A stretch of 64,000 bases of DNA, taken from Dictyostelium discoideum. Its lineage: Eukaryota. The translations under genes and the position numbers were made by a program. How positions within the stretch are numbered: position 1 is the stretch's first letter; the number at the start of each line of letters is the position of its first letter. Where the stretch lies: assembly GCA_000004695.1 (NCBI GenBank), contig CM000154.2:4608001-4672000 (forward strand), in the 5' to 3' direction. Below are positions 1-64,000 of the stretch, piece by piece. The notes beneath the pieces are model-generated. The model had not been told where the DNA came from, ran no database searches, and saw only the letters and a program-made list of their open reading frames with translations.

Positions 1-61
1 TCACCACCAACTTTTTGCTTCTATAATTTATTTTTTTAAAAAATCAATAATAATAATAATG

Positions 62-93
<32 letters not shown>

Positions 94-717
94 TCAACAA
101 CTTGATGATTTGATATTATTGTTATTTGATATTTCCAGTGTTGGATTTAATTTTGATTCATTTAATTTTTGCATTGAATTAAAATAATTTAAAGCAAACT
201 TTGAAATGATATTGAATGGCTCTTTAATATTTTTTGAATTCTTTGCAGATGTTTCAAAATAATGAACTTTATCTATAATCCTTTGATCTTCAATATTTTT
301 ACACCATTGTTCAATTCTTTCATTTGATATTGATTTATCAGTTCTAGGAATATCACTTTTTGTACCTATTAAAACAAATGGTGGTGATAATTTCTCACTT
401 TCCAAACCATTCTCTAAACATTTTGAATGTAATTCCGTTATCCATTTATCAAGATTTTTAAATGATTCTTCATTATGAATATCAAAACAAAGTACACAAC
501 AATTTGCATTACGATAGAAATGTCTATTTAAACTGGTAAATCTTTCTTGACCTGCGGTATCCCAAAAATGGTATCCAACAAGTTCATCATCGATCATTAT
601 CTCTTTATAAAATAAATCAAAAGTTGATGGACAAGTATAAATACCAAATTTTCTACCTGCGAATTCATTAAATATTGCTGTCTTTCCAGAATTATAATCA
701 CCAATCATTATTATCTA

Positions 718-767
<50 letters not shown>

Positions 768-856
768 AAATTAAAAAATGTTAACTTTTATAGTATAATA
801 TAAAAATAAAAATAAAAATCACATACCTTTAATTTCTTATTTGCTTTATATTCCAT
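94..856 (-). CDS. Rab-like Ras-superfamily small GTPase, type A copy 1. Exon 2 is 94-714 and micro-exon 1 is 827-856 (MEYKANKKLK), separated by a GTATGT...AG intron.
   Basis: 204-aa ORF with G1 GDYNSGKT, G3 WDTAGQE, G4 GTKSD and G5 ETSAK. The upstream 30-nt exon ends in a GTATGT donor, and an AG acceptor at 715-716 restores KLKIIMIGDYNSGKT, which matches the Rab N-terminus. Confidence 0.7.
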
Positions 857-1259
857 TTTTAAAAATATGTATGTATGTGTGTGTGAGATAAAAATAAAAT
901 AAAAATAAAACCAATCAAGATTTTTTTTTTTTTTTTTTTTTGGGTTGTTTTTTTTTTTTTTTTTTTTTTTATTATTAATTTTTTTTATCTAAACATTATT
1001 TTTTGTTCATTCATTTTTAAATATTATATATAATAAAAAAAAATAAAAAAAATAAAAAAAAGGGTTTAATTATTTTTGATTGTTGAGAGAGCCAAGATCT
1101 CTTTTTTTTTATTTACAAAATTTGAAAAAAATAAAAATCTGAAATATTGGAATGTTGTTTGGATATTTCTAATTATTTTTAAAAATAGAAAACAACACCC
1201 ATGAAAATCATAATTTGAACTTTTTTTTATTATTATTATTATTATTTATTTTTAAAATC

Positions 1260-1721
1260 CTACCACCAACAAATTCCTTTTGGTTTTTCAGGTTCAATTG
1301 AAATATTTATTGAATTTTTCTGTTTATTTTTATATTGATTTAATGCTATTTTTACTATAGTTTCATAAGCTTCAATAATGTTTGTTGATAATTTTGCAGA
1401 AGTTTCAAAATAATGAATTTTTTCTTTTACAATACCTTGATCTTCAATTTGTTTACACCATTGTTCGATTCTTTCTTTTGAAATTGATTTTTCAGTTCTT
1501 TCAATATCACTTTTTGTACCTATTAAAACAAATGGAACTTTCTCGTCAACTAATGTATTTGCTTCTAATTCTTTTATCCAATAAATAAGATTATTAAATG
1601 ATTGTTCATTATGAATATTAAAACAGACTACACAACAATCTACATCTCTATAATATATTTTACTATCTTCATATGCACTACCATGTGTATTCCATAACTT
1701 TTTATTATTATTATCCATTTT

Positions 1722-1753
<32 letters not shown>

Positions 1754-1922
1754 CAAACCAAATTGGTACTTACTTGTAATGATACTGTTTCATTATCAAT
1801 GATTATCTCTTTAAAGTGAAAATCAAATGGAATTGAGTTACCCCATTGAAAAAAAGGTCTACCCATATAATTCTTAATAATCGATAATTTGCCAACCATT
1901 CTATCACCAATTGTTATTATCT
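1260..1922 (-). CDS. Rab-like paralog, type B copy 1, probably a pseudo-GTPase. Exon 2 is 1260-1697 and exon 1 is 1774 to about 1922.
   Basis: Exon 1 encodes [13 protein letters not shown]...[11 protein letters not shown] followed by a GTAAGT donor. Exon 2 encodes [13 protein letters not shown]...FVLIGTKSD...ETSAK...CWW. The P-loop reads GKLS and switch II reads NTHGSA instead of DTAGQE, so catalysis is probably lost. Confidence 0.5.
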
Positions 1923-2329
1923 TTTTTTTTTTTACATCATTGTTATGAAAAAAAAAAAAAAAATTGCATATGTTTTCTTATTAATATCTGATTTTAAAGA
2001 ATTATTTTTTAATTTTAAAAAAATACCTTTAATAGTTTTCTTTTATTATCCATCACTATTTATCTGATTAATTTGAAATTTTTTAAAAAAAAAAAAAAGT
2101 GAGAAAGTCAAAAAATGAGCAGAAAAGTAGAAAAGCTTCAAACTTCTGTTTTTTTTTTCATCACACAACAAAAATAAAAAACCAACAAAAAAAAAAAAAA
2201 AAAAAAATAAAAAAAAAAAAAAATTTATTTACCAATCTTTCTTTGAAAATATTTTCAAAGTTGATAATAAAAAAAAAAAAAAAAAAATCATCATCATTGA
2301 TCAATTTATTTTAATTGGTAAAAAAAAGT

Positions 2330-2418
2330 GATATTCCAAGAACTGATAAATCAATATCAAATGGAAGAATCGAACAATGGTGTAAAAATATTGAAGATCA
2401 AGGAATTATTGATATATA
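2330..2418 (+). pseudogene. Opposite-strand fragment of a Rab-like GTPase gene encoding [29 protein letters not shown].
   Basis: The plus-strand translation matches the G4-to-G5 region of the neighbouring minus-strand paralogs. It has no start codon and no upstream exons. Confidence 0.5.
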
Positions 2419-2477
2419 TATTTTTTTTTTTTTTTTTTTTTTTTTTATTATAAATATTTTTAAAGAAAGATTGTAAT

Positions 2478-2640
2478 TTAATTTTAAAGTTGACGAGGTT
2501 GTTTTTCATATTCATGGGCTTGTAGGATCATTTCAAATTTACCAAATTCTATTTTACTAATAATGCTTCATGTTCTTGCCAACAATCAAAAATTTCTTTC
2601 CAGCTTCATCACCCAGTGTATTGACATTTTTCTTCTTTTA
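2478..2640 (+). pseudogene. Degraded fragment of the HD-domain (HDDC2-like) gene.
   Basis: Nucleotide similarity to 5800-5990, which lies within the HD-domain gene at 5721-6293, including 'gattgtaatttaatttta...gttgatgaggttgtttttcatattc...gcttgtaggatcatttcaaattt'. The fragment is interrupted and has no intact ORF. Confidence 0.5.
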
Positions 2641-2751
2641 TTATTATGATTGATATTAATGGAGCAAATTTTTATTTTATTTAATAATTATTTATTACTA
2701 TTAATTAAATATTCAAGTGATTTACCATCATCTTCTAATTAATGGTTTATA

Positions 2752-2782
<31 letters not shown>

Positions 2783-2783
2783 A

Positions 2784-3588
2784 TTAACAACAATGTCCAG
2801 GTTTTACTTCTTCAAGTAAAACAATTGCAGGTGTAGTAATTGGTGGATTTTGATTTTTATTATAATGTTTGAAAGCTAATTTAGCCGCAGCATTATATGA
2901 TTCTGTAATATTTTTAGAAAGTTTTGAAGATGTTTCAAAATAATGAACTTTATCTATAATTCCTTGATCCTCAATATTTTTACACCATTGTTCAATTCTT
3001 GCCTTTGATATTGATTTATCAGTTCTAGGAATATCACTTTTTGTACCTATTAAAATAAATGGAATACTTTCAAAACAGTACGTTTTAGTATCGTCCATCC
3101 ATTTTTCAAGACTGTCAAATGATTTTTCATTATGTATATCAAAACATAGTGTGTAACAATGTGCACCACGATAATAAGCATAACCTAATGAATGAAAACG
3201 TTCTTGACCAAATGTATCCCAAACCTAATATATTATAATTATTTTATTTTTTATTATTATTATTATTTTTTTTTTTTTTTTTTTTTTTTTTTTCAATTTA
3301 CCACTTACCATCATAGACACATGCTGATTTTCAATCATTAGTTCCTTTGAACAAAAATCAATTGAGCATGACCTATGATATATAAATTTCCCATACATAT
3401 AATTATAAAAGAGAGATGTTTTACCAACATTACTGTCTCCAAGAGTTATAACCTAAAAATAAACAAAAATAAAAAAATATAATAAAAAAAAGAAAAAAAA
3501 AAAGAAAATTAATTTTAAAAATAAATAAAAATAAGAAAAAAAAAAAAAAAAGAAATTAATATATACTTATTTACAATACCTTTAACAT
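2784..3588 (-). CDS. Rab-like small GTPase, type C. Exons are 2784-3224, 3309-3452 and 3580-3588 (MLK).
   Basis: Spliced product MLK|[15 protein letters not shown]...HVSMM|[10 protein letters not shown]...[11 protein letters not shown]...ETSSK...GHCC. G1, G3, G4 and G5 are intact, and the C-terminal CC is a Rab-type geranylgeranylation motif. Splice sites are GTATTG/GTAAGT donors and TTTTAG/TTAG acceptors. Confidence 0.65.
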
Positions 3589-3823
3589 TATTTTTTGTTC
3601 ATTCATTTTTAAATATTATATATAATAAAAAAAAAAAAAAAAAAAAAAGGGTTTAAATGATATTTTTTTTATTATTTTTAATTGTTGAGAGAGCCAAGAT
3701 CTCTTTTTTATTTACAAAATTTGGAAAAAAAAAAAAAAAAAAAAAAAATTTGAAATGTTGTTTGGATATTTCCAATTATTTTTAAAAATAGAAAACAACA
3801 CCCATGAAAATCATAATTTGAAC

Positions 3824-3855
<32 letters not shown>

Positions 3856-3868
3856 TATTTTTAAAATC

Positions 3869-4500
3869 CTACCACCAACAAATTCCTTTTGGTTTTTCAG
3901 GTTCAATTGAAATATTTATTGAATTTTTCTGTTTATTTTTATATTGATTTAATGCTATTTTTACTATAGTTTCATAAGCTTCAATAATGTTTGTTGATAA
4001 TTTTGCAGAAGTTTCAAAATAATGAATTTTTTCTTTTACAATACCTTGATCTTCAATTTGTTTACACCATTGTTCGATTCTTTCTTTTGAAATTGATTTT
4101 TCAGTTCTTTCAATATCACTTTTTGTACCTATTAAAACAAATGGAACATTTTCATTAAATAATGACATCCAATGATTAAGATTATTAAATGATTGTTCAT
4201 TATGAATATTAAAACAGAGTACACCACAATCTACATCTCTAAAATATATTTTACTATCATCGAATGCACTACCATGTGTATTGAAAAGCTTTTTATTATT
4301 ATTATTATCCATTATAATTTTTTTTTTTTTTTTTTAAACCAAATTGGTGCTTACTTGTAATGATACTGTTTCATTATCAATGATTATATCCTTAAAGTAA
4401 AAATCTAATGGAATTGAGTTACCCCATTGAAAAAAAGGTTCACCCTTAAAATTCTTAATAATCGATAATTTACCAAGAAAAGCAGAAAAACCTTCAAAAA
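3869..4500 (-). CDS. Rab-like paralog, type B copy 2, degenerate. Exon 2 is 3869-4288 and exon 1 runs from about 4355.
   Basis: Near-identical to 1260-1697, with the same C-terminal 90 aa ending in CWW. Exon 1 ([42 protein letters not shown]) has lost the GxxxxGK P-loop entirely. The 3' flank at 3590-3870 duplicates 1000-1260. Confidence 0.45.
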
Positions 4501-4539
4501 AAAAAAAAAAAAAAATTAAAAAATCAACTGGTTGGTATT

Positions 4540-4575
<36 letters not shown>

Positions 4576-4671
4576 TATTGGTCACCACCAGGTTGTTTCT
4601 TCTGTAATTTATTTTTTTATTATTATTACTACTATTATTATTAGATATTTCCAGTTTTGTAATTAATTGAA

Positions 4672-5403
4672 TCATTTAATTTTTTGTATTGAATTAGAAT
4701 AATTTAAAGCAAGCTTTGTAATGGTATTGAATGGCATTATAATATTTTGAGAAAGTTTTGCAGATGTTTCAAAATAATGAACTTTATCAATAATTCCTTG
4801 ACCTTCAATATTTTTACACCATTGTTCAATTCTTTCATTTGATATTGATATATCAGTTCTTGGAATATCACTTTTTGTACCTATTAAAACAAATGGTGGT
4901 AACAACTCCATATTTTCCAAACCGTTCTCTAAACATTTTGAATGAAATTCGTTCATCCATTTATTAAGATTTTTAAATGAATCTTCAAAGTGAAGATCAA
5001 AACAAAGTACACAACAATTTACATCACGATAGAAAGATTTATTTAAATTGGTGGTAAATTTTTCATGACCGGCAGTATCCCAAATATTGCATCCAACAAG
5101 TTCATTATCAACCATTATCTCTTTATAAAAGTAATCAAAAGTTGATGGATTTGTATAACTACCAAATTTTCTGCCTACAATTTCATTAAATATTGCTGTC
5201 TTTCCAGATCTATAATCACCAAGCATTATTATCAAAATAAAAAAAAAAAAAAAAAAAATGTTAAAACATATTTTAAATTAAAAATATGTTTTACTTTTAT
5301 ATAAAATAAAAATAAAAATAAAAATAAAAATAAAAATAAAAATAAAAATAAAAATAAAAATAAAAATCACGCATACCTTTATTTTCTTATTTGCTTTTTC
5401 CAT
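4672..5403 (-). CDS. Rab-like small GTPase, type A copy 2. The main exon is 4672-5235, with a possible upstream micro-exon at 5377-5403 (MEKANKKIK).
   Basis: Motifs [20 protein letters not shown] and ETSAK. A paralogous 5' micro-exon plus GTATGC donor is conserved with copy 1, but the corresponding acceptor AG is mutated to TG at 5236-5240. An internal ATG at 5224-5226 still gives [10 protein letters not shown]. Confidence 0.6.
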
Positions 5404-5720
5404 TTTTAAATTAATATGTATTTACGCATGTGTATGTGTGTGAGAGAGTTGAAAATAAAATAAAAATAAAACTAAAAAAATCAAGATTTTTTTTTTTTTT
5501 TAGATATTTTTTTTTTTTTATTTATTTATTTATTGTTGAAAATAAAAATTTAGGTTAATTAACACCTAAATTTTTATTTTTTTTTATTTTTTTCTTTTCA
5601 CATTTAAATTAAATTAATATTAATTTATTCAAATTCTATTTTTGTATTTACAATTTTATCTAAATTTTTTTTTTTTTTTTTTTTCTATTATTTATTATTA
5701 TTATTTTAAAAATTATTTAT

Positions 5721-6293
5721 TTATTTTCTATCACTTTCTAATTGAAGTGCAAGTGATTTAAATAATGGATGATGGAATTTCCCTCTAGTTGAATCAAAGA
5801 AAGATTGTAATTTAATTTTATTTTCAAGTTGATGAGGTTGTTTTTCATATTCGTAGGCTTGTAGGATCATTTCAAATTTATCGAAATCTTTTACTAATAA
5901 TGCTTCATTGGTTTTACAATCTTCATATTCTTGCCAAAGATCGAAAATTTCTTTTCCAACTTCACCACTTAGTGTATTGGTAATTTCAATGATTGCATTC
6001 TTTTCTAATTGATATTTTTCTTCTTTGGTAATTTTATCATGTGGTGTGAAATCACCAACTAATGATTCACCTAAATCATGTACTAATGCCATCTTTATAA
6101 TTTTCATCTTGTCAATCTCTTTACCATCTTCACCAATTAATTCCTTTTTATCTAAACACATTCCCATCATTGCCATACGATACATATGATCTGATACTGA
6201 TTCTGGTAATTCTACTCCATGATTAACCCAACCAGTTCTTTTTAATGTTTTTAATTTACCACAAATTTTAAAAAATTCTAAATAATTACTCAT
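5721..6293 (-). CDS. HD-domain phosphohydrolase of the HDDC2/YfbR type (5'-deoxynucleotidase family).
   Basis: Single 190-aa ORF with RTGW, SDHMYRMA, VHDLGE, GDFTP and LVKDFDKFEM motifs, which are characteristic of the HDDC2/YfbR HD-domain family. Confidence 0.85.
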   Translation of the reverse strand: MSNYLEFFKICGKLKTLKRTGWVNHGVELPESVSDHMYRMAMMGMCLDKKELIGEDGKEIDKMKIIKMALVHDLGESLVGDFTPHDKITKEEKYQLEKNAIIEITNTLSGEVGKEIFDLWQEYEDCKTNEALLVKDFDKFEMILQAYEYEKQPHQLENKIKLQSFFDSTRGKFHHPLFKSLALQLESDRK

Positions 6294-6357
6294 TATACTT
6301 TCTCTTATATTTAAAAATAAATAAAAAAATTAAAATTAAAAAAAAAAATGAAAAACG

Positions 6358-6392
<35 letters not shown>

Positions 6393-7080
6393 TGAAGGAA
6401 AACTAAAAATTAAAAGCTATAAAAAAAAAAAAAAATTTCAGTAATGGAAAAAAAGAAATAAAAAAAAAAAAATAAAAAAAAAAATGAAAAGTGTTTTATT
6501 ATAAGATTTTATTAGCAGCAAATTTTTAATTTTATTTTATTTTAATGTTTTTTTTTTTTTTCGTCAAAAAATATTTAAATGATATTTTGATATTATTATT
6601 TATAAAAAAAAAAAAACCAATAAAAAATAAAAGATATTAACGTCTATATGGCCAATGAAATCGTCATCAAATGTGAAAATGCGTGATCAAAACACAATTT
6701 TTTTTTTTTAAAAATTTTTCAATTTCTTTTTTTGGACTATCAATAAATTTTTAACATTGAGCAAAATTTTTAATCAATATTATTCTAATATTATTGGTTC
6801 TTTTAATTTTTGCTTTTTTTTATTTTATTTTTATTTATTTTTTTATTTTTTTCTTTTTTTTTTTTTTTTTCTTTTTTTCTATTCTTCTTTTTTATTTTTA
6901 TTTTTGATTGTAACATTATAATTTTTTTTTTTTTTTATTTTTTTTTATAAAAAAATATTAGAAGCTAAAAGTTAGTTGTTAACATTCTTTATAATTTTTT
7001 TTTTTTTTTTTTTTTTTTTAATTGTATGTTTTTTAAAAAAACAAAAACAAAAACAAAAACAAAAACATAAAGAGAATATC

Positions 7081-7303
7081 ATGGAAATTCATTATACTCC
7101 ATTTATTAGAGTTATTAATTCAACTGGAAATTTTATTGATTTCAAATTAAATATTGGAGTTACAAATATCGGGAGAGGTAATTCTAATGATATTCCAATA
7201 GATGATCCAATAATTTCTTCAATTAATTCTTCCTTATGTATGTTTAAATTATTATTTTTATTTTTATTTTTATTTTCAATATAAAAAATTTAATTTTAAA
7301 TCT

Positions 7304-7340
<37 letters not shown>

Positions 7341-7583
7341 TATCCAGATTTTGATGGTTATACATTTTCATTTTTTGATTTAACTGAAGTTAATAAAACA
7401 TATATTAAATATCAAGAAAATGAGAATCCTATATTAATAGAGCCAAATACACCATATCAAATTATAAATGGAACTAGAATTCAATTGAGTGATGATACTC
7501 AATTAATTTTATTATTTTGTGAAGATTGTGAAAATCATCACCAAACTTCTTTTACTGAAAAAAAAGCAGCTGCAATATTTTAG
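7081..7583 (+). CDS. Small FHA-domain protein with two exons. The intron is about 7238-7347.
   Basis: TNIGRGNSNDIPIDDPIISSINSS...FDGYTFSFFDLTEVNKTYIKYQ...IINGTRIQLSDDTQLILLF resembles the FHA fold signature (GR...D..L.D..ISR.H, then NGT.VN, then L.DGD.I.FG). There is a GTATGT donor and a TATCCAG acceptor. Confidence 0.55.
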
Positions 7584-7625
<42 letters not shown>

Positions 7626-7742
7626 TGGCAAAGATGGATTTTTTTTATATCTCTACCCTATCAAGTCATTGTAATATAAAACAAAAAAAAAAAAAAAGAG
7701 ATTGTTTATTTATTTATTTTTTCAAGTAGAAATAATTTAATG

Positions 7743-7777
<35 letters not shown>

Positions 7778-8308
7778 GTAATAAAAATTATAATTATTCT
7801 TTATTATTCTTTTTCTTATTGCCTCATTAAATTATTGGGTCATAGATTTTTTTTTTTTTTTTTTTTTTTTTTCTAACCTTAAAGTTATATTACTATATAA
7901 CCTTATAAGGAATTAAATTAAAATTAAAAAAAAAAAAAAAACTATTTTTTTTCTCTAAAAATATTAAAATAAAGAAATAAAAAAATCATTAGATTTCACA
8001 AAATTTAAAAGTATTTTTAGTTTTTTATTTTTTTTTTTTCTTTTCTTTGCATCCGTTTTTTTTTATTTTTTTTATTTTTTTGAATTTGGCGCCTTTTTTA
8101 GTTTATTTATTTTTTTTTTTTAAAACGAATGAAAAAACACTTTTTTTATTTATTTTTTTTTTTTTATTTTTCATAATTTTTTAAAAAATTAAAGTTAAAA
8201 AAAAAAAAAAAAAAAAAGACTTAGAAACATACACCCACCACTGCAACACATTAAAAAAAAAAAATAATAATAATAATATATATACATATATAAAATATAA
8301 TAATAAAA

Positions 8309-9140
8309 ATGACACATTTAATAGATTTATTCAAACCAATGATTCCATCATTATTAAACAATTTACATAAAGGTCAATCAGGAAGAATAGCAATTATGGG
8401 TGGAAGTAAAGAATATACAGGGGCACCATTTTTTTCGGGTATTTCCTCATTAAAGATTGGTTCTGATATTTGCCACATATTTGCACCAACAGAAGGTGGT
8501 ACAGCCACAGCTTTAAAAACAATGTCACCAGATTTAATAGTTCATCCAATTGAAAAAAATGTACATACAATAATTTATCAATTTTCAATATATATATATA
8601 TATTATCCTTTCCTTAATAATATTAATTAATTAACACACACACACTAGGATCCATCTGATATTATTCCATGGTTATTAAGTTTACATGTTATTGTTGTAG
8701 GTCCAGGTTTAGGTAGATCATCAGGTGCATGGAGTTGTGCATCAGAAGTTATTAAAGCAGCTAGAAATATAAATTTACCAATCGTATTAGATGGAGTATG
8801 TATTACATTAATGATATCCCCCCTTTATTATAATTCACTAAATAATAAACCAATTTTTTATTATTTTTTTTATTTTTTTTTATTTTTTATAAATAATAAT
8901 AATAATTATAGGATGCATTAAGATTAATTTGTGATAATTTAGATATTATAAAAGGATATGATAAAGCAATTTTAACACCAAATTTTGTAGAATTTAAAAG
9001 TCTATCAGATAGTGTAAAGAAAATGATTGGTGATACTTCAAATAATTTATTAAAACCAGAACATATTGCAAGTTGGTAAATATTAATTAATATTACGAAG
9101 AGGATGAATTGATATTACAAAAGAACTAACTTATATTTTA

Positions 9141-9219
<79 letters not shown>

Positions 9220-9578
9220 GTCTTGGTAATATTACAATTGTTCAAAAAGGTAAAGAAGATATAATAACAGATGGTAATCAAACAGTGGTTTGTGATGATG
9301 AAGGTATGCCAAGAAGATGTGGTGGTCAAGGTGATATTTTAGCAGGTACTGTTGGTACAATGTATGCTTGGTCACAACTTTACTATAAATATAATTCAAA
9401 TACGGATGATAAACCTGAATATCCAATCTCAATTATATCTGCATATGCTGCTTGTTCTTTATTAAGACATTGCTCAAAGAAAGCTTATCAAATTTCTAAA
9501 AGATCAACTGTTTCAATGGATATTATAAATCAAATTTCAAATGGATTTGAAGATTTATTCCCTGAATCTTCTAAATAA
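8309..9578 (+). CDS. ATP-dependent (S)-NAD(P)H-hydrate dehydratase (NAXD/CARKD, YjeF C-terminal domain) with 4 exons.
   Basis: [37 protein letters not shown], then VVGPGLGR, then ILTPN, then [17 protein letters not shown]. These match the conserved carbohydrate-kinase-like motifs of NAXD. Introns lie at about 8566-8652, 8801-8912 and 9078-9220 (the last contains (ATT)n). Confidence 0.8.
9132..9227. repeat. (ATT)n microsatellite inside a NAXD intron.
   Basis: About 30 perfect ATT units. Confidence 0.9.
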
Positions 9579-10084
9579 ACTTTTTTTAAATTATATTAAA
9601 ATTATTATTTTTATTTTATTTTCATTTTTTTTTTTTTTTTTTTTTTGGTAAAAAAAAAGGAAATATTTATTTTTTTTTATTTTATTTTATTTTATTTTTA
9701 ATTTTTTTGGTAAATTTAATTATTAAGAAAAACCATTTCATTTCCCTTTTTTTTTTTAATTTCTGGTAAAGGAAATTAATTAATTTTTTATTTTAAATTT
9801 AAATTTTTTTTTACCAGGCCAAGTAAAATTAATTTTTTTTAATTTTTCAAAAAAAAAAAATAAAAAAAAAAAAAAAATAAAAAAAAAAAAAAAATAAATT
9901 GCATAATTTAATTTAAAACGAAAAGGAATTTTAGTCAGATTAAAATAAAAAATCTTTTATAGATTTTCACATAATATTAAAAAAAAAAGAAAAAAAAAAA
10001 AAAAAAATAAAAACAACAACAATATTCAAATCCTCTATTAATAAATAAATAAATAAATAAATATAATAAATAATAAACATATAA

Positions 10085-11045
10085 ATGACAGCAACTAAAA
10101 CTGAAACAACTTCAACAACTTCAACAAGTTCAACAACAACAACATCATCTACAACTATTTCAGAAGTTGATGGATTAAAATTTACAATTACACCATTAAT
10201 TAAATCAACAATTTCAAATGATAATAAATTAAAAGAGAAATATTCAAAATATACAAATAACCAACAACCATTCATACCATTTAGTATATTAAAAGACATT
10301 GCAAAAACATCAACTACAAAAGTTTATTTTCAAGATTTAATTAAAGATTCTATAATTTATTATCCACCAAAAGCAGAAGTAACACCTGTATGTTTTTATT
10401 TTTCATTTCCCATTTTTTTTTTTTTTTTTAAATTTTCCACTTAAATTCTAATGATTAAATAATATAAAAAGGATCCAGAATTTATAGCAAGAAAACAACA
10501 TTTAGAGAAATTAAATAAAGAATATCAATATTCAAAATTAGTTAAAAATGTTGCTAAAAAAGAAACAGATTTAAATGAATTGTCTTCATTTAGATCACAA
10601 CTTTCAATTGCTGTAAATATATTAGTCACTTTTTTCACTCTTTTAGTTGGTGGTATTTTCGTTGGTCATAATTGGTTAAACTCTCAATTATATGTATGTA
10701 TTAACTTTTAATAACAAATAACTAAAAAATAATAATAGTGTAATAATAATAATAATACAAAAGAGACTTACTTTTTTTATTTTATTTTTTTATTTTATTT
10801 TTTTTTTTTTTTAGGGTTTAGTATGTGGTTTAGTATTAGGAATAATTGGTGTTGCTGTTGAAATTTGGTTATTTGTAATAAGATCTTCTCAAAATCAAAT
10901 GGAAAAGGATAAAGCTGAAAAAACTGAAGAAAAAATTACAGAGTGGAGAATTAGAAAGAGAACAAGAGAAATTAAAAAACAACAAAATCAATCTTTAACT
11001 GATGGCTCAAGTAGCAGCAGTAGTAGTGCTGTTAAAATTCAATAA
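10085..11045 (+). CDS. TMEM199/Vma12-like V-ATPase assembly factor (3 exons) with a Thr/Ser-rich N-terminus and two C-terminal TM helices.
   Basis: DPEFIARKQHLEKLNKEYQYSKLVKNV aligns with human TMEM199 [27 protein letters not shown]. It is followed by two hydrophobic helices (ILVTFFTLLVGGIFVG and GLVCGLVLGIIGVAVEIWLFVI). Introns lie at about 10392-10470 and 10693-10814. Confidence 0.55.
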
Positions 11046-11233
11046 ATAAAAATAATAAATAATAAATAATAAAAAAAACATCGAAAATAGAAAATGGAAA
11101 TTTTAAAAAAAAAAACAAATAATTATTATTTATTATATTTTTATTATATTTATTTATATTTATATTTAATTTATTTTTATTTATTTTGTTTTTACTATTG
11201 GTTCTATGGTTGTGAATAATTATTAAAAGTTGA

Positions 11234-12337
11234 TTATATATCATCCATTGAACTGAAAGAGGAAGAATTTGAAGAAATTAAATCGCCACTAGTTGAATTG
11301 TTTGATTCATCCAATGAGCTAATACCACTTTCATTTATACTATCATTACTTTTATCAATTGTATTACTATTTTCAGAAGTGGTTGAAGTTGTGGTTGTAT
11401 TGATAATAGTAGTTGAAACTGTAACTGTATTTGTTTGTTGATCTTGTGTATTTTCTTTGTCTTTTTCACAAATATTATCATTAACTACAACATTATTGGT
11501 ATAATTAGTGTTGGTATTATTTTTATTATTATTATTATTATTATTATTAATATTATTATTATTATTATTTCCTGTTAAATCAGAAAATGAAAGACCTTTT
11601 AAAATCATATTGCCAAAGGCTAGGACATTGCCAGAAAATGAATTACTTTGTTTGTTTGATGAACAATCTTCATCATTGACTTGTTGTTGTTTTTGATTTT
11701 GTTGTTGTTGTTCAATTTCCTTGGTTTTGTTTGAATCCTCATCTTGGTTTTCTTTTTTACGATGAAGTCCAATAAATTGTAATTGTTGATTTGGTTTAGT
11801 TTTTTCATTGTTTTCATCACCATTATCATTATTGTCACTTTTTTCATTGTCTTTTTCATTGGTTTTCCAAGTTTGATCCATTTCTTCAAAATCTCCTTTT
11901 TCAGAATCACTTTCAAAATGGTTTTCAACACTTTCATTTTCTTCATATTCATCATTTCCTTGGTTCTCTTCATCATCATAATTTTCTTCATATTCATCAT
12001 TTTCTTGATTTTCATCATTTTCTTGATTTTCATCATTTTCTTCATTTTGTACATTTTCATCATTTACTTGATCAGCACCATCTTTGTTCAATGAATTTAA
12101 ATAAGAATTTAAATTTTTTTTTGATTTTTTAAAAGATAAATTCTTTTTTTTATTTTCCAAAGTACCACTACGACTAATATAACCAGTTGTGAAACCATGT
12201 ATCAAATAAAATTTAAAATACTTTTTCTTCATTGCTTCTCTACTATATGGAGTTTTTATAAATAAAATTGGATTTGATCTTTTTACTCTTTTAATTGTAT
12301 GACGATCATCATTTAAATAACTAATTTTATTTTTCAT
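11234..12337 (-). CDS. Hypothetical acidic, Asn/Glu/Asp-rich low-complexity protein.
   Basis: Long 367-aa ORF with a non-repetitive N-terminus ([53 protein letters not shown]) followed by (NDE)n low complexity. Confidence 0.45.
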
Positions 12338-12648
12338 TTTTTATAAAATATATTATTGTTATTGTTATTATTTTTATTATTAATTAAGTGAGAGTGTTAA
12401 CATTGAATATTAAAAAAAAATAATAAAAAAAAAAAAAAAAAAAAAAAACACCTTTTATAATTTTTTTTTTTTATTATTTTTATTAAAAAAATTAATTTAA
12501 TAAAATAAAAAATAAATAAAAAATTATAAAAGGGGGAGTGTTTTTTTATTTTTATTTTTATTTTTATTTTTATTTTTATTTTTATAATTTTTTTTTTTAT
12601 TTTTTTTCTTTTTTCAAATTCTAAATTTCCAGATTGATTTAATTTAAA

Positions 12649-12875
12649 TCATTCATTTTAATTGTTTTAGGATCCATTAATGATTGAAGTTTTAATCTTA
12701 ATGCTCTTCTATATTTTGTATAAACTACTAAACTGAGAATGACAATAATTGTTGCAGAAACAACTGGAACTACAATTACAACTGGTAAAAACCAAACTCT
12801 TTCATTATCATCACTATTACCACTTTTACAATCTGATTTAAATTCTTTATTTTGAACTAAAATTGAAAAATCTAA

Positions 12876-12906
<31 letters not shown>

Positions 12907-15893
12907 AATATATAAAATAATTATAAAAAAAAAAAAAAAAAAAAAAATAATAATAATAATACTTTACCAGGATCAATTATACAATCTATGCAATGGGGTA
13001 AATTTAAACCAACAGTGATTGAACTAATATTTTTTTCAACGATTTGAGAAGTTATAAAAGTTGGACGATGATCAGATAAAGCACGATTAATGAATCTACC
13101 ATATAATACAGTACCATCCTTTGTAATGGTTACATAGTTTAATGCTGAATTTTCAGTATCAATATTTTCAATATTTGCAATATCACATTGTTGACCATTA
13201 ATTGTACCATCTTCATTTTTAGTTAAACCAACTGATGATTCCATTTGTAATTGTAATGTATTTAAACCACTAATATAGGTATAATTATTAATTTCAACTG
13301 TTAATTTAATTGAACCACTTGTTACCTTGAAAGTAATATCAGCAAATGTAAATTCTTTATCATTTTCAACTTCTTCAATTATATATGTAATATTACATTT
13401 TAATGGTACAATTTTATTAAAAATATATAAATTATTACTATTATTATTATTATTATTATTATTACTGGTAGAATTTATTTTTTTAAAATTCCAATTATTT
13501 TCAAATAAATCAATTGTATTAACTGGGTTATTATTAAAATCTAATTCTAAAAGTTTTTTAATTTTAATTGTATATTTTGTTTTATCATTATTTAAATCGG
13601 TTGAACCTGTACCTGTATCAACCGTTGTATTTGATTTTGGAGGTTGTTGAACCACTTCAATTGAACAATCTGGTCCAATGAAATTTGATTTCAAACAATT
13701 ACATTGGCCAATTCTTTGATCACAAATACCCATTGTAGAATTTGTACAATCGTTTGGACAATTTAATAGGGTATTGTTGTAGAGATAAATATTTTGACCA
13801 GCCCATGAATGACCATTTTGAATTACTGTAACTGATTTCACTCCACTACCAGGACCAATTAAACATTTTATTGATGAATATCCAATTTCATAAATTGGTG
13901 TACACTCTAAACCACCAATGAAAACTGAAGGATTAACATGGTCATCACCATACCAACCTTTTAACGTAACATTACCACCTAATATATTTGAAGCAACAAC
14001 ACTTGATACATAATGATCAGGAATTATACATTGATCACCTAACCAAAATGTAAAGCATTTACATACTTTATTTCTAATATCACAACTACCTTTATTATGA
14101 CAATTACAAATACATTCACCTGAATTTCTATCACAAAATCCTTTACCTGTACAATTTTGATTACAAGTTAAATAATAATTTGTAAAATCTGGTAAATAAG
14201 TTACATTGAATATATAATCTGGTTGACCAGTAATTTTTAAGACACTAGTTGCATCAATTTTAGTTTTGGTTATATTTGTATATGCGAAAAGTTGACAAAT
14301 TATAGTATCAAAAGTTGTAGATCTAATTTGACAATATTGATCATTCAATATTGTATATATAGTACCACTTATACTATAAGAGAATCCAGTACCTTTAATA
14401 GTTAATAAACCAACATTTGAAACATATACTGATGTTACCACTGGTCCACTTGTTGATAAGGTCATTGAAATTGAAGGATAAATGAAATTGAATGTAAATG
14501 TATTAATATCAACGGAATTTCTATAGAATTGATTACTTGGTATATCAACTATCCAATCATTTGTACTTGGTGTGGTTGTGAAATAACTTGTATCAAAACC
14601 TAAATCAGAACCATAAATAATTGTTCTATTTAAAATTGAATCAATCTTTAAATTTGCTATTAGATTTGTACAATTTTGAATGTTAATAACACCTATTGCA
14701 AGATTTAAATTTGATTTTAATATTACATTATTTTTAAAATGACATGAAAAACATGATGGTAAAATACCATTGATTAAAATTGAATTTGGTAATTTTAAAG
14801 TTTGTAAAGTACAAAATTGATTACTTATAGTTCCTTTCAATGGATTATTAGTTAATTCTAAATATCTTAAACTCTTTGGTAATGGTAATACTATATCTAA
14901 ATTATCAGGCATACCACAACTAGTAATTGAAATTGATTCAATGACAGAGTTTGCTTTATTGAAAATACCTGGAATTGGATACCCACTTTTAATTGAACAT
15001 TGGGTTATTGAAAATGATTTCAAGGATTTCATTGGTAAAGCTTTAATAGCATCAGTACTAAATAAACCAGGATTTACAATTGTAATACTTTTCAATGAAG
15101 TCATTGTTGATAAATCAATTGAACCATCAGTTGGTTTAGTAAATTGAATATTATTTAAAATTAATGTATTCAAATTTGTTAAACTTTTAATTGAATCACT
15201 TGGAAATGTATATGATAAACCACTACTACCACCATTCAATTGTAAAGTTTTAACATTTAAATAACTTGTTAAATTTGATAAATCATTTTTAACACCACTT
15301 GTAAAATACAAATTAACACTTTCAACACTATCGACATATGTTAGACTTGGTATATTCCTAGTCACACTATCAATTGATTTTATCCTACTTTTAGAACTTG
15401 TTGAACTTAAATCATTTGTATAGAAATAATATAATTCACCACTTGGTAAATTATTTAAAAGTGTGAAACTTGTCAATTCAATTAATGACGACACTGGTAT
15501 TGAAGCATTCAATGCTATTTGTAATAAATTATTTGTACTGATAGTCAATGAATCTATATTTTTAATTGGATTTGATATTGATTGTATTATACAATTATTC
15601 AATTCGAATGAATAATTTTTAAAATTATTACCTTGAAAAAAAAAATTATTATCCAATGAAAATAATGATAGATTGAAAATTAAATTCTCTTTTTGAAAAC
15701 AATTTAAATTATTACTATCAATTTTGATAACACTGGCACCATTCATTGTTAATGATGTTAATAAACCTTTATCATCACTACATTTAAAATTATTTGGATA
15801 ATCTTCACAATAATATCCCCAATTTGAATCATTTCTTAATTTAAATGTATTTGCATTTTTTGATAATACTATTAAATTATATAAACAATCAGC

Positions 15894-15941
<48 letters not shown>

Positions 15942-15957
15942 ATTTAGTTGGTTATTG

Positions 15958-15989
<32 letters not shown>

Positions 15990-16076
15990 ATAATAATATT
16001 TACTTTCAGATGGTATTAATTTTGAAATTGAATTTCCAAAAAATAAAAAGATAATTAAAATTAAAATAATATTCAT
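12649..16076 (-). CDS. Type I membrane protein with LRR-like repeats and EGF-like Cys-rich modules. Exons are 16004-16076 (signal peptide), 12968-15892 and 12649-12856 (TM plus tail).
   Basis: Signal peptide MNIILILIIFLFFGNSISKLIPSE; repeated L..L.L.N motifs; tandem EGF-like CNQNCTGKGFCDRNSGECICNCHNKGSC...CKC and CPNDCTNSTMGICDQRIGQCNCLKSNFIGPDC; the last exon encodes VWFLPVVIVVPVVSATIIVILSLVVYTKYRR. Splice phases check (GTAAAT/ATAAG, GTAAAG/TTTTAG). Confidence 0.7.
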
Positions 16077-16321
16077 GTTATTTAATCATTATATAGGAGT
16101 AAAATATCTGTTTTAAAAAAAAAAAAAAATAAAAAAATGTAAAAAAATTAAAAAATAAAAAAATAAAATTTTAAAAAAAAATAAAAATATAATGCACCAA
16201 AACATGTTAATTTTAGATATTTTTTTATTTTTATAATAATTTGGTCAATAAAAAAAAAATTTGGATATTTTTTTTTTTTTTTTTGAGATATTTTTTTTCT
16301 TTTTTTATTAATTATTATTTT

Positions 16322-17596
16322 TTATAAAAGTTTAGCAATAATAAACCAATCTAATGATGGTATTAATTTTGAATTATTATCTAAAAGTTTTGAACCAAAA
16401 TGACCTGAATAAATTGTACTATTGTATTCTTGATCAATATCTTTTAATTTTATAGGACATGATACATATCCATTTGGAATTGAATCACCATTAACTCTTG
16501 GCCATGGAAAATCCTCTTCTTCATCAAAAAATAAAAATTTTTTATCATTGTATTTACCATCATTATCGAATACACAAAAAGTAGCTAACCAACCTGTTAA
16601 AACTGATCCACCAGATCGTTGTTTATAATCAACTATTTGATTCCACCAAGTTGTATCAGGATTTCCTTTTGCAGAATCAATGAATTTATCAATCACTGCT
16701 AATAAATATTTATTTAACCATTTTTTAATTACACCATCTTTATTATCGAATTGAATTAATTTTTCAACTCTTTCTTTTAAATTTATCCAATCATTAATTT
16801 CACCTAATAATGTTACTTCTGAAAGTCCACATTTACATCCATATCTATAATCGAAATATTTCTTCATTGTTGACATTAATGCAATTGAAAATACAACTTT
16901 ATCAGATTCTGTTGTAGTTGTAAAATCTGGTATAATTAAATCTTTAATTGATGGATCTTTAATATTTGATTGAATTTGATTTGACATTTCAATTGTTAAT
17001 TTTTCAAAAGGTGCTTCTAATATTCTATATTCAGTCTCAACTATTAATTCCTTTTTACCAGTAAAATCTACAAATTTTTCACGTAATTCTTCAGAGTTTT
17101 TATTTATGTAGAACGATAATTGAGTTAATATTGCCATCCAGATATTATCTGGACGTAATACCAAATGATTGTGATTATTATAACTTTCCCAAGCAGAGTA
17201 TACAAAACTATTTAAATTAAATGATTCTAATTTTGAACCATCATCATCGCCATTGATAATACTTGTTTGTAATACTTTGTATTTTTTAGATTCTTCACCA
17301 ATTTCATTTTTAATTATTGCACTTGCTTCCATTCTTTCTTGATAATAAATTGAATGATTATTTTTAATTGAATTTAAAGGTTCATTTGTTTTTAATAATT
17401 CATTTTTTAAAAAATCATCAACATTAAATTCATATTTTAATTCCCATTTATTTTGTTCAATATCACAAACTCTAAATGAAATTGATTTATTATTTTCATC
17501 TCTTTTAATTTTGAAATTGTATTTAATTACTTTTGAATCTTTACCATCCTCATCAGCATGATGACAATTTATATTTATTTTTCTATTATTTTTCAT
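16322..17596 (-). CDS. Uncharacterised multigene-family protein, copy 1.
   Basis: 424-aa intronless ORF. The conserved core YSAWESYNNHNHLVLRPDNIWMAILTQLSFYINKNSEELREKFVDFTGKKELIVE...PSLDWFIIAKLL is shared with 36529-37722 and 38192-39415. Confidence 0.7.
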   Translation of the reverse strand: MKNNRKININCHHADEDGKDSKVIKYNFKIKRDENNKSISFRVCDIEQNKWELKYEFNVDDFLKNELLKTNEPLNSIKNNHSIYYQERMEASAIIKNEIGEESKKYKVLQTSIINGDDDGSKLESFNLNSFVYSAWESYNNHNHLVLRPDNIWMAILTQLSFYINKNSEELREKFVDFTGKKELIVETEYRILEAPFEKLTIEMSNQIQSNIKDPSIKDLIIPDFTTTTESDKVVFSIALMSTMKKYFDYRYGCKCGLSEVTLLGEINDWINLKERVEKLIQFDNKDGVIKKWLNKYLLAVIDKFIDSAKGNPDTTWWNQIVDYKQRSGGSVLTGWLATFCVFDNDGKYNDKKFLFFDEEEDFPWPRVNGDSIPNGYVSCPIKLKDIDQEYNSTIYSGHFGSKLLDNNSKLIPSLDWFIIAKLL

Positions 17597-17994
17597 TTGT
17601 GTTTGAATTTCCCAACAACAATAAAAAAAAAAAAAAAAATTTTTTTTTTTTAATAACTCAAAGAACCATTTTACCAGAAAGTGAGAAAAAAAAAAGAAAA
17701 AAAAAAAAAAAAAAAAATTTAAAATAATAAAATAAAAATAGATTTGGTTATTAAATTGTTAAAGAGGTCATATTTTCTATTGTTGATATATTATTCATGA
17801 AGATTGTAAAAAATCTTTTTTCTTTTTTTTAATATTCCATGTTTTTCTATTTAAATACTCGAAAAAAAAAAAAAAATAACCAAATGAATATGGTTCTCAT
17901 AGAGATACTAGTTCTCATTTGTTGGATATATTGTTATTATTGTTATTTTTATTTATAAAACTTTTTATTTTTTTTTTTATTTTCCCTTTTTTAA

Positions 17995-18890
17995 ATTCTC
18001 AAGTTTAGCAACAATAAACTAATCTAATGATTGTATTAATTTTGAATTATTATCTAATAGTTTTGAACCGAAATGACCTGAATAAATTGTACTATCGTAT
18101 TCATGATTTAAATCTTTTAGTAAAACTGGACATGATACGAATCCATTTGCAATTGTATCAATATTAACTCTTGGCCTTGGAAAATCCTCTTTTTGATTAC
18201 CCTTATATGACATTATATATCTATCATCATTATATTTACCATCATTATCGAATACACAAAAAGTAGCTAGCCAACCTGTTAAAACTGATCCACCAGATTG
18301 TGATTTATAATCAACGATTTGATTCCACCAAGTTGTATCAGGATTTCCATTTGCAGAATCAATGAATTTATCAATCACTGGTAATAAATAAACTAACCAT
18401 TTTTTAATTTCACCATTTTTATTATCGAACTGAATTAATTTTTCAACTCTTTCTTTTAAATTTATCTAATCATTAATTTCACTTAAAAATGTTACTTCTG
18501 AAAGTCCACATAATGATTGGAAAACAAACTTAAAATAATTTTTCATTGTTGACATTAATGCAATTGAAAATACAACTTTATCAGATTCTGTTGTAGTTGT
18601 AAAATCTGGTATAATTAAATCTTTAATTGATGGATCTTTAATATTTGATTGAATTTGATTTGACATTTCAATTGTTAATTTATCAAAAGGTGCTTTTAAT
18701 ATTGGATATCCTGTCTTAACTACTAATTTCTTTTAACCAGTAAAATCTACAAATTTTTCACGTAATTCTTCAGAGTTTTTATTTAAATAGATGAAAATTG
18801 AGTTAATATTGCCATCCAGATATTATCTGGACGTAATACTAAATGATTGTGATTATTATAACTTTCCCAATAGTTCGTTTGCATTTTGAA
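17995..18890 (-). pseudogene. Decayed copy of the same multigene family.
   Basis: High nucleotide identity to copy 1 (for example 18230-18330 versus 16560-16660), but with in-frame stops and frameshifts (tctaatcat, 'ctaatttcttttaaccag') and a truncated 5' half. Confidence 0.6.
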
Positions 18891-18899
18891 GATTTACCA

Positions 18900-19640
18900 C
18901 TTGATTTTGAAAATGTGCCACTTGATTTTGAAGATTTAACACTGATTTTGAAGACCAGGAACTTGAACTGAAAGACCTTCAGCGTGTAATCGTTAAGTTT
19001 CACATTCAACAATTATTCTTATAATACTTGGAGCAGATGGATAGTTTGGAAATCTAAAAAAAAGACCGGGGGATGGATCTTGATTTATTATATTTTGGAG
19101 AACATTAACTGGGGGAGCATTTGCATGGAAAAAATTCCATTGACCTTCTCCATAACCATGAGCAGATGTCTTTAAACCACCCTCGTTGAAACTATTTTCT
19201 GGACACCCAAATACTGAAAGGAACCACTCACCATGACCGGCAACTGGACCATCAAAACCTCTATATTACATTAAAACTTCGGCATTTGCCATTTCTGGTG
19301 GGTTTGCATTTGGAGTCCCCATCTCCTTGAGCCACCAGCTAGATCTGAGTAACCTCTGTGGTACAACCTTATCCCATCTTGATGGGATGCTTTACCGATA
19401 TATAGCAAGGTCAATACATGAGGAACCATATTCCCGAAAACAAAGTATACCCCGTTTCCCAACAAAAGCGTTTACTCCAGGACAGGCACTATTTGCGTTT
19501 CTTCTAATGAACATATTATCGTAAAACCATTGCGTGTTTGGAGTTATAGAATTGTCGTTGATAATACCAACATAGTGATGTGAGTTACAGGAGTTCACAA
19601 AAAAAAAGATCAATAAAATAATTTTAAATAAAATTTTCAT
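18900..19640 (-). pseudogene. Frameshifted remnant of a secreted-protein gene in a locally GC-richer island.
   Basis: A signal-peptide ORF (MKILFKIILLIFFFVNSCNS...) is followed by two further reading frames (…HQDGIRLYHRGYSDLAGGSRRWGLQ… and …GFDGPVAGHGEWFLSVFGCPENSFNEGGLKTSAHGYGEGQWNFFHANAPPVNVLQ…) with no AT-rich introns between them. I could not assign a family. Confidence 0.3.
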
Positions 19641-20086
19641 TTGGAGATAGTTATTTATATGAAGTATAATATAATATAAAAAAAAAAAAAAAAAAATTTA
19701 TACAAAAATAAAATTTGGATTACATAAATAAAGTTTTTTTACTAAAGGACACACTTTCAATTTGCAACAAAAGGGAATACAACAAACTAATTAAAAATAT
19801 TAAAAAATAAATTATCAACGACTACTGTATACCAAGTACAACCTTACTAAATAGAGTAATTGTTGATCAATTTATTTAAGATATAATAATCCAACATACT
19901 ATTTTATTATTGAAACATTAAAATTTTTAATCCCATAAATTTTGAAAATCTAAAAAAACAAAAACATTACTCGAAATAAAAAAATTTTCAAAAAAAGAGG
20001 GAAAAAACATTTAGGTAAAATCCTATTTATAAATAAACTTTTAATTATTGCTTATTTCTTTAAATGGATAAACACTCGTTAATCAA

Positions 20087-20137
<51 letters not shown>

Positions 20138-20183
20138 TATCTGAATTTTTAAATGATATTATTTTATTTATTGGTTTTAAATA

Positions 20184-23100
20184 TTATTCTTTTTCAATAC
20201 AAACTTTAACTTTGTATTGTATTTGATGAAGGATAGAATCAGAATAATCGATGGATCCAGATTTAACATTATAACAAATGAGGGTATTATTATATGCATA
20301 GTTAAATTCTACTTCTTTTGGATAACAGGCAAGTTTACTTGATGCAGAGTTGAATTCTGTGATAATAGTTTGATTGGTAATTACAATTGGCTCTACTTCG
20401 GATGGTGGAACTTCAAAGCATGCAGAATAATCTGAAGCTTTTACCAATGAATTCTTTGAGCATGATGAGTATTTATTGTAATTATAGCATTCTACATTAT
20501 TAATGAATGAATGTTCAGGTTCACCGCCATCACTAACACATTCAACAATGTTTGATTGGGTTTCACTATTTGAACAGAAAATAGTAGAATTATGATTGTA
20601 TGTATATTCGTTAAATCCATCTTTACAATAGATTGGACTATTTTGACCATAGATTATCATTGATTTTTCATTGGCATCATATTCACATTTTAATGAACTT
20701 GAAACTTTTGAAACCGTTGGAATAGAGAATTTATAAGATGCAGATTTTGAACGAACACCACAATTAATTTCAGTTCCAAAGTTGGTTGTATTACATTTAA
20801 TACCATTATTATTAGCATTAATTTGACAAGTGAATGATTTGTTGAAATTGAAACTTAAATTATTATTATCAATACATGTTACAGTTTCATTGAATTGATT
20901 ATCAATTGTAAAGATACGATCATTATGATTAATTGAGAAAAATACTGCAGAGTAAGGTGTTGAAGCAATTGATAAAAGATTGGATGTTGGTACTGGTGCT
21001 GTTGATGATGATAATAGGTTACCACCCATTGATGATTTTGTTACCACCATTGCTAAAGCTATAGTTGATACACGTTTAATACCATTCTTTGCAACCTGAG
21101 TTACAACTCTTCTTGTTACTGCTGCGAATCCAAATTGTAATGATTTCTCTAATGCTCCTGAAAATGATGCTGTAGATGCTAATATTGAACCAGATTTAGC
21201 TGCTGTTGCAGATGTTGCCAATGCTATTTGTGTAAGTGGTAAAGCAGTTGATGCTAATAATGCTGCTGCAACCAAAGCTGCTAATCCAATAACAATAAAA
21301 ATTACAATATTTGTTGGAGATTCTGGATCAACATAAGAAAAGTAATTATTAAGACTATTTAATTGACTTTGAACATTAACACGAATTGGTAAACCTTTTC
21401 CTTTACCTGGTGGTACAGTACATTTTACATTTTTAGAATCAACCCACTCCCAGTTGACACAAAGTACGCCATTAATAGAAACTGTACCATTTGACGAATT
21501 AACAGAGTTTTTCAATGATTTTGGAACAAAGTCATAACCTTTGATTGTAATAGTTTTACCACCTGAAGATGGTGCTGCATATTGTTTATTATCCAATGAT
21601 GGTGGATTATAAGAGAATGATCTTGTTTCATTTGATTTTTGTCCACCAACTAAAAGTACAACTGAATGGTTTTTACCAATACCTGCAACTGGATTAAATG
21701 AGAAACTTGTTGAATTAATCCATTTAATATCTTTATATTGAGTTTTACCATTGATTGTTATTGAATTTACTGAAACATTTTTGTTTTCTTCTTTATTATA
21801 AAAATCTTTTAATTCAGCGGGAACGAAATTGAAACCAACATATTTAATATCAGTGGCACCATCAGTTGATACTGTAATTTTATTTGTAATATTTGGTTTA
21901 TTATAAGAGAATAAAAGTTGATTTTCAGATTTTTGTTCACCAATAGTAATATTAACTTTTAGATTGGCACCGATACCAGGTGGAATAATACAACTAACAT
22001 TGGTTGAATTTATCCATTGAACTGATCCACATTCAAATGTACCTATATAAATTCTTGAAGTATTTCTCCAAGATGCAATTGTTTTATTTGAATCATAAAA
22101 TGGTGAAATAAATTCGAATGGATTGAAATTAAAACCTGTAATATTTAAATATTGTGGTTTTTGTGGAGGAGTTACACAATTTAATCTACTACAATTACCA
22201 CCATGAGTATCTGAACTATTGGCAGTTAAGAATTTGGAAAGCCATGGTAGAGAATATGAATATTTATAAGTATATCTGGCAGTGTTTGCAAGTGTAACTT
22301 GGATTGTTCTATTAGCACCAACATTTATTGGGAAACTACATAGGTAAAGATCGAAATCGGTTGAATAATATGCATATTGGGATTTCAAGTATGGACAAAT
22401 ATTTGAATAATCGATTTTACTATTTGCAATTACATCTGAAGTACAACGTTGAATTTCACAAAATGAGTCAGTGCCATCCACTGTTGCTTCTGGAATTTCT
22501 TCAACAATCGAACCTAAACCTCTACCAACTATCCAATATTGATTTATATTTGATGTATTCAAATGTTTATCATCGTAATATAATTTATCAATAATCATTG
22601 ATGGATATGTAAATTTAATCGATGCAGTTGAGGCATTCATACCTGTGTTTATTGCAAAAACATTTACAGTATAAAAACCTGGTGGTACAATAACCTCCAT
22701 AATCTTATCAGAGGTGAATTTTGTAATTTCTGCAATTTCTGAACCAAAATAGATATTTGTGCTTCCATTGAAAAAGTTTTGACCATTAATAGTTACTACA
22801 TCTCCAATTTTACCTGTTGTTTTTGATAAACTACTAATAATTACATTTTCAAATGTAAAGTAATTTACAACACCACTTTTAATATTCATTTTTATATTTT
22901 TAAAACAATAAAATGAAATATAACTAATTAATTTAATTAAAAAAAAAAAAAAAAAAAAAATTGTAAATATATTATGTTTTTAAAATTAAAAATTATTATT
23001 AAAAAAAAAATTAATTTATACATACTTTGAACCAGCACCAATTGCCTTAATATAAAATTGTGTATTTGTTAAAAATGTAATTGTATCTGTAACATTAGTT

Positions 23101-25774
23101 TCACCAATTTTTACAACCAAACCATATCTACTATCAGTTGCTTGTAAAAAGTTTTCACCAGTAACAGTAATTAATGAATTATATTTTGGATTTGTAGCAG
23201 AGTAAGTAATTTTAGTTACAGTTGGAATTGGGAATTTGAAGTAATATAATATATTTCTTGGATATAATGATTCGTAAATATTTTTGGAATATTCATTATA
23301 AATTTTAATTCTTTTATTTTGAAGACCGATAGTTAATGAACTTAATCTAAAGATAATTCTACATGTTCCGTTAGTGTATCTTTGGATGGAATTAAAACTA
23401 GCTTGACTTGAACCAACATATGCAAAAAGTGTATTGGTACTTGTTGGACAAAATCTGGCATTGACAGTAATCTCTTGTGATTTTACAGTAACGTCATCAA
23501 CAATTGGACCAATTGGACATGAATTAATGATTTTTCCACTTTGGAAATCTTGAATTGAAGATTCAATGAATGAACAAATCTTAAAATTTACAAAAACCAT
23601 TGATAAACCAAAAGATGAATTGGTTTTTGAAGGAGCGAAATAAGTATCAAAATTTGTATAACTTTTTCTGGTTGAATTGTTTTTCAATGCTAATTTAAAT
23701 AAATCAGAAGTAATTTGTTTTATATCGTCAAATGAATTCTTTGGTTTAACTTCTGTGGATGTATATGTACAAACATAATGACGAGTTGTTGAATCTACAT
23801 ATTTTGAAAGAATATTAATTTTTGAAACAACATTTGTAAGTTTTAAATATTCATAGAATTGACCTGATCTCCAATTTCCAATAATTGGATTATCAATCCA
23901 TCTTTTTTCAAAGAATTTAATAACTTTGGCAAATGTGGTAGTATTATATTTTATTAATTCATTTGGACAAACACCAATTGTTAAAAGAGTACTATTTAAA
24001 TCATTTTTAGTATTTAATAAATTTAAATCCTATTTTTTTTTATAAAAAAAAAAAAAAATAAAAAATAAATATTAATATGATATATATTTTTAATATTAAA
24101 ATAAAAATATTTTTTAAAAAAAAAAAAAAAACTTACATTTTGGGTAATACCAGTACAATTATAACGGCAATAATCTCTTGATGGACAATTTCTAATTGTT
24201 TCTGTAGTGAATGCATTTGCAAGTGTGGTTTCTAAAAAGGCACAAGTTTTGTTATTGATAGAGATAATAGTAAGACCTAATGCTGATGGACTTGATGGGT
24301 GTGGTGTGTGTGTAACCGTTAAACCTCTATCTACTTGTCTGTGAATTGATTGATTAGCAAACTTTCTAAGATCTATTGATTGATCTAAAATACTTGAAAA
24401 TGTTTTAAATTTGCCAGTGGAAGATATGTAGCTACAATAATTATTATTTGTTTTAGTGACAAATTTTGAAAGGATTTGTTTGGTAATTGTGGAATTGGTG
24501 AATAGGAGATTATAGAATTGGCCAGTAGTCCAATCATTTGGTATTTTGTTGTCATACCAATATTGTGAAAATAATGTTGATAATTGAATATCTGTGTAGT
24601 TTGATTGGAATTCACCACCACAAACGCCTCCTGAAAGAAGAACATGAGTGATTGAATTAAATGTATAAGCTCTTTGAGGTGTTCTACAGGTGTACTCACA
24701 TGGATTTTTAAGGGCTGGATTATTGGGGTAAATTTGTGAGAATGTTTTAGTGCATGCATGTTCTGAATACACCCCAATATAAATTTCTGCACTTGATTTT
24801 GATATACTATAAATACGGAATGGATATAAAGTATTACATCTTAATTGTAATGTAAACTTTCTATTTGTTGTGCCAGTATAAGTGTGTATTATATCTATTC
24901 CAGATGATTGATATCTAAATTGTTGAGATTCAACGCTACCATATGGAATGGTTAAATTCATACATGATTGATATGCAACACCTGAGATCATACATTGATG
25001 CGTGTTTCCACCCATATTAAAATAAATCTAAATAAATAAAAAAAATAAAAAAAAAATAAAAAAAAACGAATGGATTTAGTAAATTTTTAATTTTAGTTTT
25101 AATTTTTTTTTTTTTTTTTTTTTTTTTTATAAGATTTAACTTACTGTATCATATTCATATTTATATATGTAATTACCTGATGAAATACTTTAAAATAAAA
25201 TAATAAAAACGTTAATATTTGTTATTTTTTAAAGGGGAAAAAAAAATATAGAAATTATTTACTTACGTTTTGAGAGGTCTCAAATCAATATAGTTATCGA
25301 GTAATACGTTATGATAGAGAGCTGAAACAGTTTGTTGACAAGCATATTTGGATTGAATATTTAAATTGTATGTACACATTGGATTTTCACTGTATGATGT
25401 AACTTTATAATTTTCAGTTTTGTTGCATGTGAATGAAAGTTTGAGTGTTCTTTTATAACCTGATGAGGGACAATCACTATGAGTAGTAAGACCATATGAT
25501 TTGATTGATAAACTATTAGCTGAATATTGATAATATTGTGTTTTTCCAAGTGGATAAGTATTTCTATTGGAACTTAATATTTGACAAGCAAAATTATCAG
25601 CTCCACAAGAAATAGGTTGAATTCCGAAATTATGATAATAAGAAGAATCATAATTACCAAATGTTAGACCACGGTATTCAATTGAACCATTTCTTTTTAA
25701 AATAAATAAATAAAATTATTAATAAATAAAATTAAGTAATAAATAACTAATAATAAATAAATAACCAATAATAA

Positions 25775-25825
<51 letters not shown>

Positions 25826-27505
25826 TACATTGTTCTATTTTGTAATGGTGAAAAATCAAATACTTGACCATAAAAAGTACTACTGGAAGTAGGATTACTT
25901 CCAAAGTATTCATAATATGCTAACGGACATGCATTTTTGGATGATGCATAGATTGTTTGATTGCAAATAGAGTTATTAACAGTGGTTAAGACGGTGAATT
26001 CAGTATTGGAGCATCTAATATATACCTTTATCTCTGGTTTGGTTGTACAAATGGTAGGGGTAGATGATGAATTAAATGAAATTAAAATATTGTTTGATGT
26101 GTTACTACTTGCAATAAATGGTACTTTGGATACTGTTGGTTTATCAAAGAATGGAATAGTTGTTTTTCCAAGTCCTAAAATAAGACAACCATAATACTTT
26201 CCACTTAATCCTGAGAATTTATTACATACATCAACAGTACCACCACCGAAATTGAAAAGGAATCTATTGAGCTCTAGAGCTGACGAATATGGATTTGATG
26301 ATGATGTTCTTTAATAATTTTTTTTTTATCAGTAAAATAAAACGAATAAAAGAAAATAATAATAATAATAATAAAATACATACAATTTCAATGATCTTAA
26401 ATCATATTGATTGCCACCAAATAAGTATTTGTTTTCAATTGGACAAGCAAATTTAGTGGAGATTTGAACATCGTAGACACATGTTGAACTTTCCACAAAG
26501 CCTTTAATTGCATAGTTTTGAGTTGTATCACAAGTTAAAATAAAGTTACTTATTCTATGATAACCAGTTTGATTGGTACACTTGGTACTATCGATTTTTC
26601 CTGATTGGTATTGAATTGTTAAACCTTTATCAAAGAATTGGACATGACTGAATAGAGTAATACCAGTTGGATACCTTGTGCCATTGACTGAAACACATGA
26701 TTGAATTGGACCCTCACCAGCTGTAGCAGTACATAAAGTTGATGTTTCACAAAGACCAAAATAAAAAATGTTGCTACCATTTGTTGTAGTAAATTGTGAT
26801 GATCCTAAAACACTATTATAATGGAAATATTGAGATTAATTTAATTTAATTTTTTAAAAATTTAAAATAAATAGGTTAGATAATAAAATAATGATAAATT
26901 AAAATAAAAATAAAATAAAAGAATACATACTTTGAAGTTGGTGATAAATCGAAAAATCTATTTTTAGAATCTTGGAAAACACATCTATTTTTAGAATCTT
27001 TAGTATGTGGACTTTCCACTCTAGCATTTTGAATGAAATCATCGTAGTTTGTATCAGAGTATGTATAAACATAATTGTAAAGACTATAAAATGGAATGGT
27101 TTTTGGATTTCCAACTTCTACAGGTAATAATGATTGAATAGAATTAACTTGGTCTTCCAATACACCAATTGAAGCACGAGAGGATATATCGATTGTCTTT
27201 GATTGAGCAGAGGTTGAATTTGATTCGAGTGATGATGTTTTTGGTGCAATGAATTGACAATTACTTTCAAAGAAACACAAATAATTTGAATTTAACGATT
27301 GATAAATCATTGGTTTTTTATCATTATTGGCTGCATTTAATAACTCTATGAAATATGTTTTGAAATCATAAACATTTTCATTATTACTTAACACATCAAT
27401 TAAAAATGATACACTTGATTCTTTAAAACCTTCTAATTCATATAAATCATAAAAGAATGATGTTATTGAAGAGCTGTAATATGAGGCGTTACTTTTAGAT
27501 TTTCT

Positions 27506-27550
<45 letters not shown>

Positions 27551-28495
27551 GAGTTAGATATTTTCCTTTATTTTTTTAAAAAAAAAAAATGCAATAAAAA
27601 CCCAAAAATATCTTACATTAAATTTTTCAAATCATAAAAAACATTTGCATTCTCGTTATAAAGAAAAGACGAATTTGATTGTTGTTTTGTGTGGGAATTC
27701 TAAAAATAAAAAAAAAAAAAATAAAAAAATAAAAAAAAAAAAAAAAAAAATTGATGGTTAGAAAAAAGAAAAAAAAAAAAGAGGTTGGGAAGTTGTTACC
27801 TTTTTGATTGAGATTTGTAAAAAATTTAGAAAACCTTTTAAAAATGAAAGGGTTTGAGTTTGTTCGGGCTTGTTTTCAAAATCATTGTATCCATATAAAT
27901 TTTTTTCGTTTTCATTATATAACGATGGTTTTAAATTTTTAATTATTTGGTGAGAAATTGATTTATAAATATTTTCAAAATTACCATTACCCAGTTTAAT
28001 TGGAAGTGTGTTGATATTATTTAAAATTGCTACTGAATTATTAATTTTAACATTAATATCCCCAATAATTGATTTAAATATTGATAATGATTTAATTTGT
28101 TGTAACTCTTTATATAATATTATATAATTATTATTATTACTGTTTAAATAGTATCGTTGATTTGTTTGATTAAATAATAAATCAAAACTAATAGTTTTAT
28201 TATTTTCAATAATTGAAATATTATTAATTTTATCTTCAAAATATAATTTATTTGGCTTAAATATTGAATCATCAAAACTAATTATACTACTTCCATTAGT
28301 AGTTGTATTAATTTTAATTAAATCATTCTTATTTTCCAATGTTACTTTTGAATTTGGTAAATCATAATTATTAAAAAGTGATAAATAACTTATTAAAAAA
28401 TTATTTGGTTGGATTATTACCTTTTTATTTTCAATCGCACCAAAAATGGATTGAATGAAATAAAATGAAATAAATATTAATAAAATTTTTTTCAT
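20184..28495 (-). CDS. Large multi-exon type I membrane protein with a signal peptide, three or more MRH-like domains, IPT/TIG repeats, a TM segment and a Cys-rich C-terminal domain.
   Basis: Exon ORFs at 27758-28495 (signal peptide MKKILLIFISFYFIQSIFGA), 26940-27394, 26386-26828, 25826-26300, 25271-25700, 24135-25015, 23027-24030 and 20184-22875, linked by GTAAGT/GTATGT donors and AG acceptors with consistent phases. MRH signature C.Y.(L/V).I.(S/T)..AC occurs at CTYNLNIQSKYAC and CVYDVQISTKFAC. IPT-like segments ITVTGENF and NITGFNF are present. The hydrophobic segment is IVIFIVIGLAALVAAALLAS. Confidence 0.6.
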
Positions 28496-28526
28496 TTTTA
28501 TTTGTTTTTGATATCTTACTTTTTAT

Positions 28527-28539
<13 letters not shown>

Positions 28540-28606
<67 letters not shown>

Positions 28607-29081
28607 AATAAAATAAAATAAAATTAAATAAAATAAAATGTTCAAAATTTTTTAGAATAAATCATGATTGGTTTGGTATTTTTAGCATCAAAAGATATTT
28701 CAAAGAAAAAAAAAAATAAAAAAAATGAATTGATATACACCAAGATTTTGCTCGTTTTTTTTTAAAAATTTTGAAACGATATACACTAAAATATTGAACA
28801 TTCAAGAAAAAAAATTATTTTAAATAATTTTAAATAAATAAAAAAAAACAATCAATATTTTAATGTTTACTATGAAGCATTAAAAAAACGCCATCAATAT
28901 TTTAGTGTATATTGTTTAAAATTTTTTAAAAAAAAACGAGCAAAATCTTGTTTTAAATCAATTTTTTTTATTTTTTTTTTTTCTTTGAAATATCTTTTGA
29001 TGCTAAAAATACCAAACCAATCATGATTTATTCTAAAAAATTTTGAACATTTTATTTTATTTAATTTTATTTTATTTTATT

Positions 29082-29131
<50 letters not shown>
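28540..29131. repeat. Near-perfect palindrome (foldback) of about 590 bp in the divergent intergenic region.
   Basis: 28605-28707 is the exact reverse complement of 28982-29084 (103/103). The inner arms at 28708-28830 and 28861-28980 are imperfectly complementary around a loop near 28845. The flanks are poly(A) at 28540-28604 and poly(T) at 29085-29131. Confidence 0.85.
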
Positions 29132-29142
<11 letters not shown>

Positions 29143-29183
29143 GCAAGAAACGATTAATTAAATAATTAAATAAATATTAAAGA

Positions 29184-31849
<2,666 letters not shown>

Positions 31850-32150
31850 AAAATTAATAATCAAAAAAAAAAACACTGTTTTTAAAAAAAAAAATAATAA
31901 AAAAAAAAATCTAAAAAATTATTGTGCGTTTTTAGCAAATTAATCATAAAAAAAAAAATTAAAAAAATTCACCCAAGTCGAACAAAAAAAAAATAAAAAA
32001 AATGAAAAAAGGGTTTAAAATATTGAAAAACTTTCTAAGTTAATTATTATGAATATTTATTTGTTTTTAATTTTAAAAAATTTAAAACTACACAATAAAA
32101 ATTTTTATACTAAAATTTCTTTGAAAATAAAAAAAAATTTATTTATTTTA

Positions 32151-32216
<66 letters not shown>

Positions 32217-32232
32217 AGTTTTATTATTTATT

Positions 32233-32391
32233 TTATAAACAAATTACCTTTGGATGAAAGGAACAACTCAAACAAATTTTTAATTTTTTAGGATATCCTG
32301 GGCATGGTTGGCATGGTGTAGCACCCCTTCTTTTTTGGCTGGTGCAATTGCTATTGAGTTTGTGATTACAATATAGTTTGATTGAGTCCAT
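32233..32391 (-). CDS. Candidate small Cys-rich ORF of 52 aa (MDSIKLYCNHKLNSNCTSQKRRGATPCQPCPGYPKKLKICLSCSFHPKVICL).
   Basis: ATG-initiated ORF in an otherwise non-coding interval, locally GC-richer than its surroundings. It contains a CxxC-type Cys pattern, and the RRxxPCxPxCxxCxG segment resembles the C-terminus of the ORF at 62841-63197. Confidence 0.25.
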   Translation of the reverse strand: MDSIKLYCNHKLNSNCTSQKRRGATPCQPCPGYPKKLKICLSCSFHPKVICL

Positions 32392-32949
32392 TATAAAATT
32401 GAGGTATGTTTAAATATATAAACGAAAATGATATTAATAAATATTAAATAAATAATAAATAAATAAAATAAATATGAAAAGAAAAAAAAAATAATAGATA
32501 AATAAAATATGAGTGAATAAAATAATTAAAGTTAAAAAAAAAAAAAATCTATTTAAATACTTAAAATATTTCATTGCAACCGAGTTAATATATTTTTGAT
32601 CAAAGATTTTGTTTTTATTTTATTTTATTTTTCTTTTTTTAATTTATTATAATTTGATTTTTTTTTTTTAATTTTCTTTTTATTTGAAAAAAAGGGGAAA
32701 TGTTTTACAGTTAAAAAAAAAAAAATTCACTCATTATTTTAACCAACTATAAATAAAATGAAATACAATTGTTCATTTATAAAAACTATGGCCATTATAA
32801 TATTAAACCATCACATCTATATTTTTGGTTAAAATCAAATGATCATTTTTTATTTTAAATAAAAAAAACCACTTTTAGTTTATAATAATAAAAACAATTT
32901 AAAAAACATAATTAATAAAACCAAAATAATAATATAATTAATTATACAT

Positions 32950-33235
32950 ATAATAGTAATAGAAATAGAAATATTAATATCAATAGTTATAGCAATAGCT
33001 ATATAGTAGTAATGGTAATAGTAATAATAGTAATAATAGTAATAGCAATAGCATTATAGTAGTAATAATAGTAATAATAGTAATAACAGTAATAGCAAGA
33101 GCAATATAGTAATAATAGTAATAATAGTAATAACAGTAATAGCAATAGCAATATAGTAGTAATAATAGTAACAATAGTGATAGCAATAGCAATATAGTAG
33201 TAATAATAGTATTAATAGCAATAATATAATGAAAC
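32950..33235. repeat. Minisatellite of degenerate 12/24-nt AGTAATAATAGT / AGCAATAGCAAT units.
   Basis: Visible tandem periodicity 'agtaataatagtaataacagtaatagcaatagcaatat' repeated at least 8 times. The ORF at 32980-33255 is its translation artefact. Confidence 0.75.
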
Positions 33236-33314
33236 CTAAAAGAATGAATGCTCATTTTCTTCTAGAGGTATTATATTTTATTATTTTACATTGAATATAA
33301 ATATTTGTACTAAA

Positions 33315-33345
<31 letters not shown>

Positions 33346-33479
33346 AATTTTTTTTTTTTAATATTTGTCTTTCTTTCCATCCTTTCCACAATTAACATTA
33401 TAAGGTAATTATATAACTATTTATTAATTTTTTATTTATTTTTTATTACAAAATAAATAATTAAAACTAATAAAGTTTT

Positions 33480-33790
33480 TTATTAGAATTAAGGATATCT
33501 AAAGACGTTGGACCAATTGGAGAGCCGGTTTATGTTACTAATAGCACCAGCATTTCTGAGACCTACATGGGTTTTTCACCATCTGTTTGGATGATTGTTT
33601 GTATAAAATCCGTGATAAAACCAATAATACAGAAGACTTCTTTCAATATGTTAGAGAACTTTTGGAAAGTGGATTTTGCAAGCCTGGTTTATTATTGGTA
33701 ATGGACAATGCTCCAATTCACGGTGGTATCGTGGCTTTAAATGCACTATTTGAATTGTTTAATCAATATTCGGTTCAATTGATATTTCTG
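33480..33790 (+). mobile_element. Remnant of a DDE transposase of the Tc1/mariner/IS630 superfamily.
   Basis: The translated peptide GFCKPGLLLVMDNAPIHGGIVALNALFELFNQYSVQLIFL carries the (L)VMDNAPIH motif typical of the DDE_3 third catalytic region. The upstream reading frame is broken by stops, and no terminal inverted repeats are evident. Confidence 0.4.
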
Positions 33791-33819
33791 AAAAAAAAAG
33801 AAATCAATACCAAAAGGTG

Positions 33820-33851
<32 letters not shown>

Positions 33852-33959
33852 ATCACCCATATGGTATCTGTATTGTTTATGGATTGATTTAAAATTTGTG
33901 GAAAATCTTTGACCTTAAGATTCTATTTTAATTTCCAAAAAAAAAGTAATATCAAATTG

Positions 33960-34310
33960 AATTTTTAAATGACAAATGATAGTATTTTATTTTTTAATTG
34001 TAAATTATTCTTTTTCAATACAAACTTTAACTAAATAAATCAATTTCATTTAAAGTTTGTAATATTGAACAAAACAAATGGGAATTAAAAAATGAATTTA
34101 ATGTTGATGATTTTTTAAAAAATGAATTATTAAAGTCATATTGACTCTTCATGTGATTTAATAATAAAAAACCAGTCTCTGGCTCATTACCAAAATTTGG
34201 CTTTTTTTTTATCCAATATTTTTGAACCAAAATGGTATGAATAAATTGTACTATTATACTGATTTTAACCTTGAATAAATTGGATTGGAGCTGATACAAA
34301 ACCATTTAAA
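33960..34310. pseudogene. Mosaic of gene fragments: the 3' end of the MRH/IPT gene plus N- and C-terminal fragments of the multigene family.
   Basis: 33960-34030 resembles 20150-20215 ('ttattctttttcaatacaaactttaact'). 34040-34140 on the plus strand encodes KVCNIEQNKWELKNEFNVDDFLKNELLK, the N-terminus of the family. 34200-34300 resembles the minus-strand C-terminal region of the family. Confidence 0.45.
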
Positions 34311-34550
34311 TGATAGTTTTATTTTGGTTTGAGATCTTTTTTTATTTTTTTTTTATTTGGTTTGTATTTTAAACTTAATTTTTTTATGATTTTTTTTTTT
34401 TATTTTTTTTTTCTTAATTTTTAAGTGATTTTTTTTATTTTATTTTTTTTTTTAATTTTGATGGTGGTTATACATTCTCATATAAAAAATTTCATACCAA
34501 AAAATTTCAAAAATAACTTTTTTTTTTTCAATCAACATAATTACAAAACA

Positions 34551-35429
34551 ATGATATCCAATCAAAATACAATAAATAATATTGATAATAATAAAAAGTG
34601 TACACTTCACCCAAACAAAGATATAGTATTCTTTTGTTTGGATTGTAAATTAATACCATGTTGTATTCAATGTACATCAAGTAAAGGTGAACACCATGGT
34701 CATAGAACTGATACATTAGAATCAACATCAAATATTCTTTCATTAATGAATAATTTTAAAAATGATGTATATCAAAAAGTAGTTGAAAGAATAGAAAATA
34801 ATAAAACAATATTAAAACAATCAAATGATAAATACAATGATATTCAATCACAATTTGATATTAATAATAGTTTATTAAAAAGAGAAATTAGAAAAATTCA
34901 TGATATCATTTCATTCATAGAATTAGATATTAAAAAACAATTAGAAACAACCTATGAAAATAATACATTAATAAATACAATTATAACTTCTTCAACCAAT
35001 AATGATAATGAAATACTTTCAAAAATAATTAATAATAAAAATAAAAATAAAAATGAAAATGAAAATGAAAATGAAAATGAAAATGAAAATGAAAATGAAA
35101 ATAATATTACAATCATTGAAAAATTAAATCAAATTTTAACTATTAATGATCCACAACTTTATGATGTTGGAGATGATTTTGTTATTGATAGAGATACTAT
35201 TAAAATTATTAAACAATATCAACAATCATTAATAGTATTGAATAATAATAATAGTAATATTGATAATTCAAATAAATTAAATGAATACGATAATCAAATC
35301 ATTCATTTCCATTATCAAATAATTGATGATATTAAAAATAAATTAAAATCAATTTATACATTAAATAATTGTACATTTAAAATTGAAATCGATGAAAATA
35401 ATAATAGATTTTTTAAATGTAAGCTTTAA
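34551..35429 (+). CDS. B-box zinc-finger / coiled-coil protein.
   Basis: CTLHPNKDIVFFCLDCKLIPCCIQCTSSKGEHHGHRTDTLE is a B-box-type C/H cluster, followed by a predicted coiled coil. An internal (GAAAAT)n repeat encodes (NE)n. The likely start is the ATG at 34551, since the upstream part of the listed ORF is poly-F low complexity. Confidence 0.6.
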   Translation: MISNQNTINNIDNNKKCTLHPNKDIVFFCLDCKLIPCCIQCTSSKGEHHGHRTDTLESTSNILSLMNNFKNDVYQKVVERIENNKTILKQSNDKYNDIQSQFDINNSLLKREIRKIHDIISFIELDIKKQLETTYENNTLINTIITSSTNNDNEILSKIINNKNKNKNENENENENENENENENNITIIEKLNQILTINDPQLYDVGDDFVIDRDTIKIIKQYQQSLIVLNNNNSNIDNSNKLNEYDNQIIHFHYQIIDDIKNKLKSIYTLNNCTFKIEIDENNNRFFKCKL

Positions 35430-35589
35430 ACAGTTTTTTTTTTATAAATGATATTCACATTACTAACTTTCAAATATAGGGTAATTTAAAGTTTTTTATT
35501 TATAAAAAGGGTGATGTTCTTAAACCCAACGAAATTAAATGAATAGCATTCGAAGACAATTTTAATATTTTATCAAAATTATAAAAAAA

Positions 35590-36192
35590 TCAATTACCAC
35601 CAACTGTAATGCTATTGGATGGATTCAATCAAAAATTAACACCAGGTATATTACCGGATGGTGTTGAATCATTGTATTTGGGTAATATTAAACAAAAATT
35701 AATTATTGGCTCAATTCCTAATACTGTAACTCATGTCTTTTTAAAAGATGGATCAATTGAATATTATCACCAGGTATATTACCAGATGGTGTTGAATCGT
35801 TGTATTTAGGTGATATTAAACATCAATTAATAATTTGTTCAATTCCTAATACTGTAACTTATGTCTCTTTAAAAGATGGATTCAATCAAAAATTAATAAC
35901 AGGTATATTGCCAGATGGTATTGAATGGTTGGGTTTAGGTGACATAAAACAAGAATTAATAATTGGTTCAATTCCTAATACTGTAAAGAGTGTCTCTTTA
36001 AAAGATGGATTCAATCAAATATTATCACCAGGTATATTACCAGATGGTGTTGAATCGTTGGGTTTAGGTGATATAAAACATGAATTAATTATTGGTTCAA
36101 TTCCCAGTACTGTAAAGGAAGTATATGTTTCCAATGGCTTTAAACATCAAATTGAACCTTATTTTTCAGAAAATGTAAACATAATTAAATAG
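35590..36192 (+). pseudogene. FNIP-repeat protein gene, frameshifted and lacking an evident start.
   Basis: Four or five FNIP repeats (GFNQKLTPGILPDGVESLYLGNIKQKLIIGSIPNTVTHVFLKDG). The frames 35609-35809 and 35800-36192 differ because of a small deletion at about 35757-35770 ('ggatcaattgaatattatcacc' versus 'ggattcaatcaaatattatcacc'). Confidence 0.5.
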
Positions 36193-36528
36193 AAAAATAA
36201 TATTTGGTTAAATTAAACAATTTCAATAAAAAAGATAATAAAAACAAAATTATAACTTCACAACTATATAATATTCCTTTTTTTAATAATTTCTTTTTTT
36301 AACCATCATCTGTTGAATAATAAAAAAATAAGCAAACTAAATAATATGTTGGATTTTAAACATTTTAAACTACTATATAAAGAAATAACTGGTGCCACAA
36401 CAAAAACACCAAAAAAAGAGGCAACGTTGAATACAATTTTAGAAAATCAAGAATATTCAAAAAATACATAGGTTAATCGATCTAAAAAAAAAGAAAAAAA
36501 AAAGGTCTAATTAAATTTAATTTTATTT

Positions 36529-37722
36529 TCATAAAAGTTTAGCAATAATAAACCAATCTAATGATGGTATTAATTTTGAATTATTATCTAAAAGTTTTGA
36601 ACCGAAATGACCTGAATAAATTATACTATTATATTCTTGATCTAAATCTTTGAGTAAAACTGGACATGATACAAATCCATTTGGAATTGAATCAGCATTA
36701 ACTCTTGGCCATGGAAAATCCTCTTCTTCCTCAAAAGAATATGATTCTGTATATTCATCATCATTATATTTACCATCATTATCGAATACACAAAAAGTAG
36801 CTAACCAGCCTGTTAAAACATTGCCACCAGATTGTTCTCTATAATCTACTATCTGATTCCACCAAGTTGTATCAGGATTCCCATTTACAGAATCAATGAA
36901 TTTATCAATCACTGGTAATAAATAAACTAACCATTTTTTAATTTCACCATTTTTATTATCGAATTGAATTAATTTTTCAACTCTTTCTTTTAAATTTATC
37001 CAATCATTAATTTCACCTAATAATGTTACTTCTGAAAGGCCACAATATGTTTTAAAAACAAAATTAAAATATTTCTTCATTGTTGACATTAATGCAATTG
37101 AAAATACAACTTTATCAGATTCTGTCGTAGTTGTAAAATCTGGTATAATTAAATCTTTAATTGATGGATCTTTAATATTTGATTGAATTTGATTTGACAT
37201 TTCAATGGTTAATTTATCAAAAGGTGCTTCTAATATTGGATATACTGTCTCAACTATTAATTCTTTTTTACCAGTAAAATCTACAAATTTTTCACGTAAT
37301 TCTTCAGAGTTTTTATTTACGTAGAATGATAGTTGAGTTAATATTGCCATCCAGATATTATCAGGACGTAGTACTAAATGATTGTGATTATTATAACTTT
37401 CCCAAGCAGAGTATACGAAACTATTTGAACCAAAACATGCTAAATCATCATTAATAATACTTGTTTGCAATACTTTAACTCCTATATCAATTCCATTTTT
37501 TAATGATGGATCCATTGTTTTAAAAGATTCAGCATTTAAAAAATCATTAACTTTAAATTTACCATTAATTTCCCATTTATTTTGCTCAATATTACAAACT
37601 TTAAATGAAATTGATTTATTAATTTCATCTCTTTTAATTTTAGAATTGTATTTAATTACTTTTGAATCATTGTTAACAAAACCACTATGACTTCTTACTC
37701 TATAATTAAAAATAGTATTCAT
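36529..37722 (-). CDS. Uncharacterised multigene-family protein, copy 2.
   Basis: 397-aa intronless ORF sharing the conserved core with 16322-17596. Confidence 0.7.
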   Translation of the reverse strand: MNTIFNYRVRSHSGFVNNDSKVIKYNSKIKRDEINKSISFKVCNIEQNKWEINGKFKVNDFLNAESFKTMDPSLKNGIDIGVKVLQTSIINDDLACFGSNSFVYSAWESYNNHNHLVLRPDNIWMAILTQLSFYVNKNSEELREKFVDFTGKKELIVETVYPILEAPFDKLTIEMSNQIQSNIKDPSIKDLIIPDFTTTTESDKVVFSIALMSTMKKYFNFVFKTYCGLSEVTLLGEINDWINLKERVEKLIQFDNKNGEIKKWLVYLLPVIDKFIDSVNGNPDTTWWNQIVDYREQSGGNVLTGWLATFCVFDNDGKYNDDEYTESYSFEEEEDFPWPRVNADSIPNGFVSCPVLLKDLDQEYNSIIYSGHFGSKLLDNNSKLIPSLDWFIIAKLL

Positions 37723-37961
37723 TTTTTGAGAATTATTATCATTACCTTTTATAAAAAAAAATAAAATAAAATAAAATATGGTGATTTAAAATCTGTTGAA
37801 AAAAAAAAAAAAAAAAAAATTAATTATTTTATTTTTTTTTTTTAATTCAAACTTGAAAAAAAAATAAGTTTGAAAAAAAAAAAAAAAAAAAAAAATTAAT
37901 TATTTTATTTTTTTTTTTTATTTTTTTTTTAATTCTCAAAACTAAAAATAATTAATTATTT

Positions 37962-38015
<54 letters not shown>

Positions 38016-38191
38016 GTAATGATAGTAATTCCCAAAATAATGGTATTAATTTCAAATTATTATCAATCTATGACATCATTTTATTTTGGCATTTAATTAG
38101 ATAAAACTTTAATAAAAATAGGATTAAATAAGTGTACACTTTAATTTTTTTTTTTATTTTTTAATAAGTTGGAATACTGGGAATTTTCATT

Positions 38192-39415
38192 TTATAAAAG
38201 TTTGGCAATAATAAACCAATCTAATGAAGGTATTAATTTTGAATTATTATCTAAAAGTTTTGAACCGAAATGACCTGAATAAATTGTACTATTATATTGA
38301 ATTTCACCTTGAATTAATTTGATTGGAGCTGATATAAAACCATTTGGAATTGAATCACCATTAACTCTAGGCCATTTATATTTTTTATCTTTATTACTCC
38401 ACCATAATATTAAATTATCATTGTATTTACCATCGATATCGAACACGCAAAAAGTAGCTAACCAACCTGTTAAAATCGATCCACCAGATGATGATTTATA
38501 ATCAACCATCTGATTCCACCAAGTTGTATCAGGATTCCCATTTACAGAATCAATGAATTTATCAATCACTGGTAATAAATAAACTAACCATTTTTTAATT
38601 TCACAATCTTTATTATCGAATTGAATTAATTTTTCAACTCTTTCTTTTAAATTTATCCAATCATTAATTTCACCTAATAATGTTACTTCTGGAAGACCAC
38701 AAGATGACATGCATTGATAATCGAAATATTTCTTCATTGTTGACATTAACGCAATTGAAAATACAACTTTATCAGATTCTGTTGTAGTTGTAAAATCTGG
38801 TATAATTAAATCTTTAATTGATGGATCTTTAATATTTGATTGAATTCGATTTGACATTTCAATTACAACTTCATCAAAAGGTGCTTCTAATATCGGATAA
38901 TCAGTCTCAACTATTAATTCTTTTTTACCAGTAAAATCTACAAATTTTTCACGTAATTCTTCAGAGTTTTTATTTATGTAGAATGATAGTTGAGTTAATA
39001 TTGCCATCCAGATATTATCAGGACGTAATACTAAATGATTATGATTATTATAACTTTCCCAAGCAGAGTATATAAAACTATTTGAACCACAACCAATATT
39101 TATTAAATCATCACCATCACCATCTGTAATACTTGTTTTTAAAACTTTATATTGTTCAGCATCATCACCTGTTTTTTCATTTTCCAAGTTTATAAATTCT
39201 TCAATACAAAATTTATCTTTTATTCCCCATGGACTTTTTTCAACTTCACAAACTTTAAATGTAATTGATTTATTATTTTCATCTCTTTTAATTGTTGAAT
39301 CATATTCAATTAATTTATATTTTGAATTATAAAATTCATTATCTTGATCATTTTCTTTGTTTTCATTATTTTTTTTTAATTTTTTGCTTGAAAACTTGGA
39401 AAATAATTTTTTCAT
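38192..39415 (-). CDS. Uncharacterised multigene-family protein, copy 3.
   Basis: 407-aa intronless ORF with the same conserved core and a divergent N-terminus. Confidence 0.7.
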   Translation of the reverse strand: MKKLFSKFSSKKLKKNNENKENDQDNEFYNSKYKLIEYDSTIKRDENNKSITFKVCEVEKSPWGIKDKFCIEEFINLENEKTGDDAEQYKVLKTSITDGDGDDLINIGCGSNSFIYSAWESYNNHNHLVLRPDNIWMAILTQLSFYINKNSEELREKFVDFTGKKELIVETDYPILEAPFDEVVIEMSNRIQSNIKDPSIKDLIIPDFTTTTESDKVVFSIALMSTMKKYFDYQCMSSCGLPEVTLLGEINDWINLKERVEKLIQFDNKDCEIKKWLVYLLPVIDKFIDSVNGNPDTTWWNQMVDYKSSSGGSILTGWLATFCVFDIDGKYNDNLILWWSNKDKKYKWPRVNGDSIPNGFISAPIKLIQGEIQYNSTIYSGHFGSKLLDNNSKLIPSLDWFIIAKLL

Positions 39416-39477
39416 CTAAAAATTGTTATATTTATAAACATTATAATGTGAAAAAAAAAAAAATAAATAAAAAAAAG

Positions 39478-39517
<40 letters not shown>

Positions 39518-39664
39518 AATCAAAAATTTTCGATGATTGTTTTTTGTGAAAAAAAAGATATTTTTTTTTTTTTATTTTTATTTTTTTATTTATTTTTATT
39601 TTTATTTTTATTTTTTTCTTTTTATTTTTTATTTTTTTATTTTTTTTTATTTTTTTAAAAAAAA

Positions 39665-41476
39665 TTAATACTTCCAATCAACAATATTATTTTGATTATA
39701 GTTATAAGATTTAAAATCTTTTTGAATTTTATCATAATAATCATTATTTGGAGTACCAATCATATTAAAAGAATGTAATTTAGAAAGGAAATAAAATTTA
39801 GAGAATCTATAGGTTGTATTTGATAAAGATTTGAAGAAAGATGAATTCCATAATGCACCAATACCATAGACACGATAATATAGTTTACAAATGATTAGAG
39901 ATAGATAAAAATTGGACCAAGATAAACATTTTGGTAAATTTAATCTTTTATGACCATACTTTGCAAGTGAGAGAGCATGATCATAGTCCCAAGATGAAGT
40001 TGGACTCCAATCACCCAATAATTGACCACCTCTATGATTATCCATGAATCCAATGTTTATAGAGTTTTCATTAGCATAATCCAAAGTTGCCAATAATTGA
40101 TTACGTAATGCTAAACCATTTTCATGATCAGTAGTGAAATGATCCGAGAAAATTGGACAAAGATGATATTTACCAATGTAAGCAGGCAATAATATGGAGA
40201 AATAAGTTGAAGATTCAAAATAAATTCTCCAACTCATAATTGAAGCATTACCTAAATGATTTGAATGATCTTTGATTAAATGATTATTAATTTGTGTTAC
40301 ACATCTAATTAATTTATCGAATGCTTCAACACGTCTATGATAGTCATTGGCAGCATTTGAAAGTTTAAACTTTAACATTTCAGTAAGACACTCGATCTCC
40401 ATAGCAATCATTACCATACCAGTTGAATAGAAAGGATCGAAAATTGCAGCAGCATCACCAATTACACACCAATTATTTTTAGAGAAAAAGGTTTTACTTG
40501 TATGTGCAAGTTTTGGCCAACGATGAAAGTCAACAATTTCACCACTTTTAATTAGATTATAGAGTAGTTTTTGATTCTTTTCAAGGAATGACATGAATTT
40601 ATCCAATGAATTTAATTGAGAAGGTTGAATTTTATCACGATGATATGAAACACCAATACTGTAATCACGAGAGCCTCTTTCCAAGGGGATCATCCAAATC
40701 CAATAGCCTGGACCAAAGAAATGATTGGTATCGTAGGTCCAAGAGCATGTCACATCTTGACTTTTGAAATCGAATAAACTTCTCTCTGTGTTTTTCACTC
40801 TCACCCAAGTGCTTGCATTATCCAGACCAAATAAATGCTTTGGATCCTTTAAAATGTTATCGGTACGAGATCCAACAGTAAAGTTTCTACCACTTGCATC
40901 CACAATATAATCAGTTGTCAATGTTATACGTTCAATTGATTGCTGTAATTTGAAATCGGCACCAGATTCAACTTCACTTAGAATTTCAACATCGATTGAT
41001 TTCATATCATCGTTATCTAAATTATCAACATTTCTAACTCTACCATGGTAGTAGACTGCGCCTTGGGCAATTACCATTTTCAATAGATCACGCTCAATCT
41101 TGCAACGGTTCAATTGAAAAGCTTGGATATCTGGATTCTTTACTGCCCATGTACTATAGTAGTCTTCAATGGTATCAGTCTTTGATAATTCTCTTGGCCA
41201 ATGAAATTGTAATGAAAATTTTGGTGGATGATTCTCTATTAAATAATCTTGTAACTCTAATTCTTTGGCGAAAAACATTGCACTAACTTCAACTGTTGAT
41301 TCTCCAACTTTATAATCTTCATCTAAATTATCTCTTCTCTCTGATCTTGGTTCTATCACTGCAATCCTACCAGATAATTCTGGCATTTTTAATAATAAAT
41401 GTCTAGTTGCTGATAATCCTGCTATACCACCACCAATTATAATAATATCATAATGATTAATAATATTTGTATCCAT
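39665..41476 (-). CDS. chlA: Flavin-dependent halogenase of the tryptophan-halogenase family, candidate ChlA-type chlorinase.
   Basis: 603-aa ORF with an N-terminal FAD-binding GxGxxG (IIIGGGIAGLSA) and a conserved Lys (DYKVGESTVE). The WxWxIP signature (GYWIWMIPL) distinguishes halogenases from monooxygenases. The gene symbol is an inference from adjacency to the Steely PKS. Confidence 0.8.
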   Translation of the reverse strand: MDTNIINHYDIIIIGGGIAGLSATRHLLLKMPELSGRIAVIEPRSERRDNLDEDYKVGESTVEVSAMFFAKELELQDYLIENHPPKFSLQFHWPRELSKTDTIEDYYSTWAVKNPDIQAFQLNRCKIERDLLKMVIAQGAVYYHGRVRNVDNLDNDDMKSIDVEILSEVESGADFKLQQSIERITLTTDYIVDASGRNFTVGSRTDNILKDPKHLFGLDNASTWVRVKNTERSLFDFKSQDVTCSWTYDTNHFFGPGYWIWMIPLERGSRDYSIGVSYHRDKIQPSQLNSLDKFMSFLEKNQKLLYNLIKSGEIVDFHRWPKLAHTSKTFFSKNNWCVIGDAAAIFDPFYSTGMVMIAMEIECLTEMLKFKLSNAANDYHRRVEAFDKLIRCVTQINNHLIKDHSNHLGNASIMSWRIYFESSTYFSILLPAYIGKYHLCPIFSDHFTTDHENGLALRNQLLATLDYANENSINIGFMDNHRGGQLLGDWSPTSSWDYDHALSLAKYGHKRLNLPKCLSWSNFYLSLIICKLYYRVYGIGALWNSSFFKSLSNTTYRFSKFYFLSKLHSFNMIGTPNNDYYDKIQKDFKSYNYNQNNIVDWKY

Positions 41477-43656
41477 CTTTTTTTTAAAAAAAAAAAAAAA
41501 GTTTTAAATTATTTATTTATTTATTTATTTATTTTTTTTAAAAAATTATTTTTAATTATTATTTTTTTTTTAAATTTATTTGTTTAAAAAAAAAAAAAAG
41601 TTTAAATTATTTTTAATTATTTTTTTTTTTTTTTTTTTTTTTCAATTTTTTTTTAATTTAAATAATAGTAATAAATAAATAAATTAAAAATATAATAAAT
41701 AGAATTTAGTATATTTGAAAATGAAAATAATAATAATAAAAAAAAATAAATTTTTCTTTGAATTTATAAAAAAAAAAAATAAAAAAAAAAAAAATATAAA
41801 TTAAAAATAAAAATAAAATTAAAATAACATATGTTAGTATCATTTTTTTTTAAAGAATGTTTCTGTGTTTGGTGATGATTTTTTTTTGTTGGGGGTGAAA
41901 AATAAAATAAAAAAATAAAAAAATTAAAATTATTTTCATTGGACCACCACAATGGGGGTGATTATTTTTTTTTTTTTTTTTTTTTTTTTAAAGATTTTGG
42001 TATTTATAAAAAATGTATATACAATACCCTTTGAGTTTATTAAAAATTTAATAATTTAAAAATAATAATAATAATAATAATTTTTTTATTTATTTATTTT
42101 AAAATAGAAAAAAAAAAAAAAATAATTTTATAATATTTTAAAAAATATTATTATTATTATTTTTGTTATTTCTAAATTTATTTAATGCACACCGAGATAA
42201 AATTAATTTTTTTTTTTTTTTTTATTTTTATAAAAAAAAAAGAAAATTTAAAAAATTATAATTTTTTTAAGTACAATAATATTGTTTAATAGTAATACTT
42301 AATTTTACCACATATTAAATTATTTAAAAACCATTGAATTTAAAAAAATTAATTTATAGATAAAAAAATTTAAATTTTTTTTGATTTTTTTAAATACCAA
42401 TTATTTATTTATTTTAAAAGTTGTCGATTTTTTACCTTTTAAAGTGTATTATTAAACAATAGTAAAAAAAAGGATTTCTTAATATTTTGAAGGTTAAAGA
42501 AAATTTGAATTGACCAATTTGAAGTTTATTAATAAAGATTATTCACAAGATAGTAATATATTCCTTTTATACTTAATCATAACTTTCAACGAAAAAGGAT
42601 TTGTTTTTTTTTTTAAAAAGACCAATCCCAATTAAAAATTGACCAATATTAATTTTTAAAAAAAAAGAAAAAAATTAAAAAAATAAATATAATTATTATT
42701 ATAAACTATTTTAAAAAACATTTATTAAGAATTATATCATTAATCTTTTTGAAGTATACAAGTAATTAAAATTATTTTTATTTCCCCCCCCCCCCCAACC
42801 TATTTTTTTTTATATTATAATAGATCAAAAAAGTAATCTTTTTTTTTTTTTTTTTTTTTACACAAATATGTCAATAATTTCATTTTGAACTATGAAAAAA
42901 TTTTGAGTTTTATAATAAATTAATATAGTTCTCGGCGTTTATTTTTTAAAAAAAAAAAATTGTTGTTTCAATTAAAATAATATTTATAAATATGAGTATG
43001 AATCTATTATTAATTATTTTTTAAAAAATATATTTTATATTTTTTAAAAAAAAAAAGTTTTAACTATAGATAAAATTTGGGGTCATTATTAAAATAAAAA
43101 TGAAAAAAATTAAAAAAAAATAAAAACCAAAGTATATCAATTTCATTGGATGATCTAAAACAATATTTATTTAAAATTAAGCCTCTTTTTAGTGAAATAC
43201 CGATTCTTAAAATAAATAATATTTATGTATCGGCTTCCTTTTATAAATTTTTTTTTTTTTTTTTTTTATTTTTCCTTTATTTTTTTTTTAATTTTTTTTT
43301 TTATATAAATATATGATTTTATTCATTTTTATAAAATCAATTCATTTAAAACCTATCAATAATTATAATAAGGGAATAATAATAATTTAATAAAAAAATA
43401 AAAAAATAAAAAATAGATATAATTATACATTTTAGTAGTCAATCTTTAATTTATAAAATAACAATTTTTTATTTATTTATCTGTTTATTTAAAAAATCAT
43501 TAAAACCGATATTTATTGTAAGGAAATTTTTTTTTATTTTAATCAAATCTAATAATAAGTGCAATGATTGATTTTTGTGATTTTTCAGATTTTTTTTTTT
43601 TTTTGATATTTTTTCCATAAACATATTTTTTTTTTTTTTTTTTTTTTTCTTTAACA

Positions 43657-43689
<33 letters not shown>

Positions 43690-43844
43690 AATTTTTTTTT
43701 TTTTTCCTTTATTAATTAAAAAAAATTATTAAAATTATTAAAATTATTAAAATTAAATTAAAAAAATTAAAAAAAAAACTTTTTTTTTTTTTGGGTTGGG
43801 GGGGGGGGTAAAAAACCTCTTTGTTTTCAAACAGATCTAACACT

Positions 43845-43900
<56 letters not shown>

Positions 43901-44247
43901 GATTAATTTTTTTTTATTATATTAATTTATTACATTAATTTTTTTTTTTTTATTCATTTTTTTATTATAAAATAGAATTGTTTAAAACATTTTCTTTTTT
44001 CAATTATATTTTTTTTAATAATTAATTATTATTATACTTATAAAATACATTTTTTCTATTTCAAATTATAATATTTATTATATATTATTAAAAATAATTA
44101 CAAAAAAAAAAAAATAATAAAATAAAAAAATAATTAAATTAACCACCCCCCCCACCAAAAAAAGAAAAAAAAAAAAAATAAACTATTAAAAGATTAGTGT
44201 AGTAATAATAATAATAAAAATAATAATAAAAAATATATATTTAGAAT
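41477..44247. promoter_or_regulatory. 2.8-kb AT-rich bidirectional promoter region between the halogenase and PKS genes, containing inverted C13/G11 runs.
   Basis: Divergent start codons at 41476 (minus strand) and 44248 (plus strand). C13AACC at 42786-42802 and GGTTG11 at 43793-43809 are reverse complements of each other, and there is an additional ACCAC7ACC at 44143. Confidence 0.4.
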
Positions 44248-46298
44248 ATGAACAACAACAAAAGTATAAACGATTTAAGTGGTAATAGCAACAACAACAT
44301 TGCAAACAGTAATATTAATAATTATAATAATTTAATTAAAAAGGAACCAATTGCAATTATTGGAATTGGTTGCAGATTCCCAGGAAACGTTTCAAATTAT
44401 TCCGATTTTGTTAATATAATTAAAAATGGTAGTGATTGTTTAACTAAAATTCCAGATGATAGATGGAATGCTGATATAATTTCAAGAAAACAATGGAAAT
44501 TAAATAATAGAATTGGCGGTTATTTAAAGAATATCGATCAATTTGATAATCAATTTTTTGGAATCTCACCAAAAGAAGCTCAACATATTGATCCACAACA
44601 AAGATTATTATTACATGTAAAGTATTAATTAATTTTATTTTTTTAAATCTATTTGGAAAGTAAAAAAAAAAAAAAACATATATAGATAAAAATAAATCTT
44701 TAAAATTTATTTTTATCTATATATGTTTTTTTTTTTTTTTTTTTTTTTTTTACTGAAAATTTTTATTTTTTTTTTATTTTTTTTTATTTTTTTTTTTTTT
44801 ACTTTCCAAATTTTTTTATTTTTTTCTAATTTTTTTTTTTTTTTTTTTTTTTTATTATTTCATTTTATTAAATAGCTTGCAATTGAAACATTAGAAGATG
44901 GAAAAATTAGTTTAGATGAAATTAAAGGTAAAAAAGTTGGAGTTTTTATTGGATCATCAAGTGGAGATTATTTGAGAGGATTTGATTCAAGTGAAATTAA
45001 TCAATTCACAACACCAGGAACCAATTCATCATTTTTAAGTAATAGATTATCCTATTTTTTAGATGTTAATGGACCAAGTATGACAGTGAATACAGCATGT
45101 TCAGCATCAATGGTAGCAATTCATTTAGGATTACAATCACTATGGAATGGTGAAAGTGAATTGTCAATGGTTGGTGGAGTGAATATTATTAGCTCACCGC
45201 TACAATCGTTGGATTTCGGTAAAGCAGGTTTACTAAATCAAGAGACCGATGGCAGGTGCTACTCTTTTGATCCACGTGCATCTGGATATGTTAGATCCGA
45301 AGGTGGAGGAATACTACTATTGAAGCCTTTATCCGCTGCCCTCAGAGACAATGATGAAATCTATTCATTACTTTTAAACTCTGCAAACAACTCCAATGGT
45401 AAAACACCAACTGGTATCACCTCACCAAGATCACTATGTCAAGAGAAATTGATTCAACAATTACTAAGAGAATCGTCAGACCAATTTAGTATTGACGATA
45501 TTGGCTATTTCGAATGTCATGGTACAGGCACACAAATGGGTGACCTCAATGAAATCACAGCAATTGGTAAATCGATTGGTATGTTAAAATCTCACGATGA
45601 TCCATTGATCATTGGTAGTGTGAAAGCCTCGATTGGCCATCTTGAGGGTGCAAGTGGTATTTGTGGTGTCATTAAATCAATCATTTGTTTAAAAGAGAAA
45701 ATCTTACCACAACAATGTAAATTCTCTTCTTATAATCCAAAAATACCATTTGAAACTTTAAATTTAAAAGTTTTAACAAAAACCCAACCTTGGAATAATT
45801 CAAAAAGAATTTGTGGTGTAAATTCATTTGGTGTTGGTGGTTCAAATTCAAGTTTATTTTTATCATCATTTGATAAATCAACAACAATAACAGAACCAAC
45901 AACAACAACAACAATTGAATCATTACCATCATCGTCATCATCTTTTGATAATTTATCAGTATCAAGTTCAATATCAACAAATAATGATAATGATAAAGTT
46001 AGCAATATTGTTAACAATAGATATGGCAGTAGTATTGATGTTATTACGTTATCAGTTACATCACCAGATAAAGAAGATTTAAAGATTAGAGCAAATGATG
46101 TTTTAGAATCAATTAAAACTTTAGATGATAATTTTAAAATTAGAGATATTTCAAATTTAACAAATATTAGAACAAGTCATTTTTCAAATAGAGTTGCCAT
46201 CATTGGTGATTCAATCGATTCAATTAAATTAAATTTACAATCATTTATTAAGGGTGAAAATAATAATAATAAATCAATAATATTACCTTTAATTAATA

Positions 46299-46331
<33 letters not shown>

Positions 46332-48012
46332 GTAGTGGTAGTAGTAGTAGTAGTAGTAATAATAATAATATTTGTTTTATATTTTCAGGTCAAGGTCAAC
46401 AATGGAATAAAATGATATTCGATTTATATGAAAATAATAAAACATTTAAAAATGAAATGAATAATTTTAGTAAACAATTTGAAATGATTTCAGGTTGGTC
46501 AATTATTGATAAATTATATAATAGTGGTGGTGGTGGTAATGAAGAATTAATTAATGAAACTTGGTTAGCACAACCATCAATTGTTGCAGTTCAATATTCA
46601 TTAATTAAATTATTTTCAAAAGATATTGGTATTGAAGGTTCAATTGTGTTGGGACATAGTTTAGGTGAATTGATGGCAGCTTATTATTGTGGTATCATTA
46701 ATGATTTCAATGATCTATTGAAATTGTTATATATTAGATCAACACTTCAAAATAAAACCAATGGTAGTGGAAGAATGCATGTTTGTTTATCTTCAAAAGC
46801 AGAGATTGAACAATTGATCTCTCAATTAGGATTCAATGGTAGAATCGTAATTTGTGGTAATAACACCATGAAATCATGTACAATCTCTGGTGATAATGAA
46901 TCAATGAATCAATTCACAAAGTTAATATCATCACAACAGTATGGTTCGGTGGTGCATAAAGAGGTTCGTACAAATTCAGCATTTCATTCTCATCAAATGG
47001 ATATTATCAAAGATGAATTCTTTAAATTGTTTAATCAATACTTTCCAACCAACCAAATCAGTACAAATCAAATCTACGATGGTAAATCATTTTATTCAAC
47101 TTGTTATGGTAAATATTTAACACCGATTGAATGTAAACAATTATTATCATCACCAAATTATTGGTGGAAAAATATCAGAGAATCAGTATTATTCAAAGAA
47201 TCAATTGAACAAATCTTACAAAATCATCAACAATCTTTAACATTTATTGAAATTACTTGTCATCCAATTTTAAATTATTTTTTAAGTCAATTATTAAAAT
47301 CATCAAGTAAATCAAACACATTACTTTTATCAACACTTTCAAAGAATTCAAATTCAATTGATCAATTATTAATATTATGTTCAAAATTATATGTTAATAA
47401 TTTATCATCAATTAAATGGAATTGGTTTTATGATAAACAACAACAACAGCAATCAGAAAGTTTAGTATCATCAAATTTTAAATTACCAGGTAGAAGATGG
47501 AAACTTGAAAAATATTGGATTGAAAATTGTCAAAGACAAATGGATAGAATTAAACCACCAATGTTTATATCATTAGATAGAAAGTTATTCTCTGTTACAC
47601 CATCATTTGAAGTTAGATTAAATCAAGATAGATTTCAATATTTAAATGATCATCAAATTCAAGATATTCCATTGGTACCATTTTCATTCTATATTGAATT
47701 GGTTTATGCTTCAATATTTAATTCAATCTCAACTACCACCACCAACACCACAGCATCAACAATGTTTGAAATTGAAAATTTTACAATTGATAGTTCAATT
47801 ATAATTGATCAAAAGAAATCAACTTTAATTGGTATTAATTTTAATTCTGATTTAACTAAATTTGAAATTGGTAGTATTAATAGCATTGGTAGTGGTAGTA
47901 GTAGTAATAATAATTTTATTGAAAATAAATGGAAAATTCATTCAAATGGTATAATTAAATATGGTACAAATTATTTAAAATCAAATTCAAAATCAAATTC
48001 ATTTAATGAATC

Positions 48013-48047
<35 letters not shown>

Positions 48048-51000
48048 AATGTTTTAAATCATTTAATTCAAATGAATTTTATAATGAAATTATTAAATAT
48101 AATTATAATTACAAGAGTACTTTTCAATGTGTTAAAGAGTTTAAACAATTTGATAAACAAGGTACATTCTATTATTCAGAGATTCAATTCAAAAAGAATG
48201 ATAAACAAGTCATTGATCAATTATTATCAAAACAATTACCAAGTGATTTTAGATGTATTCATCCATGTTTATTAGATGCAGTTTTACAATCTGCTATCAT
48301 ACCAGCAACAAATAAAACTAATTGTAGTTGGATACCAATTAAAATTGGTAAATTATCTGTAAATATACCTTCAAATTCATATTTTAATTTTAAAGATCAA
48401 TTATTATATTGTTTAATTAAACCATCAACATCAACATCAACATCACCATCAACATACTTTTCATCTGATATTCAAGTATTTGATAAAAAGAATAATAATT
48501 TAATTTGTGAATTAACAAATTTAGAATTTAAAGGTATTAATTCATCATCATCATCATCATCATCATCATCTACAATAAATTCAAATGTTGAAGCTAATTA
48601 TGAATCAAAAATTGAAGAAACTAATCATGATGAGGATGAGGATGAAGAATTACCATTAGTTTCAGAATATGTTTGGTGTAAAGAAGAATTAATTAATCAA
48701 TCAATTAAATTTACAGATAATTATCAAACTGTTATTTTCTGTTCAACAAATTTAAATGGTAATGATTTATTAGATAGTATTATAACAAGTGCATTAGAGA
48801 ATGGTCATGATGAGAATAAGATATTCATTGTTTCACCACCACCAGTCGAATCGGATCAATATAATAATCGTATCATTATAAATTATACAAATAATGAATC
48901 TGATTTCGATGCTTTATTCGCAATCATTAATTCAACAACTTCAATCAGTGGAAAGAGTGGTTTATTTTCAACACGTTTTATCATTTTACCAAATTTTAAT
49001 TCAATTACTTTTTCAAGTGGTAATTCAACTCCATTAATAACTAATGTCAATGGTAATGGTAATGGTAAGAGTTGTGGTGGTGGTGGTGGTAGTACAAATA
49101 ACACAATTTCAAATTCATCATCATCAATATCAAGTATTGATAATGGTAATAATGAAGATGAAGAAATGGTATTAAAATCATTTAATGATTCAAATTTATC
49201 ATTATTCCATTTACAAAAATCAATTATTAAAAATAATATTAAAGGTAGATTATTTTTAATTACAAATGGTGGTCAATCAATTTCAAGCTCAACTCCAACC
49301 TCAACATATAATGATCAATCATATGTTAATCTATCACAATATCAATTAATTGGTCAAATTAGAGTATTTTCAAATGAATATCCAATTATGGAATGTTCAA
49401 TGATTGATATTCAAGATTCAACTAGAATTGATTTAATTACTGATCAATTAAATTCAACAAAGTTATCAAAACTTGAAATTGCATTTAGAGATAATATTGG
49501 TTATAGTTATAAATTATTAAAACCATCAATTTTTGATAATTCTTCATTGCCATCATCATCATCAGAAATAGAAACAACAGCAACAACAAAAGATGAAGAA
49601 AAAAATAATTCAATAAATTATAATAATAATTATTATAGAGTTGAATTATCTGATAATGGTATAATTTCAGATTTAAAGATTAAACAATTTAGACAAATGA
49701 AATGTGGTGTTGGTCAAGTTTTAGTTAGAGTTGAAATGTGTACTTTAAATTTTAGAGATATTCTTAAATCATTAGGTCGTGATTATGATCCAATTCATTT
49801 AAATTCAATGGGTGATGAATTCTCTGGTAAAGTCATTGAAATTGGTGAAGGTGTTAATAATTTATCAGTTGGTCAATATGTTTTTGGTATAAATATGTCA
49901 AAATCAATGGGTAGTTTTGTTTGTTGTAATTCTGATTTAGTATTTCCAATTCCAATTCCAACTCCATCATCATCATCATCATCAAATGAAAATATTGATG
50001 ATCAAGAAATTATTTCAAAATTATTAAATCAATATTGTACAATACCAATTGTATTTTTAACATCATGGTATAGTATTGTAATTCAAGGTAGATTAAAAAA
50101 AGGTGAGAAAATTTTAATACATTCAGGATGTGGTGGTGTTGGTTTAGCAACTATTCAAATTTCAATGATGATTGGTGCTGAAATTCATGTTACAGTTGGT
50201 TCAAATGAAAAGAAACAATATTTAATCAAAGAGTTTGGCATTGATGAGAAGAGAATCTATTCATCAAGATCATTGCAATTCTATAATGATTTAATGGTGA
50301 ATACTGATGGTCAAGGTGTTGATATGGTTTTAAATTCATTGTCTGGTGAATATTTAGAGAAATCAATTCAATGTTTATCCCAGTATGGTAGATTCATTGA
50401 AATTGGTAAAAAAGATATTTACTCGAATTCAAGTATTCATTTAGAACCATTTAAAAATAATTTATCATTTTTCGCAGTTGATATTGCACAAATGACAGAA
50501 AATCGTAGAGATTATCTAAGAGAGATAATGATCGATCAGCTATTACCATGTTTTAAAAATGGTTCTTTGAAACCATTGAATCAACATTGTTTCAATTCAC
50601 CTTGTGATCTTGTTAAAGCCATTAGATTCATGTCATCCGGTAATCATATTGGTAAAATCTTAATCAATTGGTCCAATTTAAATAATGATAAACAATTCAT
50701 TAATCATCATTCAGTTGTTCATTTACCAATTCAATCATTTTCTAATAGATCAACTTATATTTTCACTGGTTTTGGTGGTTTAACTCAAACATTATTAAAA
50801 TATTTTTCAACAGAATCTGATTTAACAAATGTTATAATAGTTAGTAAAAATGGTTTAGATGATAATAGTGGTAGTGGTAGTGGTAATAATGAAAAATTAA
50901 AATTAATTAATCAATTAAAAGAATCTGGTTTAAATGTATTGGTTGAAAAATGTGATTTGTCATCAATTAAACAAGTTTATAAATTATTTAACAAGATTTT

Positions 51001-53413
51001 TGATAATGATGCTAGTGGTAGTGATAGTGGTGATTTTAGTGATATTAAAGGTATTTTCCATTTTGCATCATTGATTAATGATAAAAGAATTTTAAAACAT
51101 AATTTAGAATCATTTAATTATGTTTATAATAGTAAGGCTACTAGTGCTTGGAATTTACATCAAGTTTCATTAAAATATAATTTAAATTTGGATCATTTCC
51201 AAACTATTGGTTCAGTCATTACAATTCTTGGTAATATTGGTCAAAGCAATTACACTTGTGCAAATAGATTCGTTGAAGGTTTAACTCATTTACGTATTGG
51301 TATGGGTTTGAAATCAAGTTGTATTCATTTAGCTTCTATACCTGATGTTGGTATGGCTTCAAATGATAATGTTTTAAATGATTTAAATTCAATGGGTTTT
51401 GTGCCATTCCAATCACTCAATGAAATGAATTTAGGTTTTAAGAAATTATTATCATCACCAAATCCAATCGTTGTACTTGGTGAAATTAATGTTGATAGAT
51501 TCATTGAAGCAACTCCAAACTTTAGAGCAAAAGATAATTTCATTATTACTTCATTATTTAATCGTATTGATCCTTTACTATTAGTAAATGAAAGTCAAGA
51601 TTTTATTATTAATAATAATATTAATAATAATGGTGGTGGCGGCGATGGTAGTTTTGATGATTTAAATCAATTAGAAGATGAAGGACAACAAGGATTTGGT
51701 AATGGTGATGGTTATGTTGATGATAATATTGATAGTGTTTCAATGCTATCTGGAACATCATCTATTTTTGATAATGATTTCTATACTAAATCAATTAGAG
51801 GTATGCTTTGTGATATTTTAGAATTAAAAGATAAAGATTTAAATAATACAGTATCATTTAGTGACTATGGTTTAGATTCATTACTATCAAGTGAATTATC
51901 AAACACAATTCAAAAGAATTTCAGTATATTAATTCCAAGTTTAACTTTAGTTGATAATTCAACCATTAATTCAACTGTTGAATTAATTAAAAATAAATTA
52001 AAGAATTCAACAACTTCTTCAATTTCTTCAAGTGTATCTAAAAAAGTTTCATTTAAAAAAAATACTCAACCATTAATTATACCAACAACAGCACCAATAT
52101 CAATAATTAAAACACAAAGTTATATCAAATCTGAAATTATTGAATCATTACCAATTAGTAGTAGTACAACTATTAAACCATTGGTATTTGATAATTTAGT
52201 TTATAGTAGTAGTAGTAGTAATAATAGTAATTCTAAAAATGAATTAACATCACCACCACCAAGTGCAAAGAGAGAATCAGTTTTACCAATAATATCAGAA
52301 GATAATAATAGTGATAACGATTCGTCAATGGCAACAGTAATTTATGAAATTTCACCAATTGCTGCACCATATCATAGATATCAAACTGATGTATTAAAAG
52401 AGATTACACAATTAACACCACATAAAGAGTTTATTGATAATATTTATAAGAAATCAAAGATTAGATCAAGATATTGTTTCAATGATTTCTCTGAGAAATC
52501 AATGGCTGATATTAATAAATTGGATGCAGGTGAAAGAGTTGCACTCTTTAGAGAACAAACTTATCAAACAGTTATCAATGCAGGTAAAACAGTGATAGAG
52601 AGAGCTGGTATTGATCCAATGTTAATTAGTCATGTCGTTGGTGTCACTAGTACTGGTATTATGGCACCCTCTTTCGATGTGGTACTCATTGATAAATTGG
52701 GTCTATCAATTAATACTAGTAGAACTATGATCAATTTCATGGGTTGTGGTGCCGCTGTCAATTCAATGAGAGCTGCCACTGCTTATGCTAAATTAAAACC
52801 TGGTACTTTTGTATTGGTGGTTGCAGTGGAGGCATCGGCAACCTGTATGAAATTCAATTTCGATAGTCGTAGTGATCTATTATCACAAGCTATCTTTACC
52901 GATGGTTGTGTAGCTACGTTGGTAACTTGTCAACCAAAATCATCATTAGTTGGTAAATTGGAAATCATCGATGACTTGTCCTATTTAATGCCAGATTCAA
53001 GAGACGCTTTAAATCTATTCATTGGTCCAACTGGTATTGATTTAGATTTACGTCCTGAATTACCAATTGCAATCAATAGACATATCAATAGTGCTATTAC
53101 AAGTTGGTTGAAAAAGAATTCACTTCAAAAGAGTGATATCGAATTCTTTGCTACTCATCCTGGTGGTGCTAAAATCATTTCTGCCGTTCATGAAGGGTTA
53201 GGTTTATCACCAGAAGATCTATCAGATTCTTATGAAGTTATGAAAAGATATGGTAATATGATAGGTGTTTCAACTTATTATGTTTTACGTAGAATTTTAG
53301 ATAAAAATCAAACATTACTTCAAGAAGGTTCTTTAGGTTATAATTATGGTATGGCTATGGCCTTTTCACCTGGTGCTTCAATTGAAGCAATTTTATTTAA
53401 ATTAATTAAATAA
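44248..53413 (+). CDS. stlB: Steely-type hybrid polyketide synthase: type I FAS-like KS-AT-DH-ER-KR-ACP fused to a C-terminal type III (chalcone-synthase-like) PKS. Exons are 44248-44616 and 44876-53413, giving 2968 aa.
   Basis: KS (GIGCRFPG...DPQQRLLL|LAIETLEDG...TACSAS...HGTGT), AT (GHSLGE), DH (HxxxGxxxxP at NDHQIQDIPLVPF), ER (HSGCGGVGLA), KR (FTGFGGLTQ) and ACP (YGLDSLLSSEL). The C-terminal domain has the Cys/His/Asn triad of type III PKS (NFMGCGAAV, FFATHPGG, YGNMIGVS). The stlB assignment, as opposed to stlA, rests on length and the halogenase neighbour and is less certain than the family call. Confidence 0.85.
44676..44726. other. Perfect 22-bp-stem hairpin within PKS intron 1.
   Basis: ACATATATAGATAAAAATAAAT (44676-44697), loop CTTTAAA, then the exact reverse complement at 44705-44726. 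It is flanked by poly(A) and poly(T). There is additional imperfect symmetry between 44650-44675 and 44795-44815. Confidence 0.7.
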
Positions 53414-53421
53414 AATTAAAA

Positions 53422-53535
<114 letters not shown>

Positions 53536-53721
53536 ATAAATAATATAATAATAAATAATATAAAACAAATAAAAATTATTAAATTTCATTTATTTAATAA
53601 ATTAAAAATAAAAATAAAATTCTATTTTATTTCTTTATTTTTTTTTTTTTTCGAGCTAACTTATCTAGATTATTTCTTCGATTCCTCCCTCTATTATGAT
53701 CAATACTAAAAATTCGAAAAT

Positions 53722-53756
<35 letters not shown>

Positions 53757-53775
53757 CGACTTTTATTCAGTATAG

Positions 53776-53807
<32 letters not shown>

Positions 53808-54420
53808 AATCACTGAACATCCTTATACAAAAAATATAAAAAAAAAAAAATTATTTTATTTTTGCTTTTTTTTTTAATAATAGTTATTATTTATCTTTTA
53901 TTTCGTTCCATTTATTTTAATTGTTTATAATTGAAAAACAAAAAAATAAAAAATAATATGACATGTCTGAAAAGAGTGATCTCTGTTAAAAAAAAATGAA
54001 AAAAATAGAAAAAGCTCGTCCTGAAATTTTTTAATTTGTATAATATTGTCTTTATGAATTTAAAGGGCCACAGAAAAAAAAAAATAAAAAAATAAAAAAA
54101 ATAAATATGCACTAACTGAAAAGATTGACATTTTTACGAAAATAGTCTACAAAATGATACCTTTTTTTAATTAAAATTTTTCTGGGATATGGTCCAGCCC
54201 GAAAAATAAGATATTTATTTTCTCAACCCCATGTTAATCGAATCTTAAAAATTTGGTGATGATTTGGTTTGCTGCAAAAAAAAAAAAAAAAAAAAATAAT
54301 AAAAAAAAAATAAAAATAAAAAAATGGTGAAAAAAAAAGAAAAAAAAAAAAAGAAAAAAAGGAAAAACATATTGAAGAAGTAAACAAAAAAAATAAAAAT
54401 AAAAATAAAAAACATATATA

Positions 54421-57400
54421 ATGATGAATAAAATAGTTTATTTATTATTTTTTTTTATAATTTTAAATGTCGGATTTGTGTATTCAAAATTTGACATATT
54501 TGATATAACACCACAAAATAAACAAATTTCATACCCAGAAAGTTACTCAAGCCACCAATGCGCCATTTATAAATATATTTTAGTAAAAAATACAACACAA
54601 CCAGAAAGTATAGATAATATTAATCCAGCGAGTTTCTTTTTAACTTCCAATAGTGATAGTGCTATTTATTACCACTATTTGGTATTGGAGTTTGGAAAAG
54701 AACAACAAATCAATTTTACTGTTAATGGAATGGATACTGAAACTGGTTATCTAACAGTTAATTGTATTTGTAAAGGTAATTTATTTTTTATTGTTTTTTA
54801 TTTTATTGTTTTTTCACCCTTTTTCATCCTCCATTTTTTATTAAAGTACTAGTAACAGTTATTTGTTATCAACCAAATTTCAAAAAAAAAAAAAAAAAAA
54901 AAAAAATTATCTAATTTGGTAAAACAATAAATAAAAACATATTAATTTAGTTTTATTTTTTTTTTTAAAAAAAAGAGATAAATGTTTCATTGATTACAAT
55001 AGATATTATACAAAGCGTAACATGGAGTGATCATTTAAAGTATTCATCAATTGTTAGATTAAATGGAGTTCCAGATGAAAGTCCAAATCCAGGTGTTGAT
55101 GGTGTAATATTAAATAGATTGGGAAATTCATTATTCCAAATTCTTTATAAAGAAATTTATTACACCAAAATATCACCAAACCAACTCCAATGGGATATTG
55201 ATTTAGAATTTACAAATAAACAAATTTTAAAAGTTTCAGTTCCATTAAATCAATCAAGTAAGTTATTATTTTTTTTTTATCTCTCTCCAAAACTAGGATA
55301 TCCAATTATTAACCATACTTTAAAATTAAAATTAAACAAAAAGATATTGGACAAATTAATAATGTATTTGGATTTGAAGTTTATAAACAAAATAATTATC
55401 AATATAATGGTTTTTTTGGAGGTGGTTTATTATTTAAATCAAATTCTTCTATTCAAAGACCAATTTATACAGTTCTTTCACTCGTGAGTCCTTATTATTT
55501 TACAATGACACCTATTTCTGGAGTATTTCAAAATGTAACATATTATTTAAACCTTTTCCCAATTGCACCATTTAATCAAAGTTTTTCATTAAACTCTCAA
55601 AATGAAGATCTTTCTTTTGAAATTAAATATGAAACTTTTATAGAATTTATAAGTAAGTTTTCTTTCTTTTTTTTTTTTTTTTTTTTTTATCTAAAATTTA
55701 AAAAATTAATAATATGTATTTAAAATTTAATTTAAACTAGGTCAATCTGTTTCTGCATATTCACCAGCCACTCTTAGATATGATAACAGCTCTAGTTCAA
55801 TTGTATTTTATACAGGTTATTTTGATGGTGTTTCTCCTTATGACTTTAGATCATTTAAATGTAAGTCAAAAGGATTATTTGATTATGGAATAAACTATGC
55901 CTTCCCATTTGGATTTGTAAGTGGTAATAACGAGAATTCAGGAATGGGTATTTCAATACCAATGTCTCCAATTTCATCAAAGGATAAATTTGAATTCACA
56001 TATGATAGTATTAATGTTCCAATTGATGTTTTTTATACATTAGGTAAGTTTATTAAAAAAAAAAAAAAAAAAATTAGATAAATCAGTTTTATTAATATCC
56101 ATTAAATTTAATTTTTTTTTAAAAAAAAAGTTGATTCAAAACCATATCCATATATAACATCAATGGAAAAGATAAATATATATGGATTTAAATATATAGT
56201 AATTATAAATGCATATGATTCTTTTGGTGTAAAATATATCCATACAAGTGTGAATGGAGCATATATTAGAATTGGAACAGAATCATTGGTAAATGGAGAT
56301 AATAAAAATGGAGTTTGGGAATTTTTACATGATGGAGTTAAATTGGGAAGTGATTACGTTAATTCATTTACCATTGAAAATTTTTACGATTTAAAACAAG
56401 AATATCAACCATCCTATCCTTTTTCAACTTCAAATATTGACCAAACATTAGTTTTACCAGAAATTAAATTAAGTGGTATGTATTATTTAATTTAATTTAT
56501 AAAAATAATCTTAATTTAACTTTTATGATTTATTAATTTAATTTAATTTTTTTAAAAAAAAAAAGATAAAATTAATTTTTATAATGATATAAAAGATATT
56601 ACATTTAAGTTTAATAATGTTCATATTACAAATCAAAGTGTAGATAATATTTTATATTTTACATTTGATAATATTGAAAATTATAAAGATTTATCTATTG
56701 GTTTTTCATTAAATGACCCAAAATCATTAAAAGATATGAATTATCAAAGAGATATTAATAATCAAGTAAATTTTAATGATTATACATTTGCTCAATGGGA
56801 TGAATCAAATAGTAGATTTAGTGTTATGTTTAAAATGCCAGCAAATGTTATTCCAGGTGTATTAGATTGGTCATTAACTTTTTCAAAATATTATTCACTT
56901 ATTAGTACTGCTTTACCAGATCAATATCAATTAAAAGTAGTTTCAGAAAATATTGATATCATTGGTCCAATTGTAACAAAGGTTATTAAAAAAACTCCAA
57001 CTGATTTCGGAACTTTAAATGTTGGTTGGTTATTAACAATTGAAGATGAAATTAATGGTTTACTAAATGGTTTTATTACAATTAGAGGTGTTTTAGATTC
57101 ATCAGTATACAATTTCACAATTACACCATTAACAGCAGTAATTGGAAGTGGTGATAAATGGAAAGCAGATTATTTAATTTCAATTCCTTTAGATGGTAGT
57201 TTAAATAATTATGGTTGTATTATTCAAGATTATAGAATTTCAGATTTAAAACTTGTTGATTCATTTGGTAATACAAATTCTTATAACCATAATGTTAAAG
57301 CTAATGATGGTTCTTTAGACTATTCTTTATTTCAACGTCCAAATCCATTTTACTTATTTGATTTAAGCGAATTGACATTTTCAATTGATAATACAATGTG

Positions 57401-59213
57401 CAATGCTGTTTTTGATTCAACTGGACCAAAATTAACTTCTTTCCAAATTTCAAAAACAAAAATCGATGTAGGTTCACAAGATAGATCAATTACCTTTGAT
57501 TTTGCTGCACAAGATTTAGATAGTGGTTTGAAAGATGCTCAATTTCCAATTGTTTATTTAACAACTCAAAATCTTGATACTGCTCAATGTGTTTCTACTA
57601 TTGTTTCAAAAACAGATACATCTACTAATTATACATGTACAATTGATGTACCATTAGGTTTTTCTTATCCATTAGGTTTCACAGTATCAGTTTATGGTTT
57701 CATTAATAATGGTGGTTACTATTCTGGTTTCCCAACTGATGTAATTAAATCAATTTCACCAAATGCTTGGTATGTTTCAACAGATCAATATTCAATGGAT
57801 ATTCCAATCATTACAAGTTCAACAGTAATAACAAATCAAGGTGGTAATTTATGGTTAGGTGGTAGAGGTTTTAATTTTGTAGATGAAATTAAAATTACTT
57901 ACTCACCATCCAATATAGTATATAAACAAGTTTCAACTAATAAATTTAATAGTGCTTTATTAGTTTCTGATATTATTTCAACAAACGATCCATTTACAAT
58001 TCAACTCACAAATTCATCACCATTAAAACAATCAAATATATTTACAATTAATCCAGTATTATACTTTTTTAATTATACTGATCCAATTCCAACTACTTCT
58101 CCAACTCCAACTACTTCTCCAACTGTAGCCCCAACTAAATCACCAATTCCAACTAATCCTCCACAAAAATGTAAAGGTAATCCAGAATGTGGTGGAGAGG
58201 ATAAAGGTGCTTGTACAAGTAAAGGTTGTATTTGTTTCACTCCATGGTTTGGTCCGGATTGTAGTTCAAAATTAGTTGAAGTTGTACCACCATTAATTAA
58301 TGGTACTGGTCCATCTGTTGAAATCCCAACTCCTGGAGGAGAAGGTGGTTCATCAACAACAAGTGGAGGTTTACCACCACAAATAATTTATAAAACATTA
58401 GTTTCAGTTGTTTCATTAAGAGAATTAGATTTTAATGGTAAAGCAATAAAAACTATACCATTAAATTCATGGGAATATACTGAAATAAACTCAACAATTA
58501 GTCGATATGATACAATATTAACAATTGAGGGTAAACAAGAAAAAGTTAATGTAACTACAGTAATGCAGTGGTTTGATAAGAGTTCAACAATAGTTTTCGC
58601 AGGTCAACAATTAAAAATGAATCCATCAACTATTAAATTCAATATTGACATTTCAAGTTACCCTTTTTCACAAGCATTAAATCAACTTCAATTAGTAATG
58701 TCTGCAACATTAATTTCATCTGGTAATGATAATAGTGATATATGTTCATCAAAATCATTTGGTGATACAACAAATGGCGATGATTCAAACTTTATAAAAT
58801 TGCAAGTTGATGATCATTCTGTTTATGGTAGATTCTTAAAGAGAGCAATCGTTGATGATATCATTATTAGTGTTGATAATGTTTTATTAGATAGTTCATT
58901 AAATTCAATTGAATCAAATACACATACTCAACAATCATTTATTGGTATTAATATTCCACATTTTAGTAGACATGTTTCAATTGATCCTGATTTTTCACTT
59001 TTAATTGATCAAAATCCTGCATCAAAGTCAAGTGAAAATTCAATATGTTCAAATGATTCTGGTTTATCAAAAGGTCAAATTGCTGGTATTGTAATTGGTG
59101 CCACTGGATTTGCAGCAGTTGTATTTGTTAGTGCACTTTATTCAATTCACAAAACTAGATCAAACAAAAAAATGATTTCCAATATCTCAAAAAAATTAGA
59201 AACAATTAAATAA
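54421..59213 (+). CDS. Multi-exon type I membrane protein with an EGF-like module, paralogous in its C-terminal half to 12649-16076.
   Basis: Signal peptide MMNKIVYLLFFFIILNVGFVYS. About 9 exons joined by GTAAGT/GTATGT donors: 54421-54777, about 54990-55255, 55343-55482, 55500-55655, 55741-55862, about 55865-56043, 56130-56476 and 56570-59213. EGF-like CKGNPECGGEDKGACTSKGCICFTPWFGPDC. TM segment IAGIVIGATGFAAVVFVSALYSI. Shares the YGRF(L/I)(K/N)RA motif with the 12649 gene. Confidence 0.65.
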
Positions 59214-59659
59214 AAAAAAAAATAAAAAAATATAGAGAATAATAAAACAAAAATTTATTTTTTTTTAATTAATTAAAATGTATAACACTATTAAAAAAGG
59301 ATTTTCAAATATATGCTGGACCAACATAAAATCCAACATATATAATTATTGGACTCCACTTTGAGTTTTTATTTTCATCACAAAAATAATTTTTATTTAT
59401 ATTTTCATTTATTTTTGTTGTTTTTGATTTATTAATTTGGTTAATTGAAATAATTGATTCTTTTTTTTTTTTTTTTTTGTGAAAAATAATAAAAAGTTTT
59501 ATATATTAGAATAAATAATTTTTAATTTTTATATATAAAGAAAATAACTTACTAAACAATGACATTTTTTTATTTTATTTATTTTCTTTTAGATATGAAG
59601 AACATGGTTTTTATAAAATAAAAATGATTTGTTTATATAGTTTTTTTTTTTTTTTTTTA

Positions 59660-59698
<39 letters not shown>

Positions 59699-60573
59699 TA
59701 CCATTATTTGTTTGGTTAGATTTTTATCTATTAATAAATTTATAGAATATTTTTTATTCAACTTTAAAATAGCCAAAGCATGGTGTAAATTTTATAATTT
59801 TTTTTTTTTTTTCCAAAAAAAAAAAAAAACTATTAAAAATAAAAAAGTAATATCAAAAGAACACAAGCATATACCAACATTTTAAAAATTCATTGTAGTG
59901 GTAAATAAAGTGTGGTAGCATGTGGTTGAATTTTTTAAACCCAATATAAAAAAGTAATAAAACATAATTAATGATTCTCTAAAAAAAGGAAAAAAAAAAA
60001 TTTATAGATAAAGCATGGAAAAAAAAAAAATAAAAAAATTGAATCCACAGATCCATAAATTTATAAACATTTTATTTTTTAAAAAAAAAAAATTTAATCT
60101 TGTACAATCAAAACAAATAATTAATATGATTTTTAATATCATCATAAACAAAGAAATAAAAAAAAATAAAAAGAATGGGTATTAAGTTCTTTTAAATATA
60201 TGGATCGATAATTAAAAAAGGTTGTTTAAAAAATTTATTTTGGAAAATTAACAATTCAAATAATGAAGAATTTAAATCATTTTTTATTAAATTAATATTA
60301 TTTTTTAAAAAAATTTATCATTTATGGAAATAAATAAAAAAATAAAAAAAAAAAAAAAAAAGCTTTTAAAAACAAATAAAAATAAAATAATTTTTAATTT
60401 TAATTAATTATATATTTATTTTTTTATTTATTTTTTTATTTTTTTATTTTTTTATTTAGTTATTTTTTATTTATTTTATATATTTATTTTTTCTAAAAAA
60501 TATTAATTATCTTTTTTTTTTTTTTAATAATTTTTTTTTTTTAAAAAAAATTAATTATTTTTCACAACTCACT

Positions 60574-61371
<798 letters not shown>

Positions 61372-62840
61372 TTTTATTTTACTATATTTTTATTATTTTT
61401 ATTAAAATATAATTATAATTGATAAATAAATGGTAGAAATAAATAAATGATAGAAATAAATAAATTAACTATATAAATAAAAAAAAAGAAAAAAAAAAAC
61501 AAAAAAAAAAAAAAAAATAGTAATAATAAAAGTAAAATAAATTGAAAAACAATGAGTGGGTTGTGTTAAATATTTTTTAATTATTTTTATTCAAAAAAAA
61601 ATTGAATAAATTACTCTTTAATTTTACCACCTTTTTTTTTAAATGTTGCTTTATTAAAATGAAATTTTCTTTTTGGTACTTTATTATAATTAAAATAAAA
61701 TAAATATTAATAAATGTAAAATTTTATAAAATAAATATTATTATAATAAAAGTAATAATAAGGTTAGATTGATTTGATTTCTTGAAATTAATAACGAAAT
61801 TAATAACGAAATTAATTTGATTTCTAAAAAAATGTTTTTTTTTTTTCTATTTTTAGTGTAAAAAAGGGGGAAATAATTTATTTTATTTTAATTAATAAAA
61901 TAATAATAATTAATATTATTAAATTAAATTAAAAAGGAGTTAATAATCTTTTTAAAAACAAAATATAAAATAATTAAAATTATTCAATAGAGATTGAAAT
62001 CTCAGATAGGGTAGTATATTGAATAAAAAAAAAATAAAAAAATAAAAATAAAAAAATTAAAATAATAATAAAAATAAAAATAATAATAAAAATAAATGGA
62101 ATTATACTTTTTTGAATGTTAACCTTATTTGTAAATTATCAACTTATTTTTATTTGTAAAAAATAATTATATATGCTGTTAGTGCTCTTTTTTTTTAATT
62201 GAGTTTTTTTTTTTTGTGTTTTTTTTGTGTTTTTTTTGAGTGTTTTTTTTTTTATTTTAATACCATAAGGGGTATAAGAATTATGTTGTTGTTTTTTTTT
62301 TTTTTTTTGAGTGGTTATTTATTTTTGTGGTAGAGTGAGTATTTGTATCATTTTTTTTCTATTATTATAAATGTAGAATCGAAATTACAAAATCTCATAT
62401 CCTAGATATATTGCTTTGAATTTCTTTTTGTCAGTTATATGTAGAGTTTATAGGATCATAAATGGGACTAATTATAGAGTTTAATTTTTGAATATAAAAT
62501 TAAAAAAATTATTATTGATTTTATTTTTTTATTAAAAAAACTTCAGCGAAAGTGTTCAACTTGAATATTTTGACAATAGCAAATAGTAAATTTCTTGATT
62601 TTCTCCTAATGAATTAATTTTTGATTTTTTTGATTTCATAATTTTATTTTTATCAAAAGAAAAAAAACAAAATGAAAAAAAAAAAAAATAATAAAAATCA
62701 AAAAAAAAAAAAAAAAATTTAACATTGCTTTTTATTTTTTAATTATTAATTTAATTAAAATCAAAAAAAAATAAATAAAAAATAAATAAAAAATATATAA
62801 ATATAAATATTAAAAAAAAAAAAAAAAAAAAAAATCAACA

Positions 62841-63197
62841 ATGGAAATTTCCAAATTACTAAATAAATATAATAAATCTACTTTCTCATTACAACATAAC
62901 TTTGTTTCATATAGAGAAAAATTAAATTTAAAAAGCCATCAACAAAAACCTCAACAACAAATTCAATCATCTTTTGTAAATAATCATTATATTAGTAATA
63001 GCCAAGAATGTTTAAATGAACAATCAAATAAAATCAAAAAATGCCGTCACTTTGGCTGTAATAAACCTCTCCATACTAAGCATCGTAGAAGACACGAGAC
63101 AAGTGTCTTTCACCAAAGAAGACCATGTCCTCCAGATTGTTTGGCTTGTACTGGTGAATTCAAGAAAGGAAGACAAAGAATTAATTATAAAAATTAA
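62841..63197 (+). CDS. Hypothetical small Cys/His-rich protein of 118 aa, possibly a zinc ribbon.
   Basis: ATG-initiated ORF with KCRHFGCNKPLHTKHRRRHE and RRPCPPDCLACTGEFKKG clusters. No family assigned. Confidence 0.35.
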   Translation: MEISKLLNKYNKSTFSLQHNFVSYREKLNLKSHQQKPQQQIQSSFVNNHYISNSQECLNEQSNKIKKCRHFGCNKPLHTKHRRRHETSVFHQRRPCPPDCLACTGEFKKGRQRINYKN

Positions 63198-64000
63198 TCA
63201 TTAAAAAAAAAAAAAAAAAAAAAAATCTCAATTTATTTAAACAAAAATTAATAAAAAAAAAAAAAATGTATATTATAACCTCTTTTTAATTATTTATTGT
63301 AAGTTTCTATTTTTAATTTTTTTTTTTTTTTATTATTTCATTTTTTTTTTTTTTTTTTATTATTCAATTTGTTTTTGTTTTTTTTTGATTTATCAATATT
63401 ATTGTTAATTTGAATTATTTCGAATTAACCCACACACTCACTCACACACCTCTACCACACATCCTGTCAATTTTTTACTTTTATTTTTTTTTTTTTTATG
63501 ATATAAAATTACTTGTTTCTATTATAATAATAATAATAGTAGTACTCGATCTATAAATTCGATAATGAGCGGATAATATAAATACAAAAAAAAAAAAAAA
63601 AACATATAAAAAAATTAAACTTTATGTGTATACCAGTTTTTACAAACACAAAAAACAAGTTTTTATTAAAAATCTAATGGGGTGATATTATTTTATGGGT
63701 TGTTCTAAAAATAAATCCTATAGGGAAGTTGATATTGATTATTTATATACATGTAAACTTTTTTATATTAAAAATTTTGTGTCAGGGTGAATTTTCTAAA
63801 TTATACCATATAGTAAATAACAATAGCAAATATATTTTCATATGAATAGAATAAAATAACAAGACCAAATGTTGATTTCAATTTTTTCACGTAAAAAAAT
63901 AAAAAAAGAAATAATTAAAAAAATAAAAAATAATAATTAAAAAGAAAATTAAAAAAAAAAAGTACTATTTATATAAACAAATAAATAAAAAAAATATTCA

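Follow-up and report, generated by a model that had tools for sequence, protein, structure and literature searches.

The nearest solved relatives of the proteins described here are Rab7 and Rab9. In Ras and Rab proteins, a single substitution of the P-loop Ser/Thr (S17N, T22N) is enough to cripple Mg2+ and GTP binding, and the catalytic Gln is supplied in trans by some Rab GAPs (TBC domains). We analyzed the window, a stretch of 64,000 nucleotides of Dictyostelium discoideum (contig CM000154.2, positions 4,608,001 to 4,672,000), whose first 5,500 positions encode five minus-strand Rab-like genes, each with an existing annotation in D. discoideum AX4. A1, B1, B2, A2, C, and HDDC2 are exact matches to AX4 RabN1, RabK1, RabK2, RabN2, Q1ZXB8, and HDDC2 (Table 1). 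In a literature search we found no Dictyostelium paper that names these genes, and no transcript-derived copies of them occurred among the protein database matches. The genes lie essentially where a preliminary description had placed them, except that it missed the first exons of B1 (nine codons) and C. With the exception of one environmental (ENA) protein, P0049, with 37% identity, all homologs found at E ≤ 1e-20 belong to D. discoideum or its close relatives, in agreement with the lineage-specific clade proposed earlier. The TKSD form of the G4 motif, common to all five copies in the window, does mark this clade but is not in itself a defect, as Rac-type GTPases use TKxD. Positions 1-5500 are one end of a known, fast-rearranging Rab7-like gene cluster.

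Table 1. Coordinates of array features, given as positions of the window.
Feature	Position	Strand	Details
A1, rabN1 (Q54FK5, 216 aa)	94-856	-	model translation identical to EAL62028.1 / Q54FK5
A1 exons	827-856 (exon 1), 94-714 (exon 2)	-	112-nt GT..AG intron between
A duplication unit, copy 1	114-976	-	A gene and ~120 bp promoter flank
C-type exon 1 relic	990-1016	-	MNEQKIMFR*, donor lost; read from sequence; edges B-unit homology with 3584-3606 (C exon 1)
B duplication unit, copy 1	992-1895	-	mid exon 2 to stop of B, B-C intergenic spacer, C exon 1
B1/B2 tract, 312 bp, 100% nucleotide identity	1227-1538 = 3836-4147	-	last 92 codons, stop, 33 bp 3' flank
B1, rabK1 (Q54FK4), 203 aa	1260-2053	-	model identical to KAM9948362.1
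B1 exons	2027-2053 (9-codon exon 1), 1774-1920, 1260-1697	-	ends GICWW
Inverted Rab coding fragment, 114 bp	2301-2414	+	G4-G5 segment; 91-93% identical to A1, A2, C
HDDC2 coding fragment (nt 315-498 of 573)	2462-2623	-	BLASTN 78.5% to 5796-5979; orientation as HDDC2
C, Rab GTPase Q1ZXB8, 203 aa	2784-3606	-	model identical to EAS66824.1
C exons	3580-3606 (exon 1), 3309-3452, 2784-3224	-	ends ..GHCC
B duplication unit, copy 2	3584-4476	-	self-BLASTN partner of 992-1895
B2, rabK2 (Q1ZXB7)	3869-4476	-	annotated 147 aa from ATG at 4312
B2 anatomy	4355-4476 (headless exon-2 remnant), intron 2, 3869-4288 (exon 3)	-	aligned to 198-aa full-length ACTFIR ortholog
A duplication unit, copy 2	4630-5537	-	self-BLASTN partner of 114-976
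A2, rabN2 (Q54FK2)	4672-5403	-	annotated 184 aa from internal Met at 5226
HDDC2 (Q54FK1)	5721-6293	-	conserved anchor at array head in 8/8 genomes examined

The duplication of the five units and their flanks is real and not due to chance, with self-BLASTN pairing the two A units (79.8% over 930 columns, E = 0) and the two B units (88.7% over 927 columns, E = 0); positions 2848-3296 of C match all other copies at 71-80%. Read along the minus strand, the window order is HDDC2, rabN2 (A2), rabK2 (B2), Q1ZXB8 (C), rabK1 (B1), and rabN1 (A1). This order (A1 B1 .. C B2 A2 from the left) had been taken as a nested duplication, palindrome-like, with an inner B-C-B block duplicated inside an outer A...A pair, and the greater divergence of A1/A2 (80% identity) compared to B1/B2 (89%) is consistent with it. 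However, the array extends outside the window to rabK3 and three further Rab-like genes, and with this left-hand DNA added the full AX4 order becomes HDDC2-A2-B2-C-[HDDC2 fragment + Rab fragment]-B1-A1-B3-C2-D-E, with all units in direct orientation. An AX4-like assembly (GCA_054883475.1, locus L003), 99.3% identical to window positions 1-12114, extends the array leftwards. Moreover, in strains ACTFIR and ACTFIW, B1 and A1 are still separated by a C-like gene (L004 13147-13887; L005 5082-5822), of which AX4 has the exon-1 relic; the outgroups read A-B-C; and gene conversion accounts for part of the higher identity of B1/B2. True nesting, contradicted by flanking sequence and by other strains, was thus rejected as highly improbable, and its appearance is explained by the window edge together with one of the deletions in AX4. 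The units are instead tandem (A)BC units.

The genomes of D. citrinum and D. firmibasis carry a plain HDDC2-A-B-C triplet, and B is single-copy in these two species and in D. dimigraforme. An NJ tree separates the A, B, and C clades (bootstrap 100, 100, and 84.5%), each of which includes firmibasis, citrinum, and dimigraforme orthologs. The ancestral state was one HDDC2-A-B-C triplet. In five D. discoideum or D. cf. discoideum genomes the arrays are each rearranged differently. In D. discoideum, (A)BC units multiplied in tandem from the ancestral triplet, and AX4 later lost the 5' end of rabK2 and the C-like gene between B1 and A1, with small scars (the HDDC2 fragment, the inverted Rab fragment, and the exon-1 relic) and gene conversion of the 312-bp B1/B2 tract and the G4-G5 segment as further late events. 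The RabK lineage is young and narrow, comprising four closely related species.

The fragments reported between B1 and C are present and could be identified as an inverted piece of a Rab G4-G5 segment and a piece of HDDC2 coding sequence. The latter was left behind by a duplication unit that started inside HDDC2, and HDDC2 fragments occur at other unit junctions in other D. discoideum strains. The exon-1 relic is the scar of the C-like gene deleted in AX4. Among the intact genes, A1 is a canonical Rab (GDYNSGKT, DTAGQE, TKSD, SAK; Pfam Ras family match, 8e-37) with a single terminal Cys (..SSSC), and C is near-canonical in AX4 (GDSNVGKT, DTFGQE, TKSD kept; Pfam Ras family match, 1.8e-39), with Rab7 as its best solved relative (2e-40). 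The canonical status assigned to the A type holds for A1 but not for A2, where G3 reads DTAGHE, the stop precedes the A-type C-terminal Cys, and the AX4 intron-1 acceptor is lost (TAG to TTG), which leaves exon 1 (5377-5403) stranded. Strains ACTFIR and ACTFIW retain this acceptor (products of 196 aa), and an out-of-frame ..SSSC relic lies downstream of the A2 stop in ACTFIR.

The B type is indeed a degenerate GTPase-like paralog. B1 (Pfam Ras family match, 1.3e-30) reads GDRMVGKLS, WNTHGSA, TKSD, and SAK, and B2 reads NTHGSA, TKSD, and SAK; these earlier motif calls hold after gene modeling. D. discoideum B thus has GKL for GK[ST] and NTHGS for DTAGQ, still carries TKSD and SAK, and ends in ..CWW. 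The orthologs form a graded series, from the near-canonical B of D. firmibasis (GKS, DSHGQ, ..CC) to those of D. dimigraforme (GKL, DTHGN, ..CW) and D. citrinum (GKL, SIHGN, ..CW). The substitutions arose stepwise from a near-canonical ortholog like that of D. firmibasis, and with them the phosphate and Mg2+ chemistry of RabK appears to have been lost. The P-loop Lys, G3 Gly, TKSD, and SAK do not vary among the B copies, and the switch-I Ser is retained. The AF2 model of B1 (pLDDT 83, pTM 0.81) contains every Rab secondary-structure element, and among PDB structures it matches Rab7 and Rab9 best (TM 0.85-0.89, 33-37% identity). In a phmmer alignment to Rab7, RabK has L at T22, S at T40, N at D63, S at Q67, and T at N125, and a switch II two residues shorter, resembling a natural Rab7 T22N with additional changes at D63 and Q67. 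To judge from the motifs, the retained Lys, switch-I Ser, G3 Gly, G4, and G5 fit loss of Mg2+ coordination and hydrolysis better than the loss of nucleotide binding proposed earlier.

RabK could alternatively be a working switch that coordinates Mg2+ and hydrolyzes GTP in an unconventional way, using the Ser after Leu in GKLS, the switch-I Ser, or a GAP-supplied residue. The four invariant elements, the GKS and DxxGQ of the D. firmibasis ortholog, and the ability of TBC-domain GAPs to provide the Gln would allow this, whereas in D. discoideum the P-loop hydroxyl, G3 Asp, and G3 Gln are all replaced, switch II is shortened, and the P-loop position is the very one at which a single change is crippling in Ras and Rab. 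We consider such a switch unlikely.

Of the AX4 B copies, only rabK1 is intact. The AX4 lineage has lost the rabK2 promoter together with exon 1, intron 1, and 8 codons at the start of exon 2, and the MDNNNNKK with which the annotated rabK2 product begins comes from in-frame translation of the 3' end of intron 2. B2 had been said to have no P-loop; a remnant at 4454-4476 still encodes ..LGKLSIIK, but everything upstream of it is gone. AX4 rabK2 is a 5'-truncated relic and probably a pseudogene. In AX4 rabK3, exon 2 is frameshifted and G5 has been removed by an internal deletion. Decay of these two copies is expected under birth-and-death turnover in a redundant array. Since decay has already killed two AX4 B copies out of three, the B gene type is at least partly dispensable. 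In ACTFIW, B2 is reduced to an inverted exon-2 piece. These losses, along with a B1 versus B2 dN/dS of 0.86 (CI 0.43-2.9), could indicate that B copies are plain unprocessed Rab pseudogenes in neutral decay, intact merely through youth; however, the dN/dS value rests on 29 differences and is confounded by a conversion tract. As noted previously, B1 and B2 share identical C-terminal ends of ~90 aa. These fall within a 312-bp stretch of complete nucleotide identity, outside which the 5' parts of the units are 92-96% identical only, and the probability of 312 unchanged bases given 6% divergence is about 4e-9. The tract is a recent gene conversion, which, rather than differential decay, accounts for the contrast between the N- and C-terminal parts of B1 and B2.

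Comparison across eight genomes argues against neutral decay of the B lineage. Of 15 translated B copies, 14 (14 of 16 counting AX4 rabK3) have open exon 2 and 3 frames with AG|..|GT..AG| splice signals, and exon 1 and its GT donor could be located in 14 of the 15 copies checked (AX4 rabK3 included); our pattern search missed exon 1 in D. dimigraforme B, yet the annotated 202-aa product starts MDNKKKILK. Between species, B dN/dS is 0.28-0.43 (upper 95% bounds ≤0.65) at dS of 0.4-0.57, significantly below 1 and similar to the canonical neighbors (A 0.30-0.53, C 0.30-0.50), as estimated with NG86, a simple counting method, over ~200 codons in an AT-rich genome. In absolute terms, values of 0.3-0.4 represent weak constraint. 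The supposedly decayed N-terminal half (P-loop to switch II) is in fact the most constrained part of B (0.15-0.30, upper bounds ≤0.72), and the GKL and xxHG[SN] states became fixed with no further decay after them. The plain-pseudogene reading, to which we give little credence, is already contradicted for the B lineage.

Conversion is evidently active in the array: besides the B1/B2 tract, in the G4-G5 segment, which has been homogenized by conversion, the paralogs A1 and C reach 94% identity compared to 87-88% for orthologs. Thus, repeated conversion by functional A and C neighbors, rather than selection on B, might be invoked for the low dN/dS and intact frames. Yet the B-specific residues (GKL, NTHGS, IERTEK, the IVKEK insertion, and CWW) are overwritten in no copy, the single-B species compared together still give 0.28-0.43, and constraint is strongest in the N-terminal half, a region with a paralog identity of only ~60%. 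Furthermore, GKL-bearing orthologs alone (citrinum, dimigraforme, discoideum) give 0.28-0.32, which B-B conversion cannot explain since the gene is single-copy in citrinum and dimigraforme. Conversion as the source of the constraint is accordingly very hard to sustain. The B reading frame and splice sites, like the P-loop Lys, switch-I Ser, G4, and G5, stayed under purifying selection. Where the preliminary description left a choice between regulators and pseudogenes, the former suits the B lineage and AX4 B1, and the latter AX4 B2 only.

Overall, a tandem array derived from an ancestral triplet, with RabK as a conserved, non-hydrolyzing Rab7-like pseudoGTPase, is the best reading of these sequences and a reasonably probable one. 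RabK is a predicted pseudoGTPase by motif substitutions alone, with a Rab7-like fold and presumed loss of GTP-hydrolysis cycling. Its resemblance to Rab7 T22N with D63 and Q67 changes makes constitutive, switch-independent binding through the conserved, remodeled switch surface the most likely mode in which it would act. One possibility, by analogy, is that RabK sequesters or scaffolds a GEF or an effector common to the canonical Rabs of types A and C next to it. Of the AX4 copies, rabK1 alone can fill the predicted role. Having lost the residues for splitting GTP while remaining under selection in related species, RabK looks like a working "dead-enzyme" Rab rather than junk.

The six genes in the first 6.3 kb of this AT-rich window (~20% GC) all lie on the minus strand, and the locus is already annotated; its genes are known and named, and none is new. 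The deposited D. discoideum AX4 proteins match exactly the spliced models from the sequence or the listed open reading frames (ORFs). All five Rab-like products match the Pfam Ras family profile (PF00071) over the whole G domain (A1 8e-37, B1 1.3e-30, C 1.8e-39, A2 2.3e-30, B2 remnant 5e-22), far above its cut-off of 21.6 bits. The preliminary description missed a nine-codon first exon in each of B1 and C.

Coordinates of the Rab array features and the adjoining HDDC2 gene (window positions)
Feature	Positions	Strand	Remarks
A1, RabN1 (Q54FK5)	exons 856-827, 714-94	minus	exact protein match
C' exon-1 relic in AX4	1016-990	minus	MNEQKIMFR, then stop; at the B-unit edge
B1, RabK1 (Q54FK4)	exons 2053-2027, 1920-1774, 1697-1260	minus	model = KAM9948362.1
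Inverted Rab coding piece, 114 bp	2301-2414	opposite to genes	91-93% identical to A1, A2 and C
HDDC2 coding-region piece	2462-2623		between B1 and C; 78% identical to 5796-5979
C, Rab GTPase Q1ZXB8	exons 3606-3580, 3452-3309, 3224-2784	minus	exact protein match
B2, RabK2 (Q1ZXB7)	4312-3869	minus	annotated 147 aa; exact protein match
A2, RabN2 (Q54FK2)	from internal Met at 5226	minus	annotated 184 aa; exact protein match
HDDC2 (Q54FK1)	6293-5721	minus	exact protein match
A unit with flank	114-976 and 4630-5537		79.8% (self-BLASTN)
B unit with flank	992-1895 and 3584-4476		88.7% (self-BLASTN)
Identical B1/B2 block, 312 bp	1227-1538 and 3836-4147		100% nucleotide identity
G4-to-G5 segment, ~135 nt	~270-414 (A1), ~2950-3095 (C), ~4785-4930 (A2)	minus	
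B intron 2	1698-1773 (B1), 4289-4354 (B2)		
113-aa ORF	4334-4675		rabN2 stop to headless rabK2 exon 2

The B-type (RabK) motifs had been read correctly: B1 carries GDRMVGKLS, WNTHGS, TKSD and SAK. The P-loop motif G1, GxxxxGK[S/T], is present (as GKT) in A1, A2 and C and absent from B. B2 had been described as having no P-loop; its headless exon-2 remnant still reads LGKLSIIK (4454-4476). In G3 (DxxGQ), A1 (DTAGQ) and C (DTFGQ) conform, A2 (DTAGH) lacks the Gln and B (NTHGS) lacks both Asp and Gln. The Asp bridges Mg2+, the Gln is catalytic and the hydroxyl of the P-loop residue T22 in Rab7 is a Mg2+ ligand. The guanine-recognition motifs G4 ([N/T]KxD) and G5 are retained in the window copies, with SAK in A1, A2, B1 and B2 and SSK in AX4 C. 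TKSD occurs in all five copies, as first noted; TKxD is the normal G4 of Rac-type GTPases, and TKSD was therefore rejected as a sign of degeneracy. Aligned to Rab7, B1 has L at T22, S at T40 (switch I), N at D63, S at Q67 and T at N125, and its switch II is two residues shorter; K21, G66, D128 and SAK are intact. The C-termini differ as well: C ends in ..GHCC (double Cys), A1 in ..SSSC (a single terminal Cys) and B in ..ICWW, and A2 has no Cys.

Across species, the losses in the B type are ordered, from DSHGQ through DTHGN and SIHGN to NTHGS. The D. firmibasis ortholog combines GKS, DSHGQ, TKDD and a ..YCC tail; GKL is found in every B copy of the other three species, accompanied by DTHGN and ..ICW in D. 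dimigraforme, by SIHGN and ..ICW in D. citrinum, and by NTHGS, TKSD and ..ICWW in D. discoideum. B has lost the side of the pocket that handles phosphate, Mg2+ and catalysis, along with the double-Cys lipidation motif, and keeps the base-recognition side and a remodelled switch surface (a 12-residue stretch is nearly invariant). The G-domain fold is also predicted to be retained: the AF2 model of B1 (pLDDT 83, pTM 0.81) shows every element of a Rab, β1-β6 and α1-α5, and superimposes on Rab7 and Rab9 structures with TM 0.85-0.89.

Rab7/Ypt7, followed by Rab9, are the best solved relatives of the array (E 9e-32 for B1, 2e-40 for C) and share this G-domain topology. C and the D. firmibasis B protein end in CC, as amoebozoan Rab7 does (PMC2693434). 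On the other hand, identity to Rab7 and Rab9 is just 33-37%, G4 is TKxD rather than NKxD, and the tails are a single terminal Cys in A and CW or CWW in B. Outside D. discoideum and the species closest to it, the clade was not found. With Rab7 the top solved relative and Rab9 close behind, we regard the array as probably Rab7/9-like and do not treat its members as Rab7 orthologs. A phylogeny of Rab7 and Rab9 speaks of just three D. discoideum Rab7 copies and names none of the array genes.

The degenerate motifs could mean that the B genes are plain pseudogenes, and some individual copies are indeed dead. Compared with its 198-aa ortholog in ACTFIR (one of the D. discoideum/D. cf. discoideum genomes), AX4 rabK2 has lost the promoter, exon 1, intron 1 and eight exon-2 codons; AX4 rabK3, located beyond the window edge, is frameshifted and also carries an internal deletion; and in ACTFIW only an inverted exon-2 piece of B2 is left. 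As a lineage, however, B does not look like a set of pseudogenes. ORFs and splice sites are intact in 14 of 16 B copies, AX4 rabK3 counted. Exons 2 and 3 are open with AG|..|GT..AG| signals in 14 of the 15 copies translated, the exception being AX4 B2 (5' part missing), and exon 1 with a GT donor was found in 14 of the 15 checked, the search having missed that of D. dimigraforme, whose annotated product starts MDNKKKILK. Between species, dN/dS (Nei-Gojobori) of B is 0.28-0.43 (upper bootstrap bounds ≤0.65), comparable to A (0.30-0.53) and C (0.30-0.50). Constraint on B is moderate, and the lineage is young.

The conservation of B could also have been due to gene conversion alone. Among the GKL-bearing orthologs (D. 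citrinum, D. dimigraforme, D. discoideum), however, dN/dS is still 0.28-0.32, and since B is single-copy in D. citrinum and D. dimigraforme, conversion between copies is not the cause of the low ratio. Conversion does account for the identical C-termini of B1 and B2. The reported identity of their C-terminal 90 residues is real and extends to a 312-bp block that runs 33 bp beyond the stop codon; further 5', the two units are 92-96% identical, a divergence at which such a block has a chance of ~4e-9, which marks it as a recent conversion tract. For the same reason dN/dS between B1 and B2, proposed earlier as a check, is silent on selection (0.86, CI 0.43-2.9), and orthologs were used instead. 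The contrast with a "decayed" N-terminus did not hold: between species, constraint is strongest in the 69 codons of the N-terminal half, which spans P-loop to switch II, with dN/dS of 0.15-0.30 (upper bounds ≤0.72) against 0.33-0.54 in the C-terminal half. We rejected N-terminal decay on this constraint and on the conversion tract, which explains the B1/B2 contrast.

Disabling lesions of the kind that define an unprocessed pseudogene are thus confined to particular genes: AX4 rabK2 and rabK3 carry them, rabN2 does in part (its intron acceptor is TTG, not TAG), and B1, A1 and C do not, so that rabK1 is the sole intact B gene in AX4. The deaths of B copies are birth-and-death turnover. The AX4 lesions in rabK2, rabK3 and rabN2 are absent from the compared D. 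discoideum strains ACTFIR and ACTFIW.

The array itself was described as a nested duplication. That both A and B units were duplicated together with their flanks is borne out by self-BLASTN, in which C matches every other copy at 71-80%, and the "fragments" between B1 and C proved to be two pieces, an inverted Rab G4-G5 piece and a piece of HDDC2. The nesting was not upheld. We fetched the locus from eight genomes and established gene orders from exon-wise tblastn maps, one of the loci (L003, from the AX4-like assembly GCA_054883475.1) being 99.3% identical to window positions 1-12114 and extending 8.7 kb further left. The order is HDDC2-A-B-C in D. firmibasis and D. citrinum, HDDC2-A2-B2-C-[HDDC2 fragment, inverted Rab fragment]-B1-A1-B3 (rabK3)-C2-D-E in AX4 and HDDC2-A2-B2-C-B1-C'-A1-B3-C2-D-E in ACTFIR, with further, differing rearrangements in ACTFIW, ACTFIZ and ACTFIY (D. 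discoideum or D. cf. discoideum). The C' gene is present in ACTFIR and ACTFIW and deleted in AX4, where its exon-1 relic persists, and unit junctions carry HDDC2 fragments in every D. discoideum genome examined. The flanking AX4 order, C' in the two strains and the simple order in D. firmibasis and D. citrinum together contradict nesting; the duplication is tandem, and the apparent symmetry of A1, B1, C, B2 and A2 results from the window edge and the C' deletion. In a neighbor-joining tree (bootstrap 100 for the A clade, 100 for B and 84.5% for C), each clade holds D. firmibasis, D. citrinum and D. dimigraforme orthologs, so the A/B/C triplet predates these species, and additional copies arose recently. 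It is very likely, then, that an ancestral HDDC2-A-B-C triplet expanded in tandem and decayed strain-specifically in AX4.

The array is a structural-variation hotspot. Order and copy number differ among all five D. discoideum/D. cf. discoideum genomes (L003-L005, L007, L008), with A2 and C' each variably present or absent and C2/D extra-duplicated in ACTFIZ.

The A type (RabN) had been called canonical, which suits A1 (DTAGQ); A2 has DTAGHE and a stop before the C-terminal Cys otherwise conserved in the type. A single Cys is the very last residue of RabN in every species examined (..SSSC, ..PSTC, ..LFTC, ..SSTC, ..SSNC; window 94-130 for A1 and loci L001, L002, L006, L007 and L008). Rab proteins usually end in XXCC, XCXC or CAAX, and a single terminal Cys is not among these motifs. 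RabN2 lacks it in every D. discoideum strain because its stop comes earlier. The G4-to-G5 segment is 86-98% identical in nucleotides among D. discoideum paralogs (A1 versus C 94%, third codon positions 90%), whereas D. discoideum and D. citrinum orthologs share only 87-88% there and the paralogs only 58-60% outside it. Such a pattern points to concerted evolution or to a constraint of unusual strength; it is exactly this segment that makes up the stray inverted fragment.

A type E member (L003 15558-16368, left of the window; L007 17444-18343) is degenerate in another way, with a G3 of WDIPNK that lacks the Gly, a long poly-Asn insert, NKID and SAK kept, and an end of ..CCCVDVSDCNY. Its P-loop exon lies outside the annotated coding sequence in AX4 and is joined in ACTFIZ. 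Type E may be a second, independent pseudoGTPase lineage of the array.

Several gene models need attention. The UniProt/AX4 RabK1 model has 213 aa and ends in ..GIFQIMIFMGVVFYF, as against the 203-aa form ending in ..GICWW; in the longer model, with the C-terminus ..PKGIFQIMIFMGVVFYF (window 1195-1262), the conserved ..GICWW stop appears to be spliced out and the 3' flank read instead. The ending ..ICWW is common to 11 discoideum-complex B copies, ..FCWW occurs in two more and ..ICW in D. citrinum and D. dimigraforme; this conservation favors the 203-aa model and suggests that the 213-aa model is an annotation error. The annotated N-terminus of rabK2, MDNNNNKK, is intron sequence read in frame. 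Every B gene ends intron 2 with an in-frame ATG GAT (AAT)n AAA AAG, its AAT run strongly strain-dependent in length (up to ~35 Asn codons in ACTFIY and ACTFIZ), and this tract is a false start for gene callers that yields 147-184-aa "MDNNNN.." products. The 113-aa ORF that runs from the rabN2 stop through a homopolymer-rich spacer, in frame into rabK2 exon 2, is probably an AT-rich coincidence and could mislead gene callers to an N2-K2 fusion. The protein collection also contains an old 334-aa model in which K2 and C are fused (P0012).

The deposited names are Rab GTPases or Ras-related proteins throughout, and the pseudoGTPase state of RabK, the strain truncations and the triplet origin are unrecorded there. 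Full-text search, whose coverage leaves out key Dictyostelium sources, returned no Dictyostelium study of rabK1, rabN1, rabK2, rabN2 or rabK3, only unrelated uses (Entamoeba RabK, MAP3K19 "RabK1", rabies). In the literature so covered, RabK is nowhere described as a pseudoGTPase, and neither the triplet origin nor the lesions specific to AX4 are reported. Transcript-derived copies of the array proteins were absent from the protein collection, as were those of HDDC2, which makes this uninformative on expression.

PseudoGTPases combine a G-domain fold with non-conservative G-motif substitutions and evolutionary retention (PMC10731463, PMC12490416, PMC13393502), a combination RabK shares with Rnd1/3, CENP-M, the p190RhoGAP pG domains, AAGAB, microsporidian ArlEM and septins. 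Given its Mg2+-binding and catalytic substitutions (T22L, D63N and Q67S in Rab7 numbering) and shortened switch II, RabK qualifies as a candidate pseudoGTPase under the working definition in use (PMC10731463). Like the septin pseudoGTPases (PMC10731463) and ArlEM (PMC13393502), it arose by duplication beside active paralogs; it differs from the known cases in being young, lineage-restricted and of the Rab family. Class i pseudoGTPases do not bind nucleotide and other classes bind without hydrolyzing (PMC12490416, PMC13393502); with G4 and G5 fully intact, the class of RabK is not readable from sequence. We also considered that RabK is an unconventional but active GTPase: its guanine-recognition motifs would be compatible with this, and the lost Mg2+ and catalytic residues would speak against it. 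RabK is probably a selected, non-hydrolyzing Rab-like protein.

Substitutions of the P-loop Ser/Thr, as in the dominant-negative mutants Ras S17N and Rab7 T22N, yield proteins that have little affinity for Mg2+ and GTP and sequester exchange factors (GEFs). B has a non-hydroxyl residue at the same position; unlike these laboratory mutants it is a natural, selected protein and adds the changes at D63 and Q67, the shorter switch II and an altered lipidation tail. Because of the behavior of these mutants, we think that RabK would most likely be a constitutive, non-cycling binder acting through its conserved switch surface, possibly in competition over a GEF or effector with the canonical A-type and C-type Rabs encoded next to it. 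The specific sequestering mechanism has a low probability. There is also a small chance that RabK is a naturally evolved Rab7 mimic, permanently in an "off-like" state or independent of nucleotide, that has been retained next to its active paralogs. It might then serve as an inbuilt dominant-negative, or as a buffer, toward the GEF or effectors of these paralogs; or it might be a decoy, in this bacterivorous amoeba, for effectors that bacteria direct at the switch regions of Rabs. If the decoy reading were true, host-pathogen conflict would show in the strain copy-number turnover and in the raised dN/dS across the array.

The analysis corrects the view of the array (HDDC2-A-B-C as the ancestral state, tandem expansion and AX4-specific decay) and supplies annotation fixes for the RabK1 C-terminus, for rabK2 and rabK3 as relics and for the rabN2 truncation as an AX4 lesion. 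Within the narrow scope of a few closely related Dictyostelium species, it also adds a short evolutionary series in which a Rab sheds the residues for Mg2+ and catalysis, and with them its prenylation motif, stepwise while under selection. If RabK1 is expressed and non-hydrolyzing, it would be a pseudoGTPase of the Rab family that is readily studied in a genetic model organism, AX4 having just one intact copy.

Follow-up and report, generated by a model that had tools for sequence, protein, structure and literature searches.

The gene on the minus strand at positions 28495-20184 of the window, the 64,000-nucleotide stretch of Dictyostelium DNA analyzed here, probably encodes a membrane-anchored receptor for mannose glycans that acts either on the cell surface or within the endocytic pathway and belongs to a small, Dictyostelium-only MRH-TIG family. 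The predicted product is a type I membrane glycoprotein of 2454 aa. It begins with a signal peptide and a 410-aa N-terminal region, continues with four tandem MRH domains (A to D), two modules of ~190 aa, and a series of IPT/TIG domains, and crosses the membrane once before a Cys-rich tail of 350 aa. By analogy with characterized lectins that share a conserved residue tetrad, domain C would bind the terminal mannose of a high-mannose N-glycan, possibly in a modified form. Domain A, which has Val-Arg-Glu-Tyr at the tetrad positions, may be weakened or differ in specificity, and domains B and D could act as structural spacers or protein-binding surfaces. The two family-specific modules and the TIG stalk would keep the lectin head off the membrane, and the strongly conserved cytosolic domain of 350 aa may couple ligand binding to trafficking or signaling. 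What the receptor binds, how that ligand is modified, and where in the cell it acts are all inferred.

As judged from sequence comparison, the region is one functional gene. The initial annotation had proposed a single gene spread over about 9 exons; the single gene is upheld by the splice sites and by collinear homologs, and the exon number is corrected to 10. The exons lie at 28495-27800, 27699-27617, 27503-26931, 26812-26384, 26308-25829, 25692-25267, 25187-25145, 25027-24137, 24029-23026, and 22923-20184 on the minus strand. Every intron is GT..AG, and the joined exons form one uninterrupted frame of 2454 codons that opens with the ATG at 28495 and closes with the stop codon at 20184-20186. 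Seven Dictyostelium genomes each have a single annotated protein (P0001-P0007, 2441 to 2469 aa) to which the product aligns collinearly with 100% coverage. That these exons instead belong to several adjacent genes, or only seem to join in a decaying pseudogene, is highly improbable. The one ambiguity in its favor is the exon-10 acceptor, where two in-frame AG sites lie 48 nt apart; annotated homologs use the upstream site, which places the start of exon 10 at 22923 rather than 22875, and the 16 additional codons are conserved in frame across species. Against it, besides the canonical splice sites, the open frame, and the collinear gene models, stand the paralogs, which show the same domain order, and the signature of purifying selection in every part of the gene (overall dN/dS of 0.27 versus the gene at the related locus L001, with dN/dS below 1 in every segment).

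With DDB_G0291065 of D. discoideum AX4 the protein shares 92% identity, and this comparison indicates that the gene is the ortholog of that uncharacterized gene. The reference-strain ortholog already carries an automatic label, with "MRH domain-containing protein" as its UniRef name, and a literature search on DDB_G0291065 found no paper on the gene.

Profile comparisons show that the predicted ectodomain carries four tandem MRH domains, which have the P-type-lectin fold, and for domain C the fold is also backed by a structural model. Domain A (aa 432-574; 26443-26989 on the minus strand) spans intron 3 and has 8 Cys at consensus columns. Domain B (aa 575-721; 25927-26442) spans intron 4 and is degenerate, with 6 Cys. 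Domain C (aa 722-872; 25338-25926) spans intron 5 and combines 6 Cys with a complete tetrad, and domain D (aa 873-1002; 24752-25337) spans introns 6 and 7 together with the 43-nt exon 7 and is degenerate, with 4 Cys. The four-domain region contains 24 Cys, with a presumed disulfide pairing; the MRH framework itself has 6 to 8 Cys and a C-x-Y...A-C ending.

Two exact copies of the MRH signature had been noticed at the outset, and the minus strand does carry both: CVYDVQISTKFAC (26443-26481; aa 562-574) closes domain A, and CTYNLNIQSKYAC (25338-25376; aa 860-872) closes domain C. A six-frame translation of the window contained no further occurrence, and chance produced the signature in 0 of 200 window shuffles and 0 of 20,000 protein shuffles. 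The weaker third match noted earlier is CNQTIYASSKNAC (aa 709-721) in domain B, and domain D is a fourth, more degenerate unit that ends in YSEHAC.

A failure of profile searches to find MRH domains had been named in advance as a result that would speak against the proposal. Pfam, applied to the whole protein and to seven pieces of it, did recognize TIG alone, with the MRH families below threshold (the best MRH-type match was ATG27, at 20.1 bits versus a cutoff of 27), and more sensitive family profiles then overturned this outcome. A profile built only from the A and C domains of the orthologs found CI-MPR at an E value of 3e-15 and fitted its domains 3, 5, and 9 best, which are the carbohydrate-binding domains of that receptor (PMC7481795). 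Searched against the PDB, a profile of domain C only retrieved CI-MPR alone, best on domains 5 and 3, and the profile of all four domains gave a marginal match to CI-MPR domain 5 (E value of 0.026). The degenerate units also align with MRH profile A4 in hhalign, domain B with a probability of 98.8% (E value of 5e-17, 131 columns) and domain D with a probability of 99.1% (E value of 5e-19). Moreover, a profile of the orthologs' MRH region retrieved 22 proteins among 1.84 billion representatives. These included proteins positive for CIMR, PRKCSH_1, and Man-6-P_recep (E values of 3e-9 to 9e-4), and some of the MRH-TIG paralogs among them exceed the Pfam PRKCSH_1 cutoff.

Structure modeling, which had been suggested in the initial annotation, was carried out for domain C with AF2 and agrees with the flattened beta-barrel of ~150 residues that defines the MRH fold. 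The target was the closest homolog, P0001, which is 95% identical to domain C of the window protein, and the alignment held canonical MRH domains. The model (pLDDT of 79.4, 11 strands) was compared to the PDB with Foldseek, and at E values of 1e-3 or below the top 44 matches were all MRH-containing structures, with CD-MPR the best (E value of 1.8e-8, TM of 0.66 to 0.70); OS-9, Yos9, GNPTG, XTP3-B, and GII-beta share the fold as well. For the entire MRH region (582 aa, 7 sequences), AF2 reached a pLDDT of 44.7, too low to be of use, and the folds of domains A, B, and D are predicted from sequence.

In CI-MPR, CD-MPR, OS-9, and glucosidase II beta, a tetrad of Gln, Arg, Glu, and Tyr holds the mannose ring, and to our knowledge the same four residues hold mannose in every characterized MRH lectin. 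Domain C has all four, as Gln791 (25581-25583), Arg835 (25449-25451), Glu856 (25386-25388), and Tyr862 (25368-25370), and its Glu-x3-Cys-x-Tyr spacing is that of ERLEC1. The tetrad of domain C is invariant in 8 of 8 orthologs, down to 66% overall identity, and the third MRH domain of the MRH-TIG paralogs also keeps Gln, Arg, Glu, and Tyr. Because one domain keeps the complete tetrad, it is reasonable, by analogy, to regard the protein as a credible candidate glycan receptor.

The other three MRH domains are incomplete at these positions. Domain A has Val491, Arg537, Glu558, and Tyr564, and in every ortholog Val or Ile takes the place of its Gln. Domain B keeps none of the four residues, and domain D keeps the Arg and has lost the Gln, the Glu, and the Cys-x-Tyr motif. 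The full tetrad is therefore found in one of the four domains.

Such losses would also fit a receptor for adhesion or recognition whose MRH domains bind proteins or are purely structural, with sugar binding irrelevant. MRH domains do serve as protein-binding or structural modules, as in CI-MPR domain 11, which binds IGF2, and in Drosophila LERP. Domain D is the most variable segment of the protein, with 48 to 88% identity to homologs and dN/dS of 0.66 to 0.75, and the TIG stalk and a copy number that differs among genomes (one gene in the window versus two in L001 and two in the related locus L002) suit such a role too. MRH receptors without sugar-binding residues are likewise on record (PMC8717582). 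Nevertheless, we consider this explanation unlikely: the invariance of the domain C tetrad in all orthologs, and its retention in the third MRH domain of the paralogs, is hard to explain without a role in sugar binding. Two further observations, that no segment has a dN/dS above 1 and that the flanking DNase II region has diverged more (85.8%) than the gene itself (93.0%), also argue against it, in that they reveal no hypervariability specific to the gene. On the same two observations we dropped the separate idea of an allorecognition-like hypervariable gene, which had been prompted by 92 to 94% identity to "D. discoideum" proteins, falling to 67 to 88% in domain D. A dN/dS of 0.87 for domain C versus the closest homolog speaks against the glycan-receptor reading, but it comes from 3 synonymous and 10 nonsynonymous differences only.

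A mannose-glycan receptor that is anchored in the membrane also agrees with the parts of the protein outside the MRH domains. A hydropathy peak at the N terminus corresponds to a predicted signal peptide, MKKILLIFISFYFIQSIFGA (aa 1-20; 28436-28495, minus strand), with a putative cleavage site at its end. The N-terminal region that follows (aa 21-431; 26990-28435) spans introns 1 and 2, is Asn rich, and contains 2 Cys only. It has no Pfam match, no recognizable domain, and no match in the MRH-TIG paralogs, and it is specific to this ortholog group, in which it evolves at a dN/dS of 0.23. Downstream of the MRH domains, the two family-specific modules (aa 1003-1210 and 1211-1470; 23241-24751, spanning intron 8) are ~190 aa each and 31% identical to each other (E value of 2e-18). 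The module is also repeated in the MRH-TIG paralogs P0010, P0011, P0014, and P0029, and it found no Pfam match and no relative among PDB sequences.

The IPT/TIG-like repeats that had been proposed from the sequence are recognized by Pfam as PF01833 in five stretches of the protein (E value of 2e-27). The array (aa 1471-2076; 21321-23240, spanning intron 9) is common to the paralogs, and its last recognized stretch, model-A residues 1973-2056, ends ~8 residues ahead of the transmembrane helix. The hydrophobic span and Cys-rich tail of the initial annotation are likewise present. The span (aa 2080-2104; 21237-21311) is the only internal 19-residue window with a Kyte-Doolittle hydropathy above 1.6, peaking at 3.1, and is predicted to be the single transmembrane helix. 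Because acidic residues precede it and Lys and Arg follow it, a type I topology is predicted; taken with the signal peptide, the MRH profile searches, and the fold match of domain C, this sustains the earlier description, in which repeated MRH domains sit on a type I membrane protein. The predicted cytosolic tail (aa 2105-2454; 20187-21236) has an Ala/Ser-rich segment and then a domain of ~250 aa in which 14 Cys occur. No other part of the protein is as constrained as the tail (dN/dS of 0.08 at a dS of 0.074), and it has no Pfam match and no relative among PDB sequences. Outside the orthologs, a homolog search found the tail in only one D. dimigraforme paralog and two pseudogene-like fragments.

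The initial annotation had presented the protein as a candidate glycan or lysosomal-enzyme receptor. The glycan part is sustained by the domain C tetrad, and the lysosomal-enzyme part lacks specific support, given the tail motifs, the single complete tetrad among four domains, and the TIG stalk. In its strongest form, the lysosomal proposal would make the protein the Dictyostelium counterpart of CI-MPR, one that reads Man-6-P-OCH3 on lysosomal hydrolases and either directs these enzymes to lysosomes or takes them back up after secretion; we judge this improbable. A type I membrane protein with multiple MRH domains has the appropriate plan, and the best PDB matches of domain C are CI-MPR domains 5 and 3. 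Within domain C, SSGYKR aligns with SSGFQR of CI-MPR domain 3, a stretch that contains the phosphate-contacting Ser386; however, the aligned Ser varies among species, and D. dimigraforme has Ala and D. firmibasis Thr at that position. TIG stalks are typical of cell-surface receptors, and the presence of one here, in a family restricted to Dictyostelium, speaks against a sorting receptor. The tail does have one conserved YxxPhi motif (YSAV or YSGV), which lies ~97 residues past the membrane and inside the folded-looking domain, but neither DxxLL, nor an acidic cluster, nor an [DE]xxxL[LI] conserved across orthologs was found in it, and so it is without the acidic-cluster dileucine signal of CI-MPR-type sorting receptors.

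The chemistry of the glycans counts in favor of a CI-MPR counterpart. Methylphosphate and sulfate occur on mannose of Dictyostelium N-glycans, with methylphosphate on the terminal mannose (PMC11795075), and CI-MPR domain 5, the best match of domain C, prefers phosphodiesters according to PMC7481795 (citing its reference 30). Also, PMC2114169 describes Dictyostelium as having no detectable Man-6-P receptors, a place that the protein might fill. Conversely, MPRs, LERP, and TvMPR have short sorting tails (PMC8717582), from which a conserved Cys-rich tail of 350 aa differs clearly. Further MRH genes are present in the same dictyostelid genomes, and dictyostelids also encode a MACPF-MRH protein and secreted proteins that have 2 or 4 MRH domains; therefore, this gene is not the sole candidate reader of mannose glycans. 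The same proteins indicate that MRH domains work outside the cell in this lineage, in favor of the membrane-anchored glycan receptor. Lysosomal enzyme targeting in Dictyostelium is moreover reported to be independent of these glycan modifications.

The neighboring gene had been offered as a lysosomal hint as well. It is indeed a divergently oriented DNase II gene (29184-30554, plus strand; PF03265 at residues 44-216, E value of 1e-26). The same adjacency occurs in L001 and L002, and on this comparison it is conserved synteny among close relatives and not a functional link, which takes the hint away from the lysosomal proposal.

A more specific version of the glycan-receptor reading is that domain C, possibly aided by domain A, forms a P-type lectin site for the methylphosphomannose diester at the ends of Dictyostelium N-glycans and that the MRH-TIG proteins are its missing readers. 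We regard this as a long shot. If it were true, the proteins might, for example, capture secreted hydrolases or recognize self-glycoproteins at the cell surface, and phosphomannosyl recognition would extend beyond animals with a different receptor architecture. More broadly, the gene and its few paralogs would be defined candidate readers of methylphosphate- or sulfate-mannose glycans, and they place the MRH module in a new setting, on top of a TIG stalk and, in this gene, together with a large conserved cytosolic domain without a recognized fold. Should the lectin prediction fail, the protein would be one more lineage-specific Dictyostelium surface protein.

Several known systems resemble the protein in part. 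CI-MPR, which is its best sequence match in the PDB (through domains 3, 5, and 9), is likewise a type I protein with tandem MRH domains of ~150 aa, a conserved Cys pattern, and a sugar site in some repeats only. Nevertheless, the similarity is confined to single domains at ~20 to 25% identity, and the protein is not an ortholog of CI-MPR or LERP. Unlike multi-MRH receptors of the CI-MPR type, where 15 or 5 MRH domains occur, it has 4; adds the N-terminal region, the two modules of no recognized family, and the TIG stalk; and ends in the large conserved Cys-rich domain in place of a tail with DxxLL and an acidic cluster. CD-MPR, OS-9/Yos9, XTP3-B/ERLEC1, glucosidase II beta, and GNPTG reside in the ER or Golgi, either as soluble proteins or with short tails. 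In contrast to these proteins with one or two MRH domains, the window protein is very large and has a TIG stalk and a transmembrane anchor. IPT/TIG surface receptors, such as the Dictyostelium Tgr proteins, plexins, and Met, share with it a TIG array that adjoins a single transmembrane helix, but we know of no MRH domains in those families.

Full-length relatives were found only in Dictyostelium. The MRH-TIG paralogs include ACTFIZ_008384 of D. cf. discoideum (3198 aa), RB653_006925 of D. firmibasis (2117 aa), ACTFIT_007972 of D. discoideum (1321 aa), and DICPUDRAFT_77883 of D. purpureum (1446 aa). In them, as in the window protein, the ~190-aa module and TIG arrays come after tandem MRH domains; they are without its N-terminal region and cytosolic tail, and they too are uncharacterized. 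Four MRH domains were detected in P0010 and in P0011 and three in P0013, with five matched stretches in P0014. A search for a second copy of the gene within the window found none, and exon 10 had no match in a phage collection. Finally, all four MRH units of the window protein are interrupted by a phase-2 intron at the same point, just past a DLxxL motif, a shared position which shows that the four domains arose through duplication of an exon-defined unit.

Nine GT..AG introns can link the long minus-strand open frames from 28495 down to 20184 into a single frame of 2,454 codons; the DNA is AT-rich (GC ~0.13 to 0.41 across the profiled part of the window, 17000-32000). Its ten exons lie at 28495-27800, 27699-27617, 27503-26931, 26812-26384, 26308-25829, 25692-25267, 25187-25145, 25027-24137, 24029-23026, and 22923-20184 (all on the minus strand). 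The extent assigned in the initial annotation coincides exactly with the start and stop codons, and its claim of a single gene is upheld by the one open frame and by seven homologues that each cover 100% of the query. Exon 10 has two acceptors, 48 nt apart and both in frame; the upstream one, 22923, was adopted because it is used in all annotated homologues and because the 16 residues that it adds are kept in frame out to D. firmibasis. Compared with the genomic copy in D. discoideum isolate GCA_054859385 (locus L001), the gene has a DNA identity of 93.0% and an overall dS of 0.09. The dN/dS is 0.27 overall and below 1 in all segments. Judged from these substitution patterns, the MRH-TIG gene is evidently live and constrained, neither a pseudogene nor a fortuitous series of open reading frames.

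The seven full-length relatives, found among 5.8 billion proteins searched, come from Dictyostelium only. They comprise a homologue from a D. discoideum isolate (94% identity to the window protein), AX4 DDB_G0291065 (92%), two copies from D. cf. discoideum (ACTFIZ_012026 and ACTFIZ_012028), and proteins from D. citrinum, D. dimigraforme, and D. firmibasis, of which the D. firmibasis protein is 66% identical. Automatic annotation already marks the AX4 orthologue as having MRH content, as evidenced by its UniRef name, "MRH domain-containing protein." Our literature search found no paper naming DDB_G0291065, and the sole Dictyostelium paper found to discuss an MRH protein concerns another gene, DDB_G0283243; as far as we found, the MRH-TIG gene is without experimental study in the literature searched. 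Other genomes carry two MRH-TIG copies, versus one in the window: in L001, copies at 1-6778 and 9879-18513 flank two DNase II genes, and in the D. firmibasis locus (L002), a DNase II gene is followed by copies at 628-9434 and 10001-18263.

The presence of repeated MRH domains, proposed from the raw sequence, is borne out by several comparisons. Both exact matches to the MRH signature are present, at 26443-26481 and 25338-25376 (minus strand), where chance would yield none. Pfam, suggested in the initial annotation as a check on both domain types, confirmed the IPT/TIG repeats as five stretches (E 2e-27) but placed nothing else, including any MRH family, above threshold on the protein itself; the sole MRH hint was ATG27, which scored below its cutoff on the third unit (20.1 bits versus 27). 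When the 582-aa repeat region of the orthologues was made into a profile and scored against 1.84 billion representative proteins, it retrieved only 22, including the orthologue of the gene itself, some uninformative fragments (P0008 and P0009), and a MACPF protein (P0018). The remainder form two groups. One consists of Dictyostelium paralogues in which tandem MRH units precede TIG arrays and exceed the Pfam PRKCSH_1 cutoff; the other consists of carriers of Pfam CIMR, Man-6-P_recep, ATG27, or PRKCSH_1 domains. A profile of domains A and C only, from the window protein and its seven orthologues, matches CI-MPR at E 3e-15, and the top-scoring repeats are domains 3, 5, and 9, three of the four carbohydrate-binding repeats of that receptor (PMC7481795). 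When a profile of domain C alone was run against the whole PDB, only CI-MPR was matched (domains 5 and 3, E 0.002 to 0.006). The degenerate domains B and D align over their full length with a 53-sequence MRH profile, at hhalign probabilities of 98.8% and 99.1%. Finally, an AF2 model of domain C (pLDDT 79.4) was built on the sequence of P0001, the closest homologue, with 95% identity across the domain; each of its top 44 Foldseek matches in the PDB contains an MRH domain, among them CD-MPR (E 1.8e-8, TM 0.66 to 0.70), CI-MPR repeats, Yos9, OS-9, and Elapor1, with GNPTG, XTP3-B, and glucosidase II beta slightly below the threshold (E 1e-3). On these five lines of evidence, repeats A to D are MRH domains.

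The four units differ in their mannose-binding tetrad (Gln/Arg/Glu/Tyr), which is intact in one. Domain C (aa 722-872, 6 Cys) has Gln791, Arg835, Glu856, and Tyr862, invariant in all eight orthologues, and the full tetrad recurs in the third MRH of the paralogues. Domain A (aa 432-574), with 8 Cys and all framework cysteines, retains Arg537, Glu558, and Tyr564 and has Val (Ile in some orthologues) at the family Gln position, while domain B (aa 575-721, 6 Cys) has none of the four residues and domain D (aa 873-1002, 4 Cys) the Arg alone. The Glu-x3-Cys-x-Tyr spacing of domain C is the same in ERLEC1, and its ACQ is matched in the alignment by an ACQ in CI-MPR domains 3 and 5. Arg835 aligns with Arg391 of CI-MPR domain 3 in mammalian numbering. 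In all four units, a phase-2 intron sits at the identical site, right after a DLxxL motif; this shared position is a clear mark, read from the gene structure, that the units arose by tandem duplication of an exon-defined unit. No segment of the protein varies more than domain D (24752-25337, minus strand; 48 to 88% identity to homologues); its dN/dS of 0.66 to 0.75 stays below 1 and is compatible with relaxed constraint or with diversification.

By contrast, the tail is 98 to 100% identical to that of D. discoideum-group homologues, and it is under stronger constraint than any other part (dN/dS 0.08, with a dS of 0.074 that is normal). The hydrophobic span and Cys-rich tail described initially are both present: hydropathy identifies a signal-like N-terminal segment and one strong membrane span, beyond which lie 350 residues with 14 Cys. 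The product of this single gene is a type I membrane protein with four MRH domains, a stalk of TIG repeats, and a conserved tail. No relative of the tail was detected in Pfam or the PDB, and beyond orthologues the homologue search located it only in one D. dimigraforme paralogue and two pseudogene-like fragments. The two fragments, ACTFIT_008347 (P0038) and DDB_G0268484 (P0039), are annotated as short "proteins" at other sites in D. discoideum genomes; they are 76 to 93% identical to parts of the tail, terminate in frameshifted sequence, and resemble pseudogene remnants of the MRH-TIG gene. A motif scan of the tail found one conserved YxxPhi and no DxxLL, acidic cluster, or conserved [DE]xxxL[LI]. 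The MRH block is separated from the TIG array by two copies of a ~190-aa module (31% identical, E 2e-18) that is also repeated in the MRH-TIG paralogues and had no relative in Pfam or the PDB. For the 410 residues after the signal peptide, Pfam and the paralogue comparison detected no relatives beyond orthologues.

The protein belongs to a small MRH-TIG family known only from Dictyostelium. We propose that an N-glycan mannose is the ligand of domain C and that the protein may be a lectin anchored in the membrane, working either on the cell surface or within the endocytic pathway. An extracellular role is favored by the TIG stalk, by the absence of MPR-type sorting signals, and by the secreted proteins with two or four MRH domains and the MACPF-MRH protein that dictyostelids also have. 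The initial annotation had suggested a lysosomal-enzyme receptor resembling CI-MPR. Such a role is possible, given that methylphosphomannose is abundant on Dictyostelium glycans (PMC11795075) and that no Man-6-P receptor was reported to be detectable biochemically in Dictyostelium (PMC2114169). However, nothing in the present analysis is specific to it: the tail lacks the expected sorting signals, and the alignment of SSGYKR in domain C with SSGFQR in CI-MPR domain 3 is suggestive yet not kept in all orthologues.

The divergent neighbor is, as first described, a DNase II (29184-30554, plus strand); only the N-terminal half of the DNase II profile is covered by its 456-aa frame, whose middle is hydrophobic and resembles an intron. 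The next frame (30783-31640, plus strand) had no Pfam match, and two DNase II genes are annotated at the corresponding place in L001. DNA on this side (29184-31640) is 85.8% identical to L001, more diverged than the MRH-TIG gene. The adjacency is retained in the D. discoideum isolate and in D. firmibasis; because both genomes are close relatives, it represents synteny rather than evidence of common function.

With its MRH lectin head, TIG stalk, transmembrane helix, and large conserved tail, the protein varies a known kind of receptor in a lineage-specific way, and alone it is no surprising discovery. The gene is moderately interesting because four residues of one domain, C, offer a precise handle on what reads the modified mannose glycans of Dictyostelium.

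Several other features of the window were recorded. Just downstream of the MRH-TIG gene, 19000-19640 (minus strand) has a GC content of 41%, versus ~25% around it, and contains an open reading frame with a signal peptide yet two in-frame stops; Pfam, Rfam, and tRNA searches found nothing there. A pseudogene, a foreign insert, or a gene interrupted by short introns could each account for it. A 2,813-aa open reading frame (44972-53413, plus strand) has the type I PKS/FAS domains KS, AT, DH, ER, KR, and ACP by Pfam and a chalcone-synthase-type III PKS at its C terminus, making it a "Steely"-type hybrid, and a flavin-dependent halogenase (Pfam) lies nearby at 39665-41476 (minus strand). Together the two resemble the D. 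discoideum stlB/chlA pair, which makes DIF-1. Four DUF4419 frames (Pfam), three full-length and one a fragment or exon, lie on either side of the MRH-TIG gene at 16322-17596, 18019-18378, 36529-37722, and 38192-39415 (all minus strand). Pfam also identified a ComC supersandwich domain in two genes, at 12921-15746 (minus strand) and 56736-59213 (plus strand), one of which adds an EGF-like domain and the other DUF7034, DUF7035, and DUF7949.

Follow-up and report, generated by a model that had tools for sequence, protein, structure and literature searches.

A near-perfect palindrome occupies the interval between two divergent genes in a 64,000-nt stretch of Dictyostelium discoideum DNA (22.4% G+C; hereafter, the window). 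How did such a structure come to lie there, and is it a mobile element, a functional cruciform or hairpin, or a rearrangement of recent date? An initial annotation had left these readings side by side, and they are weighed here against the window itself and homologous loci of the same and related species.

Anatomy of the palindrome and its flanking genes

The window was placed on chromosome 5 of D. discoideum AX4 because the exons of its plus-strand gene are identical to those of DDB_G0290837. The open reading frame (ORF) starting at 29184 on the plus strand encodes a DNase_II Pfam domain (E = 1.2e-26). Intron 1 of DDB_G0290837 (29997-30080, 84 nt) is in frame and stop-free, so that the ORF (29184-30554) reads through it and encodes 28 residues more than the annotated protein, with which the product agrees apart from this intron. 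The minus-strand gene, starting at 28495, encodes IPT/TIG domains according to Pfam and is annotated with ~2450 aa in other assemblies; we refer to it as the TIG gene. The domain calls of the initial annotation (DNase II-like and IPT) were thus confirmed by Pfam, except that the MRH domain it had proposed was not detected in the six exon-sized ORFs of the TIG gene. Protein searches with the 245-aa N-terminal exon of the TIG gene gave no match at E <= 1e-10, and the 931-aa exon gave a single, irrelevant match among the matches listed. The start codons lie where they had been reported, at 28495 (minus) and 29184 (plus), with 688 bp between them. This head-to-head arrangement with starts less than 1 kb apart is that of a bidirectional promoter, and the pair is conserved in the related loci L003-L010 (described below).

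The palindrome fills this interval, in agreement with the initial annotation, and consists of (28534-29131, in order) a run of 71 A, the left arm, 96 nt of unique sequence at the centre, the right arm, and a run of 48 T; the flanking poly(A) and poly(T) had likewise been described. The features of the interval are as follows.

28496-28533, minus strand: native 5' leader of the TIG gene (38 nt); on the sense strand a T-run, AAAAAAAATAAAAAGTAAGATATC..., then the ATG at 28495
28534-28604, no strand: poly(A)71, read as T71 in the sense of the TIG gene; outer junction of the proposed inverted duplication
28605-28723, minus strand: left arm, outer part; putative inverted copy of the DNase II proximal promoter, with (TTTTA)n-TTGG microsatellite and conserved core
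28665-28689, minus strand: left-arm copy of the 25-nt core GATGCTAAAAATACCAAACCAATCA, the sole minus-oriented core in the window
28724-28797, minus strand: left arm, inner part; putative inverted copies of two ~44-bp upstream repeat units
28769-28790, left arm: intact copy of the consensus 22-nt motif TTTAGTGTATATCGTTTCAAAA
28792-28797, left arm: its last 6 nt, the inner-junction microhomology TATTGA
28798-28892/3, no strand: unique central spacer; ancestral sequence that follows the TIG-side poly(A), ACATTCAAGAAAAAAAATTATTTTAAAT...
28893-28985, plus strand: right arm, inner part; upstream repeat units native to the DNase II gene; TCAATA at the start (28893-28898)
28901-28922, plus strand: right-arm copy of the 22-nt motif, decayed, with 3 mismatches
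28986-29083, plus strand: right arm, outer part; DDB_G0290837 proximal promoter in its native place; core at 28999-29023, followed by the (TTTTA)n-TTGG microsatellite
29084-29131, plus strand: poly(T)48, directly upstream of the presumed DNase II transcription start; proposed template for the outer part of the poly(A)
29132-29183, plus strand: native 5' leader of DDB_G0290837 (52 nt); A11-GCAAGAAACGATTAA..., then the ATG at 29184

An inverted-repeat search revealed outer arms of 169 nt (28557-28725 and 28963-29131), which are 99% complementary and 237 nt apart, and inner arms of 92 nt (28706-28797 and 28894-28985), which are 88% complementary and 96 nt apart. Within the complex sequence, 28605-28707 matches 28981-29083 exactly (103/103). 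An exact match of this length had been claimed initially, and its identity held on re-alignment; the right arm had been placed at 28982-29084, one nucleotide too far downstream, and is inexact in that register. Overall, the left arm (28605-28797) is 94% identical to the reverse complement of 28893-29083. The complete list of differences between the arms is (i) a homopolymer difference, A11 versus T12, at 28706-28716 and 28971-28982; (ii) a 4-nt indel at 28724-28727; and (iii) 6 substitutions, at 28735, 28738, 28740, 28769, 28773, and 28778. The substitutions and the 4-nt indel all fall in the inner 74-92 nt.

The symmetry centre of the palindrome (28844) is 4.5 bp off the midpoint of the two start codons. 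Of the 32 runs of A or T in the window that reach 25 nt, its flanking A71 and T48 are the longest except for a T53 and a T50 elsewhere. The single-strand DNA fold of the palindrome has a free energy of -224.8 kcal/mol, compared with -85.3 +/- 3.6 kcal/mol for shuffled sequences (z = -39), and the palindrome is far beyond chance. No other inverted repeat of comparable length and identity exists in the 64 kb, and no further copy of the complex arm sequence was found within the window.

The same structure is present in a second, independently sequenced D. discoideum assembly (GCA_054883475.1, L001), and an assembly artefact, that is, a collapsed or chimeric inverted duplication, was thereby rejected. 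The palindrome of L001 is identical except for shorter homopolymers and the changes CC>C and GG>G at the outer ends of the arms. Across 16.7 kb, L001 and the window differ by 4 mismatches and 84 gap columns, and every mismatch adjoins a homopolymer; L001 is essentially the AX4 genotype, resequenced independently.

Several other features were observed in the window. Downstream of the DNase II-like coding region lies an AT-rich segment of ~1.9 kb (31918-33820, 18.7% G+C), which is found only in the AX4-type sequences (the window and L001) and is absent from L002, L005, and L008; the gene model of the newer assembly runs through it (896 aa, compared with 759 aa in AX4). A tandem repeat with a period of ~129 bp and 87% identity occupies 35618-36117, and the neighbouring DUF4419 genes (36519-37662 and 38182-39316) are duplicates with 83% identity. 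At the left end of the window, a sequence of ~100-120 nt occurs 6 times with 79-93% identity, one copy being inverted (256-374, 1407-1528, 2310-2431, 2937-3055, 4016-4137, and 4771-4889); it resembles a conserved part of an exon from a tandem gene family.

Related loci and the origin of the left arm

Eleven related loci (L001-L011, ~170 kb of related sequence) were fetched for comparison. In addition to L001, they include (i) the AX4-type chromosome 1 paralog DDB_G0267616 (L002) and the second chromosome 5 pair of the AX4 type, DDB_G0291033 (L006); (ii) loci from four divergent lineages assigned to D. discoideum or cf. discoideum, which we designate by the locus-tag prefixes of their assemblies as ACTFIW (L005), ACTFIY (L009, with two DNase genes), ACTFIZ (two pairs, L008 and L003), and ACTFIR (L004); and (iii) loci of D. 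citrinum (L007), D. dimigraforme (L010), and D. firmibasis (L011). Ten homologous intergenic regions were compared, one each from L002, L006, ACTFIW, ACTFIR, D. citrinum, and D. dimigraforme and two each from ACTFIY and ACTFIZ. The DNase II-like gene is a member of a small, fast-evolving family, and most of the fetched homologous loci show it in head-to-head arrangement with a large TIG gene.

In the ten homologous regions, the arm or its core, where it can be detected, is present in one orientation only, facing the DNase gene, and the only inverted repeats in these regions are low-complexity pairings of poly(A) with poly(T) (70-88%). Nine of the 10 other loci, from 8 assemblies, have the 25-nt core on the plus strand upstream of their DNase II-like gene, with 0-3 mismatches; it occurs twice in L008 and L010 and is absent from L011. 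Across the window and the 11 loci, the minus-oriented core exists only in the window and L001. The core contains CCAAT-like and TATA-like stretches and, in the sequences examined, is confined to the upstream regions of DNase II-like genes, which makes it a candidate family-specific promoter element.

The TIG-flanked loci share a common layout. Its TIG half is composed of the ATG, the leader, a poly(A) of 15-35 nt, C-TATTGA(AC), and ~95 nt of unique sequence; its DNase half is composed of TCAATA, one to four ~44-bp units, a core region of ~65 nt, (TTTTA)n, poly(T), the leader, and the ATG. The ancestral form of this layout is taken to have had two or more of the ~44-bp units. The palindrome centre (28798-28893) has 98% identity in L002, 87% in L005, and 89% in L004, and it always directly follows poly(A)-C-TATTGA. 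The TIG leader (28496-28533) has 95-97% identity with its counterparts in L003, L004, L005, L006, L008, and L009 and lies outside the duplication; the DNase leader (29132-29183) is 88-94% identical in L002-L005. Because the homologous loci carry a single arm in the DNase sense together with this family layout, the right arm can be taken as the native promoter of DDB_G0290837 and the left arm as the novelty.

Other kinds of variation were observed among the related loci. The tandem ~44-bp units, which carry motifs similar to TTTAGTGTATATCGTTTCAAAA, number 1 to 4 among paralogs and species (L006 7620-7800; window 28723-28790 and 28851-28922) and may be repeated transcription-factor sites. In D. 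dimigraforme, the core occurs twice in the same orientation (at 2367 and 2826) within an 888-nt intergenic region (L010 2113-3000); the promoter has been duplicated there directly, unlike the inverted duplication of AX4. The ACTFIR and ACTFIW assemblies (L004 and L005), although labelled D. discoideum, are 5-9% diverged from the AX4-type L006 across syntenic genes, which is far above expectation within one species.

The minus-strand TIG and plus-strand DNase II genes together form a duplicated module (window 20122-34039; L005, L008, L006, and L001). In ACTFIZ (L008) and ACTFIW (L005), a second TIG gene, apparently that of pair b, stands in tandem immediately downstream of pair a. The two pairs of the AX4-type assembly are separated by ~333 kb and have opposite orientations (CM142511.1, 4.726-4.743 Mb forward and 5.059-5.078 Mb reversed), which suggests a large inversion with one breakpoint just downstream of the palindrome locus, near window position 34039.

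The chromosome 1 paralog DDB_G0267616 is flanked by truncated TIG fragments with 93-96% identity (L002 3282-4640 and 7646-8922, corresponding to window 25922-27484 and 20122-21277). The TIG 5' end, its leader, and the poly(A) have been deleted there, and a 414-aa gene is annotated over the TIG remnant. At the deletion junction, an internal TIG fragment ending in GTAATATGA (window ...27484) is joined to TTGAACATTC (window 28795 onward), so that the breakpoint is <=3 nt from the inner junction of the left arm. It may mark a fragile spot beside the poly(A) or the loss of an arm from a copy that was once palindromic.

The relatives also preserve the sequence into which the left arm was placed. The insertion point reads A(n)-C-TATTGA in L005, L003, and L006 and A(n)-CTATTAA or A(n)-CTATTTA in L008 and L009, and relatives continue as A(n)-C-TATTGA-ACATTC. 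The inner end of the right arm, read as its reverse complement, is ...CACTAAAA-TATTGA-TGGCG. In AX4 the sequence reads A71-CCAAT...CACTAAAA-TATTGA-ACATTC, that is to say, the inverted copy is placed exactly between the TIG-side poly(A) and TATTGA. Because the left arm sits exactly there, both junctions fall on pre-existing short inverted repeats: the outer one on poly(A)/poly(T) and the inner one on TATTGA (28792-28797) and TCAATA (28893-28898). No target-site duplication surrounds the palindrome, whose ends lie inside homopolymers. The equivalent of 28534-28604 in relatives is A15-A35, and its length varies between the two palindrome-bearing assemblies; the A71 is best read as the ancestral A15-35 tract fused with a copied reverse complement of the poly(T).

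Three properties of an inverted duplication are thus combined at this locus: the additional DNA is the reverse complement of nearby sequence, relatives carry the ancestral state, and both junctions lie at inverted microhomology. The palindrome is very probably an AX4-lineage-specific inverted duplication of the resident DDB_G0290837 promoter, and the anatomy of its junctions points to a template switch in two steps. During replication in the AX4 lineage, a nascent strand that ended in poly(A) would have switched template and paired with the poly(T) ~300 nt away; the switched strand would then have copied the promoter backwards (leftward) for ~190 nt, up to TCAATA; and it would have returned at the complementary TATTGA. 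The expected product (A71, an inverted promoter copy, TATTGA, an unchanged centre, the original promoter, and T48) is the observed sequence. Palindromic junctions are known to arise in this way, by template switching at short inverted repeats (PMC10766186; PMC7999016). The recent origin that the initial annotation had offered as one option fits such a lineage-specific event. Since ACTFIW, the closest lineage without the palindrome, is 7-13% diverged, the event is only loosely dated.

Double-strand-break repair could have reached the same end product, either by fold-back priming at the poly(A)/poly(T) or by an insertion, ectopic or templated, from the promoter of a paralog, for example the chromosome 1 copy. 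Break-induced fold-back insertions and inverted duplications are documented (PMC11724301, PMC10622511), and the rearrangement breakpoint of the chromosome 1 copy, <=3 nt from the same site, suggests a fragile spot beside the poly(A). The left arm is also nearer to the chromosome 1 paralog (4 of 95 inner positions differ) than the right arm is (10 of 92). This extra similarity is explained by derived changes in the right arm, the outgroup L005 agreeing with the left arm and the chromosome 1 copy, and the (TTTTA)n-TTGG outer end is common to both arms of the palindrome, whereas the chromosome 1 copy has a 10-nt deletion there. We consider break repair unlikely and infer replicative template switching, not break-induced fold-back repair, as the probable source of the left arm, although template switching at a fork and break-induced fold-back synthesis would leave an identical sequence outcome.

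Promoter consequences and divergence of the arms

Poly-T tracts directly upstream of transcription start sites are common in D. discoideum genes (PMC6161686). On their sense strands, both genes have a T-run, an A-run, and AAAG(T/C)AAGA in all loci. In the window, each gene is now preceded, on its own sense strand, by the same module of core, (TTTTA)n, and long poly(T). The region would thus act as a symmetric divergent promoter that faces both genes, and the bidirectional regulatory element envisaged in the initial annotation has its counterpart in a palindrome that is part of this divergent promoter region. A literature search on the gene identifiers returned only DDB_G0290839, in a DnmA-knockout table, and the supplements of the papers contained no data on DDB_G0290837 or its neighbours.

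The arms have not diverged evenly. Substitutions number 0 of 98 positions in the outer part and 6 of 86 in the inner part (6-8 differences in ~90 nt), a nominally significant contrast (Fisher p = 0.009). Every pairwise comparison, those with single-copy homologs included, shows a core that evolves 3-4 times more slowly than the inner region; for example, the core and the inner region differ at 2/65 and 7/80 positions from ACTFIW and at 3/63 and 24/88 from ACTFIY. Because this slow evolution of the core is family-wide, the perfect outer and imperfect inner arms need no special mechanism. Rate heterogeneity probably explains most of the contrast; gene conversion between the arms is possible and is not required.

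Within the inner region, the left arm retains ancestral states common to the chromosome 1 paralog and L005. Four of the 6 substituted sites are G or C in the left arm, the chromosome 1 copy, and L005 and are A or T in the right arm. With the latter two as references, the right (original) arm has four derived GC>AT changes and has lost TTCA, and the left arm has one derived change; the 22-nt consensus motif is perfect in the left copy (28769-28790) and carries its 3 mismatches in the right copy (28901-28922). The asymmetry amounts to about 7 changes on the right and 1 on the left (binomial p about 0.07), and the inner arms differ from each other as much as the same segment differs between AX4 and ACTFIW. 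A simple, recent, single event with a uniform clock would not predict divergence of this size and asymmetry. Conversion of the right inner arm from another paralog was rejected, the right-arm-specific states being present in none of the fetched promoters. The pattern may reflect the retention of both orientation-dependent proximal modules, together with the decay of one set of distal elements that are redundant and orientation-independent; neutral drift is an adequate alternative, given the slower evolution of the core across the family.

A more far-reaching reading is co-option, in which the inverted copy would have brought the large IPT/TIG gene under the regulatory programme of the adjacent DNase II-like gene. 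The proximal modules would then be kept identical by selection, arm-to-arm conversion, or both, and the redundant distal elements would be in the course of being partitioned. Inward-facing upstream transcription from both cores could, in addition, give convergent or hairpin RNA acting in trans on three paralogous promoters or genes. We regard this reading as unlikely.

The palindrome could also be a selected structure, either a cruciform regulatory switch or a source of small RNA from a hairpin or convergent transcripts, with arms kept identical by gene conversion. Three observations are in line with this: the 98 nt of outer complex sequence, including a fast-evolving microsatellite, show zero differences, whereas the inner 92 nt show 6-8; the hairpin fold is highly stable (z = -39); and the differences between the two assemblies at the outer ends of the arms (CC>C and GG>G) are symmetrical. 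However, (i) the core is slow in all homologs, single-copy ones included, and most of the outer identity is expected without conversion; (ii) the CC/GG difference adjoins long homopolymers, like the four wider mismatches between the assemblies, and is likely a strand-symmetric sequencing error; (iii) both promoters point outward, and a hairpin is not expected inside either mRNA; and (iv) the 96-nt spacer disfavours cruciform extrusion (PMC7999016). A structure maintained by selection is thus very improbable.

The spacer also bears on the argument of the initial annotation that a palindrome of this length is unstable and that its preservation suggests function. According to a review (PMC7999016), the fragility of inverted repeats in eukaryotes is much lower once the spacer reaches about 50 nt. 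Because the arms are separated by a unique 96-nt spacer, with 237 nt between the perfect parts, the argument is weak, and the palindrome is expected to be much less prone to extrusion and breakage than had been assumed. A known RNA family was rejected as well: an Rfam search gave 0 matches at E <= 1. The sequences given in the supplement of PMC6161686 for miRNA_can_D2, the one chromosome 5 (DDB0232432) candidate miRNA checked, do not occur in the window.

A foldback or MITE-type transposable element inserted between the genes, as initially suggested, is hardly credible: although the palindrome is AT-rich, intergenic, and ~600 bp long with long terminal inverted arms, and D. discoideum has small repetitive elements, such as thug-S, that yield hairpin miRNAs (PMC6161686), the homologous loci are not empty sites but keep the right arm and the centre and miss only the left arm, the arm core lies upstream of the DNase II-like gene in all other fetched loci but L011 and in several species, the ends lie inside homopolymers without a target-site duplication, and no copies exist beyond the promoters of DNase II-like paralogs in the 64-kb window and the ~170 kb of the 11 loci. 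The element was rejected on the single-arm homologs; since relatives lack only one arm, that arm is a resident promoter of the DNase II-like family and not a mobile unit.

Significance and comparison with known systems

The inverted duplication of the DDB_G0290837 promoter is an unusually legible natural case of the birth of a sizeable palindrome. The ancestral state, both switch points, and the microhomologies are still readable because paralogs and sister lineages keep the pre-event sequence. Long poly(dA:dT) tracts that flank Dictyostelium promoters can act as inverted repeats that seed rearrangements. The locus is, moreover, a natural experiment in which the promoter of one gene was set, correctly oriented, before its divergent neighbour, and DDB_G0291033 with its TIG partner, a pair that did not undergo the event, provides a control in the same genome.

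Four known systems resemble the AX4 palindrome to different degrees. Large palindromes maintained by gene conversion, such as the ampliconic ones of sex chromosomes, likewise have near-identical arms around a unique spacer. They span kilobases to megabases and carry genes in their arms, whereas the AX4 palindrome spans hundreds of base pairs and carries a promoter; its arm identity comes largely from slow evolution of the core and does not require conversion. MITEs and foldback elements, including thug-S of Dictyostelium, are also short, AT-rich, and intergenic with long inverted arms; the palindrome differs from them in that it is not dispersed (window and 11 loci), has no target-site duplication, and has relatives that retain one arm and the centre.

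Bidirectional promoters share with the AX4 pair the head-to-head arrangement, and the pairing of TIG and DNase II-like genes is conserved across paralogs and species. The AX4 locus goes beyond the shared elements of usual bidirectional promoters in that it holds a literal inverted copy of the promoter of one gene, set before the other gene.

The closest counterparts are the inverted duplications formed by template switching (quasipalindrome-to-palindrome mutations, FoSTeS/MMBIR, and ODIRA-type junctions). As at the AX4 locus, (i) the new DNA is the reverse complement of adjacent sequence; (ii) the junctions lie at short inverted repeats or microhomology, with no target-site duplication (model in PMC10766186); and (iii) the product is an interrupted palindrome in which the sequence between the inner repeats becomes the spacer. 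The AX4 event is small (~190 nt copied, plus homopolymer) and is fixed in a germline-equivalent lineage, whereas members of this class are copy-number variants or amplicons of kilobases to megabases. It involves no triplication or origin, and one of its junctions lies in an unusually long homopolymer. The palindrome is a fresh example of a known mechanism and represents no new class of element or mechanism.

Follow-up and report, generated by a model that had tools for sequence, protein, structure and literature searches.

The divergent gene pair at positions 39,665 to 53,413 of the 64-kb stretch of Dictyostelium discoideum DNA analysed here (the window) is almost certainly the established chlA-stlB locus for DIF-1, with its published biosynthetic explanation. 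Because both encoded proteins exactly match database entries, the locus is not a chance pattern. The two genes are adjacent and divergently transcribed, without a gene between them. The initial annotation had proposed a candidate two-gene locus for a DIF-1-type chlorinated polyketide. The two-gene assignment stood, given the exact ChlA and StlB matches, whereas the "candidate" status did not, the locus being already established. According to PMC9489281, it was described by Neumann, Walsh & Kay 2010, and PMC9489281 itself states the adjacency of chlA and stlB and their common promoter region. Comparison with the published D. discoideum locus (chlA, DDB_G0290825; stlB, DDB_G0290853) gave identical proteins, promoter primers and amplicon size, and no difference was found; none of the results spoke against the identification. 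Publications already cover the locus together with its common promoter region, enzymology and mutant phenotypes; a real two-gene biosynthetic unit was here recognisable from raw sequence.

The halogenase gene lies on the minus strand, with the following features:

39665..41476, minus strand: chlA coding sequence, single exon, 603 amino acids plus stop (ORF translation; exact match to Q54FI4 / DDB_G0290825; Pfam Trp_halogenase)
41417..41434, minus strand: GxGxxG FAD-binding motif of ChlA, GGGIAG, residues 15-20
41219..41221, minus strand: codon of ChlA Lys86, candidate catalytic lysine, invariant in 28 homologues
40685..40702, minus strand: WxWxIP halogenase signature of ChlA, WIWMIP, residues 259-264

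An exact-sequence look-up identified the product of this ORF, residue for residue, as ChlA of D. discoideum AX4 (Q54FI4 / XP_635556.1), the corresponding UniRef100_Q54FI4 title being "Flavin-dependent halogenase chlA." Both motifs that had been claimed for the 603-aa protein were found on re-inspection, in the form of GGGIAG and WIWMIP. The WxWxIP motif tells halogenases apart from flavin monooxygenases. In an alignment of 28 dictyostelid and cyanobacterial homologues, G15, G17 and G20 of the first motif and W259, W261 and P264 of the second were invariant. Lys86 aligned with the KK dipeptide of PltA and, based on knowledge of flavin-dependent halogenases, would have a catalytic role. Residues 340-353 read GDAAAIFDPFYSTG.

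The score of ChlA against the Pfam Trp_halogenase profile (PF04820) was modest (46.8 bits, cut-off 21), and the nearest solved structures, which were PltA, CmlS and other FADH2-dependent halogenases, gave weak matches (E about 1e-8). Such values could be taken as suggestive of another flavin monooxygenase, or of a halogenase paralogue distinct from the DIF-1 chlorinase. This identity has next to no probability: it is ruled out by the 100% match to ChlA, the product of a gene whose knockout abolishes chlorinated compounds, and the invariance of WxWxIP, GxGxxG and Lys86 across homologues also speaks against it. The same exact match supported the earlier suggestion that the halogenase is the DIF chlorinase. 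Dichlorination of THPH by ChlA, in vitro and in vivo, is credited in PMC9489281 to Neumann et al. 2010.

The plus-strand gene encodes the hybrid polyketide synthase (PKS), with the features listed below:

44248..44616, plus strand: stlB exon 1, residues 1-123, start of the KS domain
44617..44875, plus strand: stlB intron, 259 nt, GT..AG
44876..53413, plus strand: stlB exon 2, residues 124-2968 plus stop
44344..45724, plus strand: KS, residues 33-406, spanning the intron (Pfam PF00109/PF02801; active-site Cys in TACSAS, 196-201)
46376..47368, plus strand: acyltransferase (AT), residues 624-954 (Pfam; GHSLGE, 716-721)
47597..48535, plus strand: dehydratase (DH), residues ~1031-1343 (Pfam PF21089/PF14765)
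49712..50665, plus strand: enoyl reductase (ER), residues ~1736-2053 (Pfam ADH_N / ADH_zinc_N)
50753..51334, plus strand: ketoreductase (KR), residues 2083-2276 (Pfam PF08659)
51794..52018, plus strand: acyl carrier protein (ACP), residues 2430-2504 (phosphopantetheine Ser in GLDSL, 2455-2459; Pfam)
52412..53401, plus strand: C-terminal type III PKS, chalcone synthase-like, residues ~2636-2965 (Pfam PF00195/PF02797; Cys2747-His2884-Asn2917)

Removal of the intron restored the reading frame and yielded a 2968-aa protein identical, residue for residue, to StlB/pks37 (STLB_DICDI, Polyketide synthase 37, Q54FI3, DDB_G0290853; exact look-up). The Pfam domains followed each other as KS, AT, DH, ER, KR and ACP and then Chal_sti_synt_N/C within one spliced ORF. 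Together with the splice model, this order confirmed the KS-AT-DH-ER-KR-ACP-CHS fusion that had been described from the plus strand. The catalytic motifs were all intact, comprising the KS Cys, the AT Ser, the ACP Ser and C2747/H2884/N2917 of the type III domain. The intron itself contained a 44-nt near-perfect palindrome (44657-44745). A break of about 61 nt was found at the intron position in P. violaceum, T. lacteum and H. album, which we read as a putatively conserved intron site.

The initial annotation had left open whether the PKS was stlB or stlA. StlA (Steely1, the MPBD synthase) has the same overall Steely architecture, in which a FAS-like type I module is joined to a type III PKS at the C-terminus. 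Nevertheless, the possibility that the present gene is StlA is negligible, and StlB is the identity given by the exact STLB_DICDI match over 2968 aa. The type III domain also argues against StlA, as it was 28.5% identical to that of Steely1 (PDB 2H84) compared with 47-75% to StlB-clade proteins from other dictyostelids, and it fell in a separate clade. The nearest solved structures of this domain were Ectocarpus PKS III (4B0N) and PKS18 of M. tuberculosis; Steely1 was more distant. StlA further differs in that its gene is not beside chlA.

Gene identity and structure, motifs, primer mapping and pair conservation were computed here, and the chemistry, expression patterns and mutant phenotypes were taken from the literature. 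In the published scheme, the FAS-like type I module of StlB (KS-AT-DH-ER-KR-ACP) builds an ACP-bound hexanoyl primer, which the type III PKS domain fused at the C-terminus then receives. The latter extends the primer with three malonyl units and cyclises the product to the acylphloroglucinol THPH. Two chlorinations by ChlA and O-methylation by DmtA, encoded elsewhere, then give DIF-1. In late development, chlA and stlB supply the chlorinated dibenzofurans of the stalk (CDF-1 to -3), whose synthesis uses the type III domain released from StlB by proteolysis. The 2.77-kb A/T-rich spacer drives one spatial pattern in both directions, in prespore cells of slugs and then in stalk and basal disc. 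It has been reported that the stlB and chlA mRNAs co-accumulate, that the two reporters share an identical pattern (prespore, then stalk), that no chlorinated compounds remain in stlB- and chlA- mutants and that CDF-1 is made by StlB's chalcone-synthase domain in isolation (PMC9489281). The co-expression and knockout checks suggested in the initial annotation are already in print, as that paper summarises.

A full DIF-1 cluster, with PKS, halogenase and O-methyltransferase linked, is not present, two of the three pathway genes being linked. Neither a Pfam analysis of 20 additional ORFs nor a tblastn search using an O-methyltransferase as probe (E<=1) detected a DmtA-like or Methyltransf_2 gene in the window. 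This agrees with the published position of DmtA, which is not adjacent to chlA/stlB (PMC9489281), dmtA being the separate gene DDB_G0289329 in the published orthologue table. The arrangement resembles fungal secondary-metabolite clusters with divergent promoters, where a backbone synthase and a tailoring enzyme are divergent and co-regulated, but differs from them in that dmtA lies elsewhere. No cluster-specific regulator or transporter was evident among the Pfam-annotated neighbours of chlA-stlB.

The region between the two start codons has the following features:

41477..44247, unstranded: chlA-stlB intergenic/promoter region, 2771 bp, about 12% G+C
41868..41882, unstranded: candidate conserved cis-element TTTGGTGATGATTTT, about 390 bp upstream of the chlA ATG
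43829..43844, unstranded: candidate conserved cis-element AAACAGATCTAACA, with an AGATCT palindrome core, about 405-420 bp upstream of the stlB ATG

The 2.8-kb upstream region proposed as common to both genes thus measured 2771 bp. A scan of the spacer for a hidden gene or RNA revealed no credible ORF and no tRNA, and its repeats were solely low-complexity A/T. The published "stlB promoter" primers were placed at 41447-41476 and 44248-44277, which gives a fragment of 2831 bp, equal to the size of the reported amplicon (PMC9489281). The published "chlA promoter" primers (PMC9489281) were placed at 41400-41422 and 43181-43202. The chlA reporter fragment (1.8 kb, 41400-43202) is therefore without the stlB-proximal ~1 kb, and it gives the same pattern as the stlB reporter (PMC9489281).

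Strict phylogenetic footprinting of the spacer (19/20 columns identical in three species) returned nothing, and relaxed and alignment-free footprinting returned two or three short blocks and nothing else. An exact copy of TTTGGTGATGATTTT occurred at a collinear position in each of D. discoideum, D. citrinum and D. firmibasis. Seven 12-mers with at least three G/C were common to the spacers of the three species versus none in 200 dinucleotide shuffles, a null that ignores shared ancestry; given this property of the null, TTTGGTGATGATTTT and AAACAGATCTAACA are candidate cis-elements. About 1.96 kb separated the two conserved blocks, and each lay some 400 bp from the ATG of its own gene. Since the chlA fragment lacking the stlB-proximal ~1 kb keeps the pattern and the conserved blocks are gene-proximal, the spacer may contain two distinct promoters, one proximal to each gene, instead of a single shared element. 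These observations, along with the sheer length of the spacer, would suit an explanation in which the promoters are independent and the arrangement has been kept by inertia or weak selection, without a single bidirectional element.

The divergent pair of a halogenase and an StlB-clade Steely gene recurred in P. violaceum, T. lacteum, H. album and A. subglobosum, so that the orientation, with a spacer of 2.3-4.9 kb, was shared by five genera that together cover taxon groups 2, 3 and 4 plus P. violaceum. The paired genes are those assigned as stlB and chlA in the published orthologue table. In D. purpureum, chlA and stlB each occupied the end of a contig, their 5' sides facing outward, the contigs flanking the gap being GL871035.1 and GL871482.1. 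The T. lacteum locus had in addition a second halogenase and a non-DmtA O-methyltransferase; the latter was rejected as the DmtA orthologue, which is published as DLA_03400 (353 aa) and lies elsewhere in the genome. In C. fasciculata, the divergent neighbour of the halogenase (DFA_11777) was a free-standing StlB-type chalcone-synthase gene, and the full-length StlB was unlinked to chlA.

The unlinked StlB of C. fasciculata adds to the case for independent promoters. On the other hand, the orientation and spacer length maintained in five genera, the StlB-type chalcone-synthase gene still divergent to chlA in C. fasciculata and the published matching temporal and spatial expression all weigh against that explanation, which we regard as possible but unlikely. 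We infer instead that the divergent arrangement has been maintained by selection for co-regulation.

The free-standing chalcone synthase of C. fasciculata could be mistaken for an ancestral unfused state. A neighbour-joining (NJ) tree argued against this, as it placed the protein sister to the type III domain of the species' own full-length Steely (100% bootstrap). The free-standing gene is, because of this placement, a lineage-specific derivative.

Lateral transfer of chlA from bacteria has been published (PMC4931340). In agreement with this, the best matches of ChlA were cyanobacterial, with 40-43% identity over the full length. The bacterial variant-B halogenases (PltA, CmlS and cyanobacterial ChlA-like proteins) share with ChlA the GxGxxG, WxWxIP and GDAAxxxDPxxSxG motifs and the invariant Lys. 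Their genes differ in standing in co-directional clusters with type I KS/AT genes, often with two to three halogenase paralogues, whereas chlA has a Steely PKS gene as its divergent partner.

The history of chlA raises the alternative that the halogenase and a type III PKS entered the dictyostelid ancestor as a linked bacterial pair, the latter being fused afterwards to a resident type I PKS. That the type III domain of StlB stands closer to type III PKSs from bacteria and algae than it does to Steely1 would fit such a co-transfer, and so would the free-standing type III PKS adjoining chlA in C. fasciculata, were the latter not a derivative of that lineage. We have examined 75 loci from bacteria that encode relatives of ChlA, taking ±10 kb on either side, and a type III PKS was present within 10 kb in none of them. 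KS genes did occur near the bacterial ChlA relatives (n = 33); these were mostly distant (median 27% identity) and co-directional, not head-to-head. Co-transfer is therefore unsupported by the bacterial loci, and we have rejected it as very improbable.

What the divergent pair did in the common ancestor can be addressed tentatively. A possible reading, to which we give clearly less than even credence, is that a divergent pair of chlA and an StlB-type type III PKS was ancestral to all Dictyostelia and was preserved by selection, its ancestral job being chlorinated defence chemistry and DIF-1 signalling being a later use in group 4. On this defence-first reading, the C. fasciculata halogenase and free-standing chalcone synthase would represent a reduced pair, and the chalcone-synthase gene would correspond, at the genetic level, to the StlB domain that is set free by proteolysis in D. 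discoideum and makes antibacterial chlorinated dibenzofurans there. In the literature searched, we found no paper that explicitly states the conservation of the pair, the C. fasciculata variant or the T. lacteum variant. The comparative results offer a small lead, open to testing, on the way in which a halogenase obtained by lateral transfer came to be coupled to a polyketide synthase. The conservation of the pair, the C. fasciculata chalcone synthase and the expanded halogenase/methyltransferase cluster of T. lacteum also bear on whether defence chemistry preceded morphogen signalling.

The open reading frames and the splice were re-derived, and the coordinates and lengths that the initial annotation had given for its two divergent genes were all correct. 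The window has a G+C content of about 22%, as expected of a dictyostelid genome. The features of the locus are as follows:

39665..41476, minus strand, chlA, with residues 15-20 GGGIAG, 259-264 WIWMIP and 340-353 GDAAAIFDPFYSTG as motifs
44248..44616, plus strand, stlB exon 1, ATG at 44248, 123 codons
44617..44875, plus strand, stlB intron, GTAAAG...AAATAG
after 44875 to the stop at 53411-53413, plus strand, stlB exon 2, open frame

Translation of the minus-strand frame gave 603 codons without interruption, and the 603-aa protein matched Pfam Trp_halogenase with 46.8 bits (threshold 21). Its closest solved structures are PltA, CmlS and other FADH2-dependent halogenases, and residues G15, G17, G20, K86, W259, W261 and P264 were invariant when 28 homologues from dictyostelids and cyanobacteria were aligned. 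An exact-sequence look-up returned EAL62046.1 / XP_635556.1 / UniRef100_Q54FI4 (DDB_G0290825) of D. discoideum AX4, named "Flavin-dependent halogenase chlA". Whether this enzyme is the DIF chlorinase had been left to inference; the exact match identifies it as ChlA, which is the DIF chlorinase.

The spliced stlB frame yielded exactly 2968 residues with one, terminal stop. Pfam domains followed the order KS, AT, DH, ER, KR, ACP and chalcone/stilbene-synthase N and C, with the KS TACSAS, AT GHSLGE, ACP GLDSL and the type III triad Cys2747-His2884-Asn2917 all intact. The protein exactly matched EAL62021.1 / XP_635518.1 / UniRef100_Q54FI3 (STLB_DICDI, DDB_G0290853), which the database names "Polyketide synthase 37". 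As independent evidence, its type III domain shares only 28.5% identity with Steely1 (PDB 2H84), whereas StlB-clade proteins of other dictyostelids reach 47-75%. Hence, the choice between stlB and stlA was settled in favor of StlB. The intron holds a 44-nt palindrome (44657-44700 / 44702-44745, 93% complementary), with a further inverted pair, TTTGGAAAGTA ... TACTTTCCAAA, on its two sides; the palindrome core had no other occurrence within the window.

The shared upstream region, put at 2.8 kb in the initial annotation, measured 2771 bp between the start codons (41477..44247). It yielded neither a credible ORF nor a tRNA, and the repeats in it were A/T runs of low complexity. PMC9489281 describes the two genes as adjacent, with a promoter region in common, and dmtA as not adjacent to them. 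Its methods describe two fragments: the "stlB promoter", 2831 bp long, of which 30 bp are chlA coding sequence, and the chlA promoter, with a stated size of 1781 bp, of which 77 bp are coding. The published stlB primers mapped to 41447-41476 and 44248-44277 with zero mismatch, delimiting exactly 2831 bp. The chlA primers mapped to 41400-41422 and 43181-43202. The chlA coding part of this fragment is 77 bp, in line with the paper; its total size is 1803 bp here versus 1781 bp published, a 22-nt gap equal to one primer length.

We have compared the spacer with its orthologous counterparts, which measure 2867 bp in D. citrinum and 2900 bp in D. firmibasis, obtaining global identities of 70% and 58%, respectively, in DNA of 86-88% A+T. 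Only two exact, collinear G/C-containing blocks were common to all three species:

41868, candidate element TTTGGTGATGATTTT, ~400 bp from one start codon
43829, candidate element AAACAGATCTAACA, ~400 bp from one start codon

Shared 12-mers numbered 7, versus 0 in 200 dinucleotide shuffles; since this null ignores common descent, the two blocks are candidate cis-elements only. Two weaker G/C-containing islands, conserved in part, were seen in the three-species alignment, CACCGAGATAAAATTAATT at 42188-42208 and TATTTATGTATCGGCTTC at 43221-43238, and an alignment-free test gave them no support. Control by the spacer may reside in one shared element or in two gene-proximal promoters; both readings stand because of the block positions and because the published chlA promoter fragment does not contain the stlB-proximal kilobase.

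We have then compared the loci around ChlA orthologues from the various dictyostelid groups:

P. violaceum, Steely CYY_002060 (2798 aa) divergent to chlA CYY_002059, 4.9 kb apart
T. lacteum, 2688-aa PKS (StlB DLA_07519 per published table), 3.6 kb from chlA DLA_07521
H. album, StlB PPL_00289 and chlA PPL_00287, divergent
A. subglobosum, Steely SAMD00019534_003150 and a 633-aa halogenase, divergent, 2.35 kb apart
two EukProt gene sets, halogenase and Steely genes numbered consecutively
D. cf. discoideum, locus tags ACTFIY_001032 and 001033, adjacent
D. purpureum, chlA and stlB each at a contig end, 5' side outward, compatible with the same divergent arrangement

The PKS neighbors of chlA were collinear with StlB (KS domain identity of 56-71%), and their type III domains grouped in the StlB clade. 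They showed a break of ~61 nt where the stlB intron sits, which we read as the same intron site; the D. discoideum intron measures 259 nt, versus the ~61-nt break seen there in P. violaceum, in T. lacteum and in H. album. Two StlB-clade Steely genes, sisters of each other (100% bootstrap), occur in A. subglobosum (L007, L008); only SAMD00019534_003150 is divergent to a halogenase, the second (…107370) having none within 8 kb.

In C. fasciculata, the full-length StlB (DFA_09640) lies on a separate contig from chlA, with no halogenase nearby. The divergent neighbor of chlA DFA_11777 is a free-standing 459-aa type III PKS, P0133, whose Cys-His-Asn triad is intact; the two genes occupy L005:6410-7789 (minus strand) and L005:10001-11955 (plus strand) on GL883029.1. 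P0133 was sister to the type III domain of DFA_09640 (NJ, 100% bootstrap), so its placement marks it as a lineage-specific derivative, and a primitive unfused state was rejected. The free-standing protein parallels the reported proteolytic release of the chalcone-synthase domain from D. discoideum StlB.

In T. lacteum, chlA DLA_07521 is followed by two further genes (LODT01000034.1), making a four-gene arrangement with StlB:

L003:12726-14333, plus strand, second halogenase paralogue, 535 aa
L003:15017-16696, plus strand, O-methyltransferase, 559 aa, Dimerisation and Methyltransf_2 domains

The methyltransferase was rejected as the DmtA orthologue, the published one being DLA_03400. T. lacteum has yet another halogenase paralogue, the third (P0021, DLAC_08131), on a different contig.

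The chlA gene was gained from prokaryotes by lateral transfer (PMC4931340), in agreement with our best matches outside dictyostelids, which were cyanobacterial (40-43% identity). None of 75 bacterial loci that encode ChlA relatives had a type III PKS within 10 kb, so a joint transfer of halogenase and type III PKS was not supported. KS/AT genes occurred within 10 kb in 33 of the 75, usually ~6-8 kb upstream and co-directional; the KS genes were mostly distant in sequence and not head-to-head with the halogenase. Many cyanobacterial loci (among L012-L086) held two or three strong ChlA matches, read as paralogues, and a few non-cyanobacterial MAGs (Verrucomicrobiales, Rickettsiales, Myxococcota) had relatives with identities of 33-43%.

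Other genes around the locus are:

16322-17596, 38192-39415 and 36529-37722, all minus strand, DUF4419 (PF14388) paralogues, 397-424 aa
12921-15746, minus strand, and 56736-59213, plus strand, flanking ComC-supersandwich-domain genes

Two of the three DUF4419 paralogues stand in tandem directly downstream of chlA. DUF4419 matches were not recorded beside chlA in other species' loci, hence there is no evidence for these genes in the pathway. Two ComC-supersandwich genes also lie directly upstream of the unlinked C. fasciculata StlB (L009:1-6942) and could be remnant synteny on the stlB side. The deposited 4352-aa D. citrinum gene model P0169 (L011:6001-20858, JBTAPK010000038.1) joins StlB to DUF7034, DUF7035 and DUF7949, domains also found in the separate ComC-like gene at 56736-59213 downstream of stlB; this appears to be an artefact of gene-model fusion.

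The proposed two-gene DIF-1-type locus was confirmed as an observation and supported in its interpretation. It is already known and experimentally dissected, since PMC9489281 and PMC4931340 cover expression, mutants and the lateral transfer of chlA, including the checks proposed in the initial annotation. Transcripts of chlA and stlB co-accumulate, each of the promoter fragments is active in prespore cells of slugs and in the stalk/basal disc of fruiting bodies, all chlorinated compounds are lost in stlB- and chlA- mutants, and StlB's chalcone-synthase domain is released late and suffices for CDF-1 synthesis (PMC9489281). The literature searched held no explicit statement of the deep conservation of the divergent pair or of its variants in C. 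fasciculata and T. lacteum, and this comparative material is the only part that is possibly new; adjacency can nonetheless be read from locus tags in published orthologue tables.

Combining chemistry from the literature with the gene and domain anatomy found here, the type I module builds a hexanoyl primer on the ACP, which the fused type III domain extends and cyclises to THPH. ChlA dichlorinates THPH, and methylation of the product by DmtA, encoded elsewhere (DDB_G0289329), yields DIF-1. In late development, ChlA and the freed type III domain supply the synthesis of chlorinated dibenzofurans. Transcribed divergently from the A/T-rich spacer that they share, chlA and stlB have matching expression.
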